Both the position numbers and the translations under genes were made by a program. Of a stretch of 64,000 nucleotides of DNA, positions 1-64,000 are shown piece after piece (position 1 is the first letter of the stretch; every line of letters starts with the position of its first letter). Under the pieces are notes generated by a model that saw only the letters and a list, made by a program, of their open reading frames with translations, searched no databases and had not been told where the DNA came from. Origin of the DNA: a virus; the IMG/VR virus record IMGVR_UViG_3300032240_000659, positions 64,135 through 128,134 of that record; one strand, written 5' to 3'.

Positions 1-517
1 CAGGTTTTTGTCCAGCCCAGTTAGCAACTATTATACTAGCCCACTTGCCTATAAGCACTGCCATTTCTCTTCGATGATATTTCTCAAAGTCATCAGCTGT
101 CGCTTGTCCTGAATCTAATAATTTTTGAGCTGCCTGCATATTATTATAATATGTCATCAAAGGTGCAACAAACATATATCCAAGATAGACATTTTTAAGT
201 TTGTTAGCCCAGTCGGCAACGTTTCCTAATGATGCTCTAATTGCGGCAACATTGGCAGCATATTTGGCATCTGCAATTTTCTTGATGGCCAGTTGTTCAG
301 CATCTGCCATTAATTTTGCATCTTGAGCTAGCTCTTTACCAACTAGACGGTTGGCTTCTTTTGCAGATAATTTTCTACCACTTGCCGCCATAGCACTAGC
401 TAGTTTCTCTATAGCTTGGGCACGATCACCTTTACCCAATAGCCATGCTCCGCCTTTAGCCAGAGCACTGCCTAAGCCCTCATTAGTAGATTCTGAAATA
501 ACATCAACAATTTTCAT
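1..517 (-). CDS. Hypothetical late protein, partial (3' end outside window), possibly a virion/internal protein
   Basis: Hand translation from ATG at 517 gives MKIVDVISESTNEGLGSALAKGGAWLLG... with no stop before base 1. AATAAATA late-promoter-like motif lies just upstream. Absent from the ORF track, probably because it has no stop in the window. Confidence 0.8.
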   Translation of the reverse strand, partial: MKIVDVISESTNEGLGSALAKGGAWLLGKGDRAQAIEKLASAMAASGRKLSAKEANRLVGKELAQDAKLMADAEQLAIKKIADAKYAANVAAIRASLGNVADWANKLKNVYLGYMFVAPLMTYYNNMQAAQKLLDSGQATADDFEKYHRREMAVLIGKWASIIVANWAGQKP

Positions 518-524
518 AGTAATG

Positions 525-532
525 TATTTATT
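525..532 (-). promoter_or_regulatory. T4-type late promoter-like motif (AATAAATA)
   Basis: Minus-strand AATAAATA 7 nt upstream of the ATG at 517; T4 late consensus is TATAAATA; a gp55 homologue is in the window. Confidence 0.6.
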
Positions 533-534
533 AA

Positions 535-981
535 AGAAGAACTTACGTTCTTCTGTTCTTCGCTTTCGCTCGAACTGTTTTCTTTCTTTTTAATGATTAT
601 TAACGCGAAGCGTTTAAGATATTATCTAGATTGTTCAGTCACACTTTGCCCAGACCGGGCAAAAATGAACATTATCTGAGTTGCACAATATCACTTAGCG
701 TTACAGCATTACAGAGGCGGTCATCCGGTACCTCGAGCTGTGTCTTTATATGACGGCGGCTTACTAACATACGCTAACATGCTAGCAAACGTGGGCTATT
801 AACCCTCTTTTTGCCTTTAACTTTCCTTTAAACAACCAAACCGCGGCAGCTTTGCGATCCTCGTCCTGTTAAGGATGGTGGTTGAGTACTCTTAGCAGCC
901 AGAGATTCCGTCCCTGCGATCCGAGATCCAGGTGTAGGGCGCACGATATTTGCTTGCGCTTGCTTATACTGCTTAAGGAGC
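535..981 (-). ncRNA. Candidate structured non-coding RNA or ssDNA hairpin element, family unassigned
   Basis: About 450 bp without a credible ORF. 601-960 is ~47% GC by hand count, above the AT-rich coding DNA. At least 8 stem-loops, one needing G-U pairs only on the minus strand, plus GNRA-type loops. Confidence 0.45.
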
Positions 982-1413
982 CTATGAATTTAATTTTTTT
1001 ATATTGGAGCCGTGGACGCGAACTTGAATATGCCCGTTGTAATAGTCGTCGCTTTCAAGAACTTTACGAGTAAATTGTTCTCTAGCTTCAACGTATGAGC
1101 ACTCTGCCTTTGATGTACAGTAAAATAATATCTCTCTTGAGAAGTTATCTTTGCCTAATGTGTCTATATCTGCCTGTAGATTAGGGCTTGATCCGTAATA
1201 TTCTTGCCAATCACTGTCAATCTTACTTCTAATCTTCTTTTTTTTCTTAGTACCGTTTTTAAGTTTTACTGTTTTATAGGTTGTTTTAGAAAATTTGGCT
1301 AGTTTCTTGCCTATATATTTGCGTCCACTGATGAGATTTGTAATGATATACACGAACCCAACGCAATCTTCCGGTAAAATTTCGACAATATTGTTTTGAT
1401 AAGTCCATGACAT
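982..1413 (-). CDS. GIY-YIG endonuclease (short, T4 endonuclease II/Seg-like)
   Basis: GFVYIITNLISGRKYIG motif and conserved E and N residues (SYVEAREQF, YYNG); 143 aa with no extra DNA-binding domain. Confidence 0.85.
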   Translation of the reverse strand: MSWTYQNNIVEILPEDCVGFVYIITNLISGRKYIGKKLAKFSKTTYKTVKLKNGTKKKKKIRSKIDSDWQEYYGSSPNLQADIDTLGKDNFSREILFYCTSKAECSYVEAREQFTRKVLESDDYYNGHIQVRVHGSNIKKLNS

Positions 1414-1416
1414 GCT

Positions 1417-1680
1417 TTAGTTAGCATCATCTGTAGCCTTTGCCTGTTGTTTTTGAGCCTGTCTTTTTGCTTCTCGCTCTGCAAGAATTATTTCTTTTTC
1501 ATCCATCCATTCGCGAATAACTACACGTCTAGCAGAACAAATTCGACGAATATCACTTAATATATGGCGCAACCGTATTGCGCTAGCTTTTGTGCCTTCG
1601 TTCATCCATGTTTGATTTTCCGCAAAGTATTTGCGAAATTCTGCTAACAGTTTATCGTGCAGGTCCTCGTCTTGATGCAT
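1417..1680 (-). CDS. Small helical protein, histone H1/Hc1-like family (tentative)
   Basis: GTKASAIRLRHILSDIRRICSARR resembles the G-x-K-x-A-x-x-R-x-R...RR pattern of this family, from recall. Confidence 0.4.
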   Translation of the reverse strand: MHQDEDLHDKLLAEFRKYFAENQTWMNEGTKASAIRLRHILSDIRRICSARRVVIREWMDEKEIILAEREAKRQAQKQQAKATDDAN

Positions 1681-1910
1681 TACTTCTTATTGTCCTTGTC
1701 TAACATAGGAGCAATTTTTTCAATTTCATGCTCATGTGCAAAACGTGCTGGCGGGTTTACATGCCAACTATCCGATGTAAAAATTCTAACTGGTTTCCAA
1801 TACTTAGAAATCATATTATTGATAGCAATGATGCCAGCAACTACTACAATAAATCCTAGCATTGTTAAAATACTTCCAGCTAAAAATACTGCCGATTGAT
1901 CCATATCCAT
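1680..1910 (-). CDS. Hypothetical single-pass membrane protein
   Basis: Hydrophobic N-terminal segment AVFLAGSILTMLGFIVVVAGIIAI; abuts neighbours in the operon. Confidence 0.65.
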   Translation of the reverse strand: MDMDQSAVFLAGSILTMLGFIVVVAGIIAINNMISKYWKPVRIFTSDSWHVNPPARFAHEHEIEKIAPMLDKDNKK

Positions 1911-3685
1911 TATTCTGTTACCTCTAAATCATTTGCGTACGAAGTAAAGCCATTTTCTTTAATAACTTTAAGTACATTGTTCACACGTCCAATTAATTCG
2001 TCTTTGTGACTAATTAAAAATACGTTCTTTTTGCGTTCACGTGCTATTTTCTTAAGCACAGCTAACGCACCTTCTACACCACTAGCGTCTAACCCGTTGT
2101 CAATAAGTTCGTCAATGAACAATAAGTTAATGCTTTGATATAAACTTTCCCATACGTCACGGAATGCCCACGACAATGATAAAATTAATCGATTACGCTC
2201 ACCTCTCGACAAGTTATCAAAGTCTAGATCCTGCCCAAGTTGCATAATTTCTACAGTTAAATCATTTAAGAATGTAACTGTGTGAGGTAATCCCATCTTG
2301 TCCAAATAGTAAGTTAGTCTATTGTTCAAGTAGGCCAAGTTTTGATCTATAATCTTCTTGCGAATAAAGCTGTCTTTAGAAGTTAACAACTTGAGCAGAA
2401 ACTCTTGATGTTCTTTTAATGTATTAAGTTCATTAACAGAATCCCAAGTAATCTCCTGCATAGCAGTATTTCTTAAATCGTCAATTTGTTCTTGATAAGG
2501 ATCTGTTTCCCCTGCTTTGATTGTTAGTTGGGTTTCTAATGTCTGTATTGTATTTTGATGTTTTAATGCTTGTTCTAAACTATCATAATATGTAGACGGG
2601 CGCCCATTAATATCACCAATAACACTTAACTCTTTGTTAATTTTGGCAAGGTCTGTTGTTACCTTGTTTAGATACTTGTTGGCTTCATCTAAATGTCCCT
2701 GTGCAGTAGCAGTCATTTCTTCATGTTTATGATCATGTAGTGCTTGTTCACAAGCATGACATGTTTTGTTTGCTAGACTTTCTAATTCTTTTGTATACTT
2801 TACAACACTTTTTTCAGCTTGCGCCATTGCGTTTTCTAAAGTAGCACGTTCTTTGTTTAAACTTTTAATTTTTGCAGATTGCTCATCATACACTTTTAGT
2901 TTTGCATGAGATTCTAACTCTGCATCTATGTCAACATTTTCAAGTTCAACAATGGCACGACCTATTTTTTCTAAATCAGTGTCGTGTTGAGTATTCCAAG
3001 CGTTTTGTCTAACAATTAATGCATCAATACTCTGTTGAATCTTCTCATTAGATTTTTTTGCAGCCTCGATATCTGCACTTTCTTGAAAAATAGAATCTTT
3101 AGTTTGTCGAATAAGTTCTTTAAGTGTTTCTGCCTTTTCAGATAATAACGTAACACCTAGCAGTTGCTCAATGATTGCACGTTGATCTGCGGCCTTCATT
3201 GACAAAAACGGCTCAGTATAAGTGTTTAATGCTATGATATGCTTGAACATATCATGACTCATACCAAGAAGTTCGTCTAAGTCTTTTTGAGTTTCTCTCA
3301 TGTCGCCCTGAGCATCGTCACTTTCTTCGGCACCTTGTTCTTCGTTGTTAACGTAAAATTCCATTATACTGGGTTTACGTCCCCTTTCAACCCGATAATC
3401 AATACCGTCTTTTTCAAACGTAAGTGTAACTAACATATTTTTATTGTTAATTTTATTGATTAGGTTATCTTTTTTAATATTAGTAAGTGCATTACCAAAC
3501 AATGCAAAACTTAATGCGTTAACAATAGTGGTTTTACCAGTACCATTACGGCTACCGCTGTCATCACCGCCTTGGTCTAAGTTCTCACCTAGTACAAGAG
3601 TTAAGTTTTCTTGGGCAAAGTTTACCGCCTGAGTTTGATTACCCACACTCATAAAGTTTTTAACTGTTAGTTCTTTTATTTTCAT
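1910..3685 (-). CDS. gp46: Recombination endonuclease ATPase subunit (gp46/SbcC/Rad50-like)
   Basis: Walker A NGTGKTT, CHAC zinc hook, signature LSRGE, Walker B LFIDE, H-loop ISH; adjacent to the gp47 homologue. Confidence 0.95.
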   Translation of the reverse strand: MKIKELTVKNFMSVGNQTQAVNFAQENLTLVLGENLDQGGDDSGSRNGTGKTTIVNALSFALFGNALTNIKKDNLINKINNKNMLVTLTFEKDGIDYRVERGRKPSIMEFYVNNEEQGAEESDDAQGDMRETQKDLDELLGMSHDMFKHIIALNTYTEPFLSMKAADQRAIIEQLLGVTLLSEKAETLKELIRQTKDSIFQESADIEAAKKSNEKIQQSIDALIVRQNAWNTQHDTDLEKIGRAIVELENVDIDAELESHAKLKVYDEQSAKIKSLNKERATLENAMAQAEKSVVKYTKELESLANKTCHACEQALHDHKHEEMTATAQGHLDEANKYLNKVTTDLAKINKELSVIGDINGRPSTYYDSLEQALKHQNTIQTLETQLTIKAGETDPYQEQIDDLRNTAMQEITWDSVNELNTLKEHQEFLLKLLTSKDSFIRKKIIDQNLAYLNNRLTYYLDKMGLPHTVTFLNDLTVEIMQLGQDLDFDNLSRGERNRLILSLSWAFRDVWESLYQSINLLFIDELIDNGLDASGVEGALAVLKKIARERKKNVFLISHKDELIGRVNNVLKVIKENGFTSYANDLEVTE

Positions 3686-4695
3686 AGGCTATTATAAATT
3701 GCAAGTAGTGTATTCTTGTCAAATTGTTCAGAGTCGATGTTTATAATCTGACTTGATACAATTTGATCTACACTTTCAAATGCTTGAATATCAATATTTG
3801 TATTAATTTCAACTTCTTTGCGTTCTGTGATTAAAGTAAGTTCTCTAATATCATAATCGGCAATAAACTTTTCTTTAATAAAACTTGCTTCTTCGTATGT
3901 AATGTCAATGTCTAGTGTAACACGTAGATGTTGCTTGGGTTTAATTAAAGTATCAGCTTCGTCAATGAGTTGGCTTAATTTTACTGTACGGAAAGTTGGC
4001 TGAGCCGGCCAAGAATGATATTCTGGAACTCCACCCCACTCTAATATCATCATACCTCGTTCATCGTCCCACGTATCTGCATAGTTGTGAGGAAACGCAT
4101 TGCCAATATAGATCATATTGCCTTTTTGCTGACGCTTGTGAAAGTGTCCGCTAAACCCAAGCTCATATGATTTAAAACTTTCTAAATTAATTTCTCCATG
4201 ATCCGGCATTTGAACCATAGCGTTCATAAAGAAGTTAGGTAATTCAAAGTGACCAAAGATATACTTGCCGCCTTTTTTGCCTACAGTCTTCCATTCGTCG
4301 CCAACCAGCCACGGGCATAGCGTAACGTTACCAATAGTAGTAGGCTCGTGTACAACTGTAATGCCAGGAATATACTTGCCAAACTCAACAGAGTGAATAT
4401 CTCGTTTATCTTTATAATATAAATCATGGTTGCCAGGAAAAAAGTAAAAATTATTGAAGGCTTTACCCAACTTTTCCAGGGCCCTAAGGCTATAGTCCAT
4501 TGTAGTGATATTAAGACTATTGCGGTTGTGATGCCAATCACCCATAAAAATTCCTGTGTCACAGCCTTCCTCCTTGGCTTTGGCAATGTACCAATCTACA
4601 AAATCTTCACAGTCTTTGTTGTGAACACTACTATTTGACTTTAAGCCAAAGTGAATGTCTGTAAAACAGGCAACTTTTTTAAACAAATTTGTCAT
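3682..4695 (-). CDS. gp47: Recombination endonuclease nuclease subunit (gp47/SbcD/Mre11-like)
   Basis: Metallophosphoesterase motifs DIHFG, GDWHH, GNHD, GHFE, SGHFH. Confidence 0.95.
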   Translation of the reverse strand: MTNLFKKVACFTDIHFGLKSNSSVHNKDCEDFVDWYIAKAKEEGCDTGIFMGDWHHNRNSLNITTMDYSLRALEKLGKAFNNFYFFPGNHDLYYKDKRDIHSVEFGKYIPGITVVHEPTTIGNVTLCPWLVGDEWKTVGKKGGKYIFGHFELPNFFMNAMVQMPDHGEINLESFKSYELGFSGHFHKRQQKGNMIYIGNAFPHNYADTWDDERGMMILEWGGVPEYHSWPAQPTFRTVKLSQLIDEADTLIKPKQHLRVTLDIDITYEEASFIKEKFIADYDIRELTLITERKEVEINTNIDIQAFESVDQIVSSQIINIDSEQFDKNTLLAIYNSL

Positions 4696-5519
4696 TCTTG
4701 AGTCTCGTCAAAACGTTTCATAGCATTTGCGTGTTCACCTGCCCCGGTTCTGCTATAACTTGGATTCATACCGTTAATTTCTAAAATATCATCGCGGATA
4801 TTTTGATTACGTTTTTCAATATTAATAACACGAACAAAGCTATTAGTCACAGCCGCAGTAAAATAAGCAAACGGATTGTCTGACTTGCTTTCGTCAAATT
4901 GTAAACCGATCTGTGCTAACTGTAAAATGGCTTGACCCTTCATTTCGTCATTATAAGTGTATCCGCGAACGTTACCGCGTGTAGCATATCGCTCACACAA
5001 CTTAATCATCATGCGGGCTAATGTTGGTGTAATTTGTCCAGCATCTTTATCAAAGTAACCTGTTTCTAAGTCACCCTTCCAGTGCGATTTTCCAACACAT
5101 ACAAGTTCATCTTCTTCATTAAACTTCCAATGCTGAAATGGTGGAAAGTTAACTTTGTCTCTATGATCTGCTAGACTTTTAGGGTTTTTCTTACGTGTAT
5201 TGTTAAGTGGAATGTGATCAAATGTCATAATCCTAAACACTAAATCTGTTTTAGGAATCTTTTTGTAATCAACTTCACAATCAGCCTGTTTGACCTTTGC
5301 ACCAGCGGCTTTTCTACGTTGGTAATCTTCATCACCTAGTCTTTTTGCCTGTGCTCGTTTAGCTTCTGCAATAGTTCTAATGTTAATCTTTTCTAAGTTA
5401 GGGAGAATAATGTCATATTGATGGTATTTTGGATCTGTAAAACTACAATATGTGCTTTTACTTCTGTGTATCTCCGCTAACATGTCTTTGTTATTCAAAT
5501 AATTTACTTTTATTGTCAT
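4692..5519 (-). CDS. gp55: Late-transcription sigma factor (gp55-like)
   Basis: N-terminal YLNNKDML, RGYTYNDEM, FDESKSDNPFAYFT match the gp55 pattern; T4-like order 55-47-46. Confidence 0.85.
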   Translation of the reverse strand: MTIKVNYLNNKDMLAEIHRSKSTYCSFTDPKYHQYDIILPNLEKINIRTIAEAKRAQAKRLGDEDYQRRKAAGAKVKQADCEVDYKKIPKTDLVFRIMTFDHIPLNNTRKKNPKSLADHRDKVNFPPFQHWKFNEEDELVCVGKSHWKGDLETGYFDKDAGQITPTLARMMIKLCERYATRGNVRGYTYNDEMKGQAILQLAQIGLQFDESKSDNPFAYFTAAVTNSFVRVINIEKRNQNIRDDILEINGMNPSYSRTGAGEHANAMKRFDETQE

Positions 5520-5541
5520 GCGAACGTTCCTATGTTGTGCT

Positions 5542-5570
5542 ATTATAAACTACGTAGTTTATAAAGTCAA
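5542..5570 (-). promoter_or_regulatory. Sigma70-type promoter for the gp55-47-46 operon
   Basis: Minus strand TTGACT-N17-TATAAT, 22 nt upstream of the gp55 ATG. Confidence 0.8.
5543..5564. repeat. Perfect 22-bp palindrome TTATAAACTACGTAGTTTATAA
   Basis: Checked base by base; lies in the divergent intergenic region. Confidence 0.95.
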
Positions 5571-5577
5571 ATAAATA
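5570..5577 (+). promoter_or_regulatory. Late promoter-like motif (AATAAATA) for the baseplate operon
   Basis: 22 nt upstream of the ATG at 5600. Confidence 0.65.
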
Positions 5578-5599
5578 TATTACCAAAGAGGGTATTATT

Positions 5600-6604
5600 A
5601 TGGGTTTATTTGATTCAGGCGCCGGGCTTGCTTCGTCAATTGGCGCAGCCACAAATGCAGTCGGCGCCGTTGGCGGCGCAATTAATGTTGCAAGTAATTT
5701 GGGGTCTGCCATATCAAACCTTGGTAGCGCAGAAGATTTTGGTAGCGCAATGCGTAGTTTAAATTTACCAGCGGCCGGTGAAGCAATTGGTGATTTAATG
5801 GGCGCAGTTGCAGAGTTTGGCGGCGACGCAAATGCAAATGACTGGCGTGTCAGATTAAGTCTCCCTAAATGGACTAGTTTTAGATCTAGTCCTGTGTTAC
5901 AACCTTTAAAAGATGCAGGCGGATGTGTGTTTCCGTATACTCCAACAATCACAGTTGCTAGCGGCGCAAAATATACACAAATACCAACTGTTCACACAAA
6001 CTATAATTTTCAAGCGTTCCATAGTAGTGACCCAGGCTCCATAAGTTTAACAGCGCCTATGCGAGTTGAAGATCAAAATCAAGGTTTATACTGGATTGCA
6101 ATGGTGCATTATTTACGTAGCTTAACTAAAATGTTTGCTGGATCTGATCCAAAGGCTGGAAATCCGCCCCCAATTGTATTTTTAAACGGTTATGGAAATT
6201 ATGTTTTTAAAAATGTTCCAGTAGTGGTTACTAAAATGTCAGTTAGTCTTGTTAAAGAATGTGATTATATTGGTGTTGATGTAGTTGGTAGCGCAATGGG
6301 TGCAGTAGAAGGTGTTACTGACTCTATTGGCGGACTAGCAGATACACTTGGCGGAGCCATACCGTCGCTAGGAGGCATTACTAGTGCAGTTAGTAGTATT
6401 GCCGGAGGTGTTGGCCAAGTAGCAGGACTTCTAGGAACATTTGGAGTAGGCGGCTCAACCAGCGGAGGCGTTAGTTATGTTCCAACAATTAGTGAGTTTT
6501 CAGTTACGCTACAACCAGTATACAGCAGAGACAGTGCTCGTAAGTTTAGTCTAGACAGATTTGTCCAAGGCGGATACCTAAATAATTCTTTTGGATATAT
6601 TTAA
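5600..6604 (+). CDS. Baseplate/tail-tube initiator protein (gp48/gp54-like)
   Basis: FPYTPTI...Y...H.NY and PPIVFLNGYG...F.NVPVVV motifs typical of tube-initiator folds; first gene of the baseplate operon; Gly/Ala-rich insertions. Confidence 0.6.
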   Translation: MGLFDSGAGLASSIGAATNAVGAVGGAINVASNLGSAISNLGSAEDFGSAMRSLNLPAAGEAIGDLMGAVAEFGGDANANDWRVRLSLPKWTSFRSSPVLQPLKDAGGCVFPYTPTITVASGAKYTQIPTVHTNYNFQAFHSSDPGSISLTAPMRVEDQNQGLYWIAMVHYLRSLTKMFAGSDPKAGNPPPIVFLNGYGNYVFKNVPVVVTKMSVSLVKECDYIGVDVVGSAMGAVEGVTDSIGGLADTLGGAIPSLGGITSAVSSIAGGVGQVAGLLGTFGVGGSTSGGVSYVPTISEFSVTLQPVYSRDSARKFSLDRFVQGGYLNNSFGYI

Positions 6605-6605
6605 T

Positions 6606-6905
6606 ATGTCAAATTATACAAATACAAGTCCGTGGTATCTTACTCAGACTAAACAAGACTATCTAGATGTTTTAACAATTAGGCCTGTCAGTGCAGAGGT
6701 AGATGATTTTTATTATACTATTGAATCACAGTATGCATTTCGACCTGACTTATTGGCATTTGACTTGTACGGAGAAGCTAATCTTTGGTGGGTTTTTATA
6801 CAACGAAATCTTAATGTTCTTCAAGATCCAATATTTGATTTTGTTCCGGGAAAAAAAATCTATATTCCAAAGAAAAGTAGTTTGTTTACGGTATTAGGAT
6901 TATAA
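6606..6905 (+). CDS. Baseplate wedge protein (gp53-like, LysM-type)
   Basis: RPDLLAFDLYGEANLWWVF...N...DPIFDF.PG..IYIP pattern. Start set at 6606 rather than 6591 to avoid overlap. Confidence 0.75.
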   Translation: MSNYTNTSPWYLTQTKQDYLDVLTIRPVSAEVDDFYYTIESQYAFRPDLLAFDLYGEANLWWVFIQRNLNVLQDPIFDFVPGKKIYIPKKSSLFTVLGL

Positions 6906-6906
6906 T

Positions 6907-9117
6907 ATGGATTTGTTAAATGCAGCCACTAATGCTGTTAGTACCGTGTCTAACACATTATCAAGTTCAGGGCTGGCATCTGGATTAAGCAGTACATTTA
7001 ATTCCTTAACAGGTAAACTTGGATCTATTGGTTCGTTTTTTAAACCACTAAACGGAGTTAAGTTGCCTTTGGCTAATCCTTTATTTGCTTATGCATCTTA
7101 TGATTATGTTATTGGATTAGGATGTTTATCTGCTAAAGAAGTTACTAACCCAGATACAACTTATATGGCAGGCAAGCCTGTTAATTTAATTTGCAAAAGT
7201 GCAAATGCTGATCCCCAGAACAGAGTAAAAACACCTTACGGAAAGTTTGATTTTTTTATTGATAATGTAGAACTTAAAAGCACAATTGGTTTAGATTCTG
7301 GAAATACTACAAACATTACTGACATATCATTTTCTATAACAGAACCTTATAGTATGGGTATGTTTATGATTTCTTTACAAACAATAGCTCAGCAATTAAA
7401 ATGGGATAATTTTAAAGAAGCACCATTTGTTCTTACTTTAGAATTTAGAGGAAATAAAGAAACAGGACAAATGGTCAATATACCCGGTACAAAAAGATTT
7501 ATTGCTTTTAATTTTAATGACATAAGCATGAAAGTTACAGAAGCAGGAGCAGTTTATAATTGTACCTGTATGCCATATAACCAAGGAGCACAAACAGATC
7601 AAGTTGCTACTTTTAAAAGTGATGTATCTATTACTGGTGATACAGTACAAAGCATTTTACAAACTGGAGAAAAAAGTCTTCAGTATGTTGTTAATGAAAA
7701 ATATAAAGCAACTGCTAAGGCTGCCGGCAAAGATACTATACCTGACGAAGCAATTATATTATTTCCAGAAGATACTGCATCGTCGGCATCTAGCGGATCT
7801 AGCGGATCTGAAAGTACTGGTTCTGCAACTACTACTCCGGGTGCTGCCGATACAAAAGCGTTGTTTACAAAATTAGGTGTAACTAGAAGTACAATAAATT
7901 CTACATTAGTTCAACAAGAAATTACTGTTAATGCTATAGGCAGTGCTGATTTAGGATTCAATGATTCTAGAAAAGGTGATACACCTTTAGGCAAAGAAAA
8001 TAAAGTATGGGATCCTGTAAAACAAATTTTTGTTAGATCAAATAATCCAATTGATACAAAAATGACCGACATGAAATTTGCTCAAGATACTGATATTACT
8101 AATGCTATAAATCAGGCTATTCTTAACAGTAAATTTGTTACTGAAACATTAGATGCAAGTAATTTAACTAAGGAAGGCTTTAGAAATTGGTGGCGTATTG
8201 ATGTTCAAAAATATCCGAATGGCCCAGTTCAGAATGCAACCGGCAGAGTTCCTTACATTTATGTGTACAGGGTAGTTCCTTACGAAGCACATGCTAGTAA
8301 ACTTGCGCCACCAAATACTAAAACCCCCGGATATGCAAATTTAAAACTTCAAGCAGTTAAACACTACAATTATATCTATACAGGAAAAAATGTTGATATT
8401 ATTAGATTTGATATTACATTAAATACAGGTTTTACTGCTATCATGGCATCTGATGGTTTAGAAAAATCTCAAGATGCAAAAACAGCCGCAGCCGATAGCA
8501 CAGAACCAGAAAAACAAACAGCAGGTAATCCACTAGCACCTGGTAATTCACCTTCTACAATGCCAGGAGTTATTCCTACAACGGTATCTTATTCAGGGAC
8601 TAACACTAAGTCTGATAGAAAAGGCGGCGGCGGCAAAGAAACTCCCGGCCACCGTGCGGCTCGATTATTTATGGATGCTGTTACAAATAGTAACGAACTT
8701 GTTAATTTAAATATGGAAATTATTGGAGACCCTTATTATATTGTACAAAGTGGCATGGGCAATTATACTGCGCAGGCTACACAGTATAAAAATTTAAATT
8801 TAGATGGTAGTATAAATTATCAAAACGGCGAAGTAGATATTCTTGTTAATTTTAGAACACCGATTGACATTAATCAAACAACCGGGTTATATAACTTTGG
8901 CGGATCAAGTAAAACAGCTCCTGTTATCGGATACAGCGGTCTTTATCAAATAACAAATATAACAAGCAAATTTCAATCTGGGCAGTTTAAACAAACTTTA
9001 GTAGGGCAACGCAGGCCCCAGCAGGAAAACCCAGTTGAAGCAACACCGGATCAAACATTTTCTACAGGTAATCAGAAAGTAGATCCTAAAGACCCATACG
9101 GATACGGAGACGGTTAA
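6907..9117 (+). CDS. Baseplate hub protein (gp27/late-control-D-like) with insertions
   Basis: Position between gp53-like and gp5-like genes; C-terminal IIGDPYY...SGLYQIT.I.S.F..GQFKQTL hub motif. Confidence 0.6.
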   Translation: MDLLNAATNAVSTVSNTLSSSGLASGLSSTFNSLTGKLGSIGSFFKPLNGVKLPLANPLFAYASYDYVIGLGCLSAKEVTNPDTTYMAGKPVNLICKSANADPQNRVKTPYGKFDFFIDNVELKSTIGLDSGNTTNITDISFSITEPYSMGMFMISLQTIAQQLKWDNFKEAPFVLTLEFRGNKETGQMVNIPGTKRFIAFNFNDISMKVTEAGAVYNCTCMPYNQGAQTDQVATFKSDVSITGDTVQSILQTGEKSLQYVVNEKYKATAKAAGKDTIPDEAIILFPEDTASSASSGSSGSESTGSATTTPGAADTKALFTKLGVTRSTINSTLVQQEITVNAIGSADLGFNDSRKGDTPLGKENKVWDPVKQIFVRSNNPIDTKMTDMKFAQDTDITNAINQAILNSKFVTETLDASNLTKEGFRNWWRIDVQKYPNGPVQNATGRVPYIYVYRVVPYEAHASKLAPPNTKTPGYANLKLQAVKHYNYIYTGKNVDIIRFDITLNTGFTAIMASDGLEKSQDAKTAAADSTEPEKQTAGNPLAPGNSPSTMPGVIPTTVSYSGTNTKSDRKGGGGKETPGHRAARLFMDAVTNSNELVNLNMEIIGDPYYIVQSGMGNYTAQATQYKNLNLDGSINYQNGEVDILVNFRTPIDINQTTGLYNFGGSSKTAPVIGYSGLYQITNITSKFQSGQFKQTLVGQRRPQQENPVEATPDQTFSTGNQKVDPKDPYGYGDG

Positions 9118-10664
9118 TGGCAACAAATGACAGTAATTTTATATCAGCCGATAGTCCAATTAATCGGCCTGGCCCATACTTAGCTAGAGTTATTAGCCAT
9201 TTAGATCCAACTTATATGGGAATGTTAGAAGTTGAGATCTTGCGTCCAGGCGGAGGCAGTAATGAAACCGGAGCAATACATGCAGTTAGTTATATGAGTC
9301 CATTCTACGGAGTAACTAGCATTGCCCATGCTTCGGAAAATAATGATTATAACGGAACACAAAAAAGCTACGGATGGTGGGCAGTTCCTCCTGATGTGGG
9401 ATCCACAGTTGTTATTATGTTTATTGACGGCAACCCTAAGTATGGATATTGGATGGGTTGTGTTGCAGATGAAAATATGAATTTTATGATTCCTGGTATT
9501 GCCGCATCTAGTCAAGTTGTTGACGAAACAAAAAGAATGCCAGTAGGTGAGTATAATAAGCGAGCAACAGAAAGTGAATCAGTCATAGTAACGGATCCTG
9601 AAAAAACTAAAAAACCAAAGCACCCACTAGCAGCCGCTTTTGAAACCCAGGGGCTATTAGAAGACGACATTAGAGGACTTACTACTTCAAGTGCTCGCAG
9701 AGAAACTCCTAGTATGGTGTTTGGTATTAGCACCCCCGGCCCATTAGATAAGCAACCTAACGCTCAACGAGGCACAATTGGTAAACTAGAATACGAAATT
9801 CCAAACGCACCCGTCAGCCGCCTTGGTGGCACAACATTTGTTATGGACGACGGTGACGACAAATACTTGCGTAAAACTCCCGCAAATGAGGGTCCGCCTG
9901 AATATGCTCAAGTTGAACAAGGAGAAACAGACGGTGATGTAACAATTCCTCATAATGAATTATTTAGAATAAGAACACGCACTGGACATCAAATTCTATT
10001 ACATAACAGTGAAGATTTAATTTATATTGGCAATGCCAAAGGCACCGCTTGGATAGAATTAACAAGCGATGGTAAGATTGACATTTATGCAGAAGACAGT
10101 GTTAGTTTACATACAAAACAAGATTTAAATTTTTATGCAGACAGAGACATTAATTTTGAAGCCGGAAGAAATTTTAATTTAAAAGTTGCAAATCGTCATC
10201 AAACAGAAGTTGGTGGCAACAAAATTTTAATTGTTGATGCAAATAATATTATCAAAGTTTCTGGTACACACGACGAAACAATCACTGGTGTTACCACAAT
10301 CTCCACAGGTGCTGGACATACAATTACCGCAAGCGGAGATTTTGAAGTTAAAGCAGCCAATACTAATATTGACGGCGGCAATATTCATTTAAATTCTGGA
10401 AAATTTGCAGGACAAGCCGCCGAAGTGCCAGACCCATTAAGCGTATTTGAAAACCCAACTGAAGATAGTGCAACAACTGTTGAAAGTATTATGCTACGTG
10501 TTCCGAGTCACGAACCTTGGCCACACCATGAAAATTTAAACCCTACAGATTTTAAACCAGATATGACAGATAGAGAAAGCGGTTCAACCATTGCAACGCC
10601 GCCATTGTGGAAAGAATACACTACAATAACAGATACATTCCAAAAAGTTAAAGGAGCAGATTAA
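9117..10664 (+). CDS. Central spike protein (gp5/VgrG-like) without lysozyme domain
   Basis: N-terminal OB-fold region (GPYLARV, PPDVGSTV), RTRTGHQI motif, C-terminal beta-helix-like repeats. Confidence 0.8.
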   Translation: MATNDSNFISADSPINRPGPYLARVISHLDPTYMGMLEVEILRPGGGSNETGAIHAVSYMSPFYGVTSIAHASENNDYNGTQKSYGWWAVPPDVGSTVVIMFIDGNPKYGYWMGCVADENMNFMIPGIAASSQVVDETKRMPVGEYNKRATESESVIVTDPEKTKKPKHPLAAAFETQGLLEDDIRGLTTSSARRETPSMVFGISTPGPLDKQPNAQRGTIGKLEYEIPNAPVSRLGGTTFVMDDGDDKYLRKTPANEGPPEYAQVEQGETDGDVTIPHNELFRIRTRTGHQILLHNSEDLIYIGNAKGTAWIELTSDGKIDIYAEDSVSLHTKQDLNFYADRDINFEAGRNFNLKVANRHQTEVGGNKILIVDANNIIKVSGTHDETITGVTTISTGAGHTITASGDFEVKAANTNIDGGNIHLNSGKFAGQAAEVPDPLSVFENPTEDSATTVESIMLRVPSHEPWPHHENLNPTDFKPDMTDRESGSTIATPPLWKEYTTITDTFQKVKGAD

Positions 10665-11110
10665 TGAGCTCAAATGCAAATCTATATAATAAAATTACAC
10701 TACCAAGTGCCGCAAACAATAACAGAGAAGTTAGTCCTAAAATGTATAAAGGATTCAGTACAGTTAGCACTGATACTGAAAACTTTAGTCTTTATGATTT
10801 AGATTTAATTAAACAAGATTTAATAAATCATTTCTATGTTCGACAGGGCGAGCGTTTAATGAATCCCACATTTGGTACAATTATCTGGGATCTCTTGTTT
10901 GAGCCTTTGACAGAACAAATTAAAAATCTAATTTTACAAAATGTAAATCAAATTATAAATTATGACCCTAGAATAAAAGCAGACAAAGTTACTGTTACTG
11001 CTTACGAATCTGGGGTGCAAATAGAATGTCAATTAACATATTTGCCGTATAACGTAAGTCAGAGCATGAAATTAAAGTTTGATCAAGCTAACGGATTACT
11101 AGCACAATAA
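10664..11110 (+). CDS. gp25: Baseplate wedge protein gp25-like
   Basis: LIKQDLINHF..RQGERLMNP.FG..IWDLLFEP and YDPR motifs. Confidence 0.9.
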   Translation: MSSNANLYNKITLPSAANNNREVSPKMYKGFSTVSTDTENFSLYDLDLIKQDLINHFYVRQGERLMNPTFGTIIWDLLFEPLTEQIKNLILQNVNQIINYDPRIKADKVTVTAYESGVQIECQLTYLPYNVSQSMKLKFDQANGLLAQ

Positions 11111-11132
11111 ACTTAGCAGTTAATTTTATTCA

Positions 11133-11146
11133 ATAAATATAGAATA
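11133..11146 (+). promoter_or_regulatory. Late promoter-like motif ATAAATATAGAATA
   Basis: 11 nt upstream of the gp6 ATG; identical 14-mer at 31233. Confidence 0.7.
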
Positions 11147-11157
11147 CAGGATAAATT

Positions 11158-14100
11158 ATGAGCGCAATTGACAGACAAAATAGATTACTAGTTGCTGAAG
11201 ACTGGAAAAAAGTATACCAATCATTCCGAAATGCGGACTTTCAAAGCTACGACTTTGAGAATCTACGCCGTACAATGATTGATTATATCCGTCAAAATTA
11301 TCCTGAAGATTTTAACGATTACATTGAGTCTAGCGAATACCTTGCCCTAATCGACCTTATTGCGTTCTTGGGCCAAAGCATAGCTTTCCGTGTTGATTTA
11401 AATGCTCGTGAAAATTTCTTAGAGCTAGCAGAGCGCCGTGAAAGCGTATTGCGACTAGCGCGATTAATTAGCTACAATGCTAAACGTAATCTTGCAGCCA
11501 AAGGATTGTTAAAATTTACCACCGTGTCTACCACACAAACTGTTATTGATAGTAACGGAAGAAACTTAGCAGGACAAGTCATTACTTGGAACGATCCAAG
11601 TAATTCTAATTGGTATGATCAGTTTATTAAAATTGTCAATGCGGCAATGAGCACCAATCAACAGTTTGGAAACCCTAGCGATAAATCAACAGTTTACGGA
11701 ATCCCAACTGCACAATATCGATTTGAAGCTTCTAATAACGATGTTCCGGTATATGCATTTACTAAGTCAATTGCCGGACGTCAAATGACATTTGAAATTA
11801 CTAGTACAACTTTTAAAGATCAAAATTACATCTATGAAGAATCTCCTAAGTTAGGAAATAAAATTGCCTGCATTTACAGAGATGATGGCAGAGGTGCAGC
11901 CAGCGCAGGAACTGGATTCTTTTTTAATTTTACACAAGGCTCGTTAAATCAAGGAGTATTTACAATTAGTCAACCAAGTACTAACGAGTCTGTTGATGTT
12001 GACAGTCAAGGTATTAATAATACTGATGTTTGGTTGTATAGACTAGATAAAAACGGCGCAGAAACAGACGAGTGGACTAAAGTTCCTAGCTTTGAAGGTA
12101 ATAACGTAATTTATAATAGTTTAAATAAAAAAATTAGAAATATTTTTAATGTTCTTACTCGAGCAAACGATGCAATTAGTTTGCAATTTAGTGATGGCAC
12201 ATTTGGCAATCTTCCATTAGGGACTTTTAGAACATACTATCGTATTAGCAATGGTTTATCATACACAATTAACACAACAGATATTCGAAATGTTGCAATT
12301 AGTATACCTTATGTAACTCAGCAAGGCCAGTTAGAAACGTTATCAATTACAATGTCGTTAGCAAGTTCAGTATCTAACGCAGACACTTCAGAAACAAATA
12401 CAAGCATTAAACAAAATGCTCCGCAAACATATTATACTCAAAATCGTATGATTACTGGAGAAGATTATAATATTAGCCCATTGTCTACAAGCCAAAAAGT
12501 TTTAAAAGTAAAAGCAGTGAATAGAACTAGTAGCGGTATTAGCCGTTATTTTGATTTAATTGATCCTACTGGAAAATATAGTTCAACAAATTTATTTGCT
12601 GATGACGGATTGTTATATAAAGAAACATATACAAATTCTTTTAAATTTTCTTATGTAAGTAAAACTGATATTGAAGGTGTTATATACAACAATGTATACG
12701 AAGTTCTTAAAAAACCAGAGTTAAAGAATTTTTACTATTCAAATTTTATTAGTTATGTTACACTAAGTTTAAATGTTGTATGGTATAATAAAACTTCAGA
12801 CACTACTAGTTCTAGCGGGTATATTGGATCAGTGGTGGACCCTGCAATATATAAAGTAGGTAGCGCAACATCAACAGAATTAAAATATTTTCAACCAGGT
12901 GCATTGATTAAATTTTCAGCGCCAACTGGTTATTATTTTGACACTACTAATTACAACAAGTTAGTAGCAGGAACCCCTGCTTCCTTAGGCGCTTCTTTAA
13001 CTGTTTGGGCATCGGTTGTATCGGTTGAAACGGACGGTACCGCCAGCGGAACAGGTGTTACCCTAACCGGAATGGGCCCTATTGTATTAAATCAAAATAT
13101 TCCTTCTTTATGTACTATTGAGCAAATTATTCCTAAATGGAGAACAGTTATTGATAGTAGTGTTAGAACTGCAATGACAGATTTAATTTTTGCTAACAAA
13201 CCATTTGGGTTAAGATATAATGCATCAACACAAGCATGGCAAATTATTTTTGAATCTAATTTAAATGCCTACTCTCAATTTAGTTTAGGTAAACAAGGAG
13301 ATTCAACAAATACACAACAAGATTCAAGCTGGATGTTGTTGTTTACAACAGACAACGAATATTACACTGTCACTAGTAGAGAACAACGTTACGTATTTGA
13401 AAGCGATAAACAAATTAAATTTTACTTTGATAACGCTAATAAAATATACGATAGTAGATCTAACGAAGTTGTTAAAGATTCAATTAATGTATTAAGCATC
13501 AATACTAAGCCTGATAGTGTTCAAAGTTTTACATTAGATTACAAGTGGGAGATTATTTCTCCTTATATTGGGTTAGATGGCTATATTGACAATAAGAAAA
13601 TTGTTGTTACTTTTGCAGATACTGACGACAATGGGGTAGTTGATGACCCAGAATTATTCTTAAAAATTGTTGATCCAGCAACATCGCCGACTTCAAAATA
13701 TATTGTTCAAGAAAAATATTCTATATCTTTAGGCCAAGAAGATTATAGATATATTGATAATAGTAACAATATTGTAAAAGTAGTGTTGAATGAAACTGCA
13801 ATAGGTCCAATAGGAAACTATACTAACGGGCAATATTTTTATATTGTTGATACCGACACTGTTAAACAATTGAATAATCAAATATTAACAGTTACTTTAG
13901 ATTATAAAGTATATCAGGGTAGAGACGAAATTAAATTTCAATACATCCATAATTCAAATTATGAGTCAAGAATTGACCCTAGTCTAAGTAATATCATTGA
14001 TATTTTTGTTTTAACTAAAGGATATGATACTATTTTTAGACAATGGTTAGCAGGTGTTATATCTGATAAACCTCTTCCACCTAGTAGTGACGAATTATAC

Positions 14101-14616
14101 AATATATTGTCTCCTGATTTAAATTTAATTAAATCTATTTCTGATGAGATTGTATATCATCCAGTTAGCTATAGCATTTTATTTGGACAGTCAGCTGATA
14201 CTAATTTACAAGCTAGTTTTAAAGTAACTAAAGCACAGGGTCAGGTCATTTCAGATAATGATGTAAAGTCAAAGATCATTGTAGCAATTAATGAGTTCTT
14301 TGCTTTAGAAAATTGGGACTTTGGAGATACGTTTTATTTTACTGAACTATCTACATATGTAATGAATCAACTTGCACCTAATATTTCTAATTTTGTAATT
14401 GTACCAAGACAAAGCGGATTAAACTTTGGCAGTTTATTTGAAATTAAATCAGCAAGTGATCAGTTGTTCATCAACGGTGCAACTGTTGATGATATTGAAA
14501 TCATTTCTGGAATAACATCAACTAGTATTAAATCAGTAAGCGGCACAGCAGTAGACACTACAAGCTCAGCCCAACAAACAGTAACAAGTTCAACATACGG
14601 AGCAACAAATGGCTGA
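11158..14616 (+). CDS. gp6: Baseplate wedge protein gp6-like (extended)
   Basis: SYDFENLR, DYIESSE...LIDL.A, ENFL..AERRESV..LA..I.Y, FSDG.FG..P, QNRMITGEDY motifs. Confidence 0.85.
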   Translation: MSAIDRQNRLLVAEDWKKVYQSFRNADFQSYDFENLRRTMIDYIRQNYPEDFNDYIESSEYLALIDLIAFLGQSIAFRVDLNARENFLELAERRESVLRLARLISYNAKRNLAAKGLLKFTTVSTTQTVIDSNGRNLAGQVITWNDPSNSNWYDQFIKIVNAAMSTNQQFGNPSDKSTVYGIPTAQYRFEASNNDVPVYAFTKSIAGRQMTFEITSTTFKDQNYIYEESPKLGNKIACIYRDDGRGAASAGTGFFFNFTQGSLNQGVFTISQPSTNESVDVDSQGINNTDVWLYRLDKNGAETDEWTKVPSFEGNNVIYNSLNKKIRNIFNVLTRANDAISLQFSDGTFGNLPLGTFRTYYRISNGLSYTINTTDIRNVAISIPYVTQQGQLETLSITMSLASSVSNADTSETNTSIKQNAPQTYYTQNRMITGEDYNISPLSTSQKVLKVKAVNRTSSGISRYFDLIDPTGKYSSTNLFADDGLLYKETYTNSFKFSYVSKTDIEGVIYNNVYEVLKKPELKNFYYSNFISYVTLSLNVVWYNKTSDTTSSSGYIGSVVDPAIYKVGSATSTELKYFQPGALIKFSAPTGYYFDTTNYNKLVAGTPASLGASLTVWASVVSVETDGTASGTGVTLTGMGPIVLNQNIPSLCTIEQIIPKWRTVIDSSVRTAMTDLIFANKPFGLRYNASTQAWQIIFESNLNAYSQFSLGKQGDSTNTQQDSSWMLLFTTDNEYYTVTSREQRYVFESDKQIKFYFDNANKIYDSRSNEVVKDSINVLSINTKPDSVQSFTLDYKWEIISPYIGLDGYIDNKKIVVTFADTDDNGVVDDPELFLKIVDPATSPTSKYIVQEKYSISLGQEDYRYIDNSNNIVKVVLNETAIGPIGNYTNGQYFYIVDTDTVKQLNNQILTVTLDYKVYQGRDEIKFQYIHNSNYESRIDPSLSNIIDIFVLTKGYDTIFRQWLAGVISDKPLPPSSDELYNILSPDLNLIKSISDEIVYHPVSYSILFGQSADTNLQASFKVTKAQGQVISDNDVKSKIIVAINEFFALENWDFGDTFYFTELSTYVMNQLAPNISNFVIVPRQSGLNFGSLFEIKSASDQLFINGATVDDIEIISGITSTSIKSVSGTAVDTTSSAQQTVTSSTYGATNG

Positions 14617-17600
14617 TAGTATCAATCCATACGAAGGTAAGATAACCGCGTCTAATTTCCTTCCACGATTTTATAAGACTGATACTAATAAAAAGTTTTT
14701 ACAAGCTACGTTAGATCAATTAATTGTCAACGGAACTGTTAAAAAAGTTAACGGTTATATTGGAAGACAAAATAGTAAAGCAACAGTTGGCTCTGATATA
14801 TTTCTTAAGACTCCTACGACTACTCGTCAAAATTATCAGTTAGAACCAGGTATGGTTATTAAAGATACTTTAGGAAATACTACATTTTTTAAAGATTATC
14901 AAGATTATATTAATCAGTTAGGTGTATTTGGCGCCAACACAGATAACCATGCAAGAATAAACAAACAAGAGTTTTATAGTTGGGATCCGCACATTAACTG
15001 GGATAAATTCATTGATTTTCAAAACTACTACTGGCTCCCATATGGACCTGACGTAATTAAAATTTATGGCAAAGAGCAAGAAATTGCTAGCGAATATACT
15101 GTAGTGGTAGAATCAGAATTAGATAGTAATGAGTATTTGTTCACCCCTAATGGATTAACACGTAATCCAACTCTTAAGTTATTTAGGGGCAAAACTTATA
15201 CATTTGATATTAATAGTCCAGGTAATCCTTTTAGTTTTAAAACTACTAGAACAGCTGGGTCATTGGATCGATATATCACTGAAACATTAAATGTTGCGGC
15301 AGTTGAAAAAGGTGTTATTACTTTTACTATTCCAGTTAATGCTCCTGATATTTTATATTATGTCAGTGAGACAGATATTAACCTCGGCGGAGTTATTCAC
15401 ATATTATCTGCAACTGAAAATTCTTATATTGATGTTGAATCAGAATTATTAGGTAAAAAAACTTACACGTTATCAACTGGTGTACAACTAAGCAATGGTA
15501 TGAAGCTTCAGTTTGGCGGAAATGTTTTTCCTAAATCTTATGCATCTGATAAGTTTTATGTTGAAGGGGTTGGAACAGCAATTAAGTTAGTAAAAGAATC
15601 AACATTAAATTTTGTTAGTTCGTATACTGTTAGCAAATCAGTTCCTTTTGAGTCTGTTCCTTTTGATCAAGGCCCATTTAGTAACACTACATCTTACGCA
15701 GGACATTTAGATTATATTGTTATTAATAGATCAAGTAAAGATCAAAATCCATGGAGCCGTCATAATCGCTGGTTCCATAAAGATGTCATTAATGCTAGTG
15801 CTACATTTAACGGCAAAGTTGCAGAATACGATCAGTCTTTTAGAGCAGTTCGCCCCATCATTGAGTTTGAAGCTGATTTAAAATTATTTAATTACGGAAC
15901 AATCGCGGTCGGCGATGTTGATTTAGTAGACACATTTACTAAAGATGTGTTTTCAACCGTCGAAGGGGCAGTTGGTTATAATATTGATAATTCTACAGTA
16001 GTAAATGGCCAACGAATTTTATTTACGGCTGACACAGACTCTAGGGTAAAAAATAAAATTTTTAAAGTTGAGTTTGTTACAGTAAATTCTCCTTCAGGTT
16101 CTCTAGTTCGACAAATTCATTTAGTTGAAGAAACTTTACCTGTTACTAATCAAGTTATATTAGTTAAACAGGGTTTAAAAAATTCAGGACAGTCTTATTG
16201 GTTTAATGGTAACACATGGAATTTAACACAGCAAAAAATTAAACCAAACCAAGCACCGTTGTTTGATGTATTTGACTCGGACGGAGTTAGCTACGGTGAT
16301 ACAGTAACATATAACGGGTCTACATTTGCAGGTACTACTATTTTTTCTTATGCCGTTGGTACTTATTACGATGACAAGCTAGGTTTTAATATTAAGTACA
16401 AAAATATTAATAACTTTGGTGATATTGTTTTTAATTTTGATCTATTGATGGACGAGTTTCAATATAAACAAAATACCGATGTTAACATTCAAAATATAAA
16501 TGTTGGATACCTAGCTAAATCAGTAGACTTAACAACTGTTAACTATGTAAACGGCTGGCAATTAAACTTATTAAAGACGGTGCAAGCAGCCGTAAGAATT
16601 TATAAAAATTCAAACTTAACTAACAATTTTTCAATTGATATTTTTGATGACATTACAAATTTAACAGATTTAGTTGTTAGGGTGTATGTTAATGGAATTA
16701 GGGTTGATAGTTCTAAATGGTCTGTAATAGATGCACCTACATACAAACAAGTTGTTTTTAATGCACCTGTTGCCATTGACGATGTAGTTACAATTAAAAC
16801 ATTTGCAAGACAACCTATTAATAACAATGGGTATTATGAAATTCCTATCAACTTACAAAATAATCCTAAAAATGGACAAATTACAGAATTCACACTAGGC
16901 GAAGTTAGCGATCATGTAAACTCTATTGTGGATAACTTGTCTAATTTTACAGGAACATTTCCAGGCTCAAACAATTTAAGAGATCTTGGCAACATTACAC
17001 CGTACGGAACTAAATTTGTACAGCATAGTGGCCCGTTTGGATTAAGTTTATATCACATTACTTCTGAAACTAATAATATTGTTAAATCGTTAGAAAAAGC
17101 AAGAGACGATTACAATAATTTTAAACGCAATTTTATTGCAGTGGCAAATAAGTTGGGGTTAGATGCTGACCCAGTTCGACAAGTAAATGAAATTTTAAAA
17201 ATTATTAATAAAGATAAACCAAATACTGCACCTTATTACTTTAGTGATATGGTACCTTACGGTGCTTCTATTAAAAATACATATACTGTTGTTGATTACA
17301 GAATTAAAACATACCCACTTTCTACAACATTTAATTTAGATACATTATCAAACAAAGCCGTGTCTATTTACTTAAATGGACTACAACCACCAACAGGCAC
17401 ACAGCTTTTATACGGTAAAGATTATACATTTGATAGTCAGGGGTTTTTTGTATTGTCAGATACTGTTCCTTTACAAAATGATGATACATTAACAGTAATT
17501 GAATTTGAAAGTACCGATGGTTGTTTTGTACCAGAAACTCCAACTAAATTAGGAATCTGGCCAAAATATGAACCTAAAGTTTATGTTGATTCTAGTCTAG

Positions 17601-20600
17601 TGACACCGCGTACAATGATACAAGGCCACGACGGCAGTCAAGTTTTAGCCTATGGTGACTTTAGAGATGATTTAATTATTGAATTAGAAAAACGCATTTT
17701 TAACAATATTAAAGTTGAATATAATTCGTCTATCTATGACATTTACGATATTGTTCCTAGTTATAATAGAACAAATGATTACAGTATAACAGAATTTAAC
17801 GAAGTGTTAGCTCCTAGTTTCTACAAGTGGACTGCTCTTGTTGACAGAGATTTTACAAAACCGTTAAGTTTTGATAGATATAATCCTCTTACATTTAATT
17901 ATAGAGGGCATACAGCGCCTGACGGTAGAGAAGTTCCGGGTTATTGGAGAGGAATTTACAGATGGTTATATGATACCGACCGTCCAAATATTTGCCCATG
18001 GGAAATGTTAGGATTTACAATACAGCCAAGTTGGTGGGAACAATTATATGGACCTGCACCATATACCCGAGATAATCTAGTCATGTGGCAAGATATTTCT
18101 AACGGACTAGTTAAAGAACCTGGAAAACCCCCAGTTAAATTAGAAAAATTTGCTAAACCATTTTTAATGCAATGTATACCTGTTGACAGTAATGGTAGTA
18201 TATTAAATCCTATTGAAGCAGGAGCCGCCACCGGCATTATTACAGCCGCCACCCAGGGAGATTTTGTATTTGGTGATGTAAGCCCAATAGAAGCAGCCTG
18301 GAGAAGAAGCAGTCATTATCCATTTAGTGTAATGCTTGCTTCTATGTTATTAACACCTGCAAAGACATTTGGTGTGCTTCTTGATAGATCTCGAATTGTT
18401 AGAAATCTTGCCAACCAGTTGATTTATAAAGACACTGGTATTCGTGTAACGCCCGCAGATATTAAACTACCAAACTTGTTTTCAAGTTCATCGAGAGTAC
18501 AAACATCAGGTATTATTAACTATCTTGTAAATTATATTTTAAGTGACACATTAAAATCATATGAACAATATGTTTATGATTTAACTTATATTAATTTTAA
18601 ACTAAGTTACAGAGTTGGCGGATTTACAAGTAAAGAAAAGTTTAATCTACTGCTTGATTCTAGAAGTCCAATGTCAACTGGTAGCGTATTTGTTCCGCAA
18701 GAAAATTATGATATTATTTTAAACAGCTCAAGTCCTGTTAAGAAAATTACATATAGCGGTGTGATTATTACAAAAATGCAAGACGGTTTTGAAGTTAAAG
18801 GTTATACAAAAACTCGTCCGTATTTTAAATATTATCCATGGATAGAATCTGGTATCAATATCAATATTGGCGGAATATCAGAAGCATTTGTATCCTGGAC
18901 TAGCAGTCAAAAATATATTGCAGGAAAAATCGTAAAATATAGCAACAAATATTATAGAACACTAACAACACATACTTCAACAAGTGTATTTGAACCAGCG
19001 TACTATCAATCGTTGTCATCATTACCAGTAGTTGGCGGAAAAAATGCATACTTAAGAAAAACTTGGGATAGGACAGATCCTATAACCGTTCCATTTGGTA
19101 CCAAATTTAGAACAGTACAAGAAGTAGTAGATTTTCTTTTAGGTTACGGCGAGTATTTAAAAGACCAAGGATTTATATTTGATGATTTTAATAATGCATT
19201 AGCCCAGGTGACTAACTGGGAAACTAGTGCTAAAGAATTTTTATTCTGGACAACACAAAACTGGAGTTCAGGACAAGACAAGTGGGATGAGTGGTTACCA
19301 AACACTGCCACACCATACGAAGCAATTGTAAGATATAACGGAGATTATTACAGAGCTATTAAGTTGTCACAACCATCTCCGTTCTTTATAGAAGACGACT
19401 TTGTTAAATTAGATGGATTAAGTTCTATAGGTAGTAGTGTTATTACACTAAGTCCTGCAGCCGCAAAATTAACATTTAGTACAGTATACTGTGTAGTTGA
19501 GGACATTAAAAATCAATTTAACGGATATGAAATTTTTAAAGTTGACGGAACTCCTATCGCTCCTACTTTTTTAAATTCTTATAGAGAAGACAATTCAGTT
19601 AGTTATACTCCACGTGGCGACGATGGTATATACGGTGCTAGTTTTTATCTAGTTCAACGAGAACAAGTTGTTGTTATTGATAATACTACAATGTTTAACG
19701 ACATGTTATATAACTTAGAAAGCGGTTATAAGCAAGATAGAATTAAAGTTTCAGGTTATGTAAGTGTTGATTGGAAAGGATCTTTTGATGTTCCTGGGTT
19801 TATATTTGATCAAGCAAAAATTAACAATTGGGAATCTTGGCAAGATTATGCATTAGGTGATATTGTTAAACATAAAGAATTTTTTTATAGTGCTGGTAAA
19901 TTTTTGCCAGGCACAGAATCTTTTATTGCAACAGACTGGGTTAAGTTAGATAAAACTCCAACACCTAAATTAATACCAAACTGGAATTATAAAGCAAGTC
20001 AATTTGAAGATTTTTATAGTTTAGATAGCGATAATTTTGATGTAGGACAACAAAAAATTGCACAACATTTAATTGGTTATCAGAAACGCCAATACCTTGA
20101 AAATATTATCCAAGATGATGTTAGTGAATTTAAATTTTATCAAGGCATGATTATTGAAAAAGGCACACAAAATGTTTTAAACAAACTGTTTGATGTGCTA
20201 AGTGCTGAAAATCAAGAAAGTTTAAAATTCTATGAAGAGTGGGCATTGCGTGTTGGACAATACGGTGCTAACGGTTCTTATGAAAATATTGAATTTATTA
20301 TTAATGAAGCATTGTTTAAAAACAATCCTCAAGGATTTGAATTAGTTAATACTTTAAATTCAAAAGTAAATGATTTTGTAATACGTCAATTGCCGGCTGA
20401 TGTATATTTAAAACCACTTGGCTATAATTCTTCTCCTTGGCCACAAAATAAAAATTACACTCCGTTTTTAAGAACTGCAGGGCATGTAAGAGCTGACGAA
20501 GTTCTTCTTACATTAAAGTCTCTTGATAGTATCATTTCTGCAGATATTTCTAAATTTAAAAATAGTGATTGTGTGTGGTGTACATTTGACGTTAATAGTT

Positions 20601-23600
20601 GGAATGTTTACAGATATACTAATACTGATTACAGAGTAACTAGTGTTAATTTTAGTAGTGCATCTAAACAATTAACTGTCGTAGTTGATAAGTTAATTAA
20701 AGAAGCCGCCGGAGATTATATTGGTCTTGATGGTCTTACTGGATACTCTGCTTTTTATAAAGTTATTTCAGTTACATTAAATTCAATGATTTTATCTGGG
20801 CCAACAACGTTGCCTCCTGGTGAATTAACTGCTACAGGCAAAGCGGTTATTTCTAAATTTGTTTCTCAAAGAACTAGCTCTATTGATAATATTGATTCTA
20901 TTGTTCCTAATAAGTTAGTACCAGGAGAGTTAGTATGGGTAGACGATGCCGGTGACGGTAAATGGGCTACTTTAAAATATAATCCAGTATATTCAAGAGT
21001 TGAAGTATCTTCACCGGCACCTCAAGCTGGATTAGGGTTTGGTAAAACAATAGCATCTGATTATAAAGGATCAATTTTAGCTACATCTACAAACAACGGT
21101 GAATTATTAATATATTTAAAATCTGGTACAATGACCCCCTGGGTACAGCGAAGTACTATATCTGTACCTTACATTGCTTCAGGCTTTGATAACTCTTTAG
21201 TATCTACGGTATTAGCAATATCTCCAAATGGGCGTTGGTTAGTTACTGGTACACCGTTAGCATCTAATTCTAAAACTTCTGTGATAAATGGATTAACTGT
21301 TGCAGTCTCCACAGGCACTACTTCCGTTTTTACTAACCACGGTGCAATTACAATATATGAAAAAGATATTAATAACATCTATAATATTGTTGCTACTGTA
21401 CTAAGCCCATCACCTGCATCAAATGAGTTATTTGGGTCTAGCATTGTTTTAAGCGATGTTAACATTTTAGTCGGCGCACCTGGTACAAATAAAGTATATA
21501 AATTAAATTTTGGAACAGCCTGGACATATGATGTTTTAAGTACGTTAACAGGTGCTACTGGGTTTGGCACAAATCTTTCTTTAAGTTTTGATGCATCTAC
21601 TCTTGCAGTATCTGCAATTGGCCAAGTTACTGTTTATAAAGATGGACACAGTACTGTATTAAGTAACGGATCATCTGCTTTTGGCACCAGTATTAGTTTA
21701 TCATATACCGGCGACTTTATCGCTATATCCGATCCACTAGCAGATGGCAAACAAACAGATCAAGGTGCTGTTACAGTTTATGCCTACAATGGTACAACCT
21801 ATACTGTAAAACAAACGTTGGTAAATTATAATCCAGAGACAGCAGAACTGTTTGGAACTACTGTAAAATTTATGAATGATTATAAAACATTAGTCGTTTA
21901 TACCGCCAATGCCGATAGTGTTATAGATACAACATTTGATGCAGATCAAACTTTGCATCCCACAGAGTCTGGAAATTCAACAACATTAGATAGTAGTGCT
22001 ACTACGATTATTACAAAAAAAATAAATGGCGGTAGGGTTGATATCTATGATTTATATTCAACTAAATGGGTCTATAGCGAAAGTTTAGAAAATTTAGGCG
22101 ATACTTCTGATAGATTTGCTCAAGGGCTTGCAGTATTTGCTAACGGTATATTAGTTGGTGCTCCGGCAACATATAATCAAAATTTAATTTCTGGCAAAGT
22201 ATATTTTTATACAAAAGATATTAATACATATACTTGGTCTGTACTACATAAAGAAATTAATAAACCTGATGTGTTTAAAATTAAGAGAGCATTTATCTAT
22301 AATAAACCAGCAAATAAATTGCTAACATATCTAGATGTAGTTGATCCAATTCAAGGAAAAATTCCTGGTATAGCTGAAAAAGAAATCAAATTTAAAACGT
22401 TTTATGATCCAGCAATATACTCTGTAGGATCTGCATCTGTTAATGTAGACGAAGGAATGGCGTGGTCGATAAATCAAGTAGGGGCCTTATGGTGGGATTT
22501 AAGAACTGCTAAATTTGTTAACAGTTATGATACTGATATTGTTTATAGAAATAGCACATGGAATACTCTTGCTGTTGGAGCAAGCATTGATGTATATGAA
22601 TGGGCACAGTCTAGTTTAAAACCGTCAGAGTGGGATGCACAAGCTGATACCGAAGCAGGAGTTGCAATTGGTATTAGTGGTAAAACTCTCTACGGAGACA
22701 CAGTTTATAGTACAAGTATTCGTTACGATTCTATTAGTAAATCAAAAAAAACAACATACTATTACTGGGTAAAAAATAAAAAAACAATACCTGCACTTCC
22801 TTTTAGAAATATGTCAGCACAAGATGTTGCAAACATTATTGCAAATCCACGAGGCGAAGGTTACAAGTATCTTGCTTTGACAGGTTTAAATTCTTTTAGT
22901 CTTGTTAATGTTAAGAGTTTACTAAGTGCAGAAGAAACAATTCTTTCAGTTGAATATTGGACTGTTGATAAAATTGATCAGAATGTTCATACACAATGGG
23001 CAATTATCAGTGAAGATTCCCCAACCTTGCCTGCAACTATTGAACAAAAATGGTTTGATAGTTTATGCGGTAAAGACAGCTACGGAAGACAAGTTCCTGA
23101 TATTACACTACCTATCAAATTAAGATATGGTGTTGAAAATCGCCCACGTCAAAGTATGTTTGTTAATAGGTTTGAAGCATTGAAACAATTAGTTGAACAA
23201 GCTAATTTATTTTTAATAGAAAAGCAAATTGTAACAACTAGAAATATTTCAGCATTAAACAGATATGACGCTGAACCAAAAATAGTTACAGTTGACGGTA
23301 TTACTGATGTGCCTAGCGGGTTGTACGACAAAATAATTGATACTGATGCAGAATTAAATTATACAAATTTTATTTCGTATCAAAAACCAAATCTAGAACC
23401 AATTATTGTTAATGGAAGAATCACCGGAGTCAATATTATTTCTAAAGGTGCTGGCTACATTTATGCTCCATACATTACAATTCATGGTTCGGGTGTAAAT
23501 GCAAATATACGCACAATTATTAATGAACAAGGTCAAATTATTGGTGCTAATATTATTTCTAGCGGTACTGGATATGACAGTAATACATTATTAATTGTTA

Positions 23601-26600
23601 GAGATTTTTCTGTATTAGTACATAGTGATAGTCAGGCTGCGGGCGCATGGAGCATTTACTCATACGACCCTACAAACAACATATGGTCAAGAATTGTTTC
23701 TCAAACATACGATGTTAGAAACTACTGGAAAAAAGTTGATTGGTATGCAACTGGGTATAGCCAATTTACAGCAATTAATATTGCAGTCAACACGTTAGTT
23801 GATTTACAAGATACAGATATTAAAGTTGGAGAAGTTGTAAAAGTAAAAACAACAAATAACGGTACTTGGTTATTATTAGAAAAATACTCAAACATTGTAT
23901 CAGTTGATTGGACTCTTTCTTATAAAGTAGTTGGGATTGAAAATGGAACAATACAACTGACATCTAATCTTTATAAGTTTGTTGGCTCTAATGTTGGCTA
24001 TGATGCTGTATTATATGACGGCGGTGTATTTGACAACGTAGCAGCCAATGAATTAAAAATTATTCTTAATGCTTTAAGAGACGATATACTAGTTGATGAT
24101 TTAAAATCTCAATATTTAAATTTATTCTTTACTAGCGTAAGATATGCATTGAGTGAACAACTATATATTGATTGGATTTTTAAAACTAGTTTTGTAAAAT
24201 CAAAACATTTAGTTGGAGATTTACATCAGGCAGTTACATTTAAAAATGATAACTTGTCAAATTTTGAAGATTATATTTCTGAAGTTACCCCTTACAGAAC
24301 AAAAATTAGAGAATTTATAAGTTCATACACAAAAATAGATAATTCTCAATCTGTTGTAACAGATTTTGATTTACCACCTACCTATAATGCAGAAACAGAT
24401 ACAGTATCATCAATATTAACCTATACTTCAAATGCTGGAATAGAAGTAGGAGATTCTGCAATAAGATCTTACCCATGGAAAAATTGGTTTGATAATGTTG
24501 GATTTAAAGTAACCGATATTAAAATAGTAGACGGCGGCACTGGCTATATTTCTCAACCAGTTGTTAAAATTGTTGGAACTTCTCGAACCCCGGCATCAGC
24601 TACGGCATATATTGCTAACGGAAAAGTTAACAGAGTTGTATTAGTAACTAGCGGTGATGGATATTTAAAAGCCCCTACAATTTTGCTTGATGGAGGATTA
24701 TCATCATCGGGTATAGCTGGAAGGGCAGTAGCAATTATTTCCGATGGAACAACTCGCTCTTCATTAATTAAAATGAAATTTGATAGAATAACTAGTACTT
24801 ATTTTATTACACAGCTTCAAGAAACTGAAACATTTACCGGGATATATTCAAAAAAACAATTTCCATTAACATGGGCACCAAATACAAGAATTGGACAATC
24901 ATCTGTTACAATTAACGGTGTTGAGGTACTACGAGATGATTATACATTATCAATTGTTAAGTCTACATCTAGAGGATACACATCATATTCCGGCTCATTA
25001 ATATTCAATACTGCACCTCTTGCAAATACGTCTATCTCTATAACATATTTGAAAGATTGGAGTTTGTTAAATGCAGCCGATCGAATTCAATATTATTATA
25101 ATCCTACAACTGGGCAATTAGGTAAAGATTTATCACAATTAATGACAGGCATCGATTACGGTGGTGTTATTGTTAATAGTTTAGGATTTGATCTTAATTA
25201 TGGTTGGGGTGCCGCTGGTTGGTATACTGATAGATGGGATAGCTATGATTCTGAATTTGATGATTATATTAAAACAGTTGACGGCAGTACTCATAGTTTT
25301 ACGTTACCATATGTGCCGGACTCTGGTACAGTTTTAAACATTTATTATTCTAAAGTAGGTACAACATCTTTTGTACGGCTTGATGATCCGTATTATGGAA
25401 CAGTAAATCAAACAAATGTCAATGCAATAATGATGCCCGTTATAGCAGACGGAACATTAGCAACGGTTACTATTCCTGGAACATTTGCTGTTAGTGCAGG
25501 CGATTCATTTATTATTAGAAAAATTACTAGTGATGGTTCTCTTAAATTTAATGAATTAGATTACGATACGGCATTAAGTGGCGGAGAACTAGCTGAATAC
25601 AGTTCTGCTACCGGGTTACGTGCTGATGATATTATAGTCGACGGCGACGAATTTAACAGCCAAATAACAAATAGTGGTCCAGAGGAAGTTGTTCCTGGAC
25701 AAGTAATTGACTCTGTTGCAATTAAAGTTTATGATCGACTAGCCTCCGGCTCTGCAAATATACATGTTGACAATTATTTTGCAAACGGTACAGATAAAAT
25801 TTTTCCAATAACACAAACAATAAACAGCAACCAGGCTGCGTTTGTTAAAATTAATTCTGTTATTAAAAATTTAGTAGATGATTACTCTATTGATTATAAA
25901 AATAAATCAATTGTTTTTGTTAGTGCTCCTGCTGCCGGAAGTCTAGTGTCTATTTTTAGTTTTGGTTTTAGCGGTTCTAATATTTTAGATGTTGATTATT
26001 TTATTGCTGACGGTGTTTCAGCAGAATTTATTACTAAGGCACCTTGGGTTTCTTCTGTAAAATCTTTAGTTTATATAAACGGAATACCAGTCAATGTTGT
26101 ATTGTTTAAAACAGATAATACATACGATACGTATAATCGAATTGGAATTAGATTCTCTCAAGTACCAGTAGTGGGAGATGTAATTAATTTTATTATTGTT
26201 AGCGGATCAGAACAAACATTTTCTATTACTAAAACTGAAAAAATTTCAGCTAACGGTAGTTTAACATATATTTTACAAAATCAAATAGGCAACACATTGC
26301 CTGCAGAAGCTAACATGATTGTTAGAGTTAATCAAACAATTCTTAAAGGTCCGGACACTAGTTATTTTACTATTAAGAGTAATAGATTAAATTATCAACT
26401 ACATCCAGTTAGGTTTCCTAAACTAGGAGTTGATGCTAATCGTATTACTGTGTATGCTGCCGGAGAATTACTAGCAGTTGGTTACGATTATATTGTAGAT
26501 TTAACAGGTATTACTATAAAAATTAATAAAAATACATATGCCAAGTATTCTGGAAAAACACTATCAGTAGTAGTTTCTAAAGATAATGAATATACTTACA

Positions 26601-27910
26601 ATTCTGCAAATAACTCAATTACATTTGCAACAGCATATACTAGTGGAGATCGTGTAGAAGTAACATCGTTTTATAAACATGATGTACTTGGAATTCAACG
26701 TTCTAATTTTAACATAACTGTAAATGCTGATCTAGTTGCAGATACTGTAGATTATTTCACATATAAAAATTTACTAGGCGGAACATTTCCTTTAGAAAGA
26801 GCCGTTATAGGAATTGAATATGTTTGGGTTACCAAGAACAATCAATTATTGACTCAAGGCGCTGATTATAAATTATTAGACGATATGCAAACAATTGTAT
26901 TAACTGTATATCCTACTATAGGAGATGTATACAGTGTAATAACATATGGCAGCAATGTGTTAAAGCCTGGAATTGCATACATGCAATTTAAAGATATGCT
27001 AAATCGTGTTCATTATAAGAGATTAAATTTTAATAAGAGAACATATCTTTCTAAAAATTTAAAATACGGTGATTTAACAATTGAGGTGGTTGATGGATCA
27101 ATTCTTGATTATCCTTCAATAGCTTTAAATACTCCAGGAGTAATTGAAATTCGTGGAGAGCGTATCGAATATTTTACAAAAACTGGAAATGTCCTTGGGC
27201 AACTACGTCGAGGTACTTTAGGAACTGGCACTCCTTTAGTCCACAATACAGGCTCATATGTTCAAGATATTGGGCGCTCAGAAACAGTTCCATACATAGA
27301 TACTGCATCTACCGAACAAATAGTCTCTGATGGTACTACAATAGTTCCAATATCATTTGCTCCAGCTAGCGTAGACGAAATTGAAGTATTTGTTGGAGGT
27401 TATGACACTACAACAATTTGGGAACCTGCAACAGCCTATATAGTTGATACTATTGTTAATCATGGCAGTTACATGTTCAGATGTATAACTGCTCATACAA
27501 GTTCAACAACATTTAACTTAGATTCTGCAAAGTGGAAATTATTTGTAGGAAATATTCGACTACAAAAGAAATCTTATAGTGTTTTTAATATTAATAATGC
27601 TCCTGAAAGTCCAGAAGGTGATGTAATATTGCTTGCTGATTTTACAGTAGACGGTACTAGCAAAAAAATTATATTAACAAACAAATTAATAACTGGCACA
27701 CTTGTTACAGTTATTAAAAAGTCAGGAGTAGCCTGGGATGACTCTACTAACATTATGGAATCTACAGGTAAGATAGCTGAGTTTATTAATGCTCAACCGG
27801 GTGTATGGTACACTGATATGAAACAAGTATCTGTAAATACAGTTAGAAGTTTTGATAGCGGTTTAGGAACATTTGACAGCAGCTCACAAACATTCGATCA
27901 AGGAAATTAA
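14609..27910 (+). CDS. Giant (4433 aa) baseplate/adhesin protein in the gp7 position, multidomain
   Basis: Uninterrupted 13.3-kb ORF after gp6. N-terminal LP.FYKTD.NKKFL..TLDQL resembles gp7-type starts. Contains CBM5/12-like, FG-GAP-like and GxGY repeats. Confidence 0.7.
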   Translation: MADSINPYEGKITASNFLPRFYKTDTNKKFLQATLDQLIVNGTVKKVNGYIGRQNSKATVGSDIFLKTPTTTRQNYQLEPGMVIKDTLGNTTFFKDYQDYINQLGVFGANTDNHARINKQEFYSWDPHINWDKFIDFQNYYWLPYGPDVIKIYGKEQEIASEYTVVVESELDSNEYLFTPNGLTRNPTLKLFRGKTYTFDINSPGNPFSFKTTRTAGSLDRYITETLNVAAVEKGVITFTIPVNAPDILYYVSETDINLGGVIHILSATENSYIDVESELLGKKTYTLSTGVQLSNGMKLQFGGNVFPKSYASDKFYVEGVGTAIKLVKESTLNFVSSYTVSKSVPFESVPFDQGPFSNTTSYAGHLDYIVINRSSKDQNPWSRHNRWFHKDVINASATFNGKVAEYDQSFRAVRPIIEFEADLKLFNYGTIAVGDVDLVDTFTKDVFSTVEGAVGYNIDNSTVVNGQRILFTADTDSRVKNKIFKVEFVTVNSPSGSLVRQIHLVEETLPVTNQVILVKQGLKNSGQSYWFNGNTWNLTQQKIKPNQAPLFDVFDSDGVSYGDTVTYNGSTFAGTTIFSYAVGTYYDDKLGFNIKYKNINNFGDIVFNFDLLMDEFQYKQNTDVNIQNINVGYLAKSVDLTTVNYVNGWQLNLLKTVQAAVRIYKNSNLTNNFSIDIFDDITNLTDLVVRVYVNGIRVDSSKWSVIDAPTYKQVVFNAPVAIDDVVTIKTFARQPINNNGYYEIPINLQNNPKNGQITEFTLGEVSDHVNSIVDNLSNFTGTFPGSNNLRDLGNITPYGTKFVQHSGPFGLSLYHITSETNNIVKSLEKARDDYNNFKRNFIAVANKLGLDADPVRQVNEILKIINKDKPNTAPYYFSDMVPYGASIKNTYTVVDYRIKTYPLSTTFNLDTLSNKAVSIYLNGLQPPTGTQLLYGKDYTFDSQGFFVLSDTVPLQNDDTLTVIEFESTDGCFVPETPTKLGIWPKYEPKVYVDSSLVTPRTMIQGHDGSQVLAYGDFRDDLIIELEKRIFNNIKVEYNSSIYDIYDIVPSYNRTNDYSITEFNEVLAPSFYKWTALVDRDFTKPLSFDRYNPLTFNYRGHTAPDGREVPGYWRGIYRWLYDTDRPNICPWEMLGFTIQPSWWEQLYGPAPYTRDNLVMWQDISNGLVKEPGKPPVKLEKFAKPFLMQCIPVDSNGSILNPIEAGAATGIITAATQGDFVFGDVSPIEAAWRRSSHYPFSVMLASMLLTPAKTFGVLLDRSRIVRNLANQLIYKDTGIRVTPADIKLPNLFSSSSRVQTSGIINYLVNYILSDTLKSYEQYVYDLTYINFKLSYRVGGFTSKEKFNLLLDSRSPMSTGSVFVPQENYDIILNSSSPVKKITYSGVIITKMQDGFEVKGYTKTRPYFKYYPWIESGININIGGISEAFVSWTSSQKYIAGKIVKYSNKYYRTLTTHTSTSVFEPAYYQSLSSLPVVGGKNAYLRKTWDRTDPITVPFGTKFRTVQEVVDFLLGYGEYLKDQGFIFDDFNNALAQVTNWETSAKEFLFWTTQNWSSGQDKWDEWLPNTATPYEAIVRYNGDYYRAIKLSQPSPFFIEDDFVKLDGLSSIGSSVITLSPAAAKLTFSTVYCVVEDIKNQFNGYEIFKVDGTPIAPTFLNSYREDNSVSYTPRGDDGIYGASFYLVQREQVVVIDNTTMFNDMLYNLESGYKQDRIKVSGYVSVDWKGSFDVPGFIFDQAKINNWESWQDYALGDIVKHKEFFYSAGKFLPGTESFIATDWVKLDKTPTPKLIPNWNYKASQFEDFYSLDSDNFDVGQQKIAQHLIGYQKRQYLENIIQDDVSEFKFYQGMIIEKGTQNVLNKLFDVLSAENQESLKFYEEWALRVGQYGANGSYENIEFIINEALFKNNPQGFELVNTLNSKVNDFVIRQLPADVYLKPLGYNSSPWPQNKNYTPFLRTAGHVRADEVLLTLKSLDSIISADISKFKNSDCVWCTFDVNSWNVYRYTNTDYRVTSVNFSSASKQLTVVVDKLIKEAAGDYIGLDGLTGYSAFYKVISVTLNSMILSGPTTLPPGELTATGKAVISKFVSQRTSSIDNIDSIVPNKLVPGELVWVDDAGDGKWATLKYNPVYSRVEVSSPAPQAGLGFGKTIASDYKGSILATSTNNGELLIYLKSGTMTPWVQRSTISVPYIASGFDNSLVSTVLAISPNGRWLVTGTPLASNSKTSVINGLTVAVSTGTTSVFTNHGAITIYEKDINNIYNIVATVLSPSPASNELFGSSIVLSDVNILVGAPGTNKVYKLNFGTAWTYDVLSTLTGATGFGTNLSLSFDASTLAVSAIGQVTVYKDGHSTVLSNGSSAFGTSISLSYTGDFIAISDPLADGKQTDQGAVTVYAYNGTTYTVKQTLVNYNPETAELFGTTVKFMNDYKTLVVYTANADSVIDTTFDADQTLHPTESGNSTTLDSSATTIITKKINGGRVDIYDLYSTKWVYSESLENLGDTSDRFAQGLAVFANGILVGAPATYNQNLISGKVYFYTKDINTYTWSVLHKEINKPDVFKIKRAFIYNKPANKLLTYLDVVDPIQGKIPGIAEKEIKFKTFYDPAIYSVGSASVNVDEGMAWSINQVGALWWDLRTAKFVNSYDTDIVYRNSTWNTLAVGASIDVYEWAQSSLKPSEWDAQADTEAGVAIGISGKTLYGDTVYSTSIRYDSISKSKKTTYYYWVKNKKTIPALPFRNMSAQDVANIIANPRGEGYKYLALTGLNSFSLVNVKSLLSAEETILSVEYWTVDKIDQNVHTQWAIISEDSPTLPATIEQKWFDSLCGKDSYGRQVPDITLPIKLRYGVENRPRQSMFVNRFEALKQLVEQANLFLIEKQIVTTRNISALNRYDAEPKIVTVDGITDVPSGLYDKIIDTDAELNYTNFISYQKPNLEPIIVNGRITGVNIISKGAGYIYAPYITIHGSGVNANIRTIINEQGQIIGANIISSGTGYDSNTLLIVRDFSVLVHSDSQAAGAWSIYSYDPTNNIWSRIVSQTYDVRNYWKKVDWYATGYSQFTAINIAVNTLVDLQDTDIKVGEVVKVKTTNNGTWLLLEKYSNIVSVDWTLSYKVVGIENGTIQLTSNLYKFVGSNVGYDAVLYDGGVFDNVAANELKIILNALRDDILVDDLKSQYLNLFFTSVRYALSEQLYIDWIFKTSFVKSKHLVGDLHQAVTFKNDNLSNFEDYISEVTPYRTKIREFISSYTKIDNSQSVVTDFDLPPTYNAETDTVSSILTYTSNAGIEVGDSAIRSYPWKNWFDNVGFKVTDIKIVDGGTGYISQPVVKIVGTSRTPASATAYIANGKVNRVVLVTSGDGYLKAPTILLDGGLSSSGIAGRAVAIISDGTTRSSLIKMKFDRITSTYFITQLQETETFTGIYSKKQFPLTWAPNTRIGQSSVTINGVEVLRDDYTLSIVKSTSRGYTSYSGSLIFNTAPLANTSISITYLKDWSLLNAADRIQYYYNPTTGQLGKDLSQLMTGIDYGGVIVNSLGFDLNYGWGAAGWYTDRWDSYDSEFDDYIKTVDGSTHSFTLPYVPDSGTVLNIYYSKVGTTSFVRLDDPYYGTVNQTNVNAIMMPVIADGTLATVTIPGTFAVSAGDSFIIRKITSDGSLKFNELDYDTALSGGELAEYSSATGLRADDIIVDGDEFNSQITNSGPEEVVPGQVIDSVAIKVYDRLASGSANIHVDNYFANGTDKIFPITQTINSNQAAFVKINSVIKNLVDDYSIDYKNKSIVFVSAPAAGSLVSIFSFGFSGSNILDVDYFIADGVSAEFITKAPWVSSVKSLVYINGIPVNVVLFKTDNTYDTYNRIGIRFSQVPVVGDVINFIIVSGSEQTFSITKTEKISANGSLTYILQNQIGNTLPAEANMIVRVNQTILKGPDTSYFTIKSNRLNYQLHPVRFPKLGVDANRITVYAAGELLAVGYDYIVDLTGITIKINKNTYAKYSGKTLSVVVSKDNEYTYNSANNSITFATAYTSGDRVEVTSFYKHDVLGIQRSNFNITVNADLVADTVDYFTYKNLLGGTFPLERAVIGIEYVWVTKNNQLLTQGADYKLLDDMQTIVLTVYPTIGDVYSVITYGSNVLKPGIAYMQFKDMLNRVHYKRLNFNKRTYLSKNLKYGDLTIEVVDGSILDYPSIALNTPGVIEIRGERIEYFTKTGNVLGQLRRGTLGTGTPLVHNTGSYVQDIGRSETVPYIDTASTEQIVSDGTTIVPISFAPASVDEIEVFVGGYDTTTIWEPATAYIVDTIVNHGSYMFRCITAHTSSTTFNLDSAKWKLFVGNIRLQKKSYSVFNINNAPESPEGDVILLADFTVDGTSKKIILTNKLITGTLVTVIKKSGVAWDDSTNIMESTGKIAEFINAQPGVWYTDMKQVSVNTVRSFDSGLGTFDSSSQTFDQGN

Positions 27911-27911
27911 A

Positions 27912-28895
27912 ATGGCGCAAAAAATTATTAATGTAGGTACAGCTACAAACGACGGTACTGGTGATACTCTTAGAGATGGTGCAATAAAAGTTAATGACAA
28001 CTTTACAGAACTATATTCTCTTCCATCAATTCCACAGCAGACAAATCAAAACGGAAAATTTTTAAGTACTAACGGTTCTACGCTAGTGTGGACAACTGCC
28101 GCTGATTATTCAGGCCCAGTATTGCCCTCTGTGTTAAACAATGCTGGTAAGTTTTTAACAACCGATGGTAGCGCAACATCTTGGGGATCAGTTAATTACA
28201 ATAATCTAACAAATAAACCAACTATCCCAGCCGCCCAAGTATCAAGTGACTGGAATGCAAGTAGTGGTGTTACACAAATACTAAACAAACCAACTATCCC
28301 AGCCGCTCAAGTTCAAAGCGATTGGAACGCAGTATCCGGACTTGGAGTTATTCTAAACAAACCAACTATCCCAGCCGCCCAAGTATCAAGTGACTGGAAC
28401 GCAGTATCCGGACTTGGAGTTATTCTAAACAAACCAACTATCCCAGCCGCCCAAGTATCAAGTGACTGGAATGCAAGTAGTGGTGTTACACAAATACTAA
28501 ACAAACCAACTATCTTAAATCTACAAACAAGGGTTTCCTTAGTTGGTACAACTAGCGCAATCGCTGCCAACGCATCACAAAGTGTGACTATTACTGGGTT
28601 TAAAGGATATGCATTGTATTCTGTGCAAACAAGTGCCGCCGCCTGGGTAACCATATATAATGGTGCAACTGCAAGGACAAACGACTCGGCTAGGGTGATT
28701 ACAACAGATCCAACCCCTGGCAGCGGAGTGATTGCAGAAGTTATTACAGCCGGCGCAAGCACATACAACTTTGCCCCTGCAATTATTGGTTACAGTGCAG
28801 AAAATACAACATCGATTCAATTAAAAGTTAGCAATCAAAGCGTAACAACGCAGTCAATTACTGTTACATTGACGCTAATACAATTAGAGGCATAA
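27912..28895 (+). CDS. Tail/baseplate fibre-like protein with 24-aa repeats
   Basis: N-terminal INVGTATNDGTGDTLRDG..KVNDNF.ELY (gp9/gp10-like attachment motif); NKPTIPAAQV..DWNA repeats. Start set at 27912 (AGGA RBS upstream). Confidence 0.7.
   Translation: MAQKIINVGTATNDGTGDTLRDGAIKVNDNFTELYSLPSIPQQTNQNGKFLSTNGSTLVWTTAADYSGPVLPSVLNNAGKFLTTDGSATSWGSVNYNNLTNKPTIPAAQVSSDWNASSGVTQILNKPTIPAAQVQSDWNAVSGLGVILNKPTIPAAQVSSDWNAVSGLGVILNKPTIPAAQVSSDWNASSGVTQILNKPTILNLQTRVSLVGTTSAIAANASQSVTITGFKGYALYSVQTSAAAWVTIYNGATARTNDSARVITTDPTPGSGVIAEVITAGASTYNFAPAIIGYSAENTTSIQLKVSNQSVTTQSITVTLTLIQLEA
28212..28514 (+). repeat. Coding tandem repeat, 72 bp x ~4.2
   Basis: Units start at 28212, 28284, 28356, 28428 and 28500 (partial); units 1 and 4 differ by one base. 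Confidence 0.95.
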
Positions 28896-28896
28896 T

Positions 28897-30522
28897 ATGC
28901 AAACACCGCTAGATACAGAATTATCAATTAGTGTTTATCTTAAAAGAGATAAGCACGAAAACGGCATGACTATTCAAGAATACGCTGACGGTATTATTGC
29001 GGGAACACAACCAATATTAGATCATGACGAATATGTATATCAGTTTGGGGCAGTTGCTGACGAAGTGGCTCTTGTTGAAGAGTGGGCTTTAAAAAATAAT
29101 TTAATAATATTGCAAACAAGTGTAGACGGTGCATTTGTTAAACTAGTGGGCACGGCCGAAAAATTTAATAATATTTTTAATATTAAATTAGAAACTATTA
29201 TTGAAAATAATAGAACATATATAACACACCAAGATGTTTTAACTATTCCTGCAGATATTAATTCAGTAGTTGACATAGTACTGGGATTAGATAATTCGGT
29301 TACATTTAGCCATAATGCTATATTGGAAGAAACTGCTCAAGGCCCAATTTCTCCTAACTTAATTAGTAGTCCTTCACCGGTTGATCTAGCTTTAGCCTAT
29401 AAATTTCCAAGGGCGCCAGGAAGTGATTTAGTTCAAGGTAATGGCCAATGTGTAGCTATTATTGAATTAGGTGGTGGCTGGACAACAGCAAATTTAACAA
29501 GTACTTTTACTCGTATTAATCAACCAAATCCTACAGTAGTTGATATACTAGTTGATGGAGGTGTAAATGATCCAACTGGCGCAGACAGTGGAGAAGTTAT
29601 GCTTGACATTTATTGCGTTGGCTCAATAGTACCAGCCGCAAAACTAGCCATGTATTTTGCCCCTAACTCATATCAAGGATTTATTGATACAATAGTATTT
29701 CCGACAAATGATACTGTAAACAATCCAAGTATAATTAGTGTTAGTTGGGGAACTACTGATAGCAATTGGAGTTCTTCGTATCGAAATGCATTTGAAGTTG
29801 CATTAGCTGCCGCAGTTGTTAAAGGAATCACAGTGTTTGTTGCTGCCGGCGACTATGGCGTAAAAGCAGTTAGTGGCAGTGCAACTTATACTGTACAATA
29901 TCCAGCAACAAGTTCGTATGTAATATGTGCTGGCGGAACAGTAATGTCAATTAATAATGACTATTCAATTGCTAGCGAAGTACCTTGGGGAACTACTACA
30001 GGAACATTTGCCGGAGGCGGCGGCGTTAGCACAATTTTTAGTGTACCAACTTGGCAAACTGGATTTAGCAGTAAGGTATATCCAAGCGGCACTGTATCGA
30101 GCCTAACTGGTAGGGGTATACCCGATGTGTCTGCTCACGCTGTCGGGTATGCTTTTTATTACGGATCTAGTAATGTTTTTGGTTCAAGTTTTGTTGGGAC
30201 TAGCGCTACAGCACCTTTATTGGCAGGTATGATGGCAAGATTAAATCAGCTTACTGGCAAGCGTATTGGATTTGTAAATAGTGACTGGTATTCAATTCGT
30301 ACTACAGCATTTAATGATCAAACAACTGGTGACAATCACGGCGGCAACTCTGTAGGGTATATGGCCACAACAGGATGGGATGCATGTACTGGAATAGGTA
30401 GTCCAATTGGTACAGAAATATATAAATTTTATAAAGTTGGAACAACGTTTCCTAAATCAAATAATGGATTTAGGCCAACATCTGGACAGGCATATCCGAG
30501 ACCATACACAGGCGTAAGATAA
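28897..30522 (+). CDS. Sedolisin/kumamolisin-family (S53) serine-carboxyl peptidase with prodomain
   Basis: SGEVMLD (Glu-x3-Asp), AAGDYG (oxyanion Asp), GTSATAP (catalytic Ser), GWDACTGIGSP (Ca site), N-terminal activation prodomain. Confidence 0.92.
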   Translation: MQTPLDTELSISVYLKRDKHENGMTIQEYADGIIAGTQPILDHDEYVYQFGAVADEVALVEEWALKNNLIILQTSVDGAFVKLVGTAEKFNNIFNIKLETIIENNRTYITHQDVLTIPADINSVVDIVLGLDNSVTFSHNAILEETAQGPISPNLISSPSPVDLALAYKFPRAPGSDLVQGNGQCVAIIELGGGWTTANLTSTFTRINQPNPTVVDILVDGGVNDPTGADSGEVMLDIYCVGSIVPAAKLAMYFAPNSYQGFIDTIVFPTNDTVNNPSIISVSWGTTDSNWSSSYRNAFEVALAAAVVKGITVFVAAGDYGVKAVSGSATYTVQYPATSSYVICAGGTVMSINNDYSIASEVPWGTTTGTFAGGGGVSTIFSVPTWQTGFSSKVYPSGTVSSLTGRGIPDVSAHAVGYAFYYGSSNVFGSSFVGTSATAPLLAGMMARLNQLTGKRIGFVNSDWYSIRTTAFNDQTTGDNHGGNSVGYMATTGWDACTGIGSPIGTEIYKFYKVGTTFPKSNNGFRPTSGQAYPRPYTGVR

Positions 30523-31211
30523 TGAATAATTTACTTAACGGTGAAGGTATTAGTATAAGTCATGTAAATGGCAATTTAATGATTACTAACACAATGCCTA
30601 ACAGAAATACATTTAAAACAATTAGAGTTTTAAACACAGAGTTATCCGCTAAACACCCGGTTGATACATTAGTTCTTTCACATGATAAAAATATCAATAT
30701 AGAAGTTGACTCTAACACTAATCAACTTTCTTTTTCCTTAAACGGAGATGAAATATGTTCTAATGTGAATAGTTCTGTTGTAACTACAGAAATTTTTAAA
30801 ATTAAGGGAGATTTAGATACTGCTATTAGTGCATATTCAGAACTTCTTAATTTGTATCATAAAAAATTAGAAGAAGCATCAATTTTAAGAAATTCTATTT
30901 CAGCTTTATCTTACCAAGATGCTACGTTAGACAATCAGTTACTATCATACGATACATCGTTAGCTATTTTATCTAGACAGATTAATGAGTTAAAATCTAA
31001 TATAGATAATCCCAATGCTAAATTTACCTATAATCTTGCTACTAAACAGGTAAAACTAGATAGACCATTTTTGGGGCAATTTATTTTAGAAAATTTAACA
31101 ACTGATGAACGTAATTATATTTTTAACCCCTCTACAGGTAGGTTAATTTTTAATATTACTGATAAAAAAGTTCAAGTATATAACGGGCAAGAGTGGGTAT
31201 CCTTGCATTAA
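30522..31211 (+). CDS. Hypothetical virion protein (coiled coil plus fibre-tip-like C-terminus)
   Basis: Heptad-rich middle; C-terminal LTTDER...GRLIFN.T.KKVQVYNG..W motif like the end of 36012-37430. Confidence 0.55.
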   Translation: MNNLLNGEGISISHVNGNLMITNTMPNRNTFKTIRVLNTELSAKHPVDTLVLSHDKNINIEVDSNTNQLSFSLNGDEICSNVNSSVVTTEIFKIKGDLDTAISAYSELLNLYHKKLEEASILRNSISALSYQDATLDNQLLSYDTSLAILSRQINELKSNIDNPNAKFTYNLATKQVKLDRPFLGQFILENLTTDERNYIFNPSTGRLIFNITDKKVQVYNGQEWVSLH

Positions 31212-31232
31212 ACTAGCAGATATTGATACTAG

Positions 31233-31246
31233 ATAAATATAGAATA
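31233..31246 (+). promoter_or_regulatory. Late promoter-like motif ATAAATATAGAATA
   Basis: 13 nt upstream of the ATG at 31260; identical to 11133-11146. Confidence 0.7.
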
Positions 31247-31259
31247 AAGAGAGACTACT

Positions 31260-31868
31260 ATGCAGAGTAAAGATAACACTGGAATACACATTGAAGGGCA
31301 TATTAAAATTTTTAACCCAGAATCGGGTGAAATTTTTGTAAACAAACGAAATGCAATTCATTATGAAAATATGAGTATTGCCCTAGCAAGAAGTATTGCA
31401 AATAGTGGCGACGGTTTTATATATCAGCTTGCCTTAGGCAACGGCGGCACAAACATTGATCCAACAGGAATTATTACCTACTTAACACCTAATAGTTCAG
31501 GTAGTAATGCTAGCTTGTACAACGAACAATATGCCAAAGTTGTTGATGATCGTTCTAGCAATAATACTGACCCTACAAGAAATTATATTGAATCACGCCA
31601 CGTAACTGGTACAAATTATACCGATGTATTTGTTACTTGTTTATTAGATTACGGCGAACCTAACGGACAAAGTGCATTTGATAATACTACAAATAATGAT
31701 AGTTCTTTTGTTTTTGATGAGTTAGGATTAAAGAGTTATAGCTCAACAGACCAACAATTATTATTAACTCATGTTGTTTTTCACCCTGTTCAAAAATCCT
31801 TAAACAGATTAATTCAGATTGATTATACTGTACGTATTCAAAGTTTAACTGGATTAACAGGAGTATAA
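31260..31868 (+). CDS. Conserved virion structural protein (baseplate/tail region)
   Basis: Late-promoter context; NAIHYEN...FDELGL...LLTHV.FHPVQKSLNR.IQIDYTVR pattern. Confidence 0.55.
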   Translation: MQSKDNTGIHIEGHIKIFNPESGEIFVNKRNAIHYENMSIALARSIANSGDGFIYQLALGNGGTNIDPTGIITYLTPNSSGSNASLYNEQYAKVVDDRSSNNTDPTRNYIESRHVTGTNYTDVFVTCLLDYGEPNGQSAFDNTTNNDSSFVFDELGLKSYSSTDQQLLLTHVVFHPVQKSLNRLIQIDYTVRIQSLTGLTGV

Positions 31869-31869
31869 T

Positions 31870-34092
31870 ATGACATATCTAGTAAAGTTTACAGATAATA
31901 CAAAAACAGCCATAACAGTATTAGATTCTGGTCTTAATAGTTCTACAAGCGTTAACTTTGTAGGAAAAAATTATTCAGGGTATGCTTCTGTTATAGCAGA
32001 AAATTTCTTACACCTGTTAGAAAATTTTGCAAACGGTAGCGCACCGACAAATCCAATACAGGGGCAATTGTGGTATAGCACTACTGATTCGTTATTAAAA
32101 GTATGGGATGGCACTAATTGGAATTCTACTGGGTCTGTTAAAAAAGCACAAACAACTTCCCCTCCAACATCTAATGCAATAGGAGATTTATGGGTTGACA
32201 CTACTACTAAACAATTATATGTTTGGGGAGGTTCTAGTTGGCTATTAATTGGGCCACAATATAGTTCTGGAAATCTTACAGGCCCTAAAAACGAAGATGT
32301 GTATGATACTAATGGAACACTTCGTAATATCTTATCTTTCTATGCCGGCAATAATATTATTGCAATTATTAGTAAGTCATCATTTACACCTAAAGCAGTA
32401 ATTACAGGTTTCTCATCAATTAATCGAGGAATTAATATTAGTTCTAATAATATTGATGATACTAACGGATCGACTGCATTAACAAAACTTTGGGGAACAG
32501 CAGAAAAAGCAAATGCACTAATAGTAAATGATAAAGTTATTGATGCAAGTAATTTTTTAAGAAGCGATGTACCAAGTATAACAAATAGTACATTTAGTAT
32601 TAGAAGCAATAGTGGGCTTAGTATTGGTAGCGACTTATCTTTCAGTATTGCTTCTGACGATACTTCTTCAACTCCTGCAACTGTGTTGTATTCTAAAACT
32701 GGAGATAAAAGTATACAATTTAGATTAACATCCAATAATACATTATTCACATTAGTACAATTAGATGCTACCAATGGAGGTAGAGTTGGAATAGGTGCGG
32801 GAAATGTTAATCCTCAAGCAACACTTGATATTAAAGGTACAGTAAAATCTTCTGGAAATGTAACAGTTACTGATACTACAGATGCTACTATAGTTGGAGC
32901 AACTGCAAGTATTACTACTGCCGGTGGGTTAAATGTTAATAAAAAAGCAGTTGTTGGCGGCAGTTTATCTACATACGGTAATATTTTAGTTAATAATTTA
33001 ACAGGTAATGTTGCAACATCTGGGTCTGTAATTATTCCAGGTACTGATTTAGCTTCTGGATTATATGATATTGGTAGTTCTACTAGAAAGTTTGGAACAC
33101 TATATACAACTAATGTTAGAGCAACTGATTTGTATGGAACATTTCACGGTACATTAGATGGTGATGTAAGTGGCAAAGCATCGGGATTAACAACCGCAAC
33201 TACATTTAAAGTCGACGGCGACGTTGTTAGCTCAGATCTAGGTACATCTTTTAATGGAGTATCTGGCACCGGTAATGCAATATTAAAAACAGTATTAGCT
33301 ACTACACATATTACTGGGAAAGATCAAGCATTAACTTCTTTAGCATCTGATCAATTTTTAATTTATAGAACAGAAGGAACTACTGGAAGTCTAAAAAAGA
33401 CATCTAAACAACTTTTTATATCAAATATTCCAACTGTCCCAGTAGGTGCAATAATGCCATTTGCTGGTCCTAAATCTAGTATTCCTAACGGATACTTATT
33501 ATGTGATGGTGGCGAATTACTAATTTCTGATTACCCTGATTTATATAATTTAATTAAATTCACATATAGACCAGCAAGCCAGTTAAAAGGTTATTCTACA
33601 TTTGCACTACCTGATTTAAGAGGTCGATTCCCACTAGGTATTGACAGTATGGATAATAATAGGCAAGTTCCTGATGCAACAGCCTCAATAGATCCAATAA
33701 CAGGACTTCCTTCATTATTAATTGATGCAGGCGGAAATAGAAACGGCTCAGGAACTGCATCAACTGATCCGGCTAATCGAGTAACTGATACCACTGCTGA
33801 TGTATTAGGCGGCTCGGCAGGATTTGAATCAACAAGATTGATATCTTCTAATCTTCCTGACCATAAACACTCTTTAAAAGATGGCAATGATCAATTTTTT
33901 GCTGCCGGTTTAGGTACTGTAACAACTGCTAATGCAACTAACTTAGCAGGATTTTCATCTGGCGGCGGCGGCGGACTTGGACTTAACAACAGCGGTAGTG
34001 TAATTGGATCTTCTGGATCACCTACACCTTTATCAACTATGAATCCGTTCTTAGCTATTAATTATATTATTTTTACAGGTAAACTTGTATGA
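31870..34092 (+). CDS. Short tail fibre with tail-collar domain (gp12-like); fibre paralogue 1
   Basis: PVGAIMPFAG...PNGYLLCDG...YPDLY...FALPDLRGRFPLG collar motif; shared N-terminal GKN..GY...ENF..LLENFA. Confidence 0.8.
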   Translation: MTYLVKFTDNTKTAITVLDSGLNSSTSVNFVGKNYSGYASVIAENFLHLLENFANGSAPTNPIQGQLWYSTTDSLLKVWDGTNWNSTGSVKKAQTTSPPTSNAIGDLWVDTTTKQLYVWGGSSWLLIGPQYSSGNLTGPKNEDVYDTNGTLRNILSFYAGNNIIAIISKSSFTPKAVITGFSSINRGINISSNNIDDTNGSTALTKLWGTAEKANALIVNDKVIDASNFLRSDVPSITNSTFSIRSNSGLSIGSDLSFSIASDDTSSTPATVLYSKTGDKSIQFRLTSNNTLFTLVQLDATNGGRVGIGAGNVNPQATLDIKGTVKSSGNVTVTDTTDATIVGATASITTAGGLNVNKKAVVGGSLSTYGNILVNNLTGNVATSGSVIIPGTDLASGLYDIGSSTRKFGTLYTTNVRATDLYGTFHGTLDGDVSGKASGLTTATTFKVDGDVVSSDLGTSFNGVSGTGNAILKTVLATTHITGKDQALTSLASDQFLIYRTEGTTGSLKKTSKQLFISNIPTVPVGAIMPFAGPKSSIPNGYLLCDGGELLISDYPDLYNLIKFTYRPASQLKGYSTFALPDLRGRFPLGIDSMDNNRQVPDATASIDPITGLPSLLIDAGGNRNGSGTASTDPANRVTDTTADVLGGSAGFESTRLISSNLPDHKHSLKDGNDQFFAAGLGTVTTANATNLAGFSSGGGGGLGLNNSGSVIGSSGSPTPLSTMNPFLAINYIIFTGKLV

Positions 34093-35999
34093 GCTATACA
34101 ATAAACAAAACAGACGGGTCAATATTAACTGAAATTGTAGATGGTACAATTGATCAAAATGCTACTAACTTAACATTAGTTGGTAAAAATGCATTATCAT
34201 ACGGTGAAGCATTTAATGAAAACTTTGTTAAAATATTAGAAAATTTTGCAAATACAATTGCGCCATCAAATCCTATTACAGGACAATTATGGTATGATAC
34301 AAGCGAATCCAGATTAAAAATCTATAATAATAATTCTTGGAAAGTTGCTGGGGGAACAATAGTAGCAAATAATATCCCTTCTTCAATAACCCAAGGAGAT
34401 ATTTGGATTGATAGCAAGCGCCAACAACTGTATTTTAATGACGGAGTTGCTACTAGACTAGCAGGTCCTGTATATACGGCAACTCAAGGAATTTCTGGAT
34501 TTAGTGTTACTGATATAGTTGACCTTAACGGAATATCTTATACTGTTGCAATGTTATATGTTAGCAATACTTTAATAGGAATTTTTAGTAAAGCAACTTT
34601 TTATCCCGCAACTACTATTCCTGGATTTGGAACTACTAGCATTTTAATTAACGGAGTTTCTAAGACAGTTAGTAAGCAAGTTGTTACTGGCTATACTGCT
34701 AGTGATTCTTCCGGTGGAATTTTTAAAACAACAACAAGTGTTGCACAATCTTTATTAGCAGCCGATGGTTCATTAAGAACAGCAGAAAGTTTTTTATCTG
34801 GCACTGTTGATTCTGCGACTACTGGAACAATAAGCATCTTAAACACTACACCATTATTGTTAGGCACTGGCGGTTCAAGTGGTAGAACTGAAATTAAAGT
34901 ATCTTCTAATTCTTTCCAGATAAATTCCCAGACACTGGGACAAACTATGCAATTTAATTTGTATGATTCAACTGGCACATTAAATCCTGCATTTTTTGTC
35001 AACGGAAACAATAAATTTGTTGGAATTTATACAAACGCTCCTACTAACACACTTGATGTTGGCGGAGATGCTAGAATTAGAGGTAGTCTAACAGTTGAGG
35101 GAAATCTTACAACTATTAGTAGTACTAATATTCAAATTTTTGATAAACTAATCGAAATTGGAAAAAGTGATACCGCTTCAAATGCAACAGCAAGTGGCGG
35201 CGGAATTAACTTAGACGCTGGATCTGATGGCGACAAAACTATTATATGGGACAATACAGGATATAACTGGACAAGTAGTGAGCATTGGAATATTGCTACT
35301 GGTAAATCGTATAAAATAAATGCAAGCACAGTACTAGATGCATCATCGGTTTATTCTACAAATGCTCCAAATTTAGTAAGTGTTGGAACATTAACATCAT
35401 TGCGTGTTGGAAATTTATCTGTTAGTACCGATAATGTTATTAGTTATTATAGCACAGTAAATGTTAATGGTAATGTAGTTATTCAACCTAAAGGTACTGG
35501 AACAGTTGATGTAACTAATACCGCAGCCGGTCGATCAAGAATTACATCAGTTGCAGAGCCTACAACTAATACAGATGCCGCAACAAAATATTATGTTGAC
35601 TCAACAGTAAAGTCTTATAATTTATCCACGCATTTAGATACAACTAGTTTAACCAATGCTCAAATAGCTACAAACTTATTAACAAAAATATTTCCACCGT
35701 CGGAGCATTTACTATCAACTGGACCAAACGTTTATGCCGCAGTAATAGCTAGGGTTGCTTGTTATGATCAAGGTACTACTGTTACAGTTACAGCTGGATC
35801 ATTTGTTATAGGTAAAGTTTATATAATTGTTGGTGCGTCTGGCACAACTTGGACAACTATTGGGTCACCAACAAACAATGCAGGACAAGTATTTACAGCA
35901 ACCGGTGTCGGATCTGGCACTGGAACAGCCGCCCCCTACTTGAGACAATTTCTTTTAAACACAGGAAGTGGAACTTGGGCTTACCAACAAGATCTATAA
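34089..35999 (+). CDS. Tail fibre paralogue 2
   Basis: Shared N-terminal domain; Ser/Thr/Gly-rich beta repeats; ATKYYVD motif. Confidence 0.7.
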   Translation: MSYTINKTDGSILTEIVDGTIDQNATNLTLVGKNALSYGEAFNENFVKILENFANTIAPSNPITGQLWYDTSESRLKIYNNNSWKVAGGTIVANNIPSSITQGDIWIDSKRQQLYFNDGVATRLAGPVYTATQGISGFSVTDIVDLNGISYTVAMLYVSNTLIGIFSKATFYPATTIPGFGTTSILINGVSKTVSKQVVTGYTASDSSGGIFKTTTSVAQSLLAADGSLRTAESFLSGTVDSATTGTISILNTTPLLLGTGGSSGRTEIKVSSNSFQINSQTLGQTMQFNLYDSTGTLNPAFFVNGNNKFVGIYTNAPTNTLDVGGDARIRGSLTVEGNLTTISSTNIQIFDKLIEIGKSDTASNATASGGGINLDAGSDGDKTIIWDNTGYNWTSSEHWNIATGKSYKINASTVLDASSVYSTNAPNLVSVGTLTSLRVGNLSVSTDNVISYYSTVNVNGNVVIQPKGTGTVDVTNTAAGRSRITSVAEPTTNTDAATKYYVDSTVKSYNLSTHLDTTSLTNAQIATNLLTKIFPPSEHLLSTGPNVYAAVIARVACYDQGTTVTVTAGSFVIGKVYIIVGASGTTWTTIGSPTNNAGQVFTATGVGSGTGTAAPYLRQFLLNTGSGTWAYQQDL

Positions 36000-36011
36000 T
36001 CAGGAATAAAA

Positions 36012-37430
36012 ATGCCATATTCAATAAACAATTATTACGGACAACAAGTAGCAACGGTTGCTGACGGAACTGTAAACAAATCATTTAGCCTTGGTCTAAT
36101 AGGTAAAAATTATGCTGGATACGGCACAACCTTTAACGAAAATTTTTACAGGCTACTAGAAAACTTTGCAGGTGCTTCAGCTCCTAAAGAGACCGCAGTA
36201 CCTGGACAAGTTTGGTATGATTCAACATCAGATTTACTAAAGTTAAAATATTATACAGGAACAAAATGGAATACTTTAGCAGTTAATAACATAACTACAG
36301 TAACTGATGCCCAAGCCCCTGCAAATTCTAAACTTGGAGATTTTTGGTACGATAAATTAACTAACCGTTTATCCATTTATAATGGAACTGATTATGTTTT
36401 GGTAGGACAGCAATCTATCTTAGGATTTGGAACAACGCAAATGAGGAGCCGAAGTGTTAAAGCTAGCGGGTCTAATACTTTAAAAGCTATTGTTGAAGCA
36501 GTTGTGAACGGTGTAACAACTTATATTATTTCTTCAAACCCTGATTTTACCTTAGACAACAGTACTAATACTATACTTGGATTTAGTTTAATTAAAACAG
36601 GGATCACGTTAGCAAATTCTGACACAGGAATCACTTCATCCGCTGATCGTTTCTGGGGAACTGCTAGCAATTCTGATAAATTAGGCGGTCGTCCAGCATC
36701 TGATTACGCATTATCTACAAATACTTCTTTTTCTACAATAACTGGTTTTGCAGATGCTGGCCTTACTGTTGGCACAGAGTTTAAGATTTTTAACGATCAA
36801 GGAACCATTCCAACGTTAGTTAATCAAATAGGCAACACTATTGTTTTTAATGTAACATATAACGGTTCTCAAATAACTCCATTAAAAATAACAGGCAAAG
36901 ATGTATTACCTGGTACAACAAATTATTCAAATATTGGTTCTCCCACAGTAAAGTTTGCCAGCATTTATGCTACAAATTTTTATGGAATTACTGATAAAGC
37001 AGATTCGTTGAATGTTGGCGGCGTTTATAGAACTGCAAGCAGTGCAGTTGGCCCAAATACTATTGTTGTTAGAGACGATCAAGGTAAAATAGCTGGAGCA
37101 GTTGCTACCTCTGCAGAAGCAGTAAAACTTCAGAACATTCGAAATATTAACGGCGTGGGATTTGATGGAACAGCTAGTATTACAATTCCGTTTGATGCTC
37201 AACAGCTTGGTGGAACAGCGCTTAATTCAACAGTAGTAACTTCTAGTTTAACTACTGTTGGTACCTTGTCTAACTTAAGAACAACCGGGTATGTTAAAAT
37301 GCCAGTATATCCAACCCCAACAACTAGAGACTCTATAATAACAGCACCAGAAGCTGGCATGGTAGTTTTTATAACAGCAACTAGTAAATTCCAAGGATTC
37401 GATGGTACATTTTGGACAGATCTAAACTAA
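36012..37430 (+). CDS. Tail fibre paralogue 3
   Basis: Shared N-terminal domain; RFWGTASNS.KLGG motif. Confidence 0.7.
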   Translation: MPYSINNYYGQQVATVADGTVNKSFSLGLIGKNYAGYGTTFNENFYRLLENFAGASAPKETAVPGQVWYDSTSDLLKLKYYTGTKWNTLAVNNITTVTDAQAPANSKLGDFWYDKLTNRLSIYNGTDYVLVGQQSILGFGTTQMRSRSVKASGSNTLKAIVEAVVNGVTTYIISSNPDFTLDNSTNTILGFSLIKTGITLANSDTGITSSADRFWGTASNSDKLGGRPASDYALSTNTSFSTITGFADAGLTVGTEFKIFNDQGTIPTLVNQIGNTIVFNVTYNGSQITPLKITGKDVLPGTTNYSNIGSPTVKFASIYATNFYGITDKADSLNVGGVYRTASSAVGPNTIVVRDDQGKIAGAVATSAEAVKLQNIRNINGVGFDGTASITIPFDAQQLGGTALNSTVVTSSLTTVGTLSNLRTTGYVKMPVYPTPTTRDSIITAPEAGMVVFITATSKFQGFDGTFWTDLN

Positions 37431-37440
37431 TAAAGACAGC

Positions 37441-37447
37441 ATAAATA
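37441..37447 (+). promoter_or_regulatory. Late promoter-like motif ATAAATA
   Basis: Intergenic, 23 nt upstream of the ATG at 37471. Confidence 0.6.
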
Positions 37448-37470
37448 TACTAGAACAAGGAACAAGAGAA

Positions 37471-39003
37471 ATGCCATATACCATAAACAAGACAAGCGGG
37501 GGAGTAGTTACAGTAGTTGCAGACGGCAGTACTGATAGTACACTTGATATTAAATTAATTGGTAAGAACTTTGCTGGATACGGTGAAGTACAAAACGAAA
37601 ATTTCGTAGCTCTACTAGAGAATTTTGCTAATAGTAGCCCTCCCGCTAAGCCTATAGCAGGTCAAGTCTGGTTTGACACCTCAAATAAAAAATTAAAATT
37701 TTATGATGGCAATAAATTTCGTACTACAGGCGGCGCTGAAATTGGAACAACTGAACCAGTTGGGTTAACTGAAGGTGATTTTTACTTTAATACTAATACC
37801 CGCCAATTGTTTGCTTGGTCGTTAACTGGATCGGCTAACGGAACAGCACCAGGGTTTGTATTAGTTGGGCCGGAAGCAACGTCTGGACAAGGTCTAACTC
37901 AAATGAAATCAAGGGTTGTCAATGGTCGACCAGTTGGAAATCCATCAGGTGCATTGACACAGCATCCAATTATTGAATCTCAAGTAGGTAATAATACTAT
38001 TTTTATTATTAGTACAGATAGTGATTTTGATTTAGATTCATCTAATTCAATAACCGGGTTTACAACAATTAAACAAGGTATTACTTTATGCTATACAACT
38101 ACCAGCGCCCAACTTGGACAAACTACTAGCAGCCATAGATTCTGGGGTACTGCAAGTAATTCAGAACGTCTTGGTGGATATTCAGCTAGTGATTATTCTA
38201 GATCAAGCAATGCATCGTTTACAAGTTTAGTTAATTTTGCTGATGTTGGTTTTACGGTAGGTACAACTCCAAGATTAAGAGTTTTTAATGAAAGTGCAAG
38301 CACTCCTACTATTCAAAATCAGCTGTCTGATACTATAGTTTTTCAAACTACTGTTGCATCTGCTACTAAAACTCCGATGCAACTAGTAGGTAATAACATT
38401 TATCCAGGTGCAAATTTAGTATCCGACATTGGATCATTAACTGCTGGCGCCGGATCTACTGCTTTAAAATTTAATAATGTTTATGCTCAATATTTTAAAG
38501 GTCGTGCTGACGAAGCAGTTGCATTAATGGTTAGTGGTGTAGCCGCAACAGCTTCGGTTGCATCAGCAAATAATTCAATTGTTGCAAGAACAGATACTGG
38601 GCAAATTAATGCAACACAATTTAACGGATTAGCAACAAGTGCTCAATATGCCGACTTGGCAGAAAAATATCTAGCAGATGATAATTATGAACCTGGTACA
38701 GTAGTTATGGTTGGCGGCGATAAAGAAGTTACGGCAGCAACTTTTGGCTCAGTAGCATTTGGTGTTGTTAGTACTAATCCAGCTGTTAAAATGAACAGCG
38801 AGTTAAAAGACGGAATATATATTGCATTAAAAGGGCGTGTCCCTGTTAAAGTTCGTGGTGTTGTCAATAAGGGCGACCCAATAGTTGCACATAACATTGG
38901 TATTGCAGTTGTTGATTCTGGGACTGGAAATCGACAAATTGGTATTGCTTTAGAATCAAGCGACGACAATAGCATCAAATTGATTGAATGCGTTATACTT
39001 TAA
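37471..39003 (+). CDS. Tail fibre paralogue 4 with C-terminal intramolecular-chaperone/peptidase G2-like domain
   Basis: Shared N-terminal domain; YADLAEKY...EPGTVV...IALKGRVPVKV.G.V.KGD C-terminus. Confidence 0.7.
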   Translation: MPYTINKTSGGVVTVVADGSTDSTLDIKLIGKNFAGYGEVQNENFVALLENFANSSPPAKPIAGQVWFDTSNKKLKFYDGNKFRTTGGAEIGTTEPVGLTEGDFYFNTNTRQLFAWSLTGSANGTAPGFVLVGPEATSGQGLTQMKSRVVNGRPVGNPSGALTQHPIIESQVGNNTIFIISTDSDFDLDSSNSITGFTTIKQGITLCYTTTSAQLGQTTSSHRFWGTASNSERLGGYSASDYSRSSNASFTSLVNFADVGFTVGTTPRLRVFNESASTPTIQNQLSDTIVFQTTVASATKTPMQLVGNNIYPGANLVSDIGSLTAGAGSTALKFNNVYAQYFKGRADEAVALMVSGVAATASVASANNSIVARTDTGQINATQFNGLATSAQYADLAEKYLADDNYEPGTVVMVGGDKEVTAATFGSVAFGVVSTNPAVKMNSELKDGIYIALKGRVPVKVRGVVNKGDPIVAHNIGIAVVDSGTGNRQIGIALESSDDNSIKLIECVIL

Positions 39004-39006
39004 TAC

Positions 39007-39013
39007 ATAAATA
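39007..39013 (+). promoter_or_regulatory. Late promoter-like motif ATAAATA
   Basis: Intergenic, 26 nt upstream of the ATG at 39040; AAGGAG RBS follows. Confidence 0.6.
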
Positions 39014-39039
39014 AAAAACGCATATAATAAGGAGTTAAT

Positions 39040-40329
39040 ATGGCCGCTGGTCAAGGTAATAAAATTGAATTTCAGGACTATAATAATATATACAATATTA
39101 TAGCCCCTGTTCTTGGAAGAAACTATGGCGGAACTGCTAGCGTTGGCTATGATAATTCTCCGAGTGCATCAACAGTTGCACAATATGCAAAAATATCTGC
39201 TCTACAATGGAGCAACTTAAGATCTGACATTTCACGTTGCCGTGGCCACCAAACCGGAGTAGATTTATTAACTAACACTACGACTGTTAACGGACAAACT
39301 CCTTTAAGTCTCCCTAATCCAAGCGCACAATTTACTGCAACTTGCTCTGGTACTACACTAGTAGTATCAGCAGTAGCATCGGGAACTATTCAAATTGGGT
39401 CAGTATTGTCGGGAGGCTCTATATCCGGAACCTACACAATTACAGGATTTATAAGTGGCACAAATGGCGGAATAGCTAACTATCAAGTTACTCCTGCTTT
39501 ATCAATTGCAACTGCGTCAACTGTAGTATCTACTTATTATATAAAAATTACAGAAAATGATAGATCATTGTATCAAACAATGGCCCAAGCTGCCTATGAT
39601 AATAGAATTATTTCACCGCCTTCAAGTATTCCTGCCGCTAGAAAAACTACTGCAAACTTAATCCCTGGCGGAGATAAAACAAATACAGGGGGTTGGAGCG
39701 GAACTATTCGTCAGACTATTACAATATCTTTCCCACAAGAAGCAAGTGCAACTAATCCCGCTGACGGTGCCCATAGTACTGCAAGAGCATATTTTAATAG
39801 TGGAAGTCAAATATTGTTTTCTGCGTCATTTGCTAAGAATAATTCTGAAAGTAAAAACGTATCTTGGGAAACATTGTGTTCAAATTTAGGAACTATCAGA
39901 TTTGGATACAACAGTTTAAGCATTACTGGTGGTGCAGGTAGTTCAACTGCAACAACTTATTCAACGTACTCTGGATATACATTACTTCCAGCTTCTGGTG
40001 CTGGTCCAAGTAGTACAGAATTGTTATTTAAACTAGTAATTAATGCTGGATCTGCTGGTACTATTGGACAGTATAATCCTAACAGTATTAAATTGTATGG
40101 AAAAAAAGTAAATAGTGGCGGCTTTGACATACTTACTTTTGTATTTGAATTTAACGACGATGCAGGTTCTACTACACCATTTGGAAGAACACCGGCACCG
40201 ACTGATACACCAGTTGATGAACCAGTAAATGGTACAATGACTACATCGATACAAGCTGAATATGCATATTCTACAACTGGCTATATTACAGTAACTCCGC
40301 CTACCGGAGCAAGTGGAACTCTTGCTTAA
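39040..40329 (+). CDS. Hypothetical virion structural protein
   Basis: Late promoter; Ser/Thr/Gly-rich; ARAYFNSGSQI.FSAS motif. Confidence 0.55.
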   Translation: MAAGQGNKIEFQDYNNIYNIIAPVLGRNYGGTASVGYDNSPSASTVAQYAKISALQWSNLRSDISRCRGHQTGVDLLTNTTTVNGQTPLSLPNPSAQFTATCSGTTLVVSAVASGTIQIGSVLSGGSISGTYTITGFISGTNGGIANYQVTPALSIATASTVVSTYYIKITENDRSLYQTMAQAAYDNRIISPPSSIPAARKTTANLIPGGDKTNTGGWSGTIRQTITISFPQEASATNPADGAHSTARAYFNSGSQILFSASFAKNNSESKNVSWETLCSNLGTIRFGYNSLSITGGAGSSTATTYSTYSGYTLLPASGAGPSSTELLFKLVINAGSAGTIGQYNPNSIKLYGKKVNSGGFDILTFVFEFNDDAGSTTPFGRTPAPTDTPVDEPVNGTMTTSIQAEYAYSTTGYITVTPPTGASGTLA

Positions 40330-40338
40330 CCAATCTTC

Positions 40339-40367
40339 TTGACATAAAAAACTAAGTAGTGTATTAT
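40339..40367 (+). promoter_or_regulatory. Sigma70-type promoter
   Basis: TTGACA-N17-TATTAT upstream of the GGAG RBS and ATG at 40387. Confidence 0.75.
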
Positions 40368-40386
40368 TATCACTACGGAGTAATTT

Positions 40387-40737
40387 ATGGACGAAAAAAT
40401 TGAAAAAGCATTATCGGTGGCCAACTATATGGCCACTTTATCTAATCAACGTAGAATAATTTTTGAAGAGTTTAATCAAAAACAATTTTATTATACAAAC
40501 GGTGGAACGTTTAAAGTTGATCACACGTTAATCACATTCGTTAAAAACACTATTGATCTTGGTTATACTGAGCAAGTTCCATTTTTAGATTCTAATCATA
40601 TACCTATTATTATATCTAATGTGCAAGATTTCTTTGATAATATTGTTTCTATCTATTTTGAAGCATTAAATGAATATGCTGCCAAATATGCAGATATAAA
40701 AAGTAAACGAAAAATTGGGGATATTGTAGAGTTATGA
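40387..40737 (+). CDS. Hypothetical protein (possible fibre assembly factor)
   Basis: ORF with RBS; function inferred from position only. Confidence 0.5.
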   Translation: MDEKIEKALSVANYMATLSNQRRIIFEEFNQKQFYYTNGGTFKVDHTLITFVKNTIDLGYTEQVPFLDSNHIPIIISNVQDFFDNIVSIYFEALNEYAAKYADIKSKRKIGDIVEL

Positions 40738-41600
40738 AAAATGGTGCATTAATATTTGCCCAAAATAATAAACTTATTGACTATACAAAACTAGCAGTAT
40801 TTGCAGGTAACAGAGTAAAACAGTTTTTAGATATACCCGTTAGTATAGTAACAGATAATGTTAAGTGGCTAGAAGAAGTATATCCTACACACCCATTTGA
40901 TACTATTATAGAAATTCCTTACTATGACGAATACTATCATAGAGAAATCCACACTCATAAAGAAATACATGACGGAGAGTTGTGGTCATCAAAAATGGAG
41001 TGGAAAAATATATCTAGGACACAAGTATATAATTTGTCTCCCTACGATAAGACGTTAGTAATAGATAGTGATTATATTATTAGTTCTTCTGTTTTAAAAA
41101 CAGCATTTAATATCGACGCTGATTTACAAATTTATAGTGATAGTTTTGATTTAGCAGATTGGAGATCAACATCTGAATTTCATAGGGTAAATCCTTACTC
41201 GGTTAAATTTTATTGGGCAACTACTTTTGTTTTTCAAAAAAATTTAATTACTGAATCTTTTTTTAATTTAATTGACTATATTAAATTAAATTGGTTTTAT
41301 TTTAGAACTCTTTATAGTATACAATCTCCATTATTTAGAAACGATTTTGCATTTAGTATTGCTATACACATTATGAATGGCAAAACTAATGGAGAATTTT
41401 CTAGTGATCTACCTGGCAGGATGTACTATTCATTAGACAAAGATTTTCTAGTATCTGCTAATAATGAAAAATTAAAATTTTTATTATCTAAAAAAGATTA
41501 TCCTGGAGAATATACTTTAGCAAAAACTTCAGGACTTGATATTCATATTATGAATAAACAAAGTTTAATAAGAATGATAGACGGAGGTTTAGGTGTCTAA
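40734..41600 (+). CDS. GT-A-fold glycosyltransferase (GT8-like)
   Basis: LSPYDKTLVIDSDYII DxD motif; FRNDFAFSIA; paralogous to 41593-42429. Confidence 0.65.
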   Translation: MKNGALIFAQNNKLIDYTKLAVFAGNRVKQFLDIPVSIVTDNVKWLEEVYPTHPFDTIIEIPYYDEYYHREIHTHKEIHDGELWSSKMEWKNISRTQVYNLSPYDKTLVIDSDYIISSSVLKTAFNIDADLQIYSDSFDLADWRSTSEFHRVNPYSVKFYWATTFVFQKNLITESFFNLIDYIKLNWFYFRTLYSIQSPLFRNDFAFSIAIHIMNGKTNGEFSSDLPGRMYYSLDKDFLVSANNEKLKFLLSKKDYPGEYTLAKTSGLDIHIMNKQSLIRMIDGGLGV

Positions 41601-42429
41601 AGGATTTCTTGTCTTAGCACAAAATACAGAAACAGTTGATTACATTCAACAGGCATATGCATTAGCATTGTCAATTAAAGCCAGTCAAAAAACTTATAAA
41701 AATATTTCATTGGTAACTAATGATCTAGTCCCAGAAGAATATCAAACTGTATTTGATAATATTATCCCGATACCCTGGGGAGATAGTACATCTGGTGTAG
41801 GCTACCGAGCTGAGAACAGATGGAAATTATATCACGCAACTCCATATGAAGAAACAATAGTTTTTGATACTGATATGCTTCTATTAGAAGATATTACTGT
41901 ATGGTGGGAATATTGTAGTAAATATAATCTGAAATATTGTTCAAGAATTACTAATTATAAATTAGAACCAGTAATTGATACTGTGCATAGAAAAGCATTT
42001 ATATCCAACCAACTTACTAGTCCATATTCTGCGCTACATTATTTTAAAAAATCACAAACTGCTTTAGAATTTTATAAAACATTAGAATTTGTTTGTAATA
42101 ATTGGGAATGGTGTTATAGTAAGTTTGCTCCAAATGAATATCAACCCTGGTTAAGCATGGATTTAGTTGTTGCTATTGCCATAGAAATTACAGGATTTCA
42201 CGAAGAGGCAATTGATATATGCAGTCCTTTAGAATTTGTCCATATGAAAGCACCGCTTCAAGGTTGGGCAAATGACTCTATACACTGGCAAGATAGTGTT
42301 TTTTATTTTTTAAATTCTAAAGGGGATTTAGTAGTTGGTAATATTAAACAATCAAAATTGTTTCATTATGTAGAAAAAGATTTTTTAAACCAACGAATTA
42401 TTGACGGATTAAAAAGGTTAATTGTATGA
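41593..42429 (+). CDS. GT-A-fold glycosyltransferase (GT8-like)
   Basis: ATPYEETIVFDTDMLL DxD motif; GTG start. Confidence 0.65.
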   Translation: MSKGFLVLAQNTETVDYIQQAYALALSIKASQKTYKNISLVTNDLVPEEYQTVFDNIIPIPWGDSTSGVGYRAENRWKLYHATPYEETIVFDTDMLLLEDITVWWEYCSKYNLKYCSRITNYKLEPVIDTVHRKAFISNQLTSPYSALHYFKKSQTALEFYKTLEFVCNNWEWCYSKFAPNEYQPWLSMDLVVAIAIEITGFHEEAIDICSPLEFVHMKAPLQGWANDSIHWQDSVFYFLNSKGDLVVGNIKQSKLFHYVEKDFLNQRIIDGLKRLIV

Positions 42430-43043
42430 TTGATAACGAAGAAGTTGTGTTTCCAGCATCCCCACCGGATAATCGATTTTATGTCTACTATAATAGTAAT
42501 AATGGCAGTATATTAGCAGTAGCGAATGGTTTATTAGATAGAGAAGATTTTAATTCTTATATTGAAATATCACCGGAGCTTCATCAAAAGCTATCTAGTG
42601 ATACAGTAAGATTATTAGATTGGGCTGTAGTAAAAACACCAACTGCAAATGACAACTATATTATTGAAATAGTACCAAAGAATTTTAAAGGTCTAAGTTT
42701 TGAAAACAAAATGTTTGATCTAATTTTAAATGAACCAACAATTGATACAGAGCTAACGGTTGAATGGTCATTGGCAACTAAACATTGGGTAATTAATATT
42801 TTACCCGACACTAAACTTCGGTTAATGGGTAAAAAGTTTTTAACAGAAAAACTTTCTTTTTTTATTGTCCTTGAAAACGATTTTGATTTCTTAATAAGAA
42901 AAATTTTTATAAATTCAAGTGACCTAATGAATAAAGAAATATACATACCTTTTGAATCAAAAATAGAAGAACAGATTGATAATATTTCAGTTGTTACTAG
43001 AAAATTATTTAATAATTACGGATTAATAAAAACATATGAGTGA
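42426..43043 (+). CDS. Hypothetical protein
   Basis: ORF coupled to both neighbours by short overlaps. Confidence 0.65.
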   Translation: MIDNEEVVFPASPPDNRFYVYYNSNNGSILAVANGLLDREDFNSYIEISPELHQKLSSDTVRLLDWAVVKTPTANDNYIIEIVPKNFKGLSFENKMFDLILNEPTIDTELTVEWSLATKHWVINILPDTKLRLMGKKFLTEKLSFFIVLENDFDFLIRKIFINSSDLMNKEIYIPFESKIEEQIDNISVVTRKLFNNYGLIKTYE

Positions 43044-43932
43044 TAATATTAAAGTTATTGAACAGGATATTATTTTCCTAAGTTACGATGAACCTAACGC
43101 TGAAAAAAATTATGCAGACTTACTGACTAAAGCACCTTGGGCAAAGCGTGTACACGGAGTTAAAGGTAGCGATGCCGCACATAAAGCCTGTGCCGCATTA
43201 AGTGAAACAGAATATTTTGTCACTGTAGATGCCGACAATATTGTTGATCCTAATTTCTTAAAAGTAGAAATTAATTTAGATGAATTAGGACTTACATCTG
43301 ATCATGTATTCAGTTGGTGCGGAAAGGTGCATGTTAACGGACTTATGTACGGCAACGGCGGATTAAAACTATGGACCCGTAAGTTTGTAAACAATATGCG
43401 TACACATGAAAACTCAGATCCTAATGACGTTAAGGGTTTAGTTGAGTTTTGCTTTGACGACAAGTATTATCAATTTAATGAAAACTATAGTGAGAGCTAT
43501 ACTAATGCAAGTCCATTTCAAGCATGGAGAGCAGGATTCCGCGAAGGCGTAAAAATGTCATTGGACCAAGGTGCTCGAGCAACAGATATTAAAAAAATCT
43601 GGTGGCAAAATTATGATCGACTATTAATTTGGTGTAATATTGGTGCTGATGTTACTAATGGATTATGGAGCATATACGGAGCCAGAGAAGGTGCTTATCT
43701 TACTAACTGTACAGATTGGGACTATGCTAATGTAAGAGATTTTGATTGGTTAACAAACCAATGGGAAATACAATACAGCAAAAATGCGGATCGTTTACAA
43801 GAAGCTGTTACTATGGTAGGCAGTGCTCTGCGCCATGAGTGTAAATTAGAAATTACAGATATAGATTCTACTGGTAGTAAATTTTTTAAGACTGTATTTA
43901 ATAATAGTCCAAGAATTATTCGTAGAAGATAA
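43036..43932 (+). CDS. Glycosyltransferase-like protein (GT-A, DxD)
   Basis: FLSYDE...RVHGVKG...AHKACA...FVTVDADNIV; C-terminal FQAWRAGFREGVK. Confidence 0.6.
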   Translation: MSDNIKVIEQDIIFLSYDEPNAEKNYADLLTKAPWAKRVHGVKGSDAAHKACAALSETEYFVTVDADNIVDPNFLKVEINLDELGLTSDHVFSWCGKVHVNGLMYGNGGLKLWTRKFVNNMRTHENSDPNDVKGLVEFCFDDKYYQFNENYSESYTNASPFQAWRAGFREGVKMSLDQGARATDIKKIWWQNYDRLLIWCNIGADVTNGLWSIYGAREGAYLTNCTDWDYANVRDFDWLTNQWEIQYSKNADRLQEAVTMVGSALRHECKLEITDIDSTGSKFFKTVFNNSPRIIRRR

Positions 43933-45284
43933 TGTACGATATTTTTTATATTGGTTCTGAAAACGATGAATGGAAAAAAATAAAAACAAAATTTCCATTA
44001 GCTAAACGTGTTGATGATTTTTACACAGCCCAAAAAAAATCATTTACTGTATATTTTTGGGTAGTATGGAACGATTTACATATAGACGATAATTTTAATT
44101 TTAATTTTAAAATTTCTAAATGGGATGAAGAATACATACATGTATTTCGTAATGGAAATTTTTATGATGGTATTTGCTTATTTCCTAAAAAAATATCAGT
44201 TTCTAACAGAGAACTAGAATATCGATTCTTTACGAATAAAAAAGAGATAGACATACAAGCTAGTATTCCTGTTACTCATGATATTTTTTATATCAATACT
44301 TATGATGAATACAAAGAGGCCTTGACTACATCTAAGACTAATATGTTTTGGGTAGTATGGAAAGATTTAGAAATTAATCATGATTTTATGTTTAATTATC
44401 AAGTTCCATATTATAACCAACATATTACTCATGTTTTTAAAAACAATGAATATTTTGACGGCGTCTGTTTGTTTTCCAAAAAATCAATGGTAAGTAGTAA
44501 AGAGTTTTTATATCGATTTTTTACCAGTAAAAAAGAAATAGATATACAGGCTAGTGCCCCTAAACCGTTTGATGTTGTGTTTATAAGCTATTATGAATCC
44601 AACGCAGATTTACATTATACTGCACTAACTAAAAAACTTGGAAGGTATGTTCATAGAGTTGACGGAATAAAGGGCATTCATAATGCCCATATTCAAGCCG
44701 CAAAGTTAGTTAGTTCGGATCTATTTTGGGTAGTAGATGCAGATGCAATTTTAGAAAAAAATTTTAATTTTGAATTTCCACAAGTAGTTCATCATGACAC
44801 TTATACTAAATCAACAGTACATGTATGGACAAGTCGTAATCCTATAAATGATTTACAATACGGTAACGGTGGTGTTAAACTACTCCCACGTAAATTAACT
44901 TTAAATATGGATTTATCAAAACCTGATATGACTACAAGTATATCGCCATCATTTAAATCAATGCCAACAGTTTCAAATATTGCTGCCTTTAATACAGATC
45001 CATTTAGTACATGGAGAAGTGCATTTAGAGAATGTGTTAAATTATCATCTAAAACCATACAGGGTCAAGTCAATGATGAAACTGAAGAACGTTTAAATAT
45101 CTGGTGTTCTGTAGGCGAAGATCGATTATATGGCAAATATTCTATATCTGGCGCACTCGCCGGCCGCGCATACGGTCAAGAAAATGCCGGTAACTTACCG
45201 GCACTTAGTAAAATTAATGATTTTGATTGGCTTAAGGAGAAGTTTGAGCAAGATTGTTCATTAATGGAAATACATCTGCAATAA
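43932..45284 (+). CDS. Glycosyltransferase-like protein with three tandem homologous domains
   Basis: FWVVWND, FWVVWKD and FWVVDAD repeats; C-terminal FSTWRSAFRECVK is paralogous to 43036-43932. Confidence 0.6.
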   Translation: MYDIFYIGSENDEWKKIKTKFPLAKRVDDFYTAQKKSFTVYFWVVWNDLHIDDNFNFNFKISKWDEEYIHVFRNGNFYDGICLFPKKISVSNRELEYRFFTNKKEIDIQASIPVTHDIFYINTYDEYKEALTTSKTNMFWVVWKDLEINHDFMFNYQVPYYNQHITHVFKNNEYFDGVCLFSKKSMVSSKEFLYRFFTSKKEIDIQASAPKPFDVVFISYYESNADLHYTALTKKLGRYVHRVDGIKGIHNAHIQAAKLVSSDLFWVVDADAILEKNFNFEFPQVVHHDTYTKSTVHVWTSRNPINDLQYGNGGVKLLPRKLTLNMDLSKPDMTTSISPSFKSMPTVSNIAAFNTDPFSTWRSAFRECVKLSSKTIQGQVNDETEERLNIWCSVGEDRLYGKYSISGALAGRAYGQENAGNLPALSKINDFDWLKEKFEQDCSLMEIHLQ

Positions 45285-45906
45285 CTTTTGCACAAGTCTT
45301 TGCAACTTCTTGATGCTCTTTCTGTGTACCGTTAGCACTACGTAGTTCAATAAAGTGAACCCAACTACGCAATGTACCATTCATATATAATCGACTTTCA
45401 ATCAATCCTTCGGGTAGTACAGCACGAGCTTGTTCTTTTGCTATGCCGTTGGCAATAGCCCATTCGTATTCGCGTTTGGCCGCATAGATAACTCTTTGTT
45501 GGGCACGATACCATTCGTTTTGTAAAAGTGTATCATCAACTTCTACACTGTTCTGTCTATTTTTTTCGTCTTGTAATCTAGCTTCTCTGGTAACAAAGTT
45601 AAGATCCTTTGTTGGGTCAGCATAACGTTGGCTAAACTCTTGGAAGCTAAAACTTCTGTGTCGTAAGATTTGCCGTGCAATATCTCGTGTTGTCGTAATT
45701 TCCATGCAAGCTGACACCATTTCGAGTGGTGACCAGTGTTGGTGTTTGACGAGGTACTTGATGAGTTTATCACTTGTTTCTGTATTAAATTGATTGCTAG
45801 GGTTACTTACACGAGCACAATATGCAATAAGTTCTTGGGCATCATTAATACCTTGGTTAGCAAACTCTGCTGTTGGCTGTGAATAAGACACTAATTTAAC
45901 ATTCAT
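45232..45906 (-). CDS. thyX: Flavin-dependent thymidylate synthase
   Basis: RHRSFSFQEFSQRYA signature, HWSPLE, EQARAVLP. Confidence 0.96.
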   Translation of the reverse strand: MNVKLVSYSQPTAEFANQGINDAQELIAYCARVSNPSNQFNTETSDKLIKYLVKHQHWSPLEMVSACMEITTTRDIARQILRHRSFSFQEFSQRYADPTKDLNFVTREARLQDEKNRQNSVEVDDTLLQNEWYRAQQRVIYAAKREYEWAIANGIAKEQARAVLPEGLIESRLYMNGTLRSWVHFIELRSANGTQKEHQEVAKTCAKVIADVFPLMNNLAQTSP

Positions 45907-46223
45907 AGTTTTTTCTTTTTTAAGAATTTTTCGGTTGATCTTTTTATATCTTTTTTAACTTTAATTGTATCAAGTTTAAAATCAATATTGTCTATTTTTT
46001 CTTCGTAGCTTTTGCATAGCTCGGATAAGTTGTGTTCAAACTGATCCCAGCCTGCTTTTTTAACGCTAGATGTTATTTTTATTTCCCAAGTTTTACCGTC
46101 TTTAAAGTTAATAAGCACCGCGTTGAGATAGCTAAATGGTAATACATTTAGTTTTACCTCGCCAAATACTTCAGGCCAATGTTCAACAGCATCTTTGGGA
46201 AGAGTGCTTCCCAAAGACGTCAC
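45903..46223 (-). CDS. Hypothetical protein
   Basis: ORF with 4-nt overlaps to both neighbours. Confidence 0.65.
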   Translation of the reverse strand: MTSLGSTLPKDAVEHWPEVFGEVKLNVLPFSYLNAVLINFKDGKTWEIKITSSVKKAGWDQFEHNLSELCKSYEEKIDNIDFKLDTIKVKKDIKRSTEKFLKKKKL

Positions 46224-46843
46224 GTTGTTTCTTTAACCTTTTTCTTTACAGGTGCTAATTCTTCTGCTTTACGCCTAAAATCAGCGGCTTGTTTAGCTAA
46301 CTTATCAGCTTGGCTACGATAAAATTTAGCAGTAGTTTCTGGATCTGCATCTGCGGCAGGCTCAGTCACTGGTGCTACTTCTACTTCGTTAATACTTGAT
46401 GAAGAAGTTTTACCTGGGTCGCTTTGAACAGGCTGAGTTGTTCGTTGCTCTGGGCCCGGAGCGATTGACAAATCATCAACAACTATACCACGCTGTTCTG
46501 CAATAATCTGATTAAGTTCAGACAATATAATAGATACAGCAGTAGTTGGAGTCATATCAACTTGATTAGTTGGAATCTTAACAAGACGCCCTTGAGAATG
46601 CAATGCTGCCAACATTGTACTACCGTCTGGAAAACTTGTACGAGCCATAGCTTCTGCAAATTCATAAGAATCTTGTCCAGCAGTACTTTCCACTAAATTG
46701 ATAATAGCATCGTGGTATGCATCTGGTAAATTTTCAGTAGGGACGATGAGGCAACTATTTGACTCACCGGGCAATGTGCGATATGCTACCACACATTTTT
46801 TGCCCGTTGCACGAACTCTACCGACGTGCTTTAGTTCTGCCAT
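46220..46843 (-). CDS. Hypothetical protein
   Basis: 207-aa ORF in operon context. Confidence 0.7.
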   Translation of the reverse strand: MAELKHVGRVRATGKKCVVAYRTLPGESNSCLIVPTENLPDAYHDAIINLVESTAGQDSYEFAEAMARTSFPDGSTMLAALHSQGRLVKIPTNQVDMTPTTAVSIILSELNQIIAEQRGIVVDDLSIAPGPEQRTTQPVQSDPGKTSSSSINEVEVAPVTEPAADADPETTAKFYRSQADKLAKQAADFRRKAEELAPVKKKVKETT

Positions 46844-47091
46844 TATTGTTTTGCCCCTTCGGATTGTTTGGCAACTTGGTCTAAGAAGTTTGTCAACTTA
46901 GTATAGGTTTGCCCAACTGCGGTCATTTCGTTTGGCTTAAATGCACCACGTGAACTTGCAATATCAATAATAACTTTCATTGCGTTAAGATCGTTAATGT
47001 TTAGTTCTGCAGCCGCTTCTGGTGCAGGTGCTTGAGCTGTTGCACCGTCAACTGGTGCCGCGTTTTGAGTTTCTTGTCCGTCTACGTTCAT
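46843..47091 (-). CDS. Hypothetical protein
   Basis: AAGGAG RBS; Ala/Pro-rich N-terminus and LNINDL...RGAFK helical core. Confidence 0.7.
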   Translation of the reverse strand: MNVDGQETQNAAPVDGATAQAPAPEAAAELNINDLNAMKVIIDIASSRGAFKPNEMTAVGQTYTKLTNFLDQVAKQSEGAKQ

Positions 47092-47125
47092 GTTATCTCC
47101 TTAAGTAGAAAAGTACGTACTATAA

Positions 47126-47413
47126 TTATCTGGTCTGTAAATATGGACATGCAATCGTGAAAAAACTAAGTTCTTTTTCGCTTTCAAACCCAATACGGGT
47201 GTTGTATACAATTGTTTTGGTATTGTCTAATGTAATACCTTGTCCTATATAATACCTACTATTTAAATTAAATAGTATCCATTGGTTGATAGATTTGACT
47301 AGCGAGGGTGTATATCTGTCAACAGATGTATATTTAAAATGCGGGCAAGCCACATCCACTCTACGTAAATTAAAATAGTTTAGTGGATTAGGCTTGCCAT
47401 TCTTTAGAGCCAT
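47126..47413 (-). CDS. Hypothetical protein
   Basis: ORF coupled to the vWA gene stop. Confidence 0.65.
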   Translation of the reverse strand: MALKNGKPNPLNYFNLRRVDVACPHFKYTSVDRYTPSLVKSINQWILFNLNSRYYIGQGITLDNTKTIVYNTRIGFESEKELSFFTIACPYLQTR

Positions 47414-48600
47414 TAAGCGTGTTCCTTAACTTGTTCGTAGTATGCGTACTCGCCAAACGGAGGAACAATTTTGTCGTTGCCGTGGATGACAAATACTGTA
47501 TCACAGTAGTTTTCATCACCCCAGCTACCGTATGGATAACCGTCAGTAAACATGATAAACTTTTTAGGTTGAATATCATTTTCCTTCATGTATTCCCAGT
47601 TAGCATCAAAGTCTGTTCCGCCTCCACCCATTGGCTCATAGCTGTCAAACTCGTCAATATTATAACCGTCAAAATTTGCCTCGTTATAAATGCTGGTATC
47701 AAAACACCAAACTTTAATTTTAAAATCTTGATATTCTTGCATAATACCTTTGATTTCACTCATAAAGTCTTTAGCTTGTTCATCACCAATTGAGCCAGAC
47801 ATGTCAATACTTACACAGATATCAATAGTTTCTTTAAACTGAGTACCTGGCAAAATTGCGTTCATGTGCCATCCCTTACGGTTAGGGCGCATAAATGAAT
47901 AGTCATCTTTAATGGTGCTTTGGATTTGCTGACGCAAAATCTCACGCCAATTCATTTTAGGCTCGGTGAATTCTTTAATCATTCGCTGAATGCTTGCAGG
48001 GGTATTTCCTGCACCCGCAGCCTGAGCCGCCGCCATAACTGCTTCACGCATCTCGTCACGGATTTGTTTTAGTTCTTCTTTAGAGTAACTAGGTCGATCA
48101 CCAGTGCCATCTTTGTCACCCCAGTCAATGTGATCGTCAAGAAGCTGGCCCAATGCATCAAGTTCTTTTTCATCTTGTTCGTCAAAGATTTTGTCGTAGA
48201 TTTCTTCCGCACCCATACCGTAGTATTTAGGATCGTGAAAAATAGTAATGCCTGGAATATTATGATCACCAATTTTATCTCTAACAATTTGACCATTGGC
48301 ACAATAGTCTGCGGCAATGTTAAAGATACGTGCATTACGACCTTCTCGACGTGACATATGATCAAATACGTTGTGCAAAATTTCGTGAGCAATAACAAAT
48401 TCAACCTGTTTAATTGTAAGAGGTTCAAAAAACTTACGATTAAAATAAATGGCTCGACCGTCTGTTGCGGCAGTACCCGTCCAATCTGTAGCTTCTTCAA
48501 TCTTCAAACGTGTGGCCATATTGCCAAAGAAAGGATGACGTAGCAAGAGTCCAACTCGTGCTACAATAATTTTATCAATAATTGGATCTGCGTGTGCCAT
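47413..48600 (-). CDS. Metallopeptidase-like plus vWA domain protein (DUF2201-type)
   Basis: TAATDG and HEILH (HExxH) N-terminal motifs; C-terminal IDMSGSI MIDAS, GGGTDF, FTDGY. Confidence 0.85.
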   Translation of the reverse strand: MAHADPIIDKIIVARVGLLLRHPFFGNMATRLKIEEATDWTGTAATDGRAIYFNRKFFEPLTIKQVEFVIAHEILHNVFDHMSRREGRNARIFNIAADYCANGQIVRDKIGDHNIPGITIFHDPKYYGMGAEEIYDKIFDEQDEKELDALGQLLDDHIDWGDKDGTGDRPSYSKEELKQIRDEMREAVMAAAQAAGAGNTPASIQRMIKEFTEPKMNWREILRQQIQSTIKDDYSFMRPNRKGWHMNAILPGTQFKETIDICVSIDMSGSIGDEQAKDFMSEIKGIMQEYQDFKIKVWCFDTSIYNEANFDGYNIDEFDSYEPMGGGGTDFDANWEYMKENDIQPKKFIMFTDGYPYGSWGDENYCDTVFVIHGNDKIVPPFGEYAYYEQVKEHA

Positions 48601-48625
48601 ATAAGTTCCTTTTTAATATGTGTAT

Positions 48626-48654
48626 AGTATAACAGGACCCGCAGGTCCTGTCAA
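48626..48654 (-). promoter_or_regulatory. Sigma70-type promoter containing an 8-bp inverted repeat
   Basis: TTGACA-N17-TATACT; ACAGGACC-cgca-GGTCCTGT at 48632-48651. Confidence 0.7.
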
Positions 48655-48670
48655 ATACTGCAATGCCAAA

Positions 48671-49759
48671 TTACTTTTCAGTAGCCTGTGCAATATACTT
48701 ACCAAACTTAGCGTGGAAGGCATCAAAACAAGCAATCTCGTCAGGATCCAACGGCAACTTATATTGGCTCAATGCAACTTTAGTGCCCATGATAACCAAT
48801 TCTGTTTCAAAATTGTCCATCATAAATTGGAAAAAGTTGTTAACTTGATCGTTCCAATTTTTAGCATTTTTATCGCAAGCATCTTTGAGTTCATAGCACA
48901 GGCTAATAGTCAAAGAATACATAGCTGAAATCTCTTTAGATTTCATTTCCTTAACTTTGCCGCTAAGAATATCTGACGGATTAGGCATCTTGCCTGACAC
49001 TTTTCGGTGTGCCATAAACTTAACAGCAAGACCTTCCCCAACTGCTCCTGACACCAAATCAGACATTGTCTCAGTATCAGTATCGTCGTCGTGCAACAGT
49101 TCGCTAACAAACGCCCAGCTACGTGGAGTAGCAAATGCACGTGAGCTAGACTTTGGATCAAAGTCGTACAAGTCTTTCTTAGAGAAAGACAAGAAACCAA
49201 CTACATCCTTGTGTACTTTGTTTTCAGTAGCCCAGTCAAAATAGTCGTCCCAATCCACTGTCATTTCCAAGTGAATGAAACGATTAGCCAACGGCGCTGG
49301 CATGCGGAAAGTAACACCTTTGTCAGTTTCACGATTGCCTGCGGCAACCATTACTACATTGTCTGGCAGTACATAAGTACCAACACGACGATTCAAAATA
49401 AGTTGATAAGCCGCGGCTTGTACGCTAGGAGCGGCGCTGTTCATTTCATCCATAAACAAGATAATTTGTTTATGTTGTTTGGCAAATTCTTGGCTTGGCA
49501 ATTCACTAGGAGGAGCCCAACGCATAGTGCCATCGTTGGAATCAAAATATGGAATACCCTTAATGTCAGTAGGTTCCCAAAGAGAAAGACGAACGTCGAT
49601 CACGTGAGCATCAAGCTCAGTACCGAGTTGTTTGATAATATCGGATTTACCAATACCTGGAGGGCCCCACAAGAACAATGGGCGCTTATTTTTAAAAGCC
49701 TTACGCAAAGACTTTTTAGCTGCCTTTGGGCCAACTGTACGGCTAAGAATTTCTGCCAT
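48671..49759 (-). CDS. MoxR-like AAA+ ATPase
   Basis: Walker A GPPGIGKS, Walker B LFMDE, AAGN sensor 1, PLANRF arginine finger, TPRSW sensor 2. Confidence 0.9.
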   Translation of the reverse strand: MAEILSRTVGPKAAKKSLRKAFKNKRPLFLWGPPGIGKSDIIKQLGTELDAHVIDVRLSLWEPTDIKGIPYFDSNDGTMRWAPPSELPSQEFAKQHKQIILFMDEMNSAAPSVQAAAYQLILNRRVGTYVLPDNVVMVAAGNRETDKGVTFRMPAPLANRFIHLEMTVDWDDYFDWATENKVHKDVVGFLSFSKKDLYDFDPKSSSRAFATPRSWAFVSELLHDDDTDTETMSDLVSGAVGEGLAVKFMAHRKVSGKMPNPSDILSGKVKEMKSKEISAMYSLTISLCYELKDACDKNAKNWNDQVNNFFQFMMDNFETELVIMGTKVALSQYKLPLDPDEIACFDAFHAKFGKYIAQATEK

Positions 49760-49815
49760 TTTGCTTCCTATCTTAAGTTAAAAAATACACTGTTGAATTA
49801 ACGCTGTATGTATGT

Positions 49816-49844
49816 ATTATATGGCAAAATAGGCATTGTGTCAA
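49816..49844 (-). promoter_or_regulatory. Perfect-consensus sigma70 promoter
   Basis: TTGACA-N17-TATAAT upstream of the MoxR gene. Confidence 0.85.
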
Positions 49845-49861
49845 GCAAAATTTGAACTTTT

Positions 49862-50272
49862 TTAATCACTTTCGTCCAAATTGGCAATTTCCTTTTGTCT
49901 CTCATTCATTGCTTTAATGAGTCCAAATTTTCTAATGTCGTCGGAAAACAACATTAACTCAAAACTCTTTTTTTCGGAAAATACTGTAACACTTTCGGTA
50001 GTTAAGTAGTACGGGCAATCAATGTATCGCTCTAAGAATATAATAGTTTGAGGACTAAGCTCAATTGATTCAGTGAATGGAATTTCATAAGACTTTAGTT
50101 CTAAATCATTTGTTAAAAATTCAAAACCTTCTTCACTTAGTCTAAATGCGTGATCTTTTCCTACCCTAGTTGACTGCCACCATTTTCTTCCAAACAGTTG
50201 GACATTGGCATTATCTATGCTTTTGCCCCATTGCTGTAAGAATATTTTAGTTAAGGCAGTCCTAGAAATCAT
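49862..50272 (-). CDS. Hypothetical protein
   Basis: 136-aa ORF coupled to the upstream gene. Confidence 0.7.
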   Translation of the reverse strand: MISRTALTKIFLQQWGKSIDNANVQLFGRKWWQSTRVGKDHAFRLSEEGFEFLTNDLELKSYEIPFTESIELSPQTIIFLERYIDCPYYLTTESVTVFSEKKSFELMLFSDDIRKFGLIKAMNERQKEIANLDESD

Positions 50273-50553
50273 TTTATAATTTCGCCTTGGGTTAATTTAA
50301 CAACTTGGAAATCGGAAGTTCCAAAAGTAAGATTTAATTTCTTTGCCAAATTATGTGCGTGTCCAGGATTTGAAAAAGAAACTTTTTTATATTTAGGGCC
50401 AGGGTAGCTGGTAAGACTATTAAAGCTCTTTAGGTTAAAGGGCTCGTTCTTGTAGAACACAGCCCAGATAGCTTCCGCTTCTAATACTTGTTCTGCTTTG
50501 TATGTTTTTTTACTAACATACTCTAATAATATTTTTGGCTTTGGTCTACTCAT
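50269..50553 (-). CDS. Hypothetical protein (late-expressed)
   Basis: AAGGA RBS and TATAAATA upstream. Confidence 0.75.
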   Translation of the reverse strand: MSRPKPKILLEYVSKKTYKAEQVLEAEAIWAVFYKNEPFNLKSFNSLTSYPGPKYKKVSFSNPGHAHNLAKKLNLTFGTSDFQVVKLTQGEIIK

Positions 50554-50582
50554 AATGCGTCCTTATAAATTAAGTACGCATA

Positions 50583-50590
50583 TATTTATA
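50583..50590 (-). promoter_or_regulatory. T4 late promoter consensus TATAAATA
   Basis: Exact consensus, intergenic, 29 nt upstream of the ATG at 50553. Confidence 0.75.
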
Positions 50591-50592
50591 TC

Positions 50593-50841
50593 TTATTTTC
50601 GATCTTCGAAGCCACCGCCATCCATAGTGACATTAATAACTTCTGTGTCTACACTACGTTTTAACGCGGTATACATAGTTTCGTAATCTTGATTTACTTT
50701 GTCTAACAATTCTGCTAATGACAATGATAACAATCTAGCCTTTTGTATATCAATAGATACTGTTTTAGATTGACTTAGTTCAGCGGTTCGAATTTGCTGT
50801 ATAAATTGTGTAATTGATGTTGTATTAATCTGATTTTGCAT
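50593..50841 (-). CDS. Hypothetical protein
   Basis: 82-aa ORF in operon context. Confidence 0.6.
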   Translation of the reverse strand: MQNQINTTSITQFIQQIRTAELSQSKTVSIDIQKARLLSLSLAELLDKVNQDYETMYTALKRSVDTEVINVTMDGGGFEDRK

Positions 50842-51304
50842 TTGCTAGTACCTGTTTCATTTCGATTTCAGTTTTAAAAGGCCCTTTAAACGGATATCGC
50901 TCAGCAGTAATAGCCTTAGGACAAAATGACTTAACCCATCCTTTATCAAATTTAATAATATAATAACCTGCACAATATAGACTTTTACTAGCATTGCTCT
51001 TTGTAAAAAGAGGTAATTTACGTCTTACGTCATACATTGCATTATATGGTTTACACATAGTAGGATAGCTATGGCATTCATGGGGTTCGTCAGAAGTAAC
51101 TTTAATTTTACTATTTGTAAGAAAAAATCCTTTACCAAATTGTTTGGTAAGATCGTCTTTCTTGTTGAACATAACTTCTCCACTAGTACTGCTTAGGATA
51201 AATTTGTTATTTTCTTTTTTGTGTAGAGTAGCAATTTTATTACCGTCTTGTTCAACAATCCAAAATTTGCCATCTACGATTGGCTTTGCGTGTATCTCTG
51301 TCAT
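50825..51304 (-). CDS. Hypothetical protein
   Basis: 159-aa ORF coupled to the RNase H stop. Confidence 0.7.
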   Translation of the reverse strand: MTEIHAKPIVDGKFWIVEQDGNKIATLHKKENNKFILSSTSGEVMFNKKDDLTKQFGKGFFLTNSKIKVTSDEPHECHSYPTMCKPYNAMYDVRRKLPLFTKSNASKSLYCAGYYIIKFDKGWVKSFCPKAITAERYPFKGPFKTEIEMKQVLANAKSD

Positions 51305-52323
51305 GGTGTTACCTCTTCGGTTAATTTACGCCAAGTAACAGCTTTCTCTGGAAACTTGGCTTGGAATGGTTCTGCATACGATTGAATGTTGTCAGCAATT
51401 TTTTTCATATCCCAAGTATTACAAAATTTAAGCATACGAATGCCAACTTGTGAAATATCTTTTGGAACAGCGTTTGTGTTAATAGTCTCTTTAATCAAAT
51501 CTTTAATGTTAGCAGGTTGCGCTCTAAGATCGATTAAGATACGATTGCGTTCGTAGTCGTCTAGCACCCTGTGTTCTTGACCGTTATGATCAACCCAACG
51601 TTGAAGCATGAGATTGTTCCACGCATAGCCTTTACTATTGCGATCTTGAAACGCTTCGGTTAGTCCTACTTTACTTTTTGTACCTTTAACACGCACACCT
51701 GGATATGCTGAGAAGACATTGTCACTAGTATCGCCACGCATACATTTTTCAAACAGTAACCATTCTGGGTGTACTGCTTTTGGCTCTCCAGTTTTCTTAT
51801 CAAGTACAGGTTTACCTTTTTTATCAAAGATGCCTTCAAGGGTGTGTGTTTCTTCAGCAACACCGTTAAACTGTCTTACATTTGATGCAAGCAATTGATG
51901 AAAGTCGCTGTCTGTACTGATGATAACATGATCAGCATTTGGATGGCTTTGAATAAAGCCTGCAATTAAATCATCTGCTTCTAGTTGGGGATGTTGTAAT
52001 ACAGTAACATTAGTTTTCTCTGTAATAAACTTTTTAAATTCGTCAAATGCTTCCCAGAACAATTTATCTTCTTCTTGTTCAGCAGAAGTCATAGCCGCAC
52101 GAGTTTCGGCACGATTAGCTTTATAAGGCTTATAGTAGTCCTTACGCCAGCTACGACCTTCGAGGCAGAACACTACATGACTGCCATTAAAGTCATTCCA
52201 CGCTTTCTTAATACTGTTAAAAGTGATATGAAAAGCCATACCTAGCTTAATGTCAGCATCACCTCTAACAACATGTCGTGCTCTAAAAAATGTATTTGCT
52301 GTGTCTACTAAGATGTATGTCAT
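51301..52323 (-). CDS. rnh: T4-type RNase H / 5'-3' exonuclease (FEN family)
   Basis: ILVD.AN.FFR, YKANR, LEADD.I, IISTDSDF.QL, GDTSDNV motifs. Confidence 0.9.
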   Translation of the reverse strand: MTYILVDTANTFFRARHVVRGDADIKLGMAFHITFNSIKKAWNDFNGSHVVFCLEGRSWRKDYYKPYKANRAETRAAMTSAEQEEDKLFWEAFDEFKKFITEKTNVTVLQHPQLEADDLIAGFIQSHPNADHVIISTDSDFHQLLASNVRQFNGVAEETHTLEGIFDKKGKPVLDKKTGEPKAVHPEWLLFEKCMRGDTSDNVFSAYPGVRVKGTKSKVGLTEAFQDRNSKGYAWNNLMLQRWVDHNGQEHRVLDDYERNRILIDLRAQPANIKDLIKETINTNAVPKDISQVGIRMLKFCNTWDMKKIADNIQSYAEPFQAKFPEKAVTWRKLTEEVTP

Positions 52324-52769
52324 TCTACTTCGGCTTTGCCGTTACCTAATTTGTTTACGTTGATAAAACCTGCACTACGATTAGGATCTAATCCTTCATT
52401 AGAAAACATATTTCGGGCTAAATCTCTAAACCAACGATCTACAATTTCTTCGTCTGGATCACCATCAAAACCATAACCTGCTTTCTTTAATTGTAACACA
52501 AATTCGTCGTTCCAATCAAGCTCAAAAAATCCGTTCCTTACATTATCTTTATTTACTTTTGTATCTAAAACAGCTACCCAAGCTTCGCCTTTTTTGGTAG
52601 CAATTTCTTTGGGTGTTAGCTTTGCATCCTCTGCTTCTCGCCGCGCCTGTTCGGCTTTTTTTTGGTGCTCGGCTGTTGTTTCTACAGCTATTGCTAATTT
52701 TGCTTCTGCGTCTGCAATGTTTTTTTCAATCTTGTCTAAGCCAATTAAGCGTTTAAAAATATTTTTCAT
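52320..52769 (-). CDS. Hypothetical protein
   Basis: Coiled-coil N-terminus, GFFELDWN..F motif. Start set at 52769, abutting the queE stop. Confidence 0.7.
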   Translation of the reverse strand: MKNIFKRLIGLDKIEKNIADAEAKLAIAVETTAEHQKKAEQARREAEDAKLTPKEIATKKGEAWVAVLDTKVNKDNVRNGFFELDWNDEFVLQLKKAGYGFDGDPDEEIVDRWFRDLARNMFSNEGLDPNRSAGFINVNKLGNGKAEVE

Positions 52770-53632
52770 TAGGTACCCCACTCGTTTTTAAATAATGGAA
52801 CTTGTAATCTGTCACTATAACGTAATCCATTTTTCATTGCTAGTTCTGCGACACGGCGATTATTAAGAGTGTACACGCTTTCAACACCTCCAACAGGCAT
52901 AAGATAAACAGGACCCTTAAAACCCTCTGCACGATATATATCTGCTGTTTCAATTGCTTCCTCCGCATCTTCTTCGGTGGATACAACAAGTTTTAAGTAT
53001 GTGTAACCAACTTCTTCATATTCGCACACAACATCTGGACGAATAGCTTCATGTCTTGCTTCACCACTACAACTTAATTTAGCACTTACACTAAATGTAA
53101 TTTCTTTGTGATAATCAATTTCTGGTAGCTGCCATTGTAGCAAATAATCTTTAAATTCTGGATTTAATTTTTGAGTACCATTTGTTTCAAATGTAATCTC
53201 TTTTAATCCCTTCATTTTAGGATGTGATAACAAGTCTGGATAAGCACGTTGCCAACCTAACAAAGGTTCACCACCTGTAATAACTAGATGCTCGTCTTGC
53301 CATTCGTTGAAGGGCAATATCTCCATGATTCTGTCGGCAATTGAGTCTGTTGTGAGCATAGGACTAAGGTCCTTAAAACTTGGATGCCAAGAAGCATAAC
53401 TATCGCAACCAGTACTAACAAGGGGAAGTTCATTGTAGGTAGTCCATTTGTTATATTTTTCTTGCTTTTCTGCTAATACATCTGCTTCTCCACTTAATGT
53501 ACCTTTGAGCATGCCAAAGCCTGCACACTTAAAGTTACATCCAAATGTACGTAAGAAAACGGACGGTACACCCATGTAACGTCCTTCGCCTTGTATGCTA
53601 TAAAATAATTCTGCAATTTTAATTTTTGACAT
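52769..53632 (-). CDS. queE: 7-carboxy-7-deazaguanine synthase (radical SAM) with atypical Cys spacing
   Basis: ELFYSIQGEG.Y.G.PSVFLR..GC, VITGGEP, ETNGT, SAKL, YSDRLQ motifs. Start set at 53632. Confidence 0.88.
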   Translation of the reverse strand: MSKIKIAELFYSIQGEGRYMGVPSVFLRTFGCNFKCAGFGMLKGTLSGEADVLAEKQEKYNKWTTYNELPLVSTGCDSYASWHPSFKDLSPMLTTDSIADRIMEILPFNEWQDEHLVITGGEPLLGWQRAYPDLLSHPKMKGLKEITFETNGTQKLNPEFKDYLLQWQLPEIDYHKEITFSVSAKLSCSGEARHEAIRPDVVCEYEEVGYTYLKLVVSTEEDAEEAIETADIYRAEGFKGPVYLMPVGGVESVYTLNNRRVAELAMKNGLRYSDRLQVPLFKNEWGT

Positions 53633-53960
53633 GCTGTTTCCTAAGTTCATCTACATCTTCTATAGCAGATTGTAACACACTTGCATAGTTAAGAGCAACC
53701 TGTTTGTTCATCATAATACAAGTTTCAAAATCAGTATACCCTTTGGTTAATAGTTGCCAAATATGATACCACCTTGATTTTGACCAAAAGTTTGTTCTAG
53801 TTGTAGTATAGATAGTAACAACTATGCCTGTATCTTCTGCTTCAATATCAATAGTATGTGTACAATCGTCTGAACCGCATTCGCATACTGCTTTATACAT
53901 TTTTGATGTACCCCAGTCTTTGACTAGTAATACACCTTGTGCTGGTGTTTGTGATTTCAT
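53619..53960 (-). CDS. Hypothetical protein (CxCxxxxCxH, possible metal-binding)
   Basis: CECGSDDCTH motif. Confidence 0.65.
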   Translation of the reverse strand: MKSQTPAQGVLLVKDWGTSKMYKAVCECGSDDCTHTIDIEAEDTGIVVTIYTTTRTNFWSKSRWYHIWQLLTKGYTDFETCIMMNKQVALNYASVLQSAIEDVDELRKQHVKN

Positions 53961-54175
53961 TTACAGTTTTCCAACCACATATCTAAACGATTAACAGCTT
54001 CTTCAAAATCTACAGCCCATACCTTAGCTTCAAGTTCGCCGTCTTTAATATTAATATCAAACGGAACAACACCGTTCATTCTAAAGTCATGTGGTGTGTC
54101 CACACATACTGTAAACTCTTGCAAGTTTTTAGCACGGTTAATAAACTGATCCATTATATCTTTTGCAGTACTCAT
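53957..54175 (-). CDS. Hypothetical protein
   Basis: Coupled to neighbours. Confidence 0.6.
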   Translation of the reverse strand: MSTAKDIMDQFINRAKNLQEFTVCVDTPHDFRMNGVVPFDINIKDGELEAKVWAVDFEEAVNRLDMWLENCK

Positions 54176-54681
54176 TATTCTTCCTTTGGTTTTGGAAATG
54201 ACTCACTAAACGGCCATGCAGTGCTTGGTTCAGGTCTAGGTTTTAGTTTAACATTTTCTTCAATAACTGTGCCATCTTCATCGCACAGGCTAACTTGGAA
54301 TGGTGCATCAATAATTAAGTAGTCGTCTTCAACTTGCCAGTCATGTTCACCGTCAAACAGCCATCCTGCTCCGCCTTCGTGATATGAACTTTCAAACTCT
54401 TCTTTTTGTTCGTCTGTAAAATCGTCACTAAATTCAAACCAGCAAGCATGTTGGTCATCTAGCTCTGCACCCCACCCGCAATCGTTTTTAGCATGTGCTT
54501 GTATGTCGCCTTCGTAGGGCAGATTCATATCCATATCTTCTTCTACAAAGCCTTGTCCCCATCGATAGTGATCGTCGATGTTAACCCAACTAATAGTACC
54601 ATCTGCATTATCTCGCCACAGTTCAATGTGCCAGCAGATACTTTTTTTGTGTAAGGGTTTAATTAGATATACTTTACTCAT
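54175..54681 (-). CDS. Hypothetical acidic protein
   Basis: 168-aa Asp/Glu/Trp-rich ORF. Confidence 0.65.
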   Translation of the reverse strand: MSKVYLIKPLHKKSICWHIELWRDNADGTISWVNIDDHYRWGQGFVEEDMDMNLPYEGDIQAHAKNDCGWGAELDDQHACWFEFSDDFTDEQKEEFESSYHEGGAGWLFDGEHDWQVEDDYLIIDAPFQVSLCDEDGTVIEENVKLKPRPEPSTAWPFSESFPKPKEE

Positions 54682-54689
54682 TTTCTACC

Positions 54690-55448
54690 TTAGCGTGGTG
54701 CAAACTCTTGTTGCAATTTAATGTTATCAAAAAACTCTTTCTTTGTATTACCGTCAGTGTTAAACGCACCTTTGAGTACAGTAGTTTGAGTTAGTGAACT
54801 ATGTGCCATAATACCGCGATTTTCACAGCAACCGTGTGTAGCTTGAACATAGACTGCTACGTTTTCTGATTCGGTTGCTTTTTGGATCTCCCTAGCAATA
54901 TCGTTACACAACTCTTCCTGGAGAGTGCCGCGACGAGCACACCACTGAGCAATACGAGTGTACTTAGACAAACCAATAAGTTTTTGTGCGGCAATGATGC
55001 CAATGTAAGCGACACCAGCAACGGGCTGATGATGATGACTGCACATAGAGCGCAACTCACTACGTACCACCAGCATACCTTCGTAGCGGTCCTGCGAATC
55101 ATTTGGAAATGCCGTTGCGTCTGGTGCTGGTTCATATCTTCCTGCCATTATTTCGTTGTAATACATCTTGGCCAGTCTACGTGCTGTGCCTTTGCTATTG
55201 GGATCGTTTTCTCGATCAATAAGTAATACATCTAAAACTTGTTCAAATGCCGGCGTTGCTTCGTCAATTAGTTTTTCTAAATCACCTTCATGCAAGTAAT
55301 CGCTAATGTTATCACCAGCCCAAAAACGTTTTCCTTCACGTTTCATCTTAAAGCGAAGATGATCGCTTAATTTTGCTATTTCATAGCCGCCATCTCCAGC
55401 CATAGCATCTAATGCTGTTTCCTGGTTGTATGTTCTTGATTCTGTCAT
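54690..55448 (-). CDS. folE: GTP cyclohydrolase I
   Basis: SMCSHHHQP and HGCCENRG zinc ligands, GLSKY.RI..W..RRG.LQE. Confidence 0.95.
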   Translation of the reverse strand: MTESRTYNQETALDAMAGDGGYEIAKLSDHLRFKMKREGKRFWAGDNISDYLHEGDLEKLIDEATPAFEQVLDVLLIDRENDPNSKGTARRLAKMYYNEIMAGRYEPAPDATAFPNDSQDRYEGMLVVRSELRSMCSHHHQPVAGVAYIGIIAAQKLIGLSKYTRIAQWCARRGTLQEELCNDIAREIQKATESENVAVYVQATHGCCENRGIMAHSSLTQTTVLKGAFNTDGNTKKEFFDNIKLQQEFAPR

Positions 55449-55488
55449 TATTATTCTCCGATGTTAAGGCAGTGGATTGCCATGTAAT

Positions 55489-55516
55489 ATTATACTATTA
55501 TTTAGGTCTGTGTCAA
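55489..55516 (-). promoter_or_regulatory. Sigma70 promoter with an embedded TAAATA late motif, upstream of folE
   Basis: TTGACA-N16-TATAAT; TAAATA in the spacer at 55499-55504. Confidence 0.75.
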
Positions 55517-55708
55517 TATTTTGTTTGCTCGAAGCTTTCGGCATTCTTCTCTAACTTCAAGTGGGATATCCGGATGCCATTCTGCCATTCCGCAGTCGTA
55601 TACTCGTGTTCCTTCTTTAGGAGCAATCCATAATAGTGTTGGTATTGCTACTAATGTTAGAAGTAACATAACAACTATCAAAGCGATTCGCTTAATAGAA
55701 TTTGGCAT
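55502..55708 (-). CDS. Small membrane protein with CxxxxWHPD..C motif
   Basis: N-terminal hydrophobic helix; YDCGMAEWHPDIP...REEC. Confidence 0.6.
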   Translation of the reverse strand: MPNSIKRIALIVVMLLLTLVAIPTLLWIAPKEGTRVYDCGMAEWHPDIPLEVREECRKLRANKILTQT

Positions 55709-55941
55709 AATTTTGCATCCTTTAATGATTTGAATGTAAATGTCATATGTGTTGGATATGGCTTATAATAAAATCGATCACCCGGCAAACCAAATACTTC
55801 TAATACACTTGCACACTTTTCGTTCCACCATTGATTATTTTGACTATTCCAATTTATGGTAATAACATGATTAGAATCTGTTATGTCAACCCACCAATCT
55901 GGTTTAGTATAAATCTCAGCGGGTTTGTGATTTATTTTCAT
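55678..55941 (-). CDS. Hypothetical protein
   Basis: 87-aa ORF in operon context. Confidence 0.55.
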   Translation of the reverse strand: MKINHKPAEIYTKPDWWVDITDSNHVITINWNSQNNQWWNEKCASVLEVFGLPGDRFYYKPYPTHMTFTFKSLKDAKLCQILLSESL

Positions 55942-56092
55942 TTTCTAAAAATTTAATTTCGTCTCGAATGTATTCTTTATATTCAGCAAGAACTTCTAGT
56001 TTCCTGCCACTCTCACCAGTTAGTCGAAGTGTTTCTAAATCTTTTTCGATCATTGCTAATTTATCTTTTAGCTCTTGAATTGTTAAACTCAT
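55916..56092 (-). CDS. Hypothetical coiled-coil protein
   Basis: Start set at MSLTIQ (56092), overlapping the PRTase stop. Confidence 0.55.
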   Translation of the reverse strand: MSLTIQELKDKLAMIEKDLETLRLTGESGRKLEVLAEYKEYIRDEIKFLENENKSQTR

Positions 56093-56607
56093 TTCCAAAA
56101 TTCTTCCCAAGGATAAACTAACCAACAATCTTCTTCGGCTTTATTTACTTCCCAGTAAGTATAATCAACATCTTCCTTACTAGACAAGTTATTTGTGAGT
56201 ACAGCAAATCTTACATTTTGTCCCCACACATGATTCCAACGTTTATCATTTGGTAAACATAGACTTTGCCAGTCTTGTTTAATCCAAGCAATAGTTGAAC
56301 CTTGATCGTTAATATCGTCGACTACTAGAATGTTTTTACACAATGGATCGCCAACGTTTGCGGCATTGTATCCAAACGCATCTTCAGCCATACCGCAATC
56401 ACTAACTTTAATCCCGCCATCTCTAAGACTAACCATAAGCGTAGCCATAGGAATATCTAAGTATTGACTAATTAAATTAGCCGGAACAAGACCACCTCGG
56501 CTAATGCCAACAATATAATCAGGGTACCATTTATCTTGAACCATTTGACGAGAAAGATCTAAACAGGCACCTTCTACTTGTTGCCAAGTATAATATATCT
56601 TTTTCAT
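56089..56607 (-). CDS. Type I phosphoribosyltransferase (purine/Gpt-like)
   Basis: IVGISRGGLVPA and PRPP loop ILVVDDINDQGST; WLVYPWE end. Confidence 0.88.
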   Translation of the reverse strand: MKKIYYTWQQVEGACLDLSRQMVQDKWYPDYIVGISRGGLVPANLISQYLDIPMATLMVSLRDGGIKVSDCGMAEDAFGYNAANVGDPLCKNILVVDDINDQGSTIAWIKQDWQSLCLPNDKRWNHVWGQNVRFAVLTNNLSSKEDVDYTYWEVNKAEEDCWLVYPWEEFWK

Positions 56608-56837
56608 GCTGTTAATGCTGAAGCCAATGTTGCCATTTCTTCCTTAGTTATAAAGAAATTATAAGTAGCAGTATCTTGTACTATGCCGTCTTTTAAACTT
56701 TCTTGAACCATATCAACACTGAACAAGCCTTTAGGGCTTAGTACTTCGTGTTTCTTTAGCAATAGGCGAAAACTGTCTTGCTCTTTAATAACTATTTCTT
56801 TATAGCTATCTTTAACCGATTCGTGTAATTGTGTCAT
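56604..56837 (-). CDS. Hypothetical protein
   Basis: Coupled to neighbours. Confidence 0.6.
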   Translation of the reverse strand: MTQLHESVKDSYKEIVIKEQDSFRLLLKKHEVLSPKGLFSVDMVQESLKDGIVQDTATYNFFITKEEMATLASALTA

Positions 56838-57097
56838 TGTAAGTTCCTTGGTCTATTAATATCTTCTAAAACAACACCAGCAATGCGTTCAAACTCTTCG
56901 TCAGAAACACTTTCATCCATGGCTAGTTCTTCTAAGTCAACGGGTCTGCTCATTAACTGGATTTCTTCTTTTGTCTTGCCTTCAAACATGCCTGTAATTT
57001 CTTTGACTAATTCGTCAAGTTCTTCTTGAGTGCCGTCAAAGTTATCAAAACACCCCGGCGCAAATTCAATTTTTGGGATTTTATTTTCTTCAGTCAT
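56834..57097 (-). CDS. Hypothetical acidic protein
   Basis: Start set at MTEENKIPKIEFAPGCFD (57097). Confidence 0.6.
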   Translation of the reverse strand: MTEENKIPKIEFAPGCFDNFDGTQEELDELVKEITGMFEGKTKEEIQLMSRPVDLEELAMDESVSDEEFERIAGVVLEDINRPRNLQ

Positions 57098-57485
57098 CGC
57101 CTTTAATGCTTTCAAAAGTTCTATACTTACCCAAAGCATTAATGTAGTCATCATATAACTTCGTTAGCTTTGGATGCTTAGCCTCTAGTTTAACATCTCT
57201 TTCGGGAATACACAAGACTTTTTCAATTGTCTTTAGCCGTTCTTCTAAATCTTGTCCGTTCAATACTAAGTTGCCTTTAACTTCTAATGAAGGAGGATTA
57301 GTTTGTTTAATTGTTAGTGCGGCATCGTACGGAGTAGTTGTAGTACCAGTAGTCCAAATAGTATTACCAGTACCGGCACCTGATGTTAAAAACTGTCCAG
57401 ATGTTGTTCCTGTTGTTAATGACGGAATAGCGCCATACCCTGGCGCCAATGTTCCGTTAGATTGTGTTGTTGTGAAGTACGCCAT
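57090..57485 (-). CDS. Hypothetical protein with Thr/Gly-rich N-terminus
   Basis: Low-complexity N-terminus plus helical C-terminus. Confidence 0.6.
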   Translation of the reverse strand: MAYFTTTQSNGTLAPGYGAIPSLTTGTTSGQFLTSGAGTGNTIWTTGTTTTPYDAALTIKQTNPPSLEVKGNLVLNGQDLEERLKTIEKVLCIPERDVKLEAKHPKLTKLYDDYINALGKYRTFESIKGDD

Positions 57486-57960
57486 TTTTTCTATTAGTCA
57501 AATAATTATCGTTGTGGATCCATTTATTTTTAACGAGGAATCCCCATTCACGACGTTGCGGTCCCGGCATAAACAGTGTCCATGCAGTAACATTGGGGTC
57601 AAGCTCAATTCGGTGATAACTTTTAGCACCGCATATACGAAAATGTCCAGGTCCACGCCACGTACATATTTCTCCAATCATTTCATTTTTATTATTGAAC
57701 ATTGGTGTCCATTCATAGTAGCCGCCTTTCAAGATCAATGTAGCATACGGCCACGGATGGTCATGGACATCATCCGGATCACCTTTGTGAAATTTGTGTA
57801 AGAATATGTTAAACGGAAAATTTTTTCTATCTTTTAAAAATAGATAATAGCGTGTTACTAATGGCTCGTTGCAGGTACGATCCATAATAATCCGCTTTCT
57901 ATCGTAATTTTCTAAAAATGAAAAAAATTTATTTTTTATCTTTTGGATTATCATATTCAT
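57457..57960 (-). CDS. Cupin-fold protein (metal-binding HxH)
   Basis: LHKF...DVHDHPW...LILKGGYYE...YHRIEL...WTLFM pattern. Confidence 0.7.
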   Translation of the reverse strand: MNMIIQKIKNKFFSFLENYDRKRIIMDRTCNEPLVTRYYLFLKDRKNFPFNIFLHKFHKGDPDDVHDHPWPYATLILKGGYYEWTPMFNNKNEMIGEICTWRGPGHFRICGAKSYHRIELDPNVTAWTLFMPGPQRREWGFLVKNKWIHNDNYLTNRKNGVLHNNTI

Positions 57961-58309
57961 CCTTTACAAGGTAATAGGTTGTTTTAAACTTTTGAAATGC
58001 AATTTCCAGGCCAGGATATTCTTTACACATTTTTTCAATCCTGGTCCAATCAGGCCAACTGTCAATAAACTCTGTAGGCCCCTTCCAAATATTTTCAAAA
58101 CTTGACCCAGCACTGCTAATATTAACACCGCCACCTGTTAGTGTTATATTTCCTATATTTCCTGTAGCACCTACTGTACTGTAGTAATAATTCGAACTGG
58201 CATTACTCATAGTTATACTACTAGTATACTTAGATGGATCAATTGTAATAGTACTAATTGTATCAGTTAATATTGTTGAGTAGTCCGGTTGCACTGAAGA
58301 ATTGCTCAT
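57929..58309 (-). CDS. Hypothetical protein with Ser/Thr-rich N-terminus
   Basis: Low-complexity N-terminus; MCKEYPGLEIAFQKFKT C-terminal helix. Confidence 0.6.
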   Translation of the reverse strand: MSNSSVQPDYSTILTDTISTITIDPSKYTSSITMSNASSNYYYSTVGATGNIGNITLTGGGVNISSAGSSFENIWKGPTEFIDSWPDWTRIEKMCKEYPGLEIAFQKFKTTYYLVKDEYDNPKDKK

Positions 58310-59360
58310 GTAATACCTCCACTTGTTTTTGTATGTGTGGCAATCGAGTCATATAGTTATCCATATGTTGCATAATTGCAAAACATAAATTAGGACGATG
58401 TATTTGGTATGCTTCAAAATTCTCAGTCCATGTACTAGGATATTTAAATGTATCAAATGCCATTTCGCTATAACTAAGTCTATCTGGGACTAATGGTATA
58501 GCATCTACTACTGCACCTTCATACCAACTAATACCTAGCGTTTCTTGTAAGTTAGCACTAAACACCATTTTAGCTTCGCCTAACAATGTATGATATTCAT
58601 GTTTTGTTAGTTGTTGATCCTGACACACTACAAATTCATATTGCGGTAAGTGTGTAGCTAAGTCTCGAAAAATCTCAACTTGCTTCTCTGGTGCAATACG
58701 GTGCGGAAACAAGATCATATCTCGTTTCTTCATGCCTTTATAAGGTGCAAGAATATCTAACATATATTCCATAGGCCAACCAGTACGCACAATCTTGCCT
58801 GAGTCATAGCGTTCAGCCCAATCTTCTTCCCACCATGGATTTTCTTTTTTGTAGCCATCTTCTAGTAGCTCTTCAAAAAATAACTTAACGTGAAATTCGG
58901 TGGCAAAGTAGTTATGATCAAACGCATGGAAGAAACTCTTCTCAGCATGTCTAACCCATTTCTTTTTACCAACTAGTCGACCTAAAAAGTCTTGAGGATC
59001 ATAACTGCCAGCATGCCACAGGCCATGTGTGGTTACTGGAATGCCCAACAACTCACTCATGTACTTTAGATTAATGATACCTGGGTGCCAAGCATCAGTA
59101 AAAATAAAGTGATCGCCGGAATGAACGGCTCCACTGCAAAATAGTCGACCCATCTGCCCAACCTGGTCTGCCTTATATATATTGGTACCACCAAAATTAA
59201 GGAAAGCACCAGGAGTAGTGGCAGTAGGAATATCCGTAGGGCCAGCGATAATTTGAACATTGTGTCCTGCCTTTCGTAAGAGATCAGGTACATGAGTCTT
59301 CCATTGACCCGTGTACCTAGTTTCTACTGCTTCTAAATCAACGAGAAAAACGTTCGGCAT
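58263..59360 (-). CDS. GT-B glycosyltransferase (GT4-like)
   Basis: FPHRIAPEKQ and ETLGISWYE (E-x7-E) nucleotide-sugar motifs. Start set at MPNVFLVDLE (59360). Confidence 0.85.
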   Translation of the reverse strand: MPNVFLVDLEAVETRYTGQWKTHVPDLLRKAGHNVQIIAGPTDIPTATTPGAFLNFGGTNIYKADQVGQMGRLFCSGAVHSGDHFIFTDAWHPGIINLKYMSELLGIPVTTHGLWHAGSYDPQDFLGRLVGKKKWVRHAEKSFFHAFDHNYFATEFHVKLFFEELLEDGYKKENPWWEEDWAERYDSGKIVRTGWPMEYMLDILAPYKGMKKRDMILFPHRIAPEKQVEIFRDLATHLPQYEFVVCQDQQLTKHEYHTLLGEAKMVFSANLQETLGISWYEGAVVDAIPLVPDRLSYSEMAFDTFKYPSTWTENFEAYQIHRPNLCFAIMQHMDNYMTRLPHIQKQVEVLHEQFFSATGLLNNIN

Positions 59361-59607
59361 TATTTTTATTCTCGTAGCGTGGTTTATAATTATTACCACT
59401 CCGATTAAAGTCACCTCGCGGCTTCCTTGGACGAGTTGAATGCCAGTATTGATTCCATACTTGACTTTCCCTATTGTATAAATTTGCTTCATCAAACGGT
59501 AAGAGTTCAATTCTACAAAAATCGTGGAATTTTTCTAGATCGTCAAAAATCTTAACAATCTCAGGTTTAGCTCCCCAATAGTTAATGTCTCGATAGTTTT
59601 TAGCCAT
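59338..59607 (-). CDS. Hypothetical protein
   Basis: 89 aa; KIFDDLEKFHDFCR..L..FDEA.LY core and Arg/Asn-rich tail. Confidence 0.65.
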   Translation of the reverse strand: MAKNYRDINYWGAKPEIVKIFDDLEKFHDFCRIELLPFDEANLYNRESQVWNQYWHSTRPRKPRGDFNRSGNNYKPRYENKNNAERFSR

Positions 59608-59619
59608 AATAGCTTTTCC

Positions 59620-60009
59620 TTAATACTTAATAAATGAACCATTTTCTCCGTCTTCGGAGACCTCAATCCAAACCTCACGGTTAGGATACTTATTGGAGAT
59701 AGCGTCAAACAAATCGCCTGACATCATCTCGCAACTCTTGTAATCTAATTGGAGTGTACCTTCTGCATACAATTTTTCCAACCAACGTTTAAACTGAATA
59801 AATTCGATATCGCGATCGTCGTGTGTAACACTAATCCAAACTTTAAAGTGGAAGATGTGACGATGCGGATAGCCTAGGAAACTTACATCATACTCGTCAC
59901 CTGTAGCAAGCGCCGGATCTGTTAGTGCTGCCGGGTATTTGTGCATACCTTCTTTACAAAAGGTAACCCATATCATTTTGTTAGGACGAACGTCTTGTCT
60001 AATTATCAT
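59620..60009 (-). CDS. dpdL: QueD-like T-fold enzyme, LxxxHRHxF type (DpdL-like, predicted CDG decarboxylase)
   Basis: EGMH, LGYPHRHIF, RDIEF, SCE, EVSEDGENG; lacks the CxxxHGH motif of canonical QueD. The DpdL assignment rests on a recalled motif. Confidence 0.6.
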   Translation of the reverse strand: MIIRQDVRPNKMIWVTFCKEGMHKYPAALTDPALATGDEYDVSFLGYPHRHIFHFKVWISVTHDDRDIEFIQFKRWLEKLYAEGTLQLDYKSCEMMSGDLFDAISNKYPNREVWIEVSEDGENGSFIKY

Positions 60010-60545
60010 AATGCTTTATCTTCTTTGTATTTGCTCCAAGGCGTAAATTTAGAGCGGTCTTGTAATGTGTGTAGGCTATGAGACCATACACCTGGATTTG
60101 TTGCTTTAAAATCTTTATCGTCGATTTTAATCATTGTATTATAATTCCATAATTTAATATAGGGAATTGGTACTCTTATTTGCGGAATAAAATTTTCATA
60201 TGAGCATAATCCGCCTTCGTGAAATTCTTCAACTGCGCTCATAGGAATATCTAAACTACACCAAAAATCTTTTTGCAGAAAATACTCAATCATATCTTCC
60301 CAAGATTTCCAGTCTAGCGCAGATACTGGATCAAAACTATGATTAGCACCAAAGAAAATGTGCTTAATATGCTTTGATGTATCTGTATAAGAATTGTCTT
60401 CCGCAAGTAAGTGTTCAATTATTTGTTTATCTTGTATGCCAGTAACAAATAATGTCCGCATACCAAATGCAGGAGTGTGCTCAACTTCAATGCCTGTAAA
60501 AAATTGAACATTGTCTTTTGTACCATCTGCATAATCACGATTCAT
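60006..60545 (-). CDS. Hypothetical protein in the deazaguanine cluster
   Basis: 179 aa; GIEVEHTPAFG..TLFV, FFGANHSF, KIDD.DF..TNPGVW motifs. Confidence 0.75.
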   Translation of the reverse strand: MNRDYADGTKDNVQFFTGIEVEHTPAFGMRTLFVTGIQDKQIIEHLLAEDNSYTDTSKHIKHIFFGANHSFDPVSALDWKSWEDMIEYFLQKDFWCSLDIPMSAVEEFHEGGLCSYENFIPQIRVPIPYIKLWNYNTMIKIDDKDFKATNPGVWSHSLHTLQDRSKFTPWSKYKEDKAL

Positions 60546-60786
60546 TTTTTTCCGCCTTTGATTGTTCGTATACTTTAAACATTCGACTTACATCTTCCAT
60601 GCGTTTTTGAAAAACATCAGGTGAACCTTCTGCCGCACGAGTCATATCGTACTCGCTAGGATAATGCCGCAAACAATATCTAGCACTATCTTTAATTGCT
60701 TTTGGTACCCGAGGAGTAGTTAAGATCTCTAATAGAAATCTTTGAGTCTGTACTACTGCTCGATACCTTTCGTCTGGTAATGTCAT
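60535..60786 (-). CDS. Small conserved phage hypothetical protein
   Basis: MTLPDERYRA...TPRVPK...LRHYP pattern, recalled from other phage genomes. Confidence 0.65.
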   Translation of the reverse strand: MTLPDERYRAVVQTQRFLLEILTTPRVPKAIKDSARYCLRHYPSEYDMTRAAEGSPDVFQKRMEDVSRMFKVYEQSKAEKNES

Positions 60787-62546
60787 TCTTTTGCCTGTAA
60801 TTCTAGCTGGTCTAATTTTGATATCTCTTCTTCGGTAAATTCTTCACCATGCTCTAATTGTACAGGTTCGTCCTCTACATAGTCAAACAAATTGGTAAAG
60901 TGGGTAGATGCATTAACCGTTTTCTTACCAGTAGCACCTCGGGTACCAATGATAGCTTGCCAAAATTTATCAAATGATTCAATAATCATTTCAGCATCTG
61001 CTCTGTTCGGTGTGGCAAAAATAGCATCTACAATATCTCTAAAGTAAATTCTATCAAATTTTTCTTGCACTAACATAGCAGGCACACTACCTTTATCGTA
61101 TTGACGATTGGCTTCTTGTACTGCATTAATGTGACTCCATACGTTATGACCCATTTGGATTGCATAACTAAACGAATCCCAACTTGTTCGATTACTAACT
61201 TTGCCTAGCTTGTTAAAGTCTGGCTGAACAATCCAATCGGCTGGATTCATTGGGTCTGGATCTTTAATACCTGGCATAGGAGTACCTGCACCATATATAC
61301 AAATATCTTTCATTTGAACAGTATCCATTAACGGACTAGATTCAAAATTTTCAAAGATTTTGTCTTGTATTACTCCGTCTTTAAAGAGTCGTGTGTCGGC
61401 TGCGTATTTTTTGTCGTCAGCAGACGGCACCATTCGGTAGACCCATTTTGTTCGATTAACTGTTTCTGTTTGGATGTAGATTTGTCCGTTTGCTGTTGCC
61501 AAAAACGGTGAGGCGCAGTCAAAAGATATGGTAAAGTTTTCATTGTGGTATTTCCTTACTGCTCGTTGTATATCAGTTAATAAAGTTGCCCACTCTAGTT
61601 TAGAGGTGCCCAGGAAGTGCATCCAGTCTTGATGACCCTGTTCAAGGAGCCCGTCAAACTTTAATGCTACTAATCTTTTTAATACCAGATGGATGTCGCA
61701 CATGTTCTGCCCACCCATCGCCCATCCGTTAAATGGTTTATCATACTTTTTAGGATCGCAGAAGTCTTTCATTGATTGATACCAACGTTCTGCTTGATCA
61801 TGAGTTTCGCCTTGAAGAACATTTAAGAACTTACAAGAACCTGTGCGATGTTTAATCCAATATTCGTTATTGTATTTGGTTGCTTCAACAGCTTCGTCAT
61901 AACTTGTGATACCAGTTGCTTTACGTCCAGCAGGACTACGTTCAACCCATGCTGGAATATCAAGTACCATACCATAGTCCATAAGTGCATCCATCCAGGT
62001 TAATACCTGTGTACGTTTCTTATGTGCCGCATCTAGTCTTGCTTGGTATAGCTTAACATGATCAACTTTAGTATGTTTAGGATTGCCATTCTTATCTAGT
62101 TTAGGACTTCCTGATGCATCTAATTGCGGAACTAATTCAATGCCCTTGGCAACGGCTTCTGCCATACGTTGTGCAACTACAGGACCGTTTGGATCATTCC
62201 ATTCGCCTTCCCACACACCTTTACCAATCTGAAAGCCTCCGGAGTCGCCCAACACCCATGACGTTGAGCGATCTCGTTTACGAAACATGTCCTCGCCTTC
62301 GTCTGGTTTATTAAGATCTAAATTAGCATGACCCGCTGAGTACAAACACCATTTGTAATAAAACTCGCCTATCTCGGGTTCTAGATAGTTAAGACTATCC
62401 ATACCATGTCCCCAATGTTGCGGAATACGTGCAGGATCTACATAGTTTCCATAGTGTTGTTTTCCTATGAATGTTGCATAGAATCCACTAGTTGCCGGCA
62501 AAAAGACAGCGTAGTCTGACTGTGTTGCGGTTAAGTTTCTATTCAT
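60783..62546 (-). CDS. dpdA: Guanine transglycosylase, TGT/DpdA family (probable DNA 7-deazaguanine insertase)
   Basis: GDSGGFQI, VLDIP, LNVLQG, GWAMGG, MHFLG, SFDCASP TGT-barrel motifs; no CxCxxC zinc site of tRNA TGTs; clustered with folE and queE. Confidence 0.85.
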   Translation of the reverse strand: MNRNLTATQSDYAVFLPATSGFYATFIGKQHYGNYVDPARIPQHWGHGMDSLNYLEPEIGEFYYKWCLYSAGHANLDLNKPDEGEDMFRKRDRSTSWVLGDSGGFQIGKGVWEGEWNDPNGPVVAQRMAEAVAKGIELVPQLDASGSPKLDKNGNPKHTKVDHVKLYQARLDAAHKKRTQVLTWMDALMDYGMVLDIPAWVERSPAGRKATGITSYDEAVEATKYNNEYWIKHRTGSCKFLNVLQGETHDQAERWYQSMKDFCDPKKYDKPFNGWAMGGQNMCDIHLVLKRLVALKFDGLLEQGHQDWMHFLGTSKLEWATLLTDIQRAVRKYHNENFTISFDCASPFLATANGQIYIQTETVNRTKWVYRMVPSADDKKYAADTRLFKDGVIQDKIFENFESSPLMDTVQMKDICIYGAGTPMPGIKDPDPMNPADWIVQPDFNKLGKVSNRTSWDSFSYAIQMGHNVWSHINAVQEANRQYDKGSVPAMLVQEKFDRIYFRDIVDAIFATPNRADAEMIIESFDKFWQAIIGTRGATGKKTVNASTHFTNLFDYVEDEPVQLEHGEEFTEEEISKLDQLELQAKE

Positions 62547-62680
62547 TTAGCAAATTTATCCAAGAATTTTTGATGTTTACTTTCGGGCAATACTGGTTCC
62601 GGAGCAAATTGATCGTCATATGCTGTCGAGCTTGTGCTACACCAAGTAGTGTATGGTCCTTTTCTCTTGCGGCATTCATA

Positions 62681-63412
62681 TTATTTGCTCTGTGCTGGTA
62701 AAATATAATCGTATTGAGCAATACCACTATCAACAGTGATTTGCAATGCACCTGCATCGGCAATACGTACAGTTTTATCGCCGGCCAAGTTAAGAATACT
62801 CATAACTTGAACAACTGGCCAAGACCATGTTGATTTTAGTCGACCAGTCACGTTTGATTGGAATGTAAAGCTACCTGCATGGGTGCTTGCATCACCAAAA
62901 CTAAAAACTAATTCGCTACCATCTGTCTTAACTTGGAAAACACTTTCTTCGCTATGTGCTTGTGCTTGAAATTTTAATTTCTGAATACTAGCAACTAATG
63001 GTTCAAATTCAATATCCCACTTAGCGCCTTTAAACTTCACTGACTTTAACTTTTCGTTAATAATGTCTTGGTTCATAAAGCGATAGTCATTTTCAAAATC
63101 TCCAGTGCTATTTTGAAAATGCAAACCAGTTGGGATATCTTCACCATTACGATTTTGCTTAACTACACGAATGCCTGCACCTTCTTTGTACTCCGGGCAT
63201 TTTAAATGCAGATCCAATTTGTTTAAGTTAGGCATACCAAATGTGCCTTCAAACTCATCTATTGGGGTATGTGTCTTAGCGTTCAAAATAACTGAACGAT
63301 CTTCAGCCATTGATTCGATAACAGTTTCCGCTGTTGATGCAGAAACTTTAACTAACGGCAAAAAGCCTAGGCTGTGTGTATGTGCTACTAAATCTTGTAA
63401 AAAGTCTTTCAT
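62681..63412 (-). CDS. gp45: DNA polymerase sliding clamp (gp45-like)
   Basis: About 240 aa with a two-domain beta pattern (FGMPNLNKL, NDYRFM, YDYILPA); has its own promoter. Confidence 0.6.
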   Translation of the reverse strand: MKDFLQDLVAHTHSLGFLPLVKVSASTAETVIESMAEDRSVILNAKTHTPIDEFEGTFGMPNLNKLDLHLKCPEYKEGAGIRVVKQNRNGEDIPTGLHFQNSTGDFENDYRFMNQDIINEKLKSVKFKGAKWDIEFEPLVASIQKLKFQAQAHSEESVFQVKTDGSELVFSFGDASTHAGSFTFQSNVTGRLKSTWSWPVVQVMSILNLAGDKTVRIADAGALQITVDSGIAQYDYILPAQSK

Positions 63413-63432
63413 GAGAATCTCCTGTAAATGTG

Positions 63433-63461
63433 ATTATATTTAGATCTGTGTTTAAAGTCAA
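63433..63461 (-). promoter_or_regulatory. Sigma70 promoter with overlapping TAAATA late motif, upstream of the clamp gene
   Basis: TTGACT-N17-TATAAT; TAAATA at 63437-63442; ACAGGAG RBS. Confidence 0.8.
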
Positions 63462-64000
63462 GTGTTTTTTCTTACTTTATTATTATAATTGATGGCAGAT
63501 TCCACCAATGTTGCTGGTGATCCTACCGCATCTGCCCATTGTACAAATGCAGTAGTATCTTTGGGGAAACAAGCACCTCCCCAACCGTATTCACCATCCG
63601 GGCCCGGAACCATAGTATGGCCTGCACCAATGCGCTGATCCGAAGCGATTATTTGCCTAACAGTATCAAAATCTGTACCAGTCTTTGTACATAGGTCAAA
63701 TATCTGGTTAAAAAAGGATGTTTTTAATGCTAGGAAACTGTTTGTTGCATATTTTACCAAACATGCTTCTTCAATAGTGCAATGGAACACTATAGAACAA
63801 GTTGGTAGTGTAGTTTGAAATACTTCGTGCCAGAAGTAGTCTGGATCCTCCCCGCCAATAACAACATATTTTTGAGTTAAAAAATCTTGATTAGCACTTC
63901 TAGCTCTTAGGAATTCGGGACTAAACACAATGCTATGATCATTATATTGATTAATAATAGATCTAGCAACTTCTGGAGTCACTGTGCTCTTAATTAATAC
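63458..64000 (-). CDS. ugd: UDP-glucose/GDP-mannose 6-dehydrogenase family protein, partial (5' end outside window)
   Basis: LIKSTV, SPEFLR, KY..NSFLA.K..FFN, GWGGACFPKD (catalytic Cys); the frame stays open to the window edge. Confidence 0.85.
   Translation of the reverse strand, partial: VLIKSTVTPEVARSIINQYNDHSIVFSPEFLRARSANQDFLTQKYVVIGGEDPDYFWHEVFQTTLPTCSIVFHCTIEEACLVKYATNSFLALKTSFFNQIFDLCTKTGTDFDTVRQIIASDQRIGAGHTMVPGPDGEYGWGGACFPKDTTAFVQWADAVGSPATLVESAINYNNKVRKNT

What the first reader, a model, noticed from the sequence alone, without database searches (positions are those of the whole stretch)
535..981. About 450-bp GC-enriched, multi-hairpin non-coding element after the GIY-YIG nuclease
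Seen: no credible ORF, and ~47% GC in 601-960 by hand count. Stems at 913-932, 864-875 (enclosed by CAACCA/TGGTTG, 879-884/833-838), 793-805, 714-734 and 645-663. A 10-bp stem (779-788 with 761-770) needs two G-U pairs that form only in minus-strand RNA. GGATCGCA is directly repeated (853-860, 915-922). It starts right after the nuclease stop codon. Inference: an unclassified large structured ncRNA, possibly a partner of the compact 143-aa nuclease, or a replication/packaging signal. I could not match it to tRNA, tmRNA, RNase P or a group I intron.
Basis: partly seen in the sequence, partly recalled or inferred. Interest (0 to 1): 0.72.

Follow-up and report, generated by a model that had tools for sequence, protein, structure and literature searches.

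The report
Extended Polynucleobacter-1 twin-box phage RNA
The gene-free 450 bases behind a small nuclease gene of this uncultured giant T4-like freshwater phage encode a real, multiply knotted non-coding RNA: its first third is the catalogued but unexplained Polynucleobacter-1 motif, and its uncatalogued rest carries the same 7-letter word twice for a reader that is still unknown.

Summary

The RNA is not unclassified. Window 964-830 (minus strand) is a full-length match to Rfam RF01718, the Polynucleobacter-1 RNA (106 bits, cut-off 37). This is an orphan motif from 2010, already noted to lie downstream of this same gene family. I show that family to be a domain-only GIY-YIG nuclease.

The Rfam model stops at window 830, but the conserved RNA runs on to 535. 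Its 3' part holds two 'boxes', A-CUC-X and A-UCU-X, flanking a hairpin. The 7-nt word X differs between phages but is identical in both boxes (134 of 160 phage loci by exact match). It has no complementary partner in the RNA.

Related phages swap the 5' domain but keep this 3' module. Freshwater Burkholderiales chromosomes carry the same RNA, twin boxes included, without any GIY-YIG gene. The nuclease is therefore more likely a fixed neighbour than an obligate partner.

Function is unknown. My preferred mechanism, at low confidence, is that box 1 pairs with the complement of box 2.

This scan has already found the same RNA in other genomes.

The parts
532..981 (-). Whole conserved structured RNA, about 450 nt. 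RNA position 1 = window 981, so window = 982 - position.
   Evidence: blastn of 518-981 hits 54 of 80 related loci directly after the GIY-YIG stop, at 66-87% identity over up to all 464 nt. Conservation in alignment A1 ends at the P14 hairpin. 18 helices are supported by covariation.
830..964 (-). 5' domain = Rfam RF01718 Polynucleobacter-1 RNA (helices P1-P6)
   Evidence: 106 bits against a gathering score of 37, E 2.8e-23, model positions 1-141 of 141. It is the only Rfam hit above threshold in the 64-kb window.
895..972 (-). Pseudoknot PK1: the 5' leader GCAGU (968-972) pairs with the P3 loop GCUGC (895-899)
   Evidence: 4 of 5 pairs change on both sides (for example GC 18, AU 16, GU 6, UA 5); 86% of cells are paired. 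Not in the Rfam structure line.
761..788 (-). P8, long hairpin (779-788/761-770) with the conserved loop UUAGCGUA
Evidence: All 11 pairs change on both sides.
696..776 (-). Pseudoknot PK2: the P8 loop UAGCGU (771-776) pairs with ACGCUA (696-701)
   Evidence: 6 pairs, all changing on both sides; 88-96% of cells are paired.
703..754 (-). P10 (737-741/703-707) and P11 (730-734/714-718), plus pseudoknot PK3: GUCAU (750-754) pairs with AUGAC (720-724) in the P11 loop. Holds the invariant GGUAC..ACCGCC.
   Evidence: P10 changes on both sides in 5 of 5 pairs. PK3 shows UA 41/CG 10 and GC 43/AU 7. Invariant columns are listed.
671..681 (-). Box 1: A-CUC-X, with X = AGAUAAU (671-677)
   Evidence: X is identical to box 2 in 50 of 52 aligned sequences. 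Mutual information with the box 2 columns is 0.97-1.23 bit, against 0.25-0.7 for the next best partner.
644..664 (-). P12, a G+C-rich hairpin between the boxes, followed by the near-invariant AAGUGUGAC
   Evidence: 8 pairs, 95% paired, 3 changing on both sides. Classes B and C and the bacterial copies have a different hairpin sequence at the same place.
621..631 (-). Box 2: A-UCU-X, with X = AGAUAAU (621-627)
   Evidence: As for box 2's twin. An exact CTC-X7...TCT-X7 pair is found in 134 of 160 phage loci, against 6 of 160 shuffled loci.
535..569 (-). 3' end: P13 (a 2-bp stem with a GNRA-type loop, flanked by tandem G.A/A.G pairs, 562-569) and the P14 terminal hairpin (547-554/535-542), followed by UUUAAUAAAUA
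   Evidence: P14 changes on both sides in 7 of 8 pairs. Tandem GA columns read GA 49/52 and AG 46/52. P14 does not meet the terminator scan's criteria, so 'terminator' is an inference.
982..1413 (-). Upstream neighbour: 143-aa GIY-YIG protein with the catalytic domain only
   Evidence: Pfam PF19835 SegE_GIY-YIG, E 1.6e-32, residues 3-129. PHROG 447, mislabelled 'NAD synthetase'. 40% identical to P-SSM2 PSSM2_218.

Best explanation
Window 981-532 (minus strand) encodes the full-length form of the Polynucleobacter-1 RNA. It is an autonomous, roughly 450-nt non-coding RNA with three parts.
1. A 5' domain, which is the Rfam motif.
2. A middle domain locked by two pseudoknots around the invariant GGUAC..ACCGCC.
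3. A 3' 'twin-box' module: box 1 (A-CUC-X), a hairpin, AAGUGUGAC, box 2 (A-UCU-X), then two small hairpins.

Shown:
- The fold is under selection at the RNA level.
- The 3' module is the part kept when related phages swap the 5' domain.
- The same RNA, twin boxes included, exists in freshwater Burkholderiales chromosomes without the nuclease.
- X must be the same in both boxes.

Inferred:
- In the phage it is made as the tail of the gp47-gp46-GIY-YIG transcript. No promoter of its own was found, and the stop codon abuts the 5' leader.
- It ends at or near the P14 hairpin.
- It acts through its fold, independently of the nuclease. The nuclease is a fixed, possibly homing-type, neighbour of a conserved RNA gene.

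Mechanism I commit to (about 1 chance in 5): the identity rule is hidden Watson-Crick covariation. RNA box 1 has to pair with the complement of box 2. That complement is most simply the template DNA strand exposed about 50 nt downstream, just after the P12 hairpin has formed; an antisense transcript is the alternative. The RNA would then capture its own template and hold an R-loop. ColE1 RNA II works this way: an upstream RNA segment pairs with downstream template DNA to make the persistent primer hybrid (from my own knowledge of Masukata and Tomizawa 1990, not re-read here). Such a hybrid could prime or mark DNA replication or recombination in a T4-like phage or in an excised island.

My odds for the steps: member of RF01718, 0.97; functions as folded RNA, 0.9; does not need the nuclease, 0.6; R-loop or re-pairing mechanism, 0.15-0.2.
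For: - Rfam: 106 bits, full length.
- Covariation: 18 helices, 67 of 92 pairs with double-sided changes.
- Loci that lack an RF01718 hit still carry GGUACCGG..ACCGCC, box 1, a hairpin, box 2, P13 and P14 behind two other 5' domains (classes B and C).
- RF01718 scores 64-104 bits in chromosomes of Limnohabitans, Polynucleobacter and relatives. There is no GIY-YIG there, and the upstream gene (DUF6641) is divergent, so the RNA must have its own promoter.
- The bacterial copies keep twin boxes with X = AGCGAAA(G), AUCGAAA(G) or AUCAAAA(G), the same in both boxes.
- The identity rule is strict. Columns 427/493 read AA 26, GG 26, mixed 0. Close relatives differ in both boxes at once. Columns between the boxes are not linked to X.
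- No partner in cis. No fixed-place complement lies within 3-7 kb, and a swap test gives -0.24 +/- 0.85 kcal/mol.
- A separately encoded partner would need three or four coordinated changes per switch. A wobble-tolerant partner or a protein would not force identity. Pairing with the other box's complement needs only the two changes observed (inference).
- No conserved promoter lies upstream of the RNA in the phages.
- The boxes are somewhat more accessible than average: unpaired probability 0.51 and 0.50 against 0.41.
Against: - There is no expression data.
- Nothing shows an RNA:DNA hybrid.
- The RNA downstream of box 2 (P13, P14) is itself under structural selection. A pure primer model does not predict that.
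- The conserved CUC/UCU difference would put a 3-nt mismatch into the proposed hybrid.
- The GIY-YIG to RNA adjacency survives although genes on both sides vary. That is more than plain synteny and keeps a functional link to the nuclease alive.
- The cumulative GC-skew minimum of the 128-kb fragment lies about 3.5 kb away, at the strand switch, so it says nothing about an origin.
Confidence: 0.55

Rival explanations
1. Nuclease-RNA system. The domain-only GIY-YIG protein has no DNA-binding domain of its own. It would use the RNA as scaffold, regulator or short bivalent guide, with the twin boxes pairing with the two strands of an inverted-repeat target. In bacterial islands another DNA enzyme would take the nuclease's place.
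For: - Linkage is complete in this clade: 62 of 69 loci have twin boxes within 700 nt of the stop codon and 5 more within 2.5 kb. The last 2 carry the RNA by blastn or Rfam. 77 of 80 RNA-seeded loci have the gene upstream on the same strand.
- The adjacency persists while the ORFs between gp46 and GIY-YIG and the downstream genes vary.
- Pfam covers residues 3-129 of 143, so there is no extra domain.
- Several bacterial copies have a short tyrosine recombinase downstream on the same strand.
Against: - 516 cultured-phage records encode relatives of the nuclease. The five checked, including the closest (Melnitz, 52% identity), have no such RNA.
- The bacterial RNAs have no GIY-YIG neighbour, and many have no recombinase nearby.
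- X is only 7-9 nt with few variants, which is too short for a DNA guide.
- X and its complement occur at chance frequency in the 128 kb of this genome. The only close pair is the boxes themselves.
- One locus, L138, has the RNA without the gene.
Confidence: 0.15
2. A trans-acting RNA read by one outside partner. A dimeric protein, or two copies or two sites of another RNA, would bind both boxes, with the large fold serving as scaffold or decoy in phage-host-island conflict.
For: - The RNA is shared by lytic phages and by islands of their likely hosts that also hold ThsB-TIR, AAA, integrase and IS genes.
- The boxes are more accessible than average.
- There is no partner in cis.
Against: - A protein, or a U-rich wobble partner, would not force the two boxes to stay identical.
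- A sequence-specific partner would have to change together with both boxes. Yet X switches between close relatives independently of everything else in the locus.
- No candidate was found within 3-7 kb.
Confidence: 0.15
3. A cis-acting 3' UTR element. It would stabilise or terminate the GIY-YIG mRNA, or control the flanking genes, as Weinberg's table guessed ('cis-regulatory: y').
For: It sits directly after the stop codon, has no promoter of its own and ends in a hairpin. In some relatives the stop codon overlaps the PK1 strand.
Against: - About 450 nt with four pseudoknots is far more than a 3' end needs.
- The downstream gene is not conserved and is often on the other strand.
- In bacteria the RNA is a separate transcription unit, divergent from its neighbour.
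Confidence: 0.08
4. Self-processing or re-alignment at the boxes. A ribozyme, a nuclease, or polymerase or ribosome 'hopping' would use the two identical words to excise or skip the roughly 50-nt hairpin segment. Analogies are the matched take-off and landing sites of T4 gene 60 and the identical core sequences of discontinuous viral transcription.
For: The architecture fits: identical words 47-63 nt apart flanking a stable hairpin. The product would be the same wherever the joint falls inside X.
Against: - No conserved ORF crosses box 1, and the spacing between boxes has no fixed reading frame.
- The bacterial and some phage X words are not 'codon plus stop'.
- No Rfam ribozyme family matches.
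- No internal guide covaries with X.
Confidence: 0.07

Closest known systems
Polynucleobacter-1 RNA motif (Rfam RF01718; Weinberg et al. 2010, Genome Biol 11:R31, PMC2864571)
   Same: Full-length match to the covariance model (106 bits). It has the same upstream gene family (GOS11034, related to PSSM2_218) and the same freshwater/Burkholderiales setting. The 2010 raw alignment already carried a 3' 'tail' with extra hairpins and a pseudoknot.
   Different: The Rfam model covers only 141 nt; here about 450 nt are conserved. The paper found no copy in any sequenced purified phage, whereas this copy lies on a T4-like IMG/VR contig. I found no description in that paper or its supplement of the upstream gene as a GIY-YIG nuclease, of PK1, of the twin boxes, or of the 5'-domain swaps.
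cow-rumen-2 RNA (Rfam RF02947)
   Same: A weak match over window 686-790, the middle domain (22.7 bits, E 0.4). One of five relatives gives 17.9 bits at the same place. Shared features are a hairpin with a UUAGC loop, GCCGCC, and a hairpin loop containing GGAUGACC.
   Different: The score is far below the gathering score of 66, and the outer helix of that model is not kept here. This is a lead, not a membership.
ColE1 RNA II replication primer (from my own knowledge, not re-read here)
   Same: A long, elaborately folded RNA in which an upstream segment must pair with template DNA further downstream, so the transcript carries the same short sequence twice. It needs no element-encoded initiator protein.
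   Different: No sequence or structural homology. No RNA I-like antisense partner is seen, and no hybrid, RNase H site or origin activity is shown. The RNA beyond box 2 is also structured.
Structured RNAs encoded beside mobile-element nucleases and recombinases (HEARO/IscB omega RNA, TnpB omega RNA, IS110 bridge RNA; from my own knowledge)
   Same: A large conserved RNA directly adjacent to a compact DNA enzyme, in phages and islands. It is one of the Weinberg-type orphan motifs.
   Different: Those RNAs end in a long variable guide, and the enzyme never occurs without the RNA. Here the variable word is 7-9 nt and duplicated. The nuclease family is common without the RNA, and the RNA occurs without the nuclease.
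T4 gene 60 translational bypass and mitochondrial 'byp' elements (from my own knowledge)
   Same: Matched short sequences about 50 nt apart, flanking a stable hairpin, in a T4-type phage.
   Different: No ORF runs through the boxes, 7-9 nt of identity is more than a codon, and the feature is conserved in non-coding bacterial copies.

Membership tests
Rfam RF01718 Polynucleobacter-1 RNA | Covariance-model score at or above the curated gathering score, over the whole model | tested here: met
   106 bits against 37, model positions 1-141 of 141, E 2.8e-23, minus strand. It is the only gathering-level hit in the window and in the 128-kb record.
Rfam RF01718 Polynucleobacter-1 RNA | Helices of the motif kept by compensatory changes in homologues | tested here: met
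   P1 changes on both sides in 5 of 5 pairs, P3 in 5 of 5, P6 in 4 of 6, P2 in 3 of 7 and P4 in 2 of 6, across 52 sequences.
Rfam RF01718 Polynucleobacter-1 RNA | Position downstream of a GOS11034 / PSSM2_218-like gene (Weinberg supplement) | tested here: met
   The upstream 143-aa protein is 40% identical to PSSM2_218, E 2e-20.
Rfam RF01718 Polynucleobacter-1 RNA | 3' 'tail' with further hairpins and a pseudoknot, as in the original alignment | tested here: met
   P7, P8, P10, P11, PK2 and PK3 are supported. The truncated GOS sequences printed in the supplement align by eye with window 830-700.
RNA-guided or RNA-dependent nuclease system (omega-RNA-like) | Nuclease and RNA occur together across the whole protein family | tested here: not met
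   They occur together in this clade. The five cultured-phage relatives checked have no RNA, and the bacterial RNAs have no GIY-YIG gene.
RNA-guided or RNA-dependent nuclease system (omega-RNA-like) | A variable guide segment long enough to specify a target, with matching targets | tested here: not met
   The only variable single-stranded word is 7-9 nt. There are about 13 variants in phages and 3 in bacteria. No enrichment or paired target sites appear in the 128-kb genome.
Group I intron with an inserted GIY-YIG gene | Intron core (P3-P9) recognised, with split exons on both sides | tested here: not met
   No group I hit even at E up to 10. The upstream ORF ends 4 nt before the GIY-YIG start, and the downstream gene has its own start codon and is not conserved.
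tRNA / tmRNA | Detected by ARAGORN | tested here: not met
   No tRNA or tmRNA genes in the 64-kb window.
Intrinsic terminator (for P14) | G+C-rich hairpin followed by a run of U | tested here: inconclusive
   P14 has 8 bp with strong covariation but only 3 G-C pairs. Its tail is UUUAAUAAAU, and the consensus scan does not call it.
ColE1-type RNA-primed origin | Persistent RNA:DNA hybrid, RNase H processing and origin activity | not testable with these tools
   Only the formal analogy is available: the same word twice in one transcript. GC skew is uninformative.

The most novel reading that the evidence does not exclude
The twin boxes are a new kind of RNA device that works by identity. Box 1 of the transcript re-pairs with the complement of box 2, either the template DNA strand or an antisense RNA. 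This would lock an R-loop that primes or marks replication or recombination, or would recruit the DNA-cutting or DNA-joining enzyme encoded next to it. The device would be shared by giant T4-like phages and by genomic islands of their Burkholderiales hosts.
Probability: 0.12. Interest if true: 0.85.

Novelty: new member of a known kind. Interest (0 to 1): 0.5.

Why it matters
Polynucleobacter-1 has been an orphan motif since 2010. This locus and its relatives show four things:
- The catalogued 141 nt are only the exchangeable front end of a roughly 450-nt RNA.
- The conserved core is an uncatalogued 3' module with a rule not seen in ordinary RNA covariation: two segments must be identical, not complementary.
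- The gene it follows is a minimal GIY-YIG nuclease.
- The RNA is shared between lytic giant phages and chromosomal islands of culturable freshwater bacteria (Limnohabitans sp. Bal53, Polynucleobacter rarus).

The last point makes the question testable at the bench. If the identity rule reflects RNA pairing with its own downstream template, or a bivalent guide, it would be a new mechanism. If not, this is still one of the most ornate phage RNAs without a function.

Tried and rejected
- blastn of 400-1500 against 50,697 cultured-phage records gave no match.
- tRNA/tmRNA and group I intron or any other Rfam family: none.
- Coding potential: only 32- and 38-aa ORFs, which are not conserved.
- Whole-region RNAalifold gave only a partial fold. 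I rebuilt the helices from mutual information instead.
- Box 1 pairing with box 2 (AGAU with AUCU) fails for the GCAU, GAAU and ACAU variants.
- Pairing of the boxes with UUGUUUGA (RNA positions 147-154) involves only wobble-tolerated changes and is broken in L050.
- A covarying partner in cis: none by mutual information, by exact-complement search or by swap test.
- 'Codon plus stop' or hopping: this fits most phage X words but not L158, L138 or the bacterial words, and no ORF or fixed frame is present.
- Gene conversion or a target-site duplication from a mobile hairpin: rejected, because the CUC/UCU difference inside the repeat and the differing hairpins are stably kept, and the columns between the boxes are unlinked to X.
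- Promoter reading of the boxes: the spacing is wrong (and inspection).
- Own promoter for the RNA: none is conserved.
- Targets of X in the 128-kb genome: chance level.
- The small phage ORF p87 against DUF6641: no similarity. DUF6641 is not found in this phage.
- The DUF6641 model (pLDDT 86.7) has no fold match in the PDB. PADLOC gave nothing useful.
- GC skew is uninformative.

Full report
**What is at the coordinates.** All genes in window 1-4700 lie on the minus strand. Reading along that strand they are a gp47-like phosphoesterase (4695-3682), a gp46-like SMC/AAA protein (3685-1910), two small ORFs, a 143-aa GIY-YIG protein (1413-982), a 464-nt gap (981-518), and a 304-aa ORF starting at 517. 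The window is the second half of a 128,134-base IMG/VR virus record that CheckV puts at 35% complete, so it comes from a giant T4-like phage. The gap has no credible ORF. It is richer in G+C than its flanks: 0.44-0.475 against 0.32-0.37.

**Known family.** An Rfam scan puts a full-length Polynucleobacter-1 RNA (RF01718) at 964-830 on the minus strand: 106 bits against a cut-off of 37, E 2.8e-23. It is the only gathering-level hit in the window and in the whole record. The library holds a single paper naming this motif. Its table lists the motif as a likely RNA, possibly cis-regulatory, from Burkholderiales and fresh water. Its supplement says most copies lie downstream of GOS11034 genes 'with possible homology to PSSM2_218 in cyanophage P-SSM2', that the 3' half is not always detected, and that no copy was found in a sequenced purified phage. 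PSSM2_218, annotated 'NAD synthetase', is 40% identical to the window's GIY-YIG protein, E 2e-20. Pfam covers residues 3-129 of that protein with the SegE GIY-YIG catalytic domain, and nothing else matches. The gene association was therefore already known. That the gene is a domain-only nuclease is not stated in the paper or the supplement passages I read.

**The RNA is three times longer than the motif.** More than 586 IMG/VR loci encode close relatives of the nuclease, and the best 80 are 71-86% identical. Nearly all lie downstream of gp46 on the same strand, with variable small ORFs in between and unrelated genes after the gap. blastn with 518-981 hits 54 of the 80 directly after the stop codon, at 66-87% identity and over up to all 464 nt.

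I aligned 52 non-redundant sequences (A1) and derived helices from mutual information. The resulting structure has 92 pairs in 18 helices, with these statistics:
- 94.3% of cells are paired, against 34-42% when partners are slid.
- 67 pairs have changes on both sides.
- 0 of 500 shuffles reach the observed values.

There are four pseudoknots: the 5' leader with the P3 loop, a 2-bp one inside P1, the P8 loop with ACGCUA 70 nt downstream, and GUCAU with the P11 loop. Caveat: the structure and the counts come from the same alignment.

The minus strand folds better than shuffles (z = -1.99). The plus strand does not (z = -0.87).

**Twin boxes.** Two segments flank the P12 hairpin: A-CUC-X (window 681-671) and A-UCU-X (631-621). 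Here X is AGAUAAU. Among relatives X takes at least 13 forms (GGAUGAU, GCAUAAU, AGAUGAA, ACAUGAA and others), yet it is the same in both boxes.
- X is identical in 50 of 52 aligned sequences.
- An exact pair is found in 134 of 160 phage loci, against 6 of 160 shuffled loci.
- The variable X columns share 0.97-1.23 bit with their twins and at most 0.25-0.7 bit with any other column. That includes the columns between the boxes.
- Closest relatives differ in both boxes at once, for example L089 and L121, which are 91% identical elsewhere.

I found no complement of X at a fixed place within 3-7 kb. No partner in the RNA covaries with X (swap test). In this genome's 128 kb the X 7-mer occurs at chance frequency. 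Box-to-box pairing fails for several variants. The stable CUC/UCU difference inside the repeat argues against homogenisation by conversion.

**The 3' module is the core.** Twenty loci were scanned with Rfam and only two had RF01718. The others nevertheless carry a gap of about 400 nt after the nuclease gene. That gap holds GGUACCGG..ACCGCC (class B), box 1, a hairpin, box 2, P13 and P14, behind two unrelated 5' domains (classes B and C). With these included, all 69 nuclease loci with enough flank have the RNA. Sixty-two have twin boxes within 700 nt of the stop codon, five have an ORF inserted in between, and two have boxes with a different prefix. Conversely, an RNA-seeded scan found the nuclease upstream in 77 of 80 loci. 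Two of the three exceptions are cut by the contig end, and one (L138) lacks the gene.

**The partnership is not obligate.** The nuclease has relatives in 516 cultured-phage records, mostly cyanophages. I checked the closest (Methylophilales phage Melnitz, 52% identity) and four others, and none has such an RNA.

The same RNA also occurs in bacterial chromosomes. RF01718 scores 64-104 bits in Limnohabitans sp. Bal53 (two copies), Polynucleobacter rarus, P. meluiroseus, and several Burkholderiaceae, Oxalobacteraceae and Comamonadaceae genomes. These copies have no GIY-YIG gene nearby. In 15 of 16 further loci checked, as in the reference locus L222, a divergent DUF6641 gene lies upstream. There is often a short tyrosine recombinase downstream, with ThsB-TIR, AAA and IS genes around. 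The bacterial copies keep twin boxes (GAACUC-X ... hairpin ... GAAUCU-X) with X = AGCGAAA(G), AUCGAAA(G) or AUCAAAA(G), again identical in both boxes.

**How it probably works.**

Shown: a folded RNA is selected, the twin-box module is its conserved core, and X obeys an identity rule.

Inferred:
- In the phage it is the tail of the GIY-YIG transcript. No conserved promoter lies upstream, and the stop codon abuts the PK1 strand.
- It ends near P14, which covaries strongly but is not a textbook terminator.

The identity rule needs explaining. A protein or a wobble-tolerant partner would not force identity. A separately encoded specific partner would need three or more coordinated changes per switch. 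The most economical explanation is hidden Watson-Crick covariation, in which RNA box 1 pairs with the complement of box 2. That complement could be the template DNA about 50 nt downstream or an antisense RNA, much as ColE1 RNA II captures its template (from my own knowledge). I give this about 0.15-0.2.

The rivals are a nuclease-RNA system (0.15), one outside reader of both boxes (0.15), a 3' UTR element (0.08), and processing or hopping at the boxes (0.07).

**Limits.** No expression data could be obtained. All phage relatives are uncultured. The DUF6641 model gave no fold match.

This scan has reported the same 'twin-box' RNA on other genomes. I reached the same reading before looking those reports up.

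Noticed in passing
window 686-790 (minus): A weak match to Rfam cow-rumen-2 (RF02947): 22.7 bits, E 0.4, against a gathering score of 66. It covers the middle domain and shares a UUAGC hairpin loop, GCCGCC, and a GGAUGACC loop. One of five relatives gave 17.9 bits at the same place. The two motifs may share a module.
   Followed up: partly
L062, L074, L065, L037, L072, L056, L040, L084 (class B) and L007, L081, L076, L071 (class C), about 3430-3900: Behind the same nuclease gene, these related phages carry RNAs with two other 5' domains that no Rfam model recognises. Both are joined to the same twin-box 3' module. In class C, X = ACAUGAA.
   Followed up: partly
L222, L255, L254, L259, L231 and other bacterial loci: In freshwater Burkholderiales chromosomes the RNA stands next to a divergent DUF6641 gene (PF20346) and an unassigned ORF of about 110-140 aa. 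A tyrosine recombinase of about 190 aa often lies downstream. The DUF6641 AlphaFold model (pLDDT 86.7) has no PDB fold match.
   Followed up: partly
window 863 and 875 (alignment A1 columns 128 and 140): Non-Watson-Crick covariation beside P5: U/C in 28 sequences and C/U in 23. It looks like a register shift or a non-canonical pair.
   Followed up: no
window 562-573: P13 is a 2-bp G-C stem with a GNRA-type loop, flanked by near-invariant tandem G.A/A.G pairs (GA 49/52, AG 46/52). This may be a protein- or RNA-docking motif.
   Followed up: no
window 1417-1680 (minus): An 87-aa ORF between gp46 and the nuclease is kept in many relatives at 31-68% identity. It has no Pfam or PHROG match.
   Followed up: no
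window 517-535: AAUAAAUA, which resembles a late promoter, lies directly after P14 and 7 nt before the ATG of the 304-aa downstream gene. About 20 of the 52 relatives have a same-strand gene starting ATGAAA here. The rest have unrelated or convergent genes.
   Followed up: partly
L224 (OZ248542.1, 454-kb replicon) and L226 (699-kb contig): In two isolate assemblies the RNA lies within 2 kb of the end of a secondary replicon or contig. This could be chance, an assembly break at a repeated island, or a start-point convention.
   Followed up: no
L058, L091, L104, L113, L116, L120, L123, L160: Insertions of 0.9-1.9 kb separate the nuclease gene from the RNA. In L058 the insert is a 341-aa ORF.
   Followed up: no
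L212 2096-2212: An ALIL pseudoknot (the IS3 frameshift element, 98.9 bits) lies about 0.9 kb from the bacterial RNA copy. An IS element has inserted beside it.
   Followed up: no

Follow-up and report, generated by a model that had tools for sequence, protein, structure and literature searches.

A block of genes at the end of a viral contig raises the question of whether a phage may place 7-deazaguanine in its DNA and decorate that base with a sugar, a sugar-bearing deazaguanine DNA base being one for which no description was found in the literature. The window, by which we mean the whole stretch of 64,000 nucleotides that was analysed, is the end of a 128-kb jumbo-phage fragment with a completeness of about 35%; the phage is uncultured, and its genome should be roughly 350 kb in size. 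The ten genes named in a preliminary description of this DNA were all located, in one minus-strand block between positions 52769 and 64000 (Table 1), flanked by the DNA polymerase side and by a flap nuclease gene. Because the gene order is kept across 80 related viral loci, it is not the product of chance. Co-occurrence was counted in the 45 related loci whose downstream flank extends for 5 kb or more, and the glycosyltransferase, the DpdL-type protein and an orphan protein of 179 aa are each found in all of them.

The model that we propose, and that we hold with roughly even confidence, is that of a QueC-less, DpdL-type 7-deazaguanine DNA-modification module, seated among the replication genes, whose glycosyltransferase decorates the base, most likely in DNA; each chemical step is predicted, as is DNA as the target, along with the sugar and the atom that would accept it. 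GTP would be converted to 7-carboxy-7-deazaguanine (CDG) by FolE, by a QueD from another part of the genome and by QueE, and DpdL, a QueD paralogue, would strip the carboxyl group from CDG to give 7-deazaguanine. The 587-aa enzyme of tRNA-guanine transglycosylase (TGT) fold may then swap guanine in DNA for this base after replication, and the retaining GT4-type glycosyltransferase may attach to the deazaguanine a sugar taken from a nucleotide sugar of the host, most likely with the base already in DNA; a purine that carries a sugar and protects against restriction would result.

Table 1. Features of the gene block, with positions in the window
Feature	Position	Strand	Basis
Short UGDH-like NAD-dependent dehydrogenase, truncated by contig end	63458..64000	-	Pfam PF00984, E 1.9e-23
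Clamp-like protein, 243 aa	62681..63412	-	phrog_12062 (function unknown); size, polymerase-side position
DpdA-like guanine transglycosylase, long and divergent, 587 aa	60783..62546	-	predicted TGT fold
Conserved small ORF, 83 aa	60535..60786	-	tblastn matches in 38 related loci
Orphan protein, 179 aa	60006..60545	-	45/45 loci
DpdL-type T-fold protein, QueD paralogue, LGYPHRHIF (LxxxHRHxF)	59620..60009	-	sequence motif
Basic small ORF, 89 aa, between DpdL and glycosyltransferase	59338..59607	-	kept in 40/45 loci
Retaining GT4-type GT-B glycosyltransferase, 365 aa	58263..59360	-	predicted fold, E-x7-E motif
Small metal cupin, 'cysteine dioxygenase' PHROG	57457..57960	-	phrog_4786, E 3.6e-36
Purine phosphoribosyltransferase (PRTase), xanthine/guanine PRT-like	56089..56607	-	Pfam PF00156, E 5.5e-14
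GTP cyclohydrolase I (FolE)	54690..55448	-	Pfam PF01227, 136.5 bits, E 8.9e-40
QueE-like radical SAM enzyme (CDG synthase)	52769..53650	-	phrog_2076 (QueE-like), E 9.4e-54

Predicted deazaguanine pathway and DpdL

FolE would supply the first step from GTP. The QueE-like protein matches the NCBIfam QueE models at E 1e-12, under the model cut-offs, and carries a long insert within its cysteine motif. A search for queC beyond the window, as envisaged in the preliminary description, returned nothing: models for QueC, PTPS/QueD and QueF had no match across the 128-kb contig (about 35% of the genome), and neither QueC nor QueF was found in the complete 372-kb relative G001 or in the Pseudomonas jumbo phage PA5oct (Wroclawvirus). 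The pathway is thus of the QueC-less DpdL type, and the T-fold protein carries the LxxxHRHxF signature by which DpdL is defined (PMC10516641), both of which agree with the earlier proposal that the locus stops before preQ0. QueC could be encoded in the missing part of the window's genome. That no canonical QueD is present holds for the window; however, complete relatives encode it elsewhere, and QueD lies away from the module in G001, in PA5oct and in the fragmentary relative G002. Invariant in DpdL are H23, H49, H51, S92-C93-E94 and E119-D120, and the core residues H, HRH, SCE and EDGEN are common to the window protein and to DpdL of Cellulophaga phage phiST, with which it is 31% identical. 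By its sequence, the window protein is a predicted CDG decarboxylase; DpdL decarboxylase activity has itself been predicted and never reconstituted (PMC10516641).

In phiST, where FolE, QueD, QueE, DpdL and DpdA3 constitute the system (Cui, Hutinet et al., NAR 2023; PMC10516641), all G of the DNA is replaced, with 100% 2'-deoxy-7-deazaguanosine (dDG) measured. The present locus resembles that of phiST in possessing FolE, QueE, a distantly related transglycosylase of TGT fold and a DpdL that shares both the LxxxHRHxF signature and the conserved residues, in having neither QueC nor QueF, and in adjoining DNA polymerase genes. However, phiST is without the glycosyltransferase, the 179-aa protein and the PRTase, and its DpdA3 is of 259 aa, as against 587 aa here, the two matching weakly (hhalign probability 82%). 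PA5oct keeps the same order as the window, with the clamp-like protein, the DpdA-like protein (31% identity), the glycosyltransferase (41%), DpdL (56%), PRTase and QueE, and its DNA, which carries an undefined "modified G", withstands several restriction enzymes whose sites contain G and is attacked by a modified-G-sensing nuclease (PMC12191111). Acidovorax phage ACP17 shares QueD, FolE, a homologue of the 179-aa protein, DpdA3, the glycosyltransferase (34%), DpdL and QueE.

Transglycosylase and adjoining proteins

No sequence match to the 587-aa protein was found in Pfam, NCBIfam or PDB. The best 50 Foldseek matches of its AF2 model (pLDDT 90) are all TGT, with a VIA Z of 18.6 to TGT over approximately 300 aligned residues, and comparison with DpdA3 of ACP17 gave an hhalign probability of 96% (E 1.6e-9). 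The model therefore points to a TGT fold related to DpdA3, with D101-S-G-G, D196, H310, G313 and D343 invariant; the protein carries large insertions, and an obvious CxCxxC zinc motif was not seen in it. Directly upstream is the 243-aa gene, present in 80/80 related loci and in PA5oct, whose product had been called a clamp. Its size, its place beside the polymerase and the annotation of its counterpart position in phage Phosso as a sliding clamp favor that label, but Pfam and PDB searches gave it no support. The 179-aa orphan may be a further module-specific partner; among cultured phages its homologues are confined to the PA5oct group, with that of PA5oct ~27 kb from the module, and to ACP17, where it sits between FolE and DpdA3. 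At least 7986 metagenomic homologues exist, all annotated "hypothetical", and no match was obtained in Pfam, PHROG, NCBIfam, PDB or Atlas. Of the two small ORFs, that of 83 aa had no family match in Pfam or PHROG and that of 89 aa had none in PHROG.

The glycosyltransferase and its possible acceptor

Read from its true start, MPNVF, the glycosyltransferase has 365 aa, as opposed to the 415 aa of the TTG-initiated ORF. Its AF2 model (pLDDT 87) has a full GT-B fold, E273-x7-E281 is invariant, and VIA Z values are 24.2 to sucrose-phosphate synthase, 23.3 to BshA and 22.5 to MshA. Among the matches listed, the structural neighbors use small-molecule or sugar acceptors, tetrahydrobiopterin glucosyltransferases included, and the T4 DNA glucosyltransferases are absent; of the viral structures, that of the ACP17 glycosyltransferase matches best (E 1.5e-29), and the matches that come after it, to generic glycosyltransferases, are far weaker. 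The co-occurrence with dpdA and the HRH protein that the preliminary description looked to is borne out in 45/45 loci and in five cultured lineages (PA5oct, ACP17, Phosso, BUDD/X1 and BCSR5), in which the gene adjoins DpdL or lies no more than about 3 kb away. As the enzyme accompanies the module so consistently and is missing from phiST, where dDG was measured, a sugar-decorated deazaguanine in DNA is a good prediction, with the modeled glycosyltransferase as candidate decorating enzyme. Seven cultured DpdL lineages, including RHph_I1_18 (DpdL 59% identical), are without it, which marks the sugar step as optional.

In T4, hydroxymethylcytosine in DNA is decorated by alpha- and beta-glucosyltransferases of GT-B fold using a host UDP-sugar, a step that is optional among relatives. 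The proposed module would follow the same logic, in which a GT-B enzyme adds to a DNA base that is already non-canonical and the sugar step can be dispensed with; however, the acceptor in T4 is the O-H of a hydroxymethyl group carried by a pyrimidine, a group that 7-deazaguanine lacks. A difference from T4 is also that no ThyA-family hydroxymethylase candidate was found in G001 or ACP17, which argues against a pyrimidine target. Eukaryotic queuosine in tRNA is glycosylated on a cyclopentenediol hydroxyl by QTMAN/GTDC1, of the GT4 family. Here, too, a GT4-type enzyme would act on a 7-deazaguanine derivative already in nucleic acid, but QueC, QueF and the side chain of Q are all absent, the predicted target is DNA, and Pfam revealed no similarity between the window glycosyltransferase and QTMAN/GTDC1. 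A retaining GT-B would find no hydroxyl group on 7-deazaguanine and would need an N-H or the CDG carboxyl instead, and we know of no precedent for such an enzyme acting on either in DNA.

Also counting against base decoration are the small-molecule and sugar enzymes among the structural neighbors, the DpdL lineages without a glycosyltransferase, and a DpdL that was never reconstituted. It is possible, if somewhat unlikely, that plain dDG is made, as in phiST, and that the glycosyltransferase acts on something else, such as a glycan of host or phage, a protein or a metabolite, its linkage reflecting a packed early/replication block. Structural neighbors such as BshA, MshA and sucrose-phosphate synthase would fit such a role, dDG offers no hydroxyl as acceptor, and dDG has been measured in one of the lineages without the enzyme; other putative glycosyltransferase genes in the window, presumably near fiber genes, are counted on the same side. 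However, in six lineages whose gene order and genome size (156 to 469 kb) otherwise vary, the glycosyltransferase directly adjoins DpdA, DpdL or QueE or lies between them, no locus of the 45 is without it, and its family has no close relative in the phage collection outside these modules, the next matches sharing 26% identity across 70% of the length. An unlikely scenario, for which we know of no precedent, is that the sugar is added to free 7-deazaguanine, CDG or a pterin and that the enlarged TGT-like enzyme inserts the decorated base. The nearest structures typically use small-molecule acceptors, such as tetrahydrobiopterin, the DpdA here has large insertions relative to that of phiST, and DpdL and DpdA of ACP17, expressed without the glycosyltransferase, yielded no dDG in E. 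coli (PMC10516641). However, the phiST pair failed in E. coli as well, and phiST has no glycosyltransferase (PMC10516641), so the ACP17 failure is not diagnostic; further, the same glycosyltransferase accompanies a shorter DpdA in PA5oct (540 aa) and ACP17 (424 aa).

Quite improbable is an acceptor in the CDG carboxyl, giving an acyl-glycoside, or other DpdL chemistry, with DpdL not a simple decarboxylase in the glycosyltransferase lineages. Of the compounds in the pathway, CDG alone has an O-H nucleophile, the activity of DpdL is unproven (PMC10516641) and the invariant Cys93 of the SCE motif has no explained role, but phiST, whose product is dDG, has the same active-site residues, and no cultured phage examined has the glycosyltransferase in a module without DpdL. 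That the TGT-like protein acts off DNA is highly improbable. It might modify tRNA or join a deazaguanine to protein in the manner of Cap10, the TGT-like enzyme of type IV CBASS; members of the TGT family are reported to have been repurposed to deazaguanylate proteins, and the window protein has diverged too far for the Pfam TGT model to match it and shows no obvious CxCxxC motif. However, its gene has the polymerase/clamp genes on one side and the flap nuclease on the other, DpdA3 of ACP17 is a relative of the protein, and the DNA of PA5oct, a phage with the orthologous set, shows G-specific resistance to restriction.

Facultative neighbors

Extra sugar-handling enzymes had been described at this locus, a reading that is weakened by what was found for three of the genes. 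The supposed UDP-sugar dehydrogenase does belong to the UGDH family by Pfam and keeps the catalytic GGxCFPKD motif; however, it is a short form (250-276 aa in 33 intact relatives) in which the UDP-binding C-terminal domain PF03720 was not found, and a search for that domain, as distinct from the short form, found none in PA5oct, ACP17 or Phosso. With that domain missing and the gene in about half of the relatives (23/45 loci), the idea of a hexuronate is weakened. The cupin is present in 37/45 loci, and a homologue was not found in the PA5oct locus examined nor at the ACP17 module position. Its family comprises about 100 phage records, mostly outside the module-bearing lineages (e.g., in mycobacteriophages), and it is probably a generic phage gene that is not specific to the module. 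Both the cupin and the short dehydrogenase are facultative neighbors. The PRTase, present in 36/45 loci, has xanthine PRT as its best NCBIfam match, under the cut-off of that model, and appears to serve purine salvage instead of sugar metabolism; by way of GMP, it may recycle the released guanine to GTP. A search of the cultured phages found no PRTase match in ACP17, Phosso or BUDD and a weak one in PA5oct.

Setting and gene order of the block

The contig to which the window belongs (as bases 64135-128134 of 128,134 bp) has a completeness rating of 35%, corresponding to a jumbo phage genome of about 350 kb; the G+C content is 30-40%, and megablast of the 11-kb deazaguanine block against cultured phages gave no DNA-level match. 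Downstream of the QueE-like gene lie a 153-aa protein and then a 5'-3' exonuclease/flap nuclease, and a close relative carries a family-B DNA polymerase upstream of the UGDH-like gene, so that the module sits inside a replication block. The boundaries assigned to it in the preliminary description bracket the block well, with its genes placed between the polymerase side and the flap nuclease. The clamp-like protein has a PHROG match of unknown function, a best Pfam match below cut-off (E 0.0097) and none in the PDB, and isoelectric points did not separate DNA-binding from other proteins in the block.

Genes of the probable deazaguanine DNA-modification block, in window positions and read inward from the contig end
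Feature	Position	Strand	Length and best match
UGDH-family fragment (gene cut by contig end)	63458-64000	minus	partial; Pfam central domain, E 1.9e-23
Clamp-like protein	62681-63412	minus	243 aa
TGT-like protein	60783-62546	minus	587 aa
Small ORF	60535-60786	minus	83 aa; no family match
Orphan protein	60006-60545	minus	179 aa
T-fold protein (DpdL)	59620-60009	minus	129 aa
Small ORF	59338-59607	minus	89 aa; no family match
Glycosyltransferase	58263-59360	minus	365 aa
Two small Ser/Thr/Gly-rich proteins, cupin in between	57929-58309; 57090-57485	minus	126 and 131 aa; no family match
Cupin	57457-57960	minus	167 aa; phrog_4786, E 3.6e-36
Phosphoribosyltransferase (PRTase)	56089-56607	minus	172 aa; Pfam E 5.5e-14; nearest NCBIfam model xanthine PRT
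Small ORFs (two more between the 131-aa protein and the PRTase)	55502-56128	minus	68-87 aa; nothing significant; one weak PHROG match, E 8e-4
FolE	54690-55448	minus	252 aa; Pfam 136 bits
Three small ORFs	between FolE and QueE	minus	nothing significant; one weak PHROG match, E 0.0045
QueE-like radical SAM enzyme	52769-53650	minus	293 aa; PHROG E 9e-54

Shortly before FolE on the minus strand (55516-55489) there is a perfect sigma-70 consensus (TTGACA, 16-nt spacer, TATAAT), and a second sigma-70-like site agreeing at 11/12 positions lies upstream of the clamp-like gene (63461-63433); taken together, promoter-like sites are no more numerous than shuffling would predict. The 126- and 131-aa proteins (see also L001:12158-12418) have Ser/Thr/Gly-rich N-terminal halves and C-terminal halves that are alike by eye only, and the 131-aa protein shows, in its C-terminal part, 43% identity over 35 aa to EST35_0319 of the Pseudomonas jumbo phage PA5oct. 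Downstream of the replication block, at 47413-49759, a MoxR-type AAA ATPase (362 aa) adjoins a DUF2201 metallopeptidase-like/VWA protein (395 aa).

The probable deazaguanine pathway and its predicted end point

The T-fold protein carries LGYPHRHIF, a form of the LxxxHRHxF signature, where QueD has CxxxHGH, and the motif is kept in 30 homologues. This signature defines DpdL, a QueD paralogue without the catalytic Cys that has been proposed to decarboxylate 7-carboxy-7-deazaguanine (CDG) to 7-deazaguanine, and whose heterologous expression failed (Cui, Hutinet et al., PMC10516641). The core residues of the 30 homologues (H23, HRH, the SCE motif and EDGEN) are common to the DpdL of Cellulophaga phage phiST, the DNA of which is, as measured, fully substituted with 2'-deoxy-7-deazaguanosine (dDG). 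Four related loci (L041, L044, L066 and L075) encode a divergent DpdL subtype of 38-39% identity that is without the LATGDxxDV loop; the glycosyltransferase still adjoins it. The QueE-like protein is matched over its full length by the PHROG family, and by the NCBIfam QueE models at E 1e-12, below their cut-offs. It has the usual FYSIQGEG and GCNFKC motifs, and the spacing of its cluster cysteines is unusual owing to an insert of about 39 residues that separates C38-x3-C42 from C82-D-S.

The preliminary description had expected the pathway to stop short of preQ0, and had proposed a search for queC and queD elsewhere in the genome. Models of QueC, QueF and PTPS/QueD found nothing in the whole 128-kb contig, and neither QueC nor QueF was found in G001, a complete relative of 372 kb that has terminal repeats, or in PA5oct, both of which encode a canonical QueD outside the module. 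DpdL co-occurs with DpdA, FolE, QueD and QueE and without QueC, the QueD being that of the relatives, as the window's genome is 35% complete. With the genes for CDG present and QueC and QueF absent, the lineage would make CDG and be unable to make preQ0, so that the expected end point holds at the level of gene content, 65% of the window's own genome being unseen.

Insertion of the base would fall to the 587-aa TGT-like protein. This protein had no match by sequence in Pfam (PF01702 included), NCBIfam, PHROG or the PDB, and a profile of 49 family members found nothing in the PDB; since sequence and profile searches were empty for it and for the glycosyltransferase, both were resolved by structure prediction only. 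Its AF2 model (pLDDT 90) has the TIM-barrel TGT fold, the best 50 Foldseek matches listed are all tRNA-guanine transglycosylases (E 4e-7), and VIA-align gave Z scores of 18.6-17.5 over about 300 residues, among them 18.6 to archaeosine TGT 1j2b (rmsd 4.9, 297 aa aligned). D101 (DSGGFQ), D196, H310, G313 and D343 (SFDCASP) are invariant among the 49 sequences, and we take D101 and D343, from the TGT literature, to be the catalytic Asp (DSGGFQ) and the nucleophile Asp (FD-type motif). These two motifs align to DSGG and SYDS of DpdA3 of Acidovorax phage ACP17, with which hhalign pairs the family through the catalytic motifs at a probability of 96% (E 1.6e-9, 173 columns); the match to phiST DpdA3 (CGPG_00065) is weaker, at 82%, and tblastn with the 587-aa protein found neither. 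At 587 aa, it is longer than the DpdA3 of ACP17 (424 aa) or of phiST (259 aa), and its family is large, with more than 7000 matches when clustered at 90% and 923 representatives when clustered at 50%. We class it as a long and divergent DpdA with kinship to DpdA3, membership of DpdA3 itself not being claimed as proven. Its putative exchange of guanine for deazaguanine in DNA is supported indirectly by the G-specific restriction resistance of PA5oct DNA, which carries an otherwise undefined "modified G" (PMC12191111). As a whole, the base pathway probably leads to a DpdL-type deazaguanine in DNA.

The glycosyltransferase and its possible target

Homologues of 364-366 aa place the start of the glycosyltransferase at MPNVF and not at the TTG of a 415-aa ORF. 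No match was found in Pfam (Glycos_transf_1 included), NCBIfam or PHROG at E 0.01-0.1, and the profile search of the PDB was empty; the predicted structure (pLDDT 87) is a complete two-Rossmann GT-B fold along the full length. By VIA-align it is closest to sucrose-phosphate synthase 6kih (Z 24.2, 317 aa, rmsd 3.5), BshA 3mbo (Z 23.3) and MshA (Z 22.5), with glycogen synthases and tetrahydrobiopterin glucosyltransferases also among the matches listed, all of them retaining enzymes with small-molecule or sugar acceptors. The C-terminal domain carries an E-x7-E motif (E273-TLGISWY-E281) that is invariant among 35 sequences. Among predicted viral structures, that of the ACP17 module glycosyltransferase matches best by a wide margin (E 1.5e-29, TM 0.84-0.89), followed by a steep drop to generic glycosyltransferases; the T-even DNA glucosyltransferases (GT63/GT72) are not among the PDB or BFVD matches listed, which does not in itself exclude kinship. 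The most distant relatives, at 26% identity and without DpdL, are encoded by Xanthomonas phage PhiXhv-15 (L090, 3708-6942) beside a GlmS-like aminotransferase and a BshB-like deacetylase, and these genes belong to a different phage sugar pathway.

Linkage of the glycosyltransferase to dpdA and the HRH protein, which the preliminary description had named as a check on its proposal, was consistent among the related loci. Through the transglycosylase, 80 viral loci were fetched (59-81% identity, an alignment narrower than that of the 49 sequences), and in the 45 whose downstream flank is 5 kb or longer the glycosyltransferase, DpdL and the 179-aa protein are each present in 45/45, followed by FolE (42/45), the cupin (37/45), the PRTase (36/45) and the UGDH-like gene (23/45), with a median of 270 bp separating DpdL from the glycosyltransferase. 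In five lineages of cultured phages the glycosyltransferase is found beside DpdL or within about 3 kb of it, namely the PA5oct group, ACP17 (in the order QueD, FolE, 179-aa homologue, DpdA3, glycosyltransferase, DpdL, QueE), Phosso, BUDD/X1 and BCSR5. The glycosyltransferases of PA5oct and ACP17 are EST35_0317 and ASD50404. Seven DpdL lineages are without it (the phiST group, RHph_I1_18, Bakedbeans, D479, Ahp1, BUCT-ZZ01 and MA9V-3). FolE, QueD, QueE, DpdL, the glycosyltransferase and DpdA form the core of the glycosyltransferase-bearing lineages, and no further enzyme is common to all of these. Xanthomonas phage BUDD (L091) encodes a 164-aa protein annotated as "PAPS reductase family" between FolE and the glycosyltransferase (5377-5871), a family of the same ATP-pyrophosphatase superfamily as QueC, and given this protein the BUDD lineage may follow a different chemistry.

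As no enzyme beyond this core is shared by all glycosyltransferase-bearing lineages, the acceptor of the glycosyltransferase must already exist in the DpdL pathway, and the candidates would be CDG and 7-deazaguanine, the latter either free or within DNA. Since an X-H nucleophile is required by a front-face retaining glycosyltransferase, the acceptor would be restricted to N2-H or N1-H of the base or to the carboxyl of CDG. It is possible that the glycosyltransferase instead acts on a target other than the deazaguanine, an alternative weakened by its tight adjacency to the module across six lineages of very different architecture and by the finding of no ThyA-type hydroxymethylase in G001 or ACP17. 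The latter result also weakens the idea of a glucosyltransferase for a hydroxymethyl-pyrimidine. Decoration of the deazaguanine with a sugar is, in our judgment, about evenly balanced between true and false. The corresponding model, to which we give an equal chance of proving right or wrong, is that thousands of environmental jumbo phages, together with PA5oct, ACP17, Phosso, BUDD/X1 and BCSR5, may replace guanine with a glycosylated 7-deazaguanine by means of a dedicated retaining GT4-type enzyme, with the 179-aa orphan helping in some lineages.

The eight 7-deazaguanine derivatives identified in phage DNA bear no sugar (PMC10516641), and full-text searches on deazaguanine in phage DNA, DpdA3, DpdL and ACP17 turned up no glycosylated or glucosylated deazaguanine base. 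If true, no purine with a sugar attached would have been described in DNA before, and a GT-B enzyme would have to carry out an unusual N-, C- or acyl-glycosylation. A glycosylated deazapurine would bring with it both a glycosyltransferase chemistry and an anti-restriction strategy that are new. It may also be relevant to the failure to reconstitute DpdL/DpdA3 pathways, and defence nucleases and sequencing chemistries may react differently to such DNA. The transglycosylase, glycosyltransferase and 179-aa protein each have at least 8000 metagenomic candidates, and the gene set is carried by PA5oct, a candidate for phage therapy; the predicted sugar decoration is directly testable in cultured phages.

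Accessory genes and the 179-aa protein

The gene block first described was confirmed, and the interpretation first offered was borne out in part: the DpdL-type pathway without preQ0 was supported, and the picture of extra sugar-handling enzymes was weakened. The UGDH-like protein matches PF00984 and, in part, PF03721, and keeps the NAD motif GYGFVG (GxGxxG) and the catalytic Cys of GGxCFPKD. It is, however, a short form of 250-276 aa ending after the central domain in 33 intact relatives (e.g., L002:8397-9224), and PF03720, the UDP-sugar-binding C-terminal domain, was found nowhere in the contig, G001, PA5oct, ACP17 or Phosso. With that domain missing, its substrate is probably no ordinary UDP-sugar, and a function as a standard UDP-glucose dehydrogenase is unlikely. 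Being truncated and also facultative, as its count shows, it makes a doubtful source of hexuronate. In three related loci (L024, L025 and L027) the gene is found inside the deazaguanine block, with the cupin on one side and FolE on the other. The cupin was considered as a module-specific tailoring oxygenase and rejected, its family occurring in about 100 phage records, mostly outside module-bearing lineages, such as in mycobacteriophages. The PRTase is purine-type and confined to the window's clade, plus a weak match in PA5oct; it may convert guanine set free in base exchange to GMP, and thence GTP, for FolE.

The 179-aa protein is module-specific, and among cultured phages its homologues occur only in the PA5oct group and ACP17. 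No match was returned by Pfam (for the protein alone and with 26 members), PHROG, NCBIfam, a PDB profile search or the ESM Atlas, nor by hhalign against the other module proteins, and a profile search retrieved thousands of homologues, every one annotated as hypothetical. A "glycosylase" at the same position in Phosso was ruled out as a homologue, at 17% identity. In ACP17 (L086, about 6236-6706) the homologue reaches upstream of the annotated 132-aa CDS, the tblastn match beginning directly after FolE, and the true start probably lies upstream of the one deposited.
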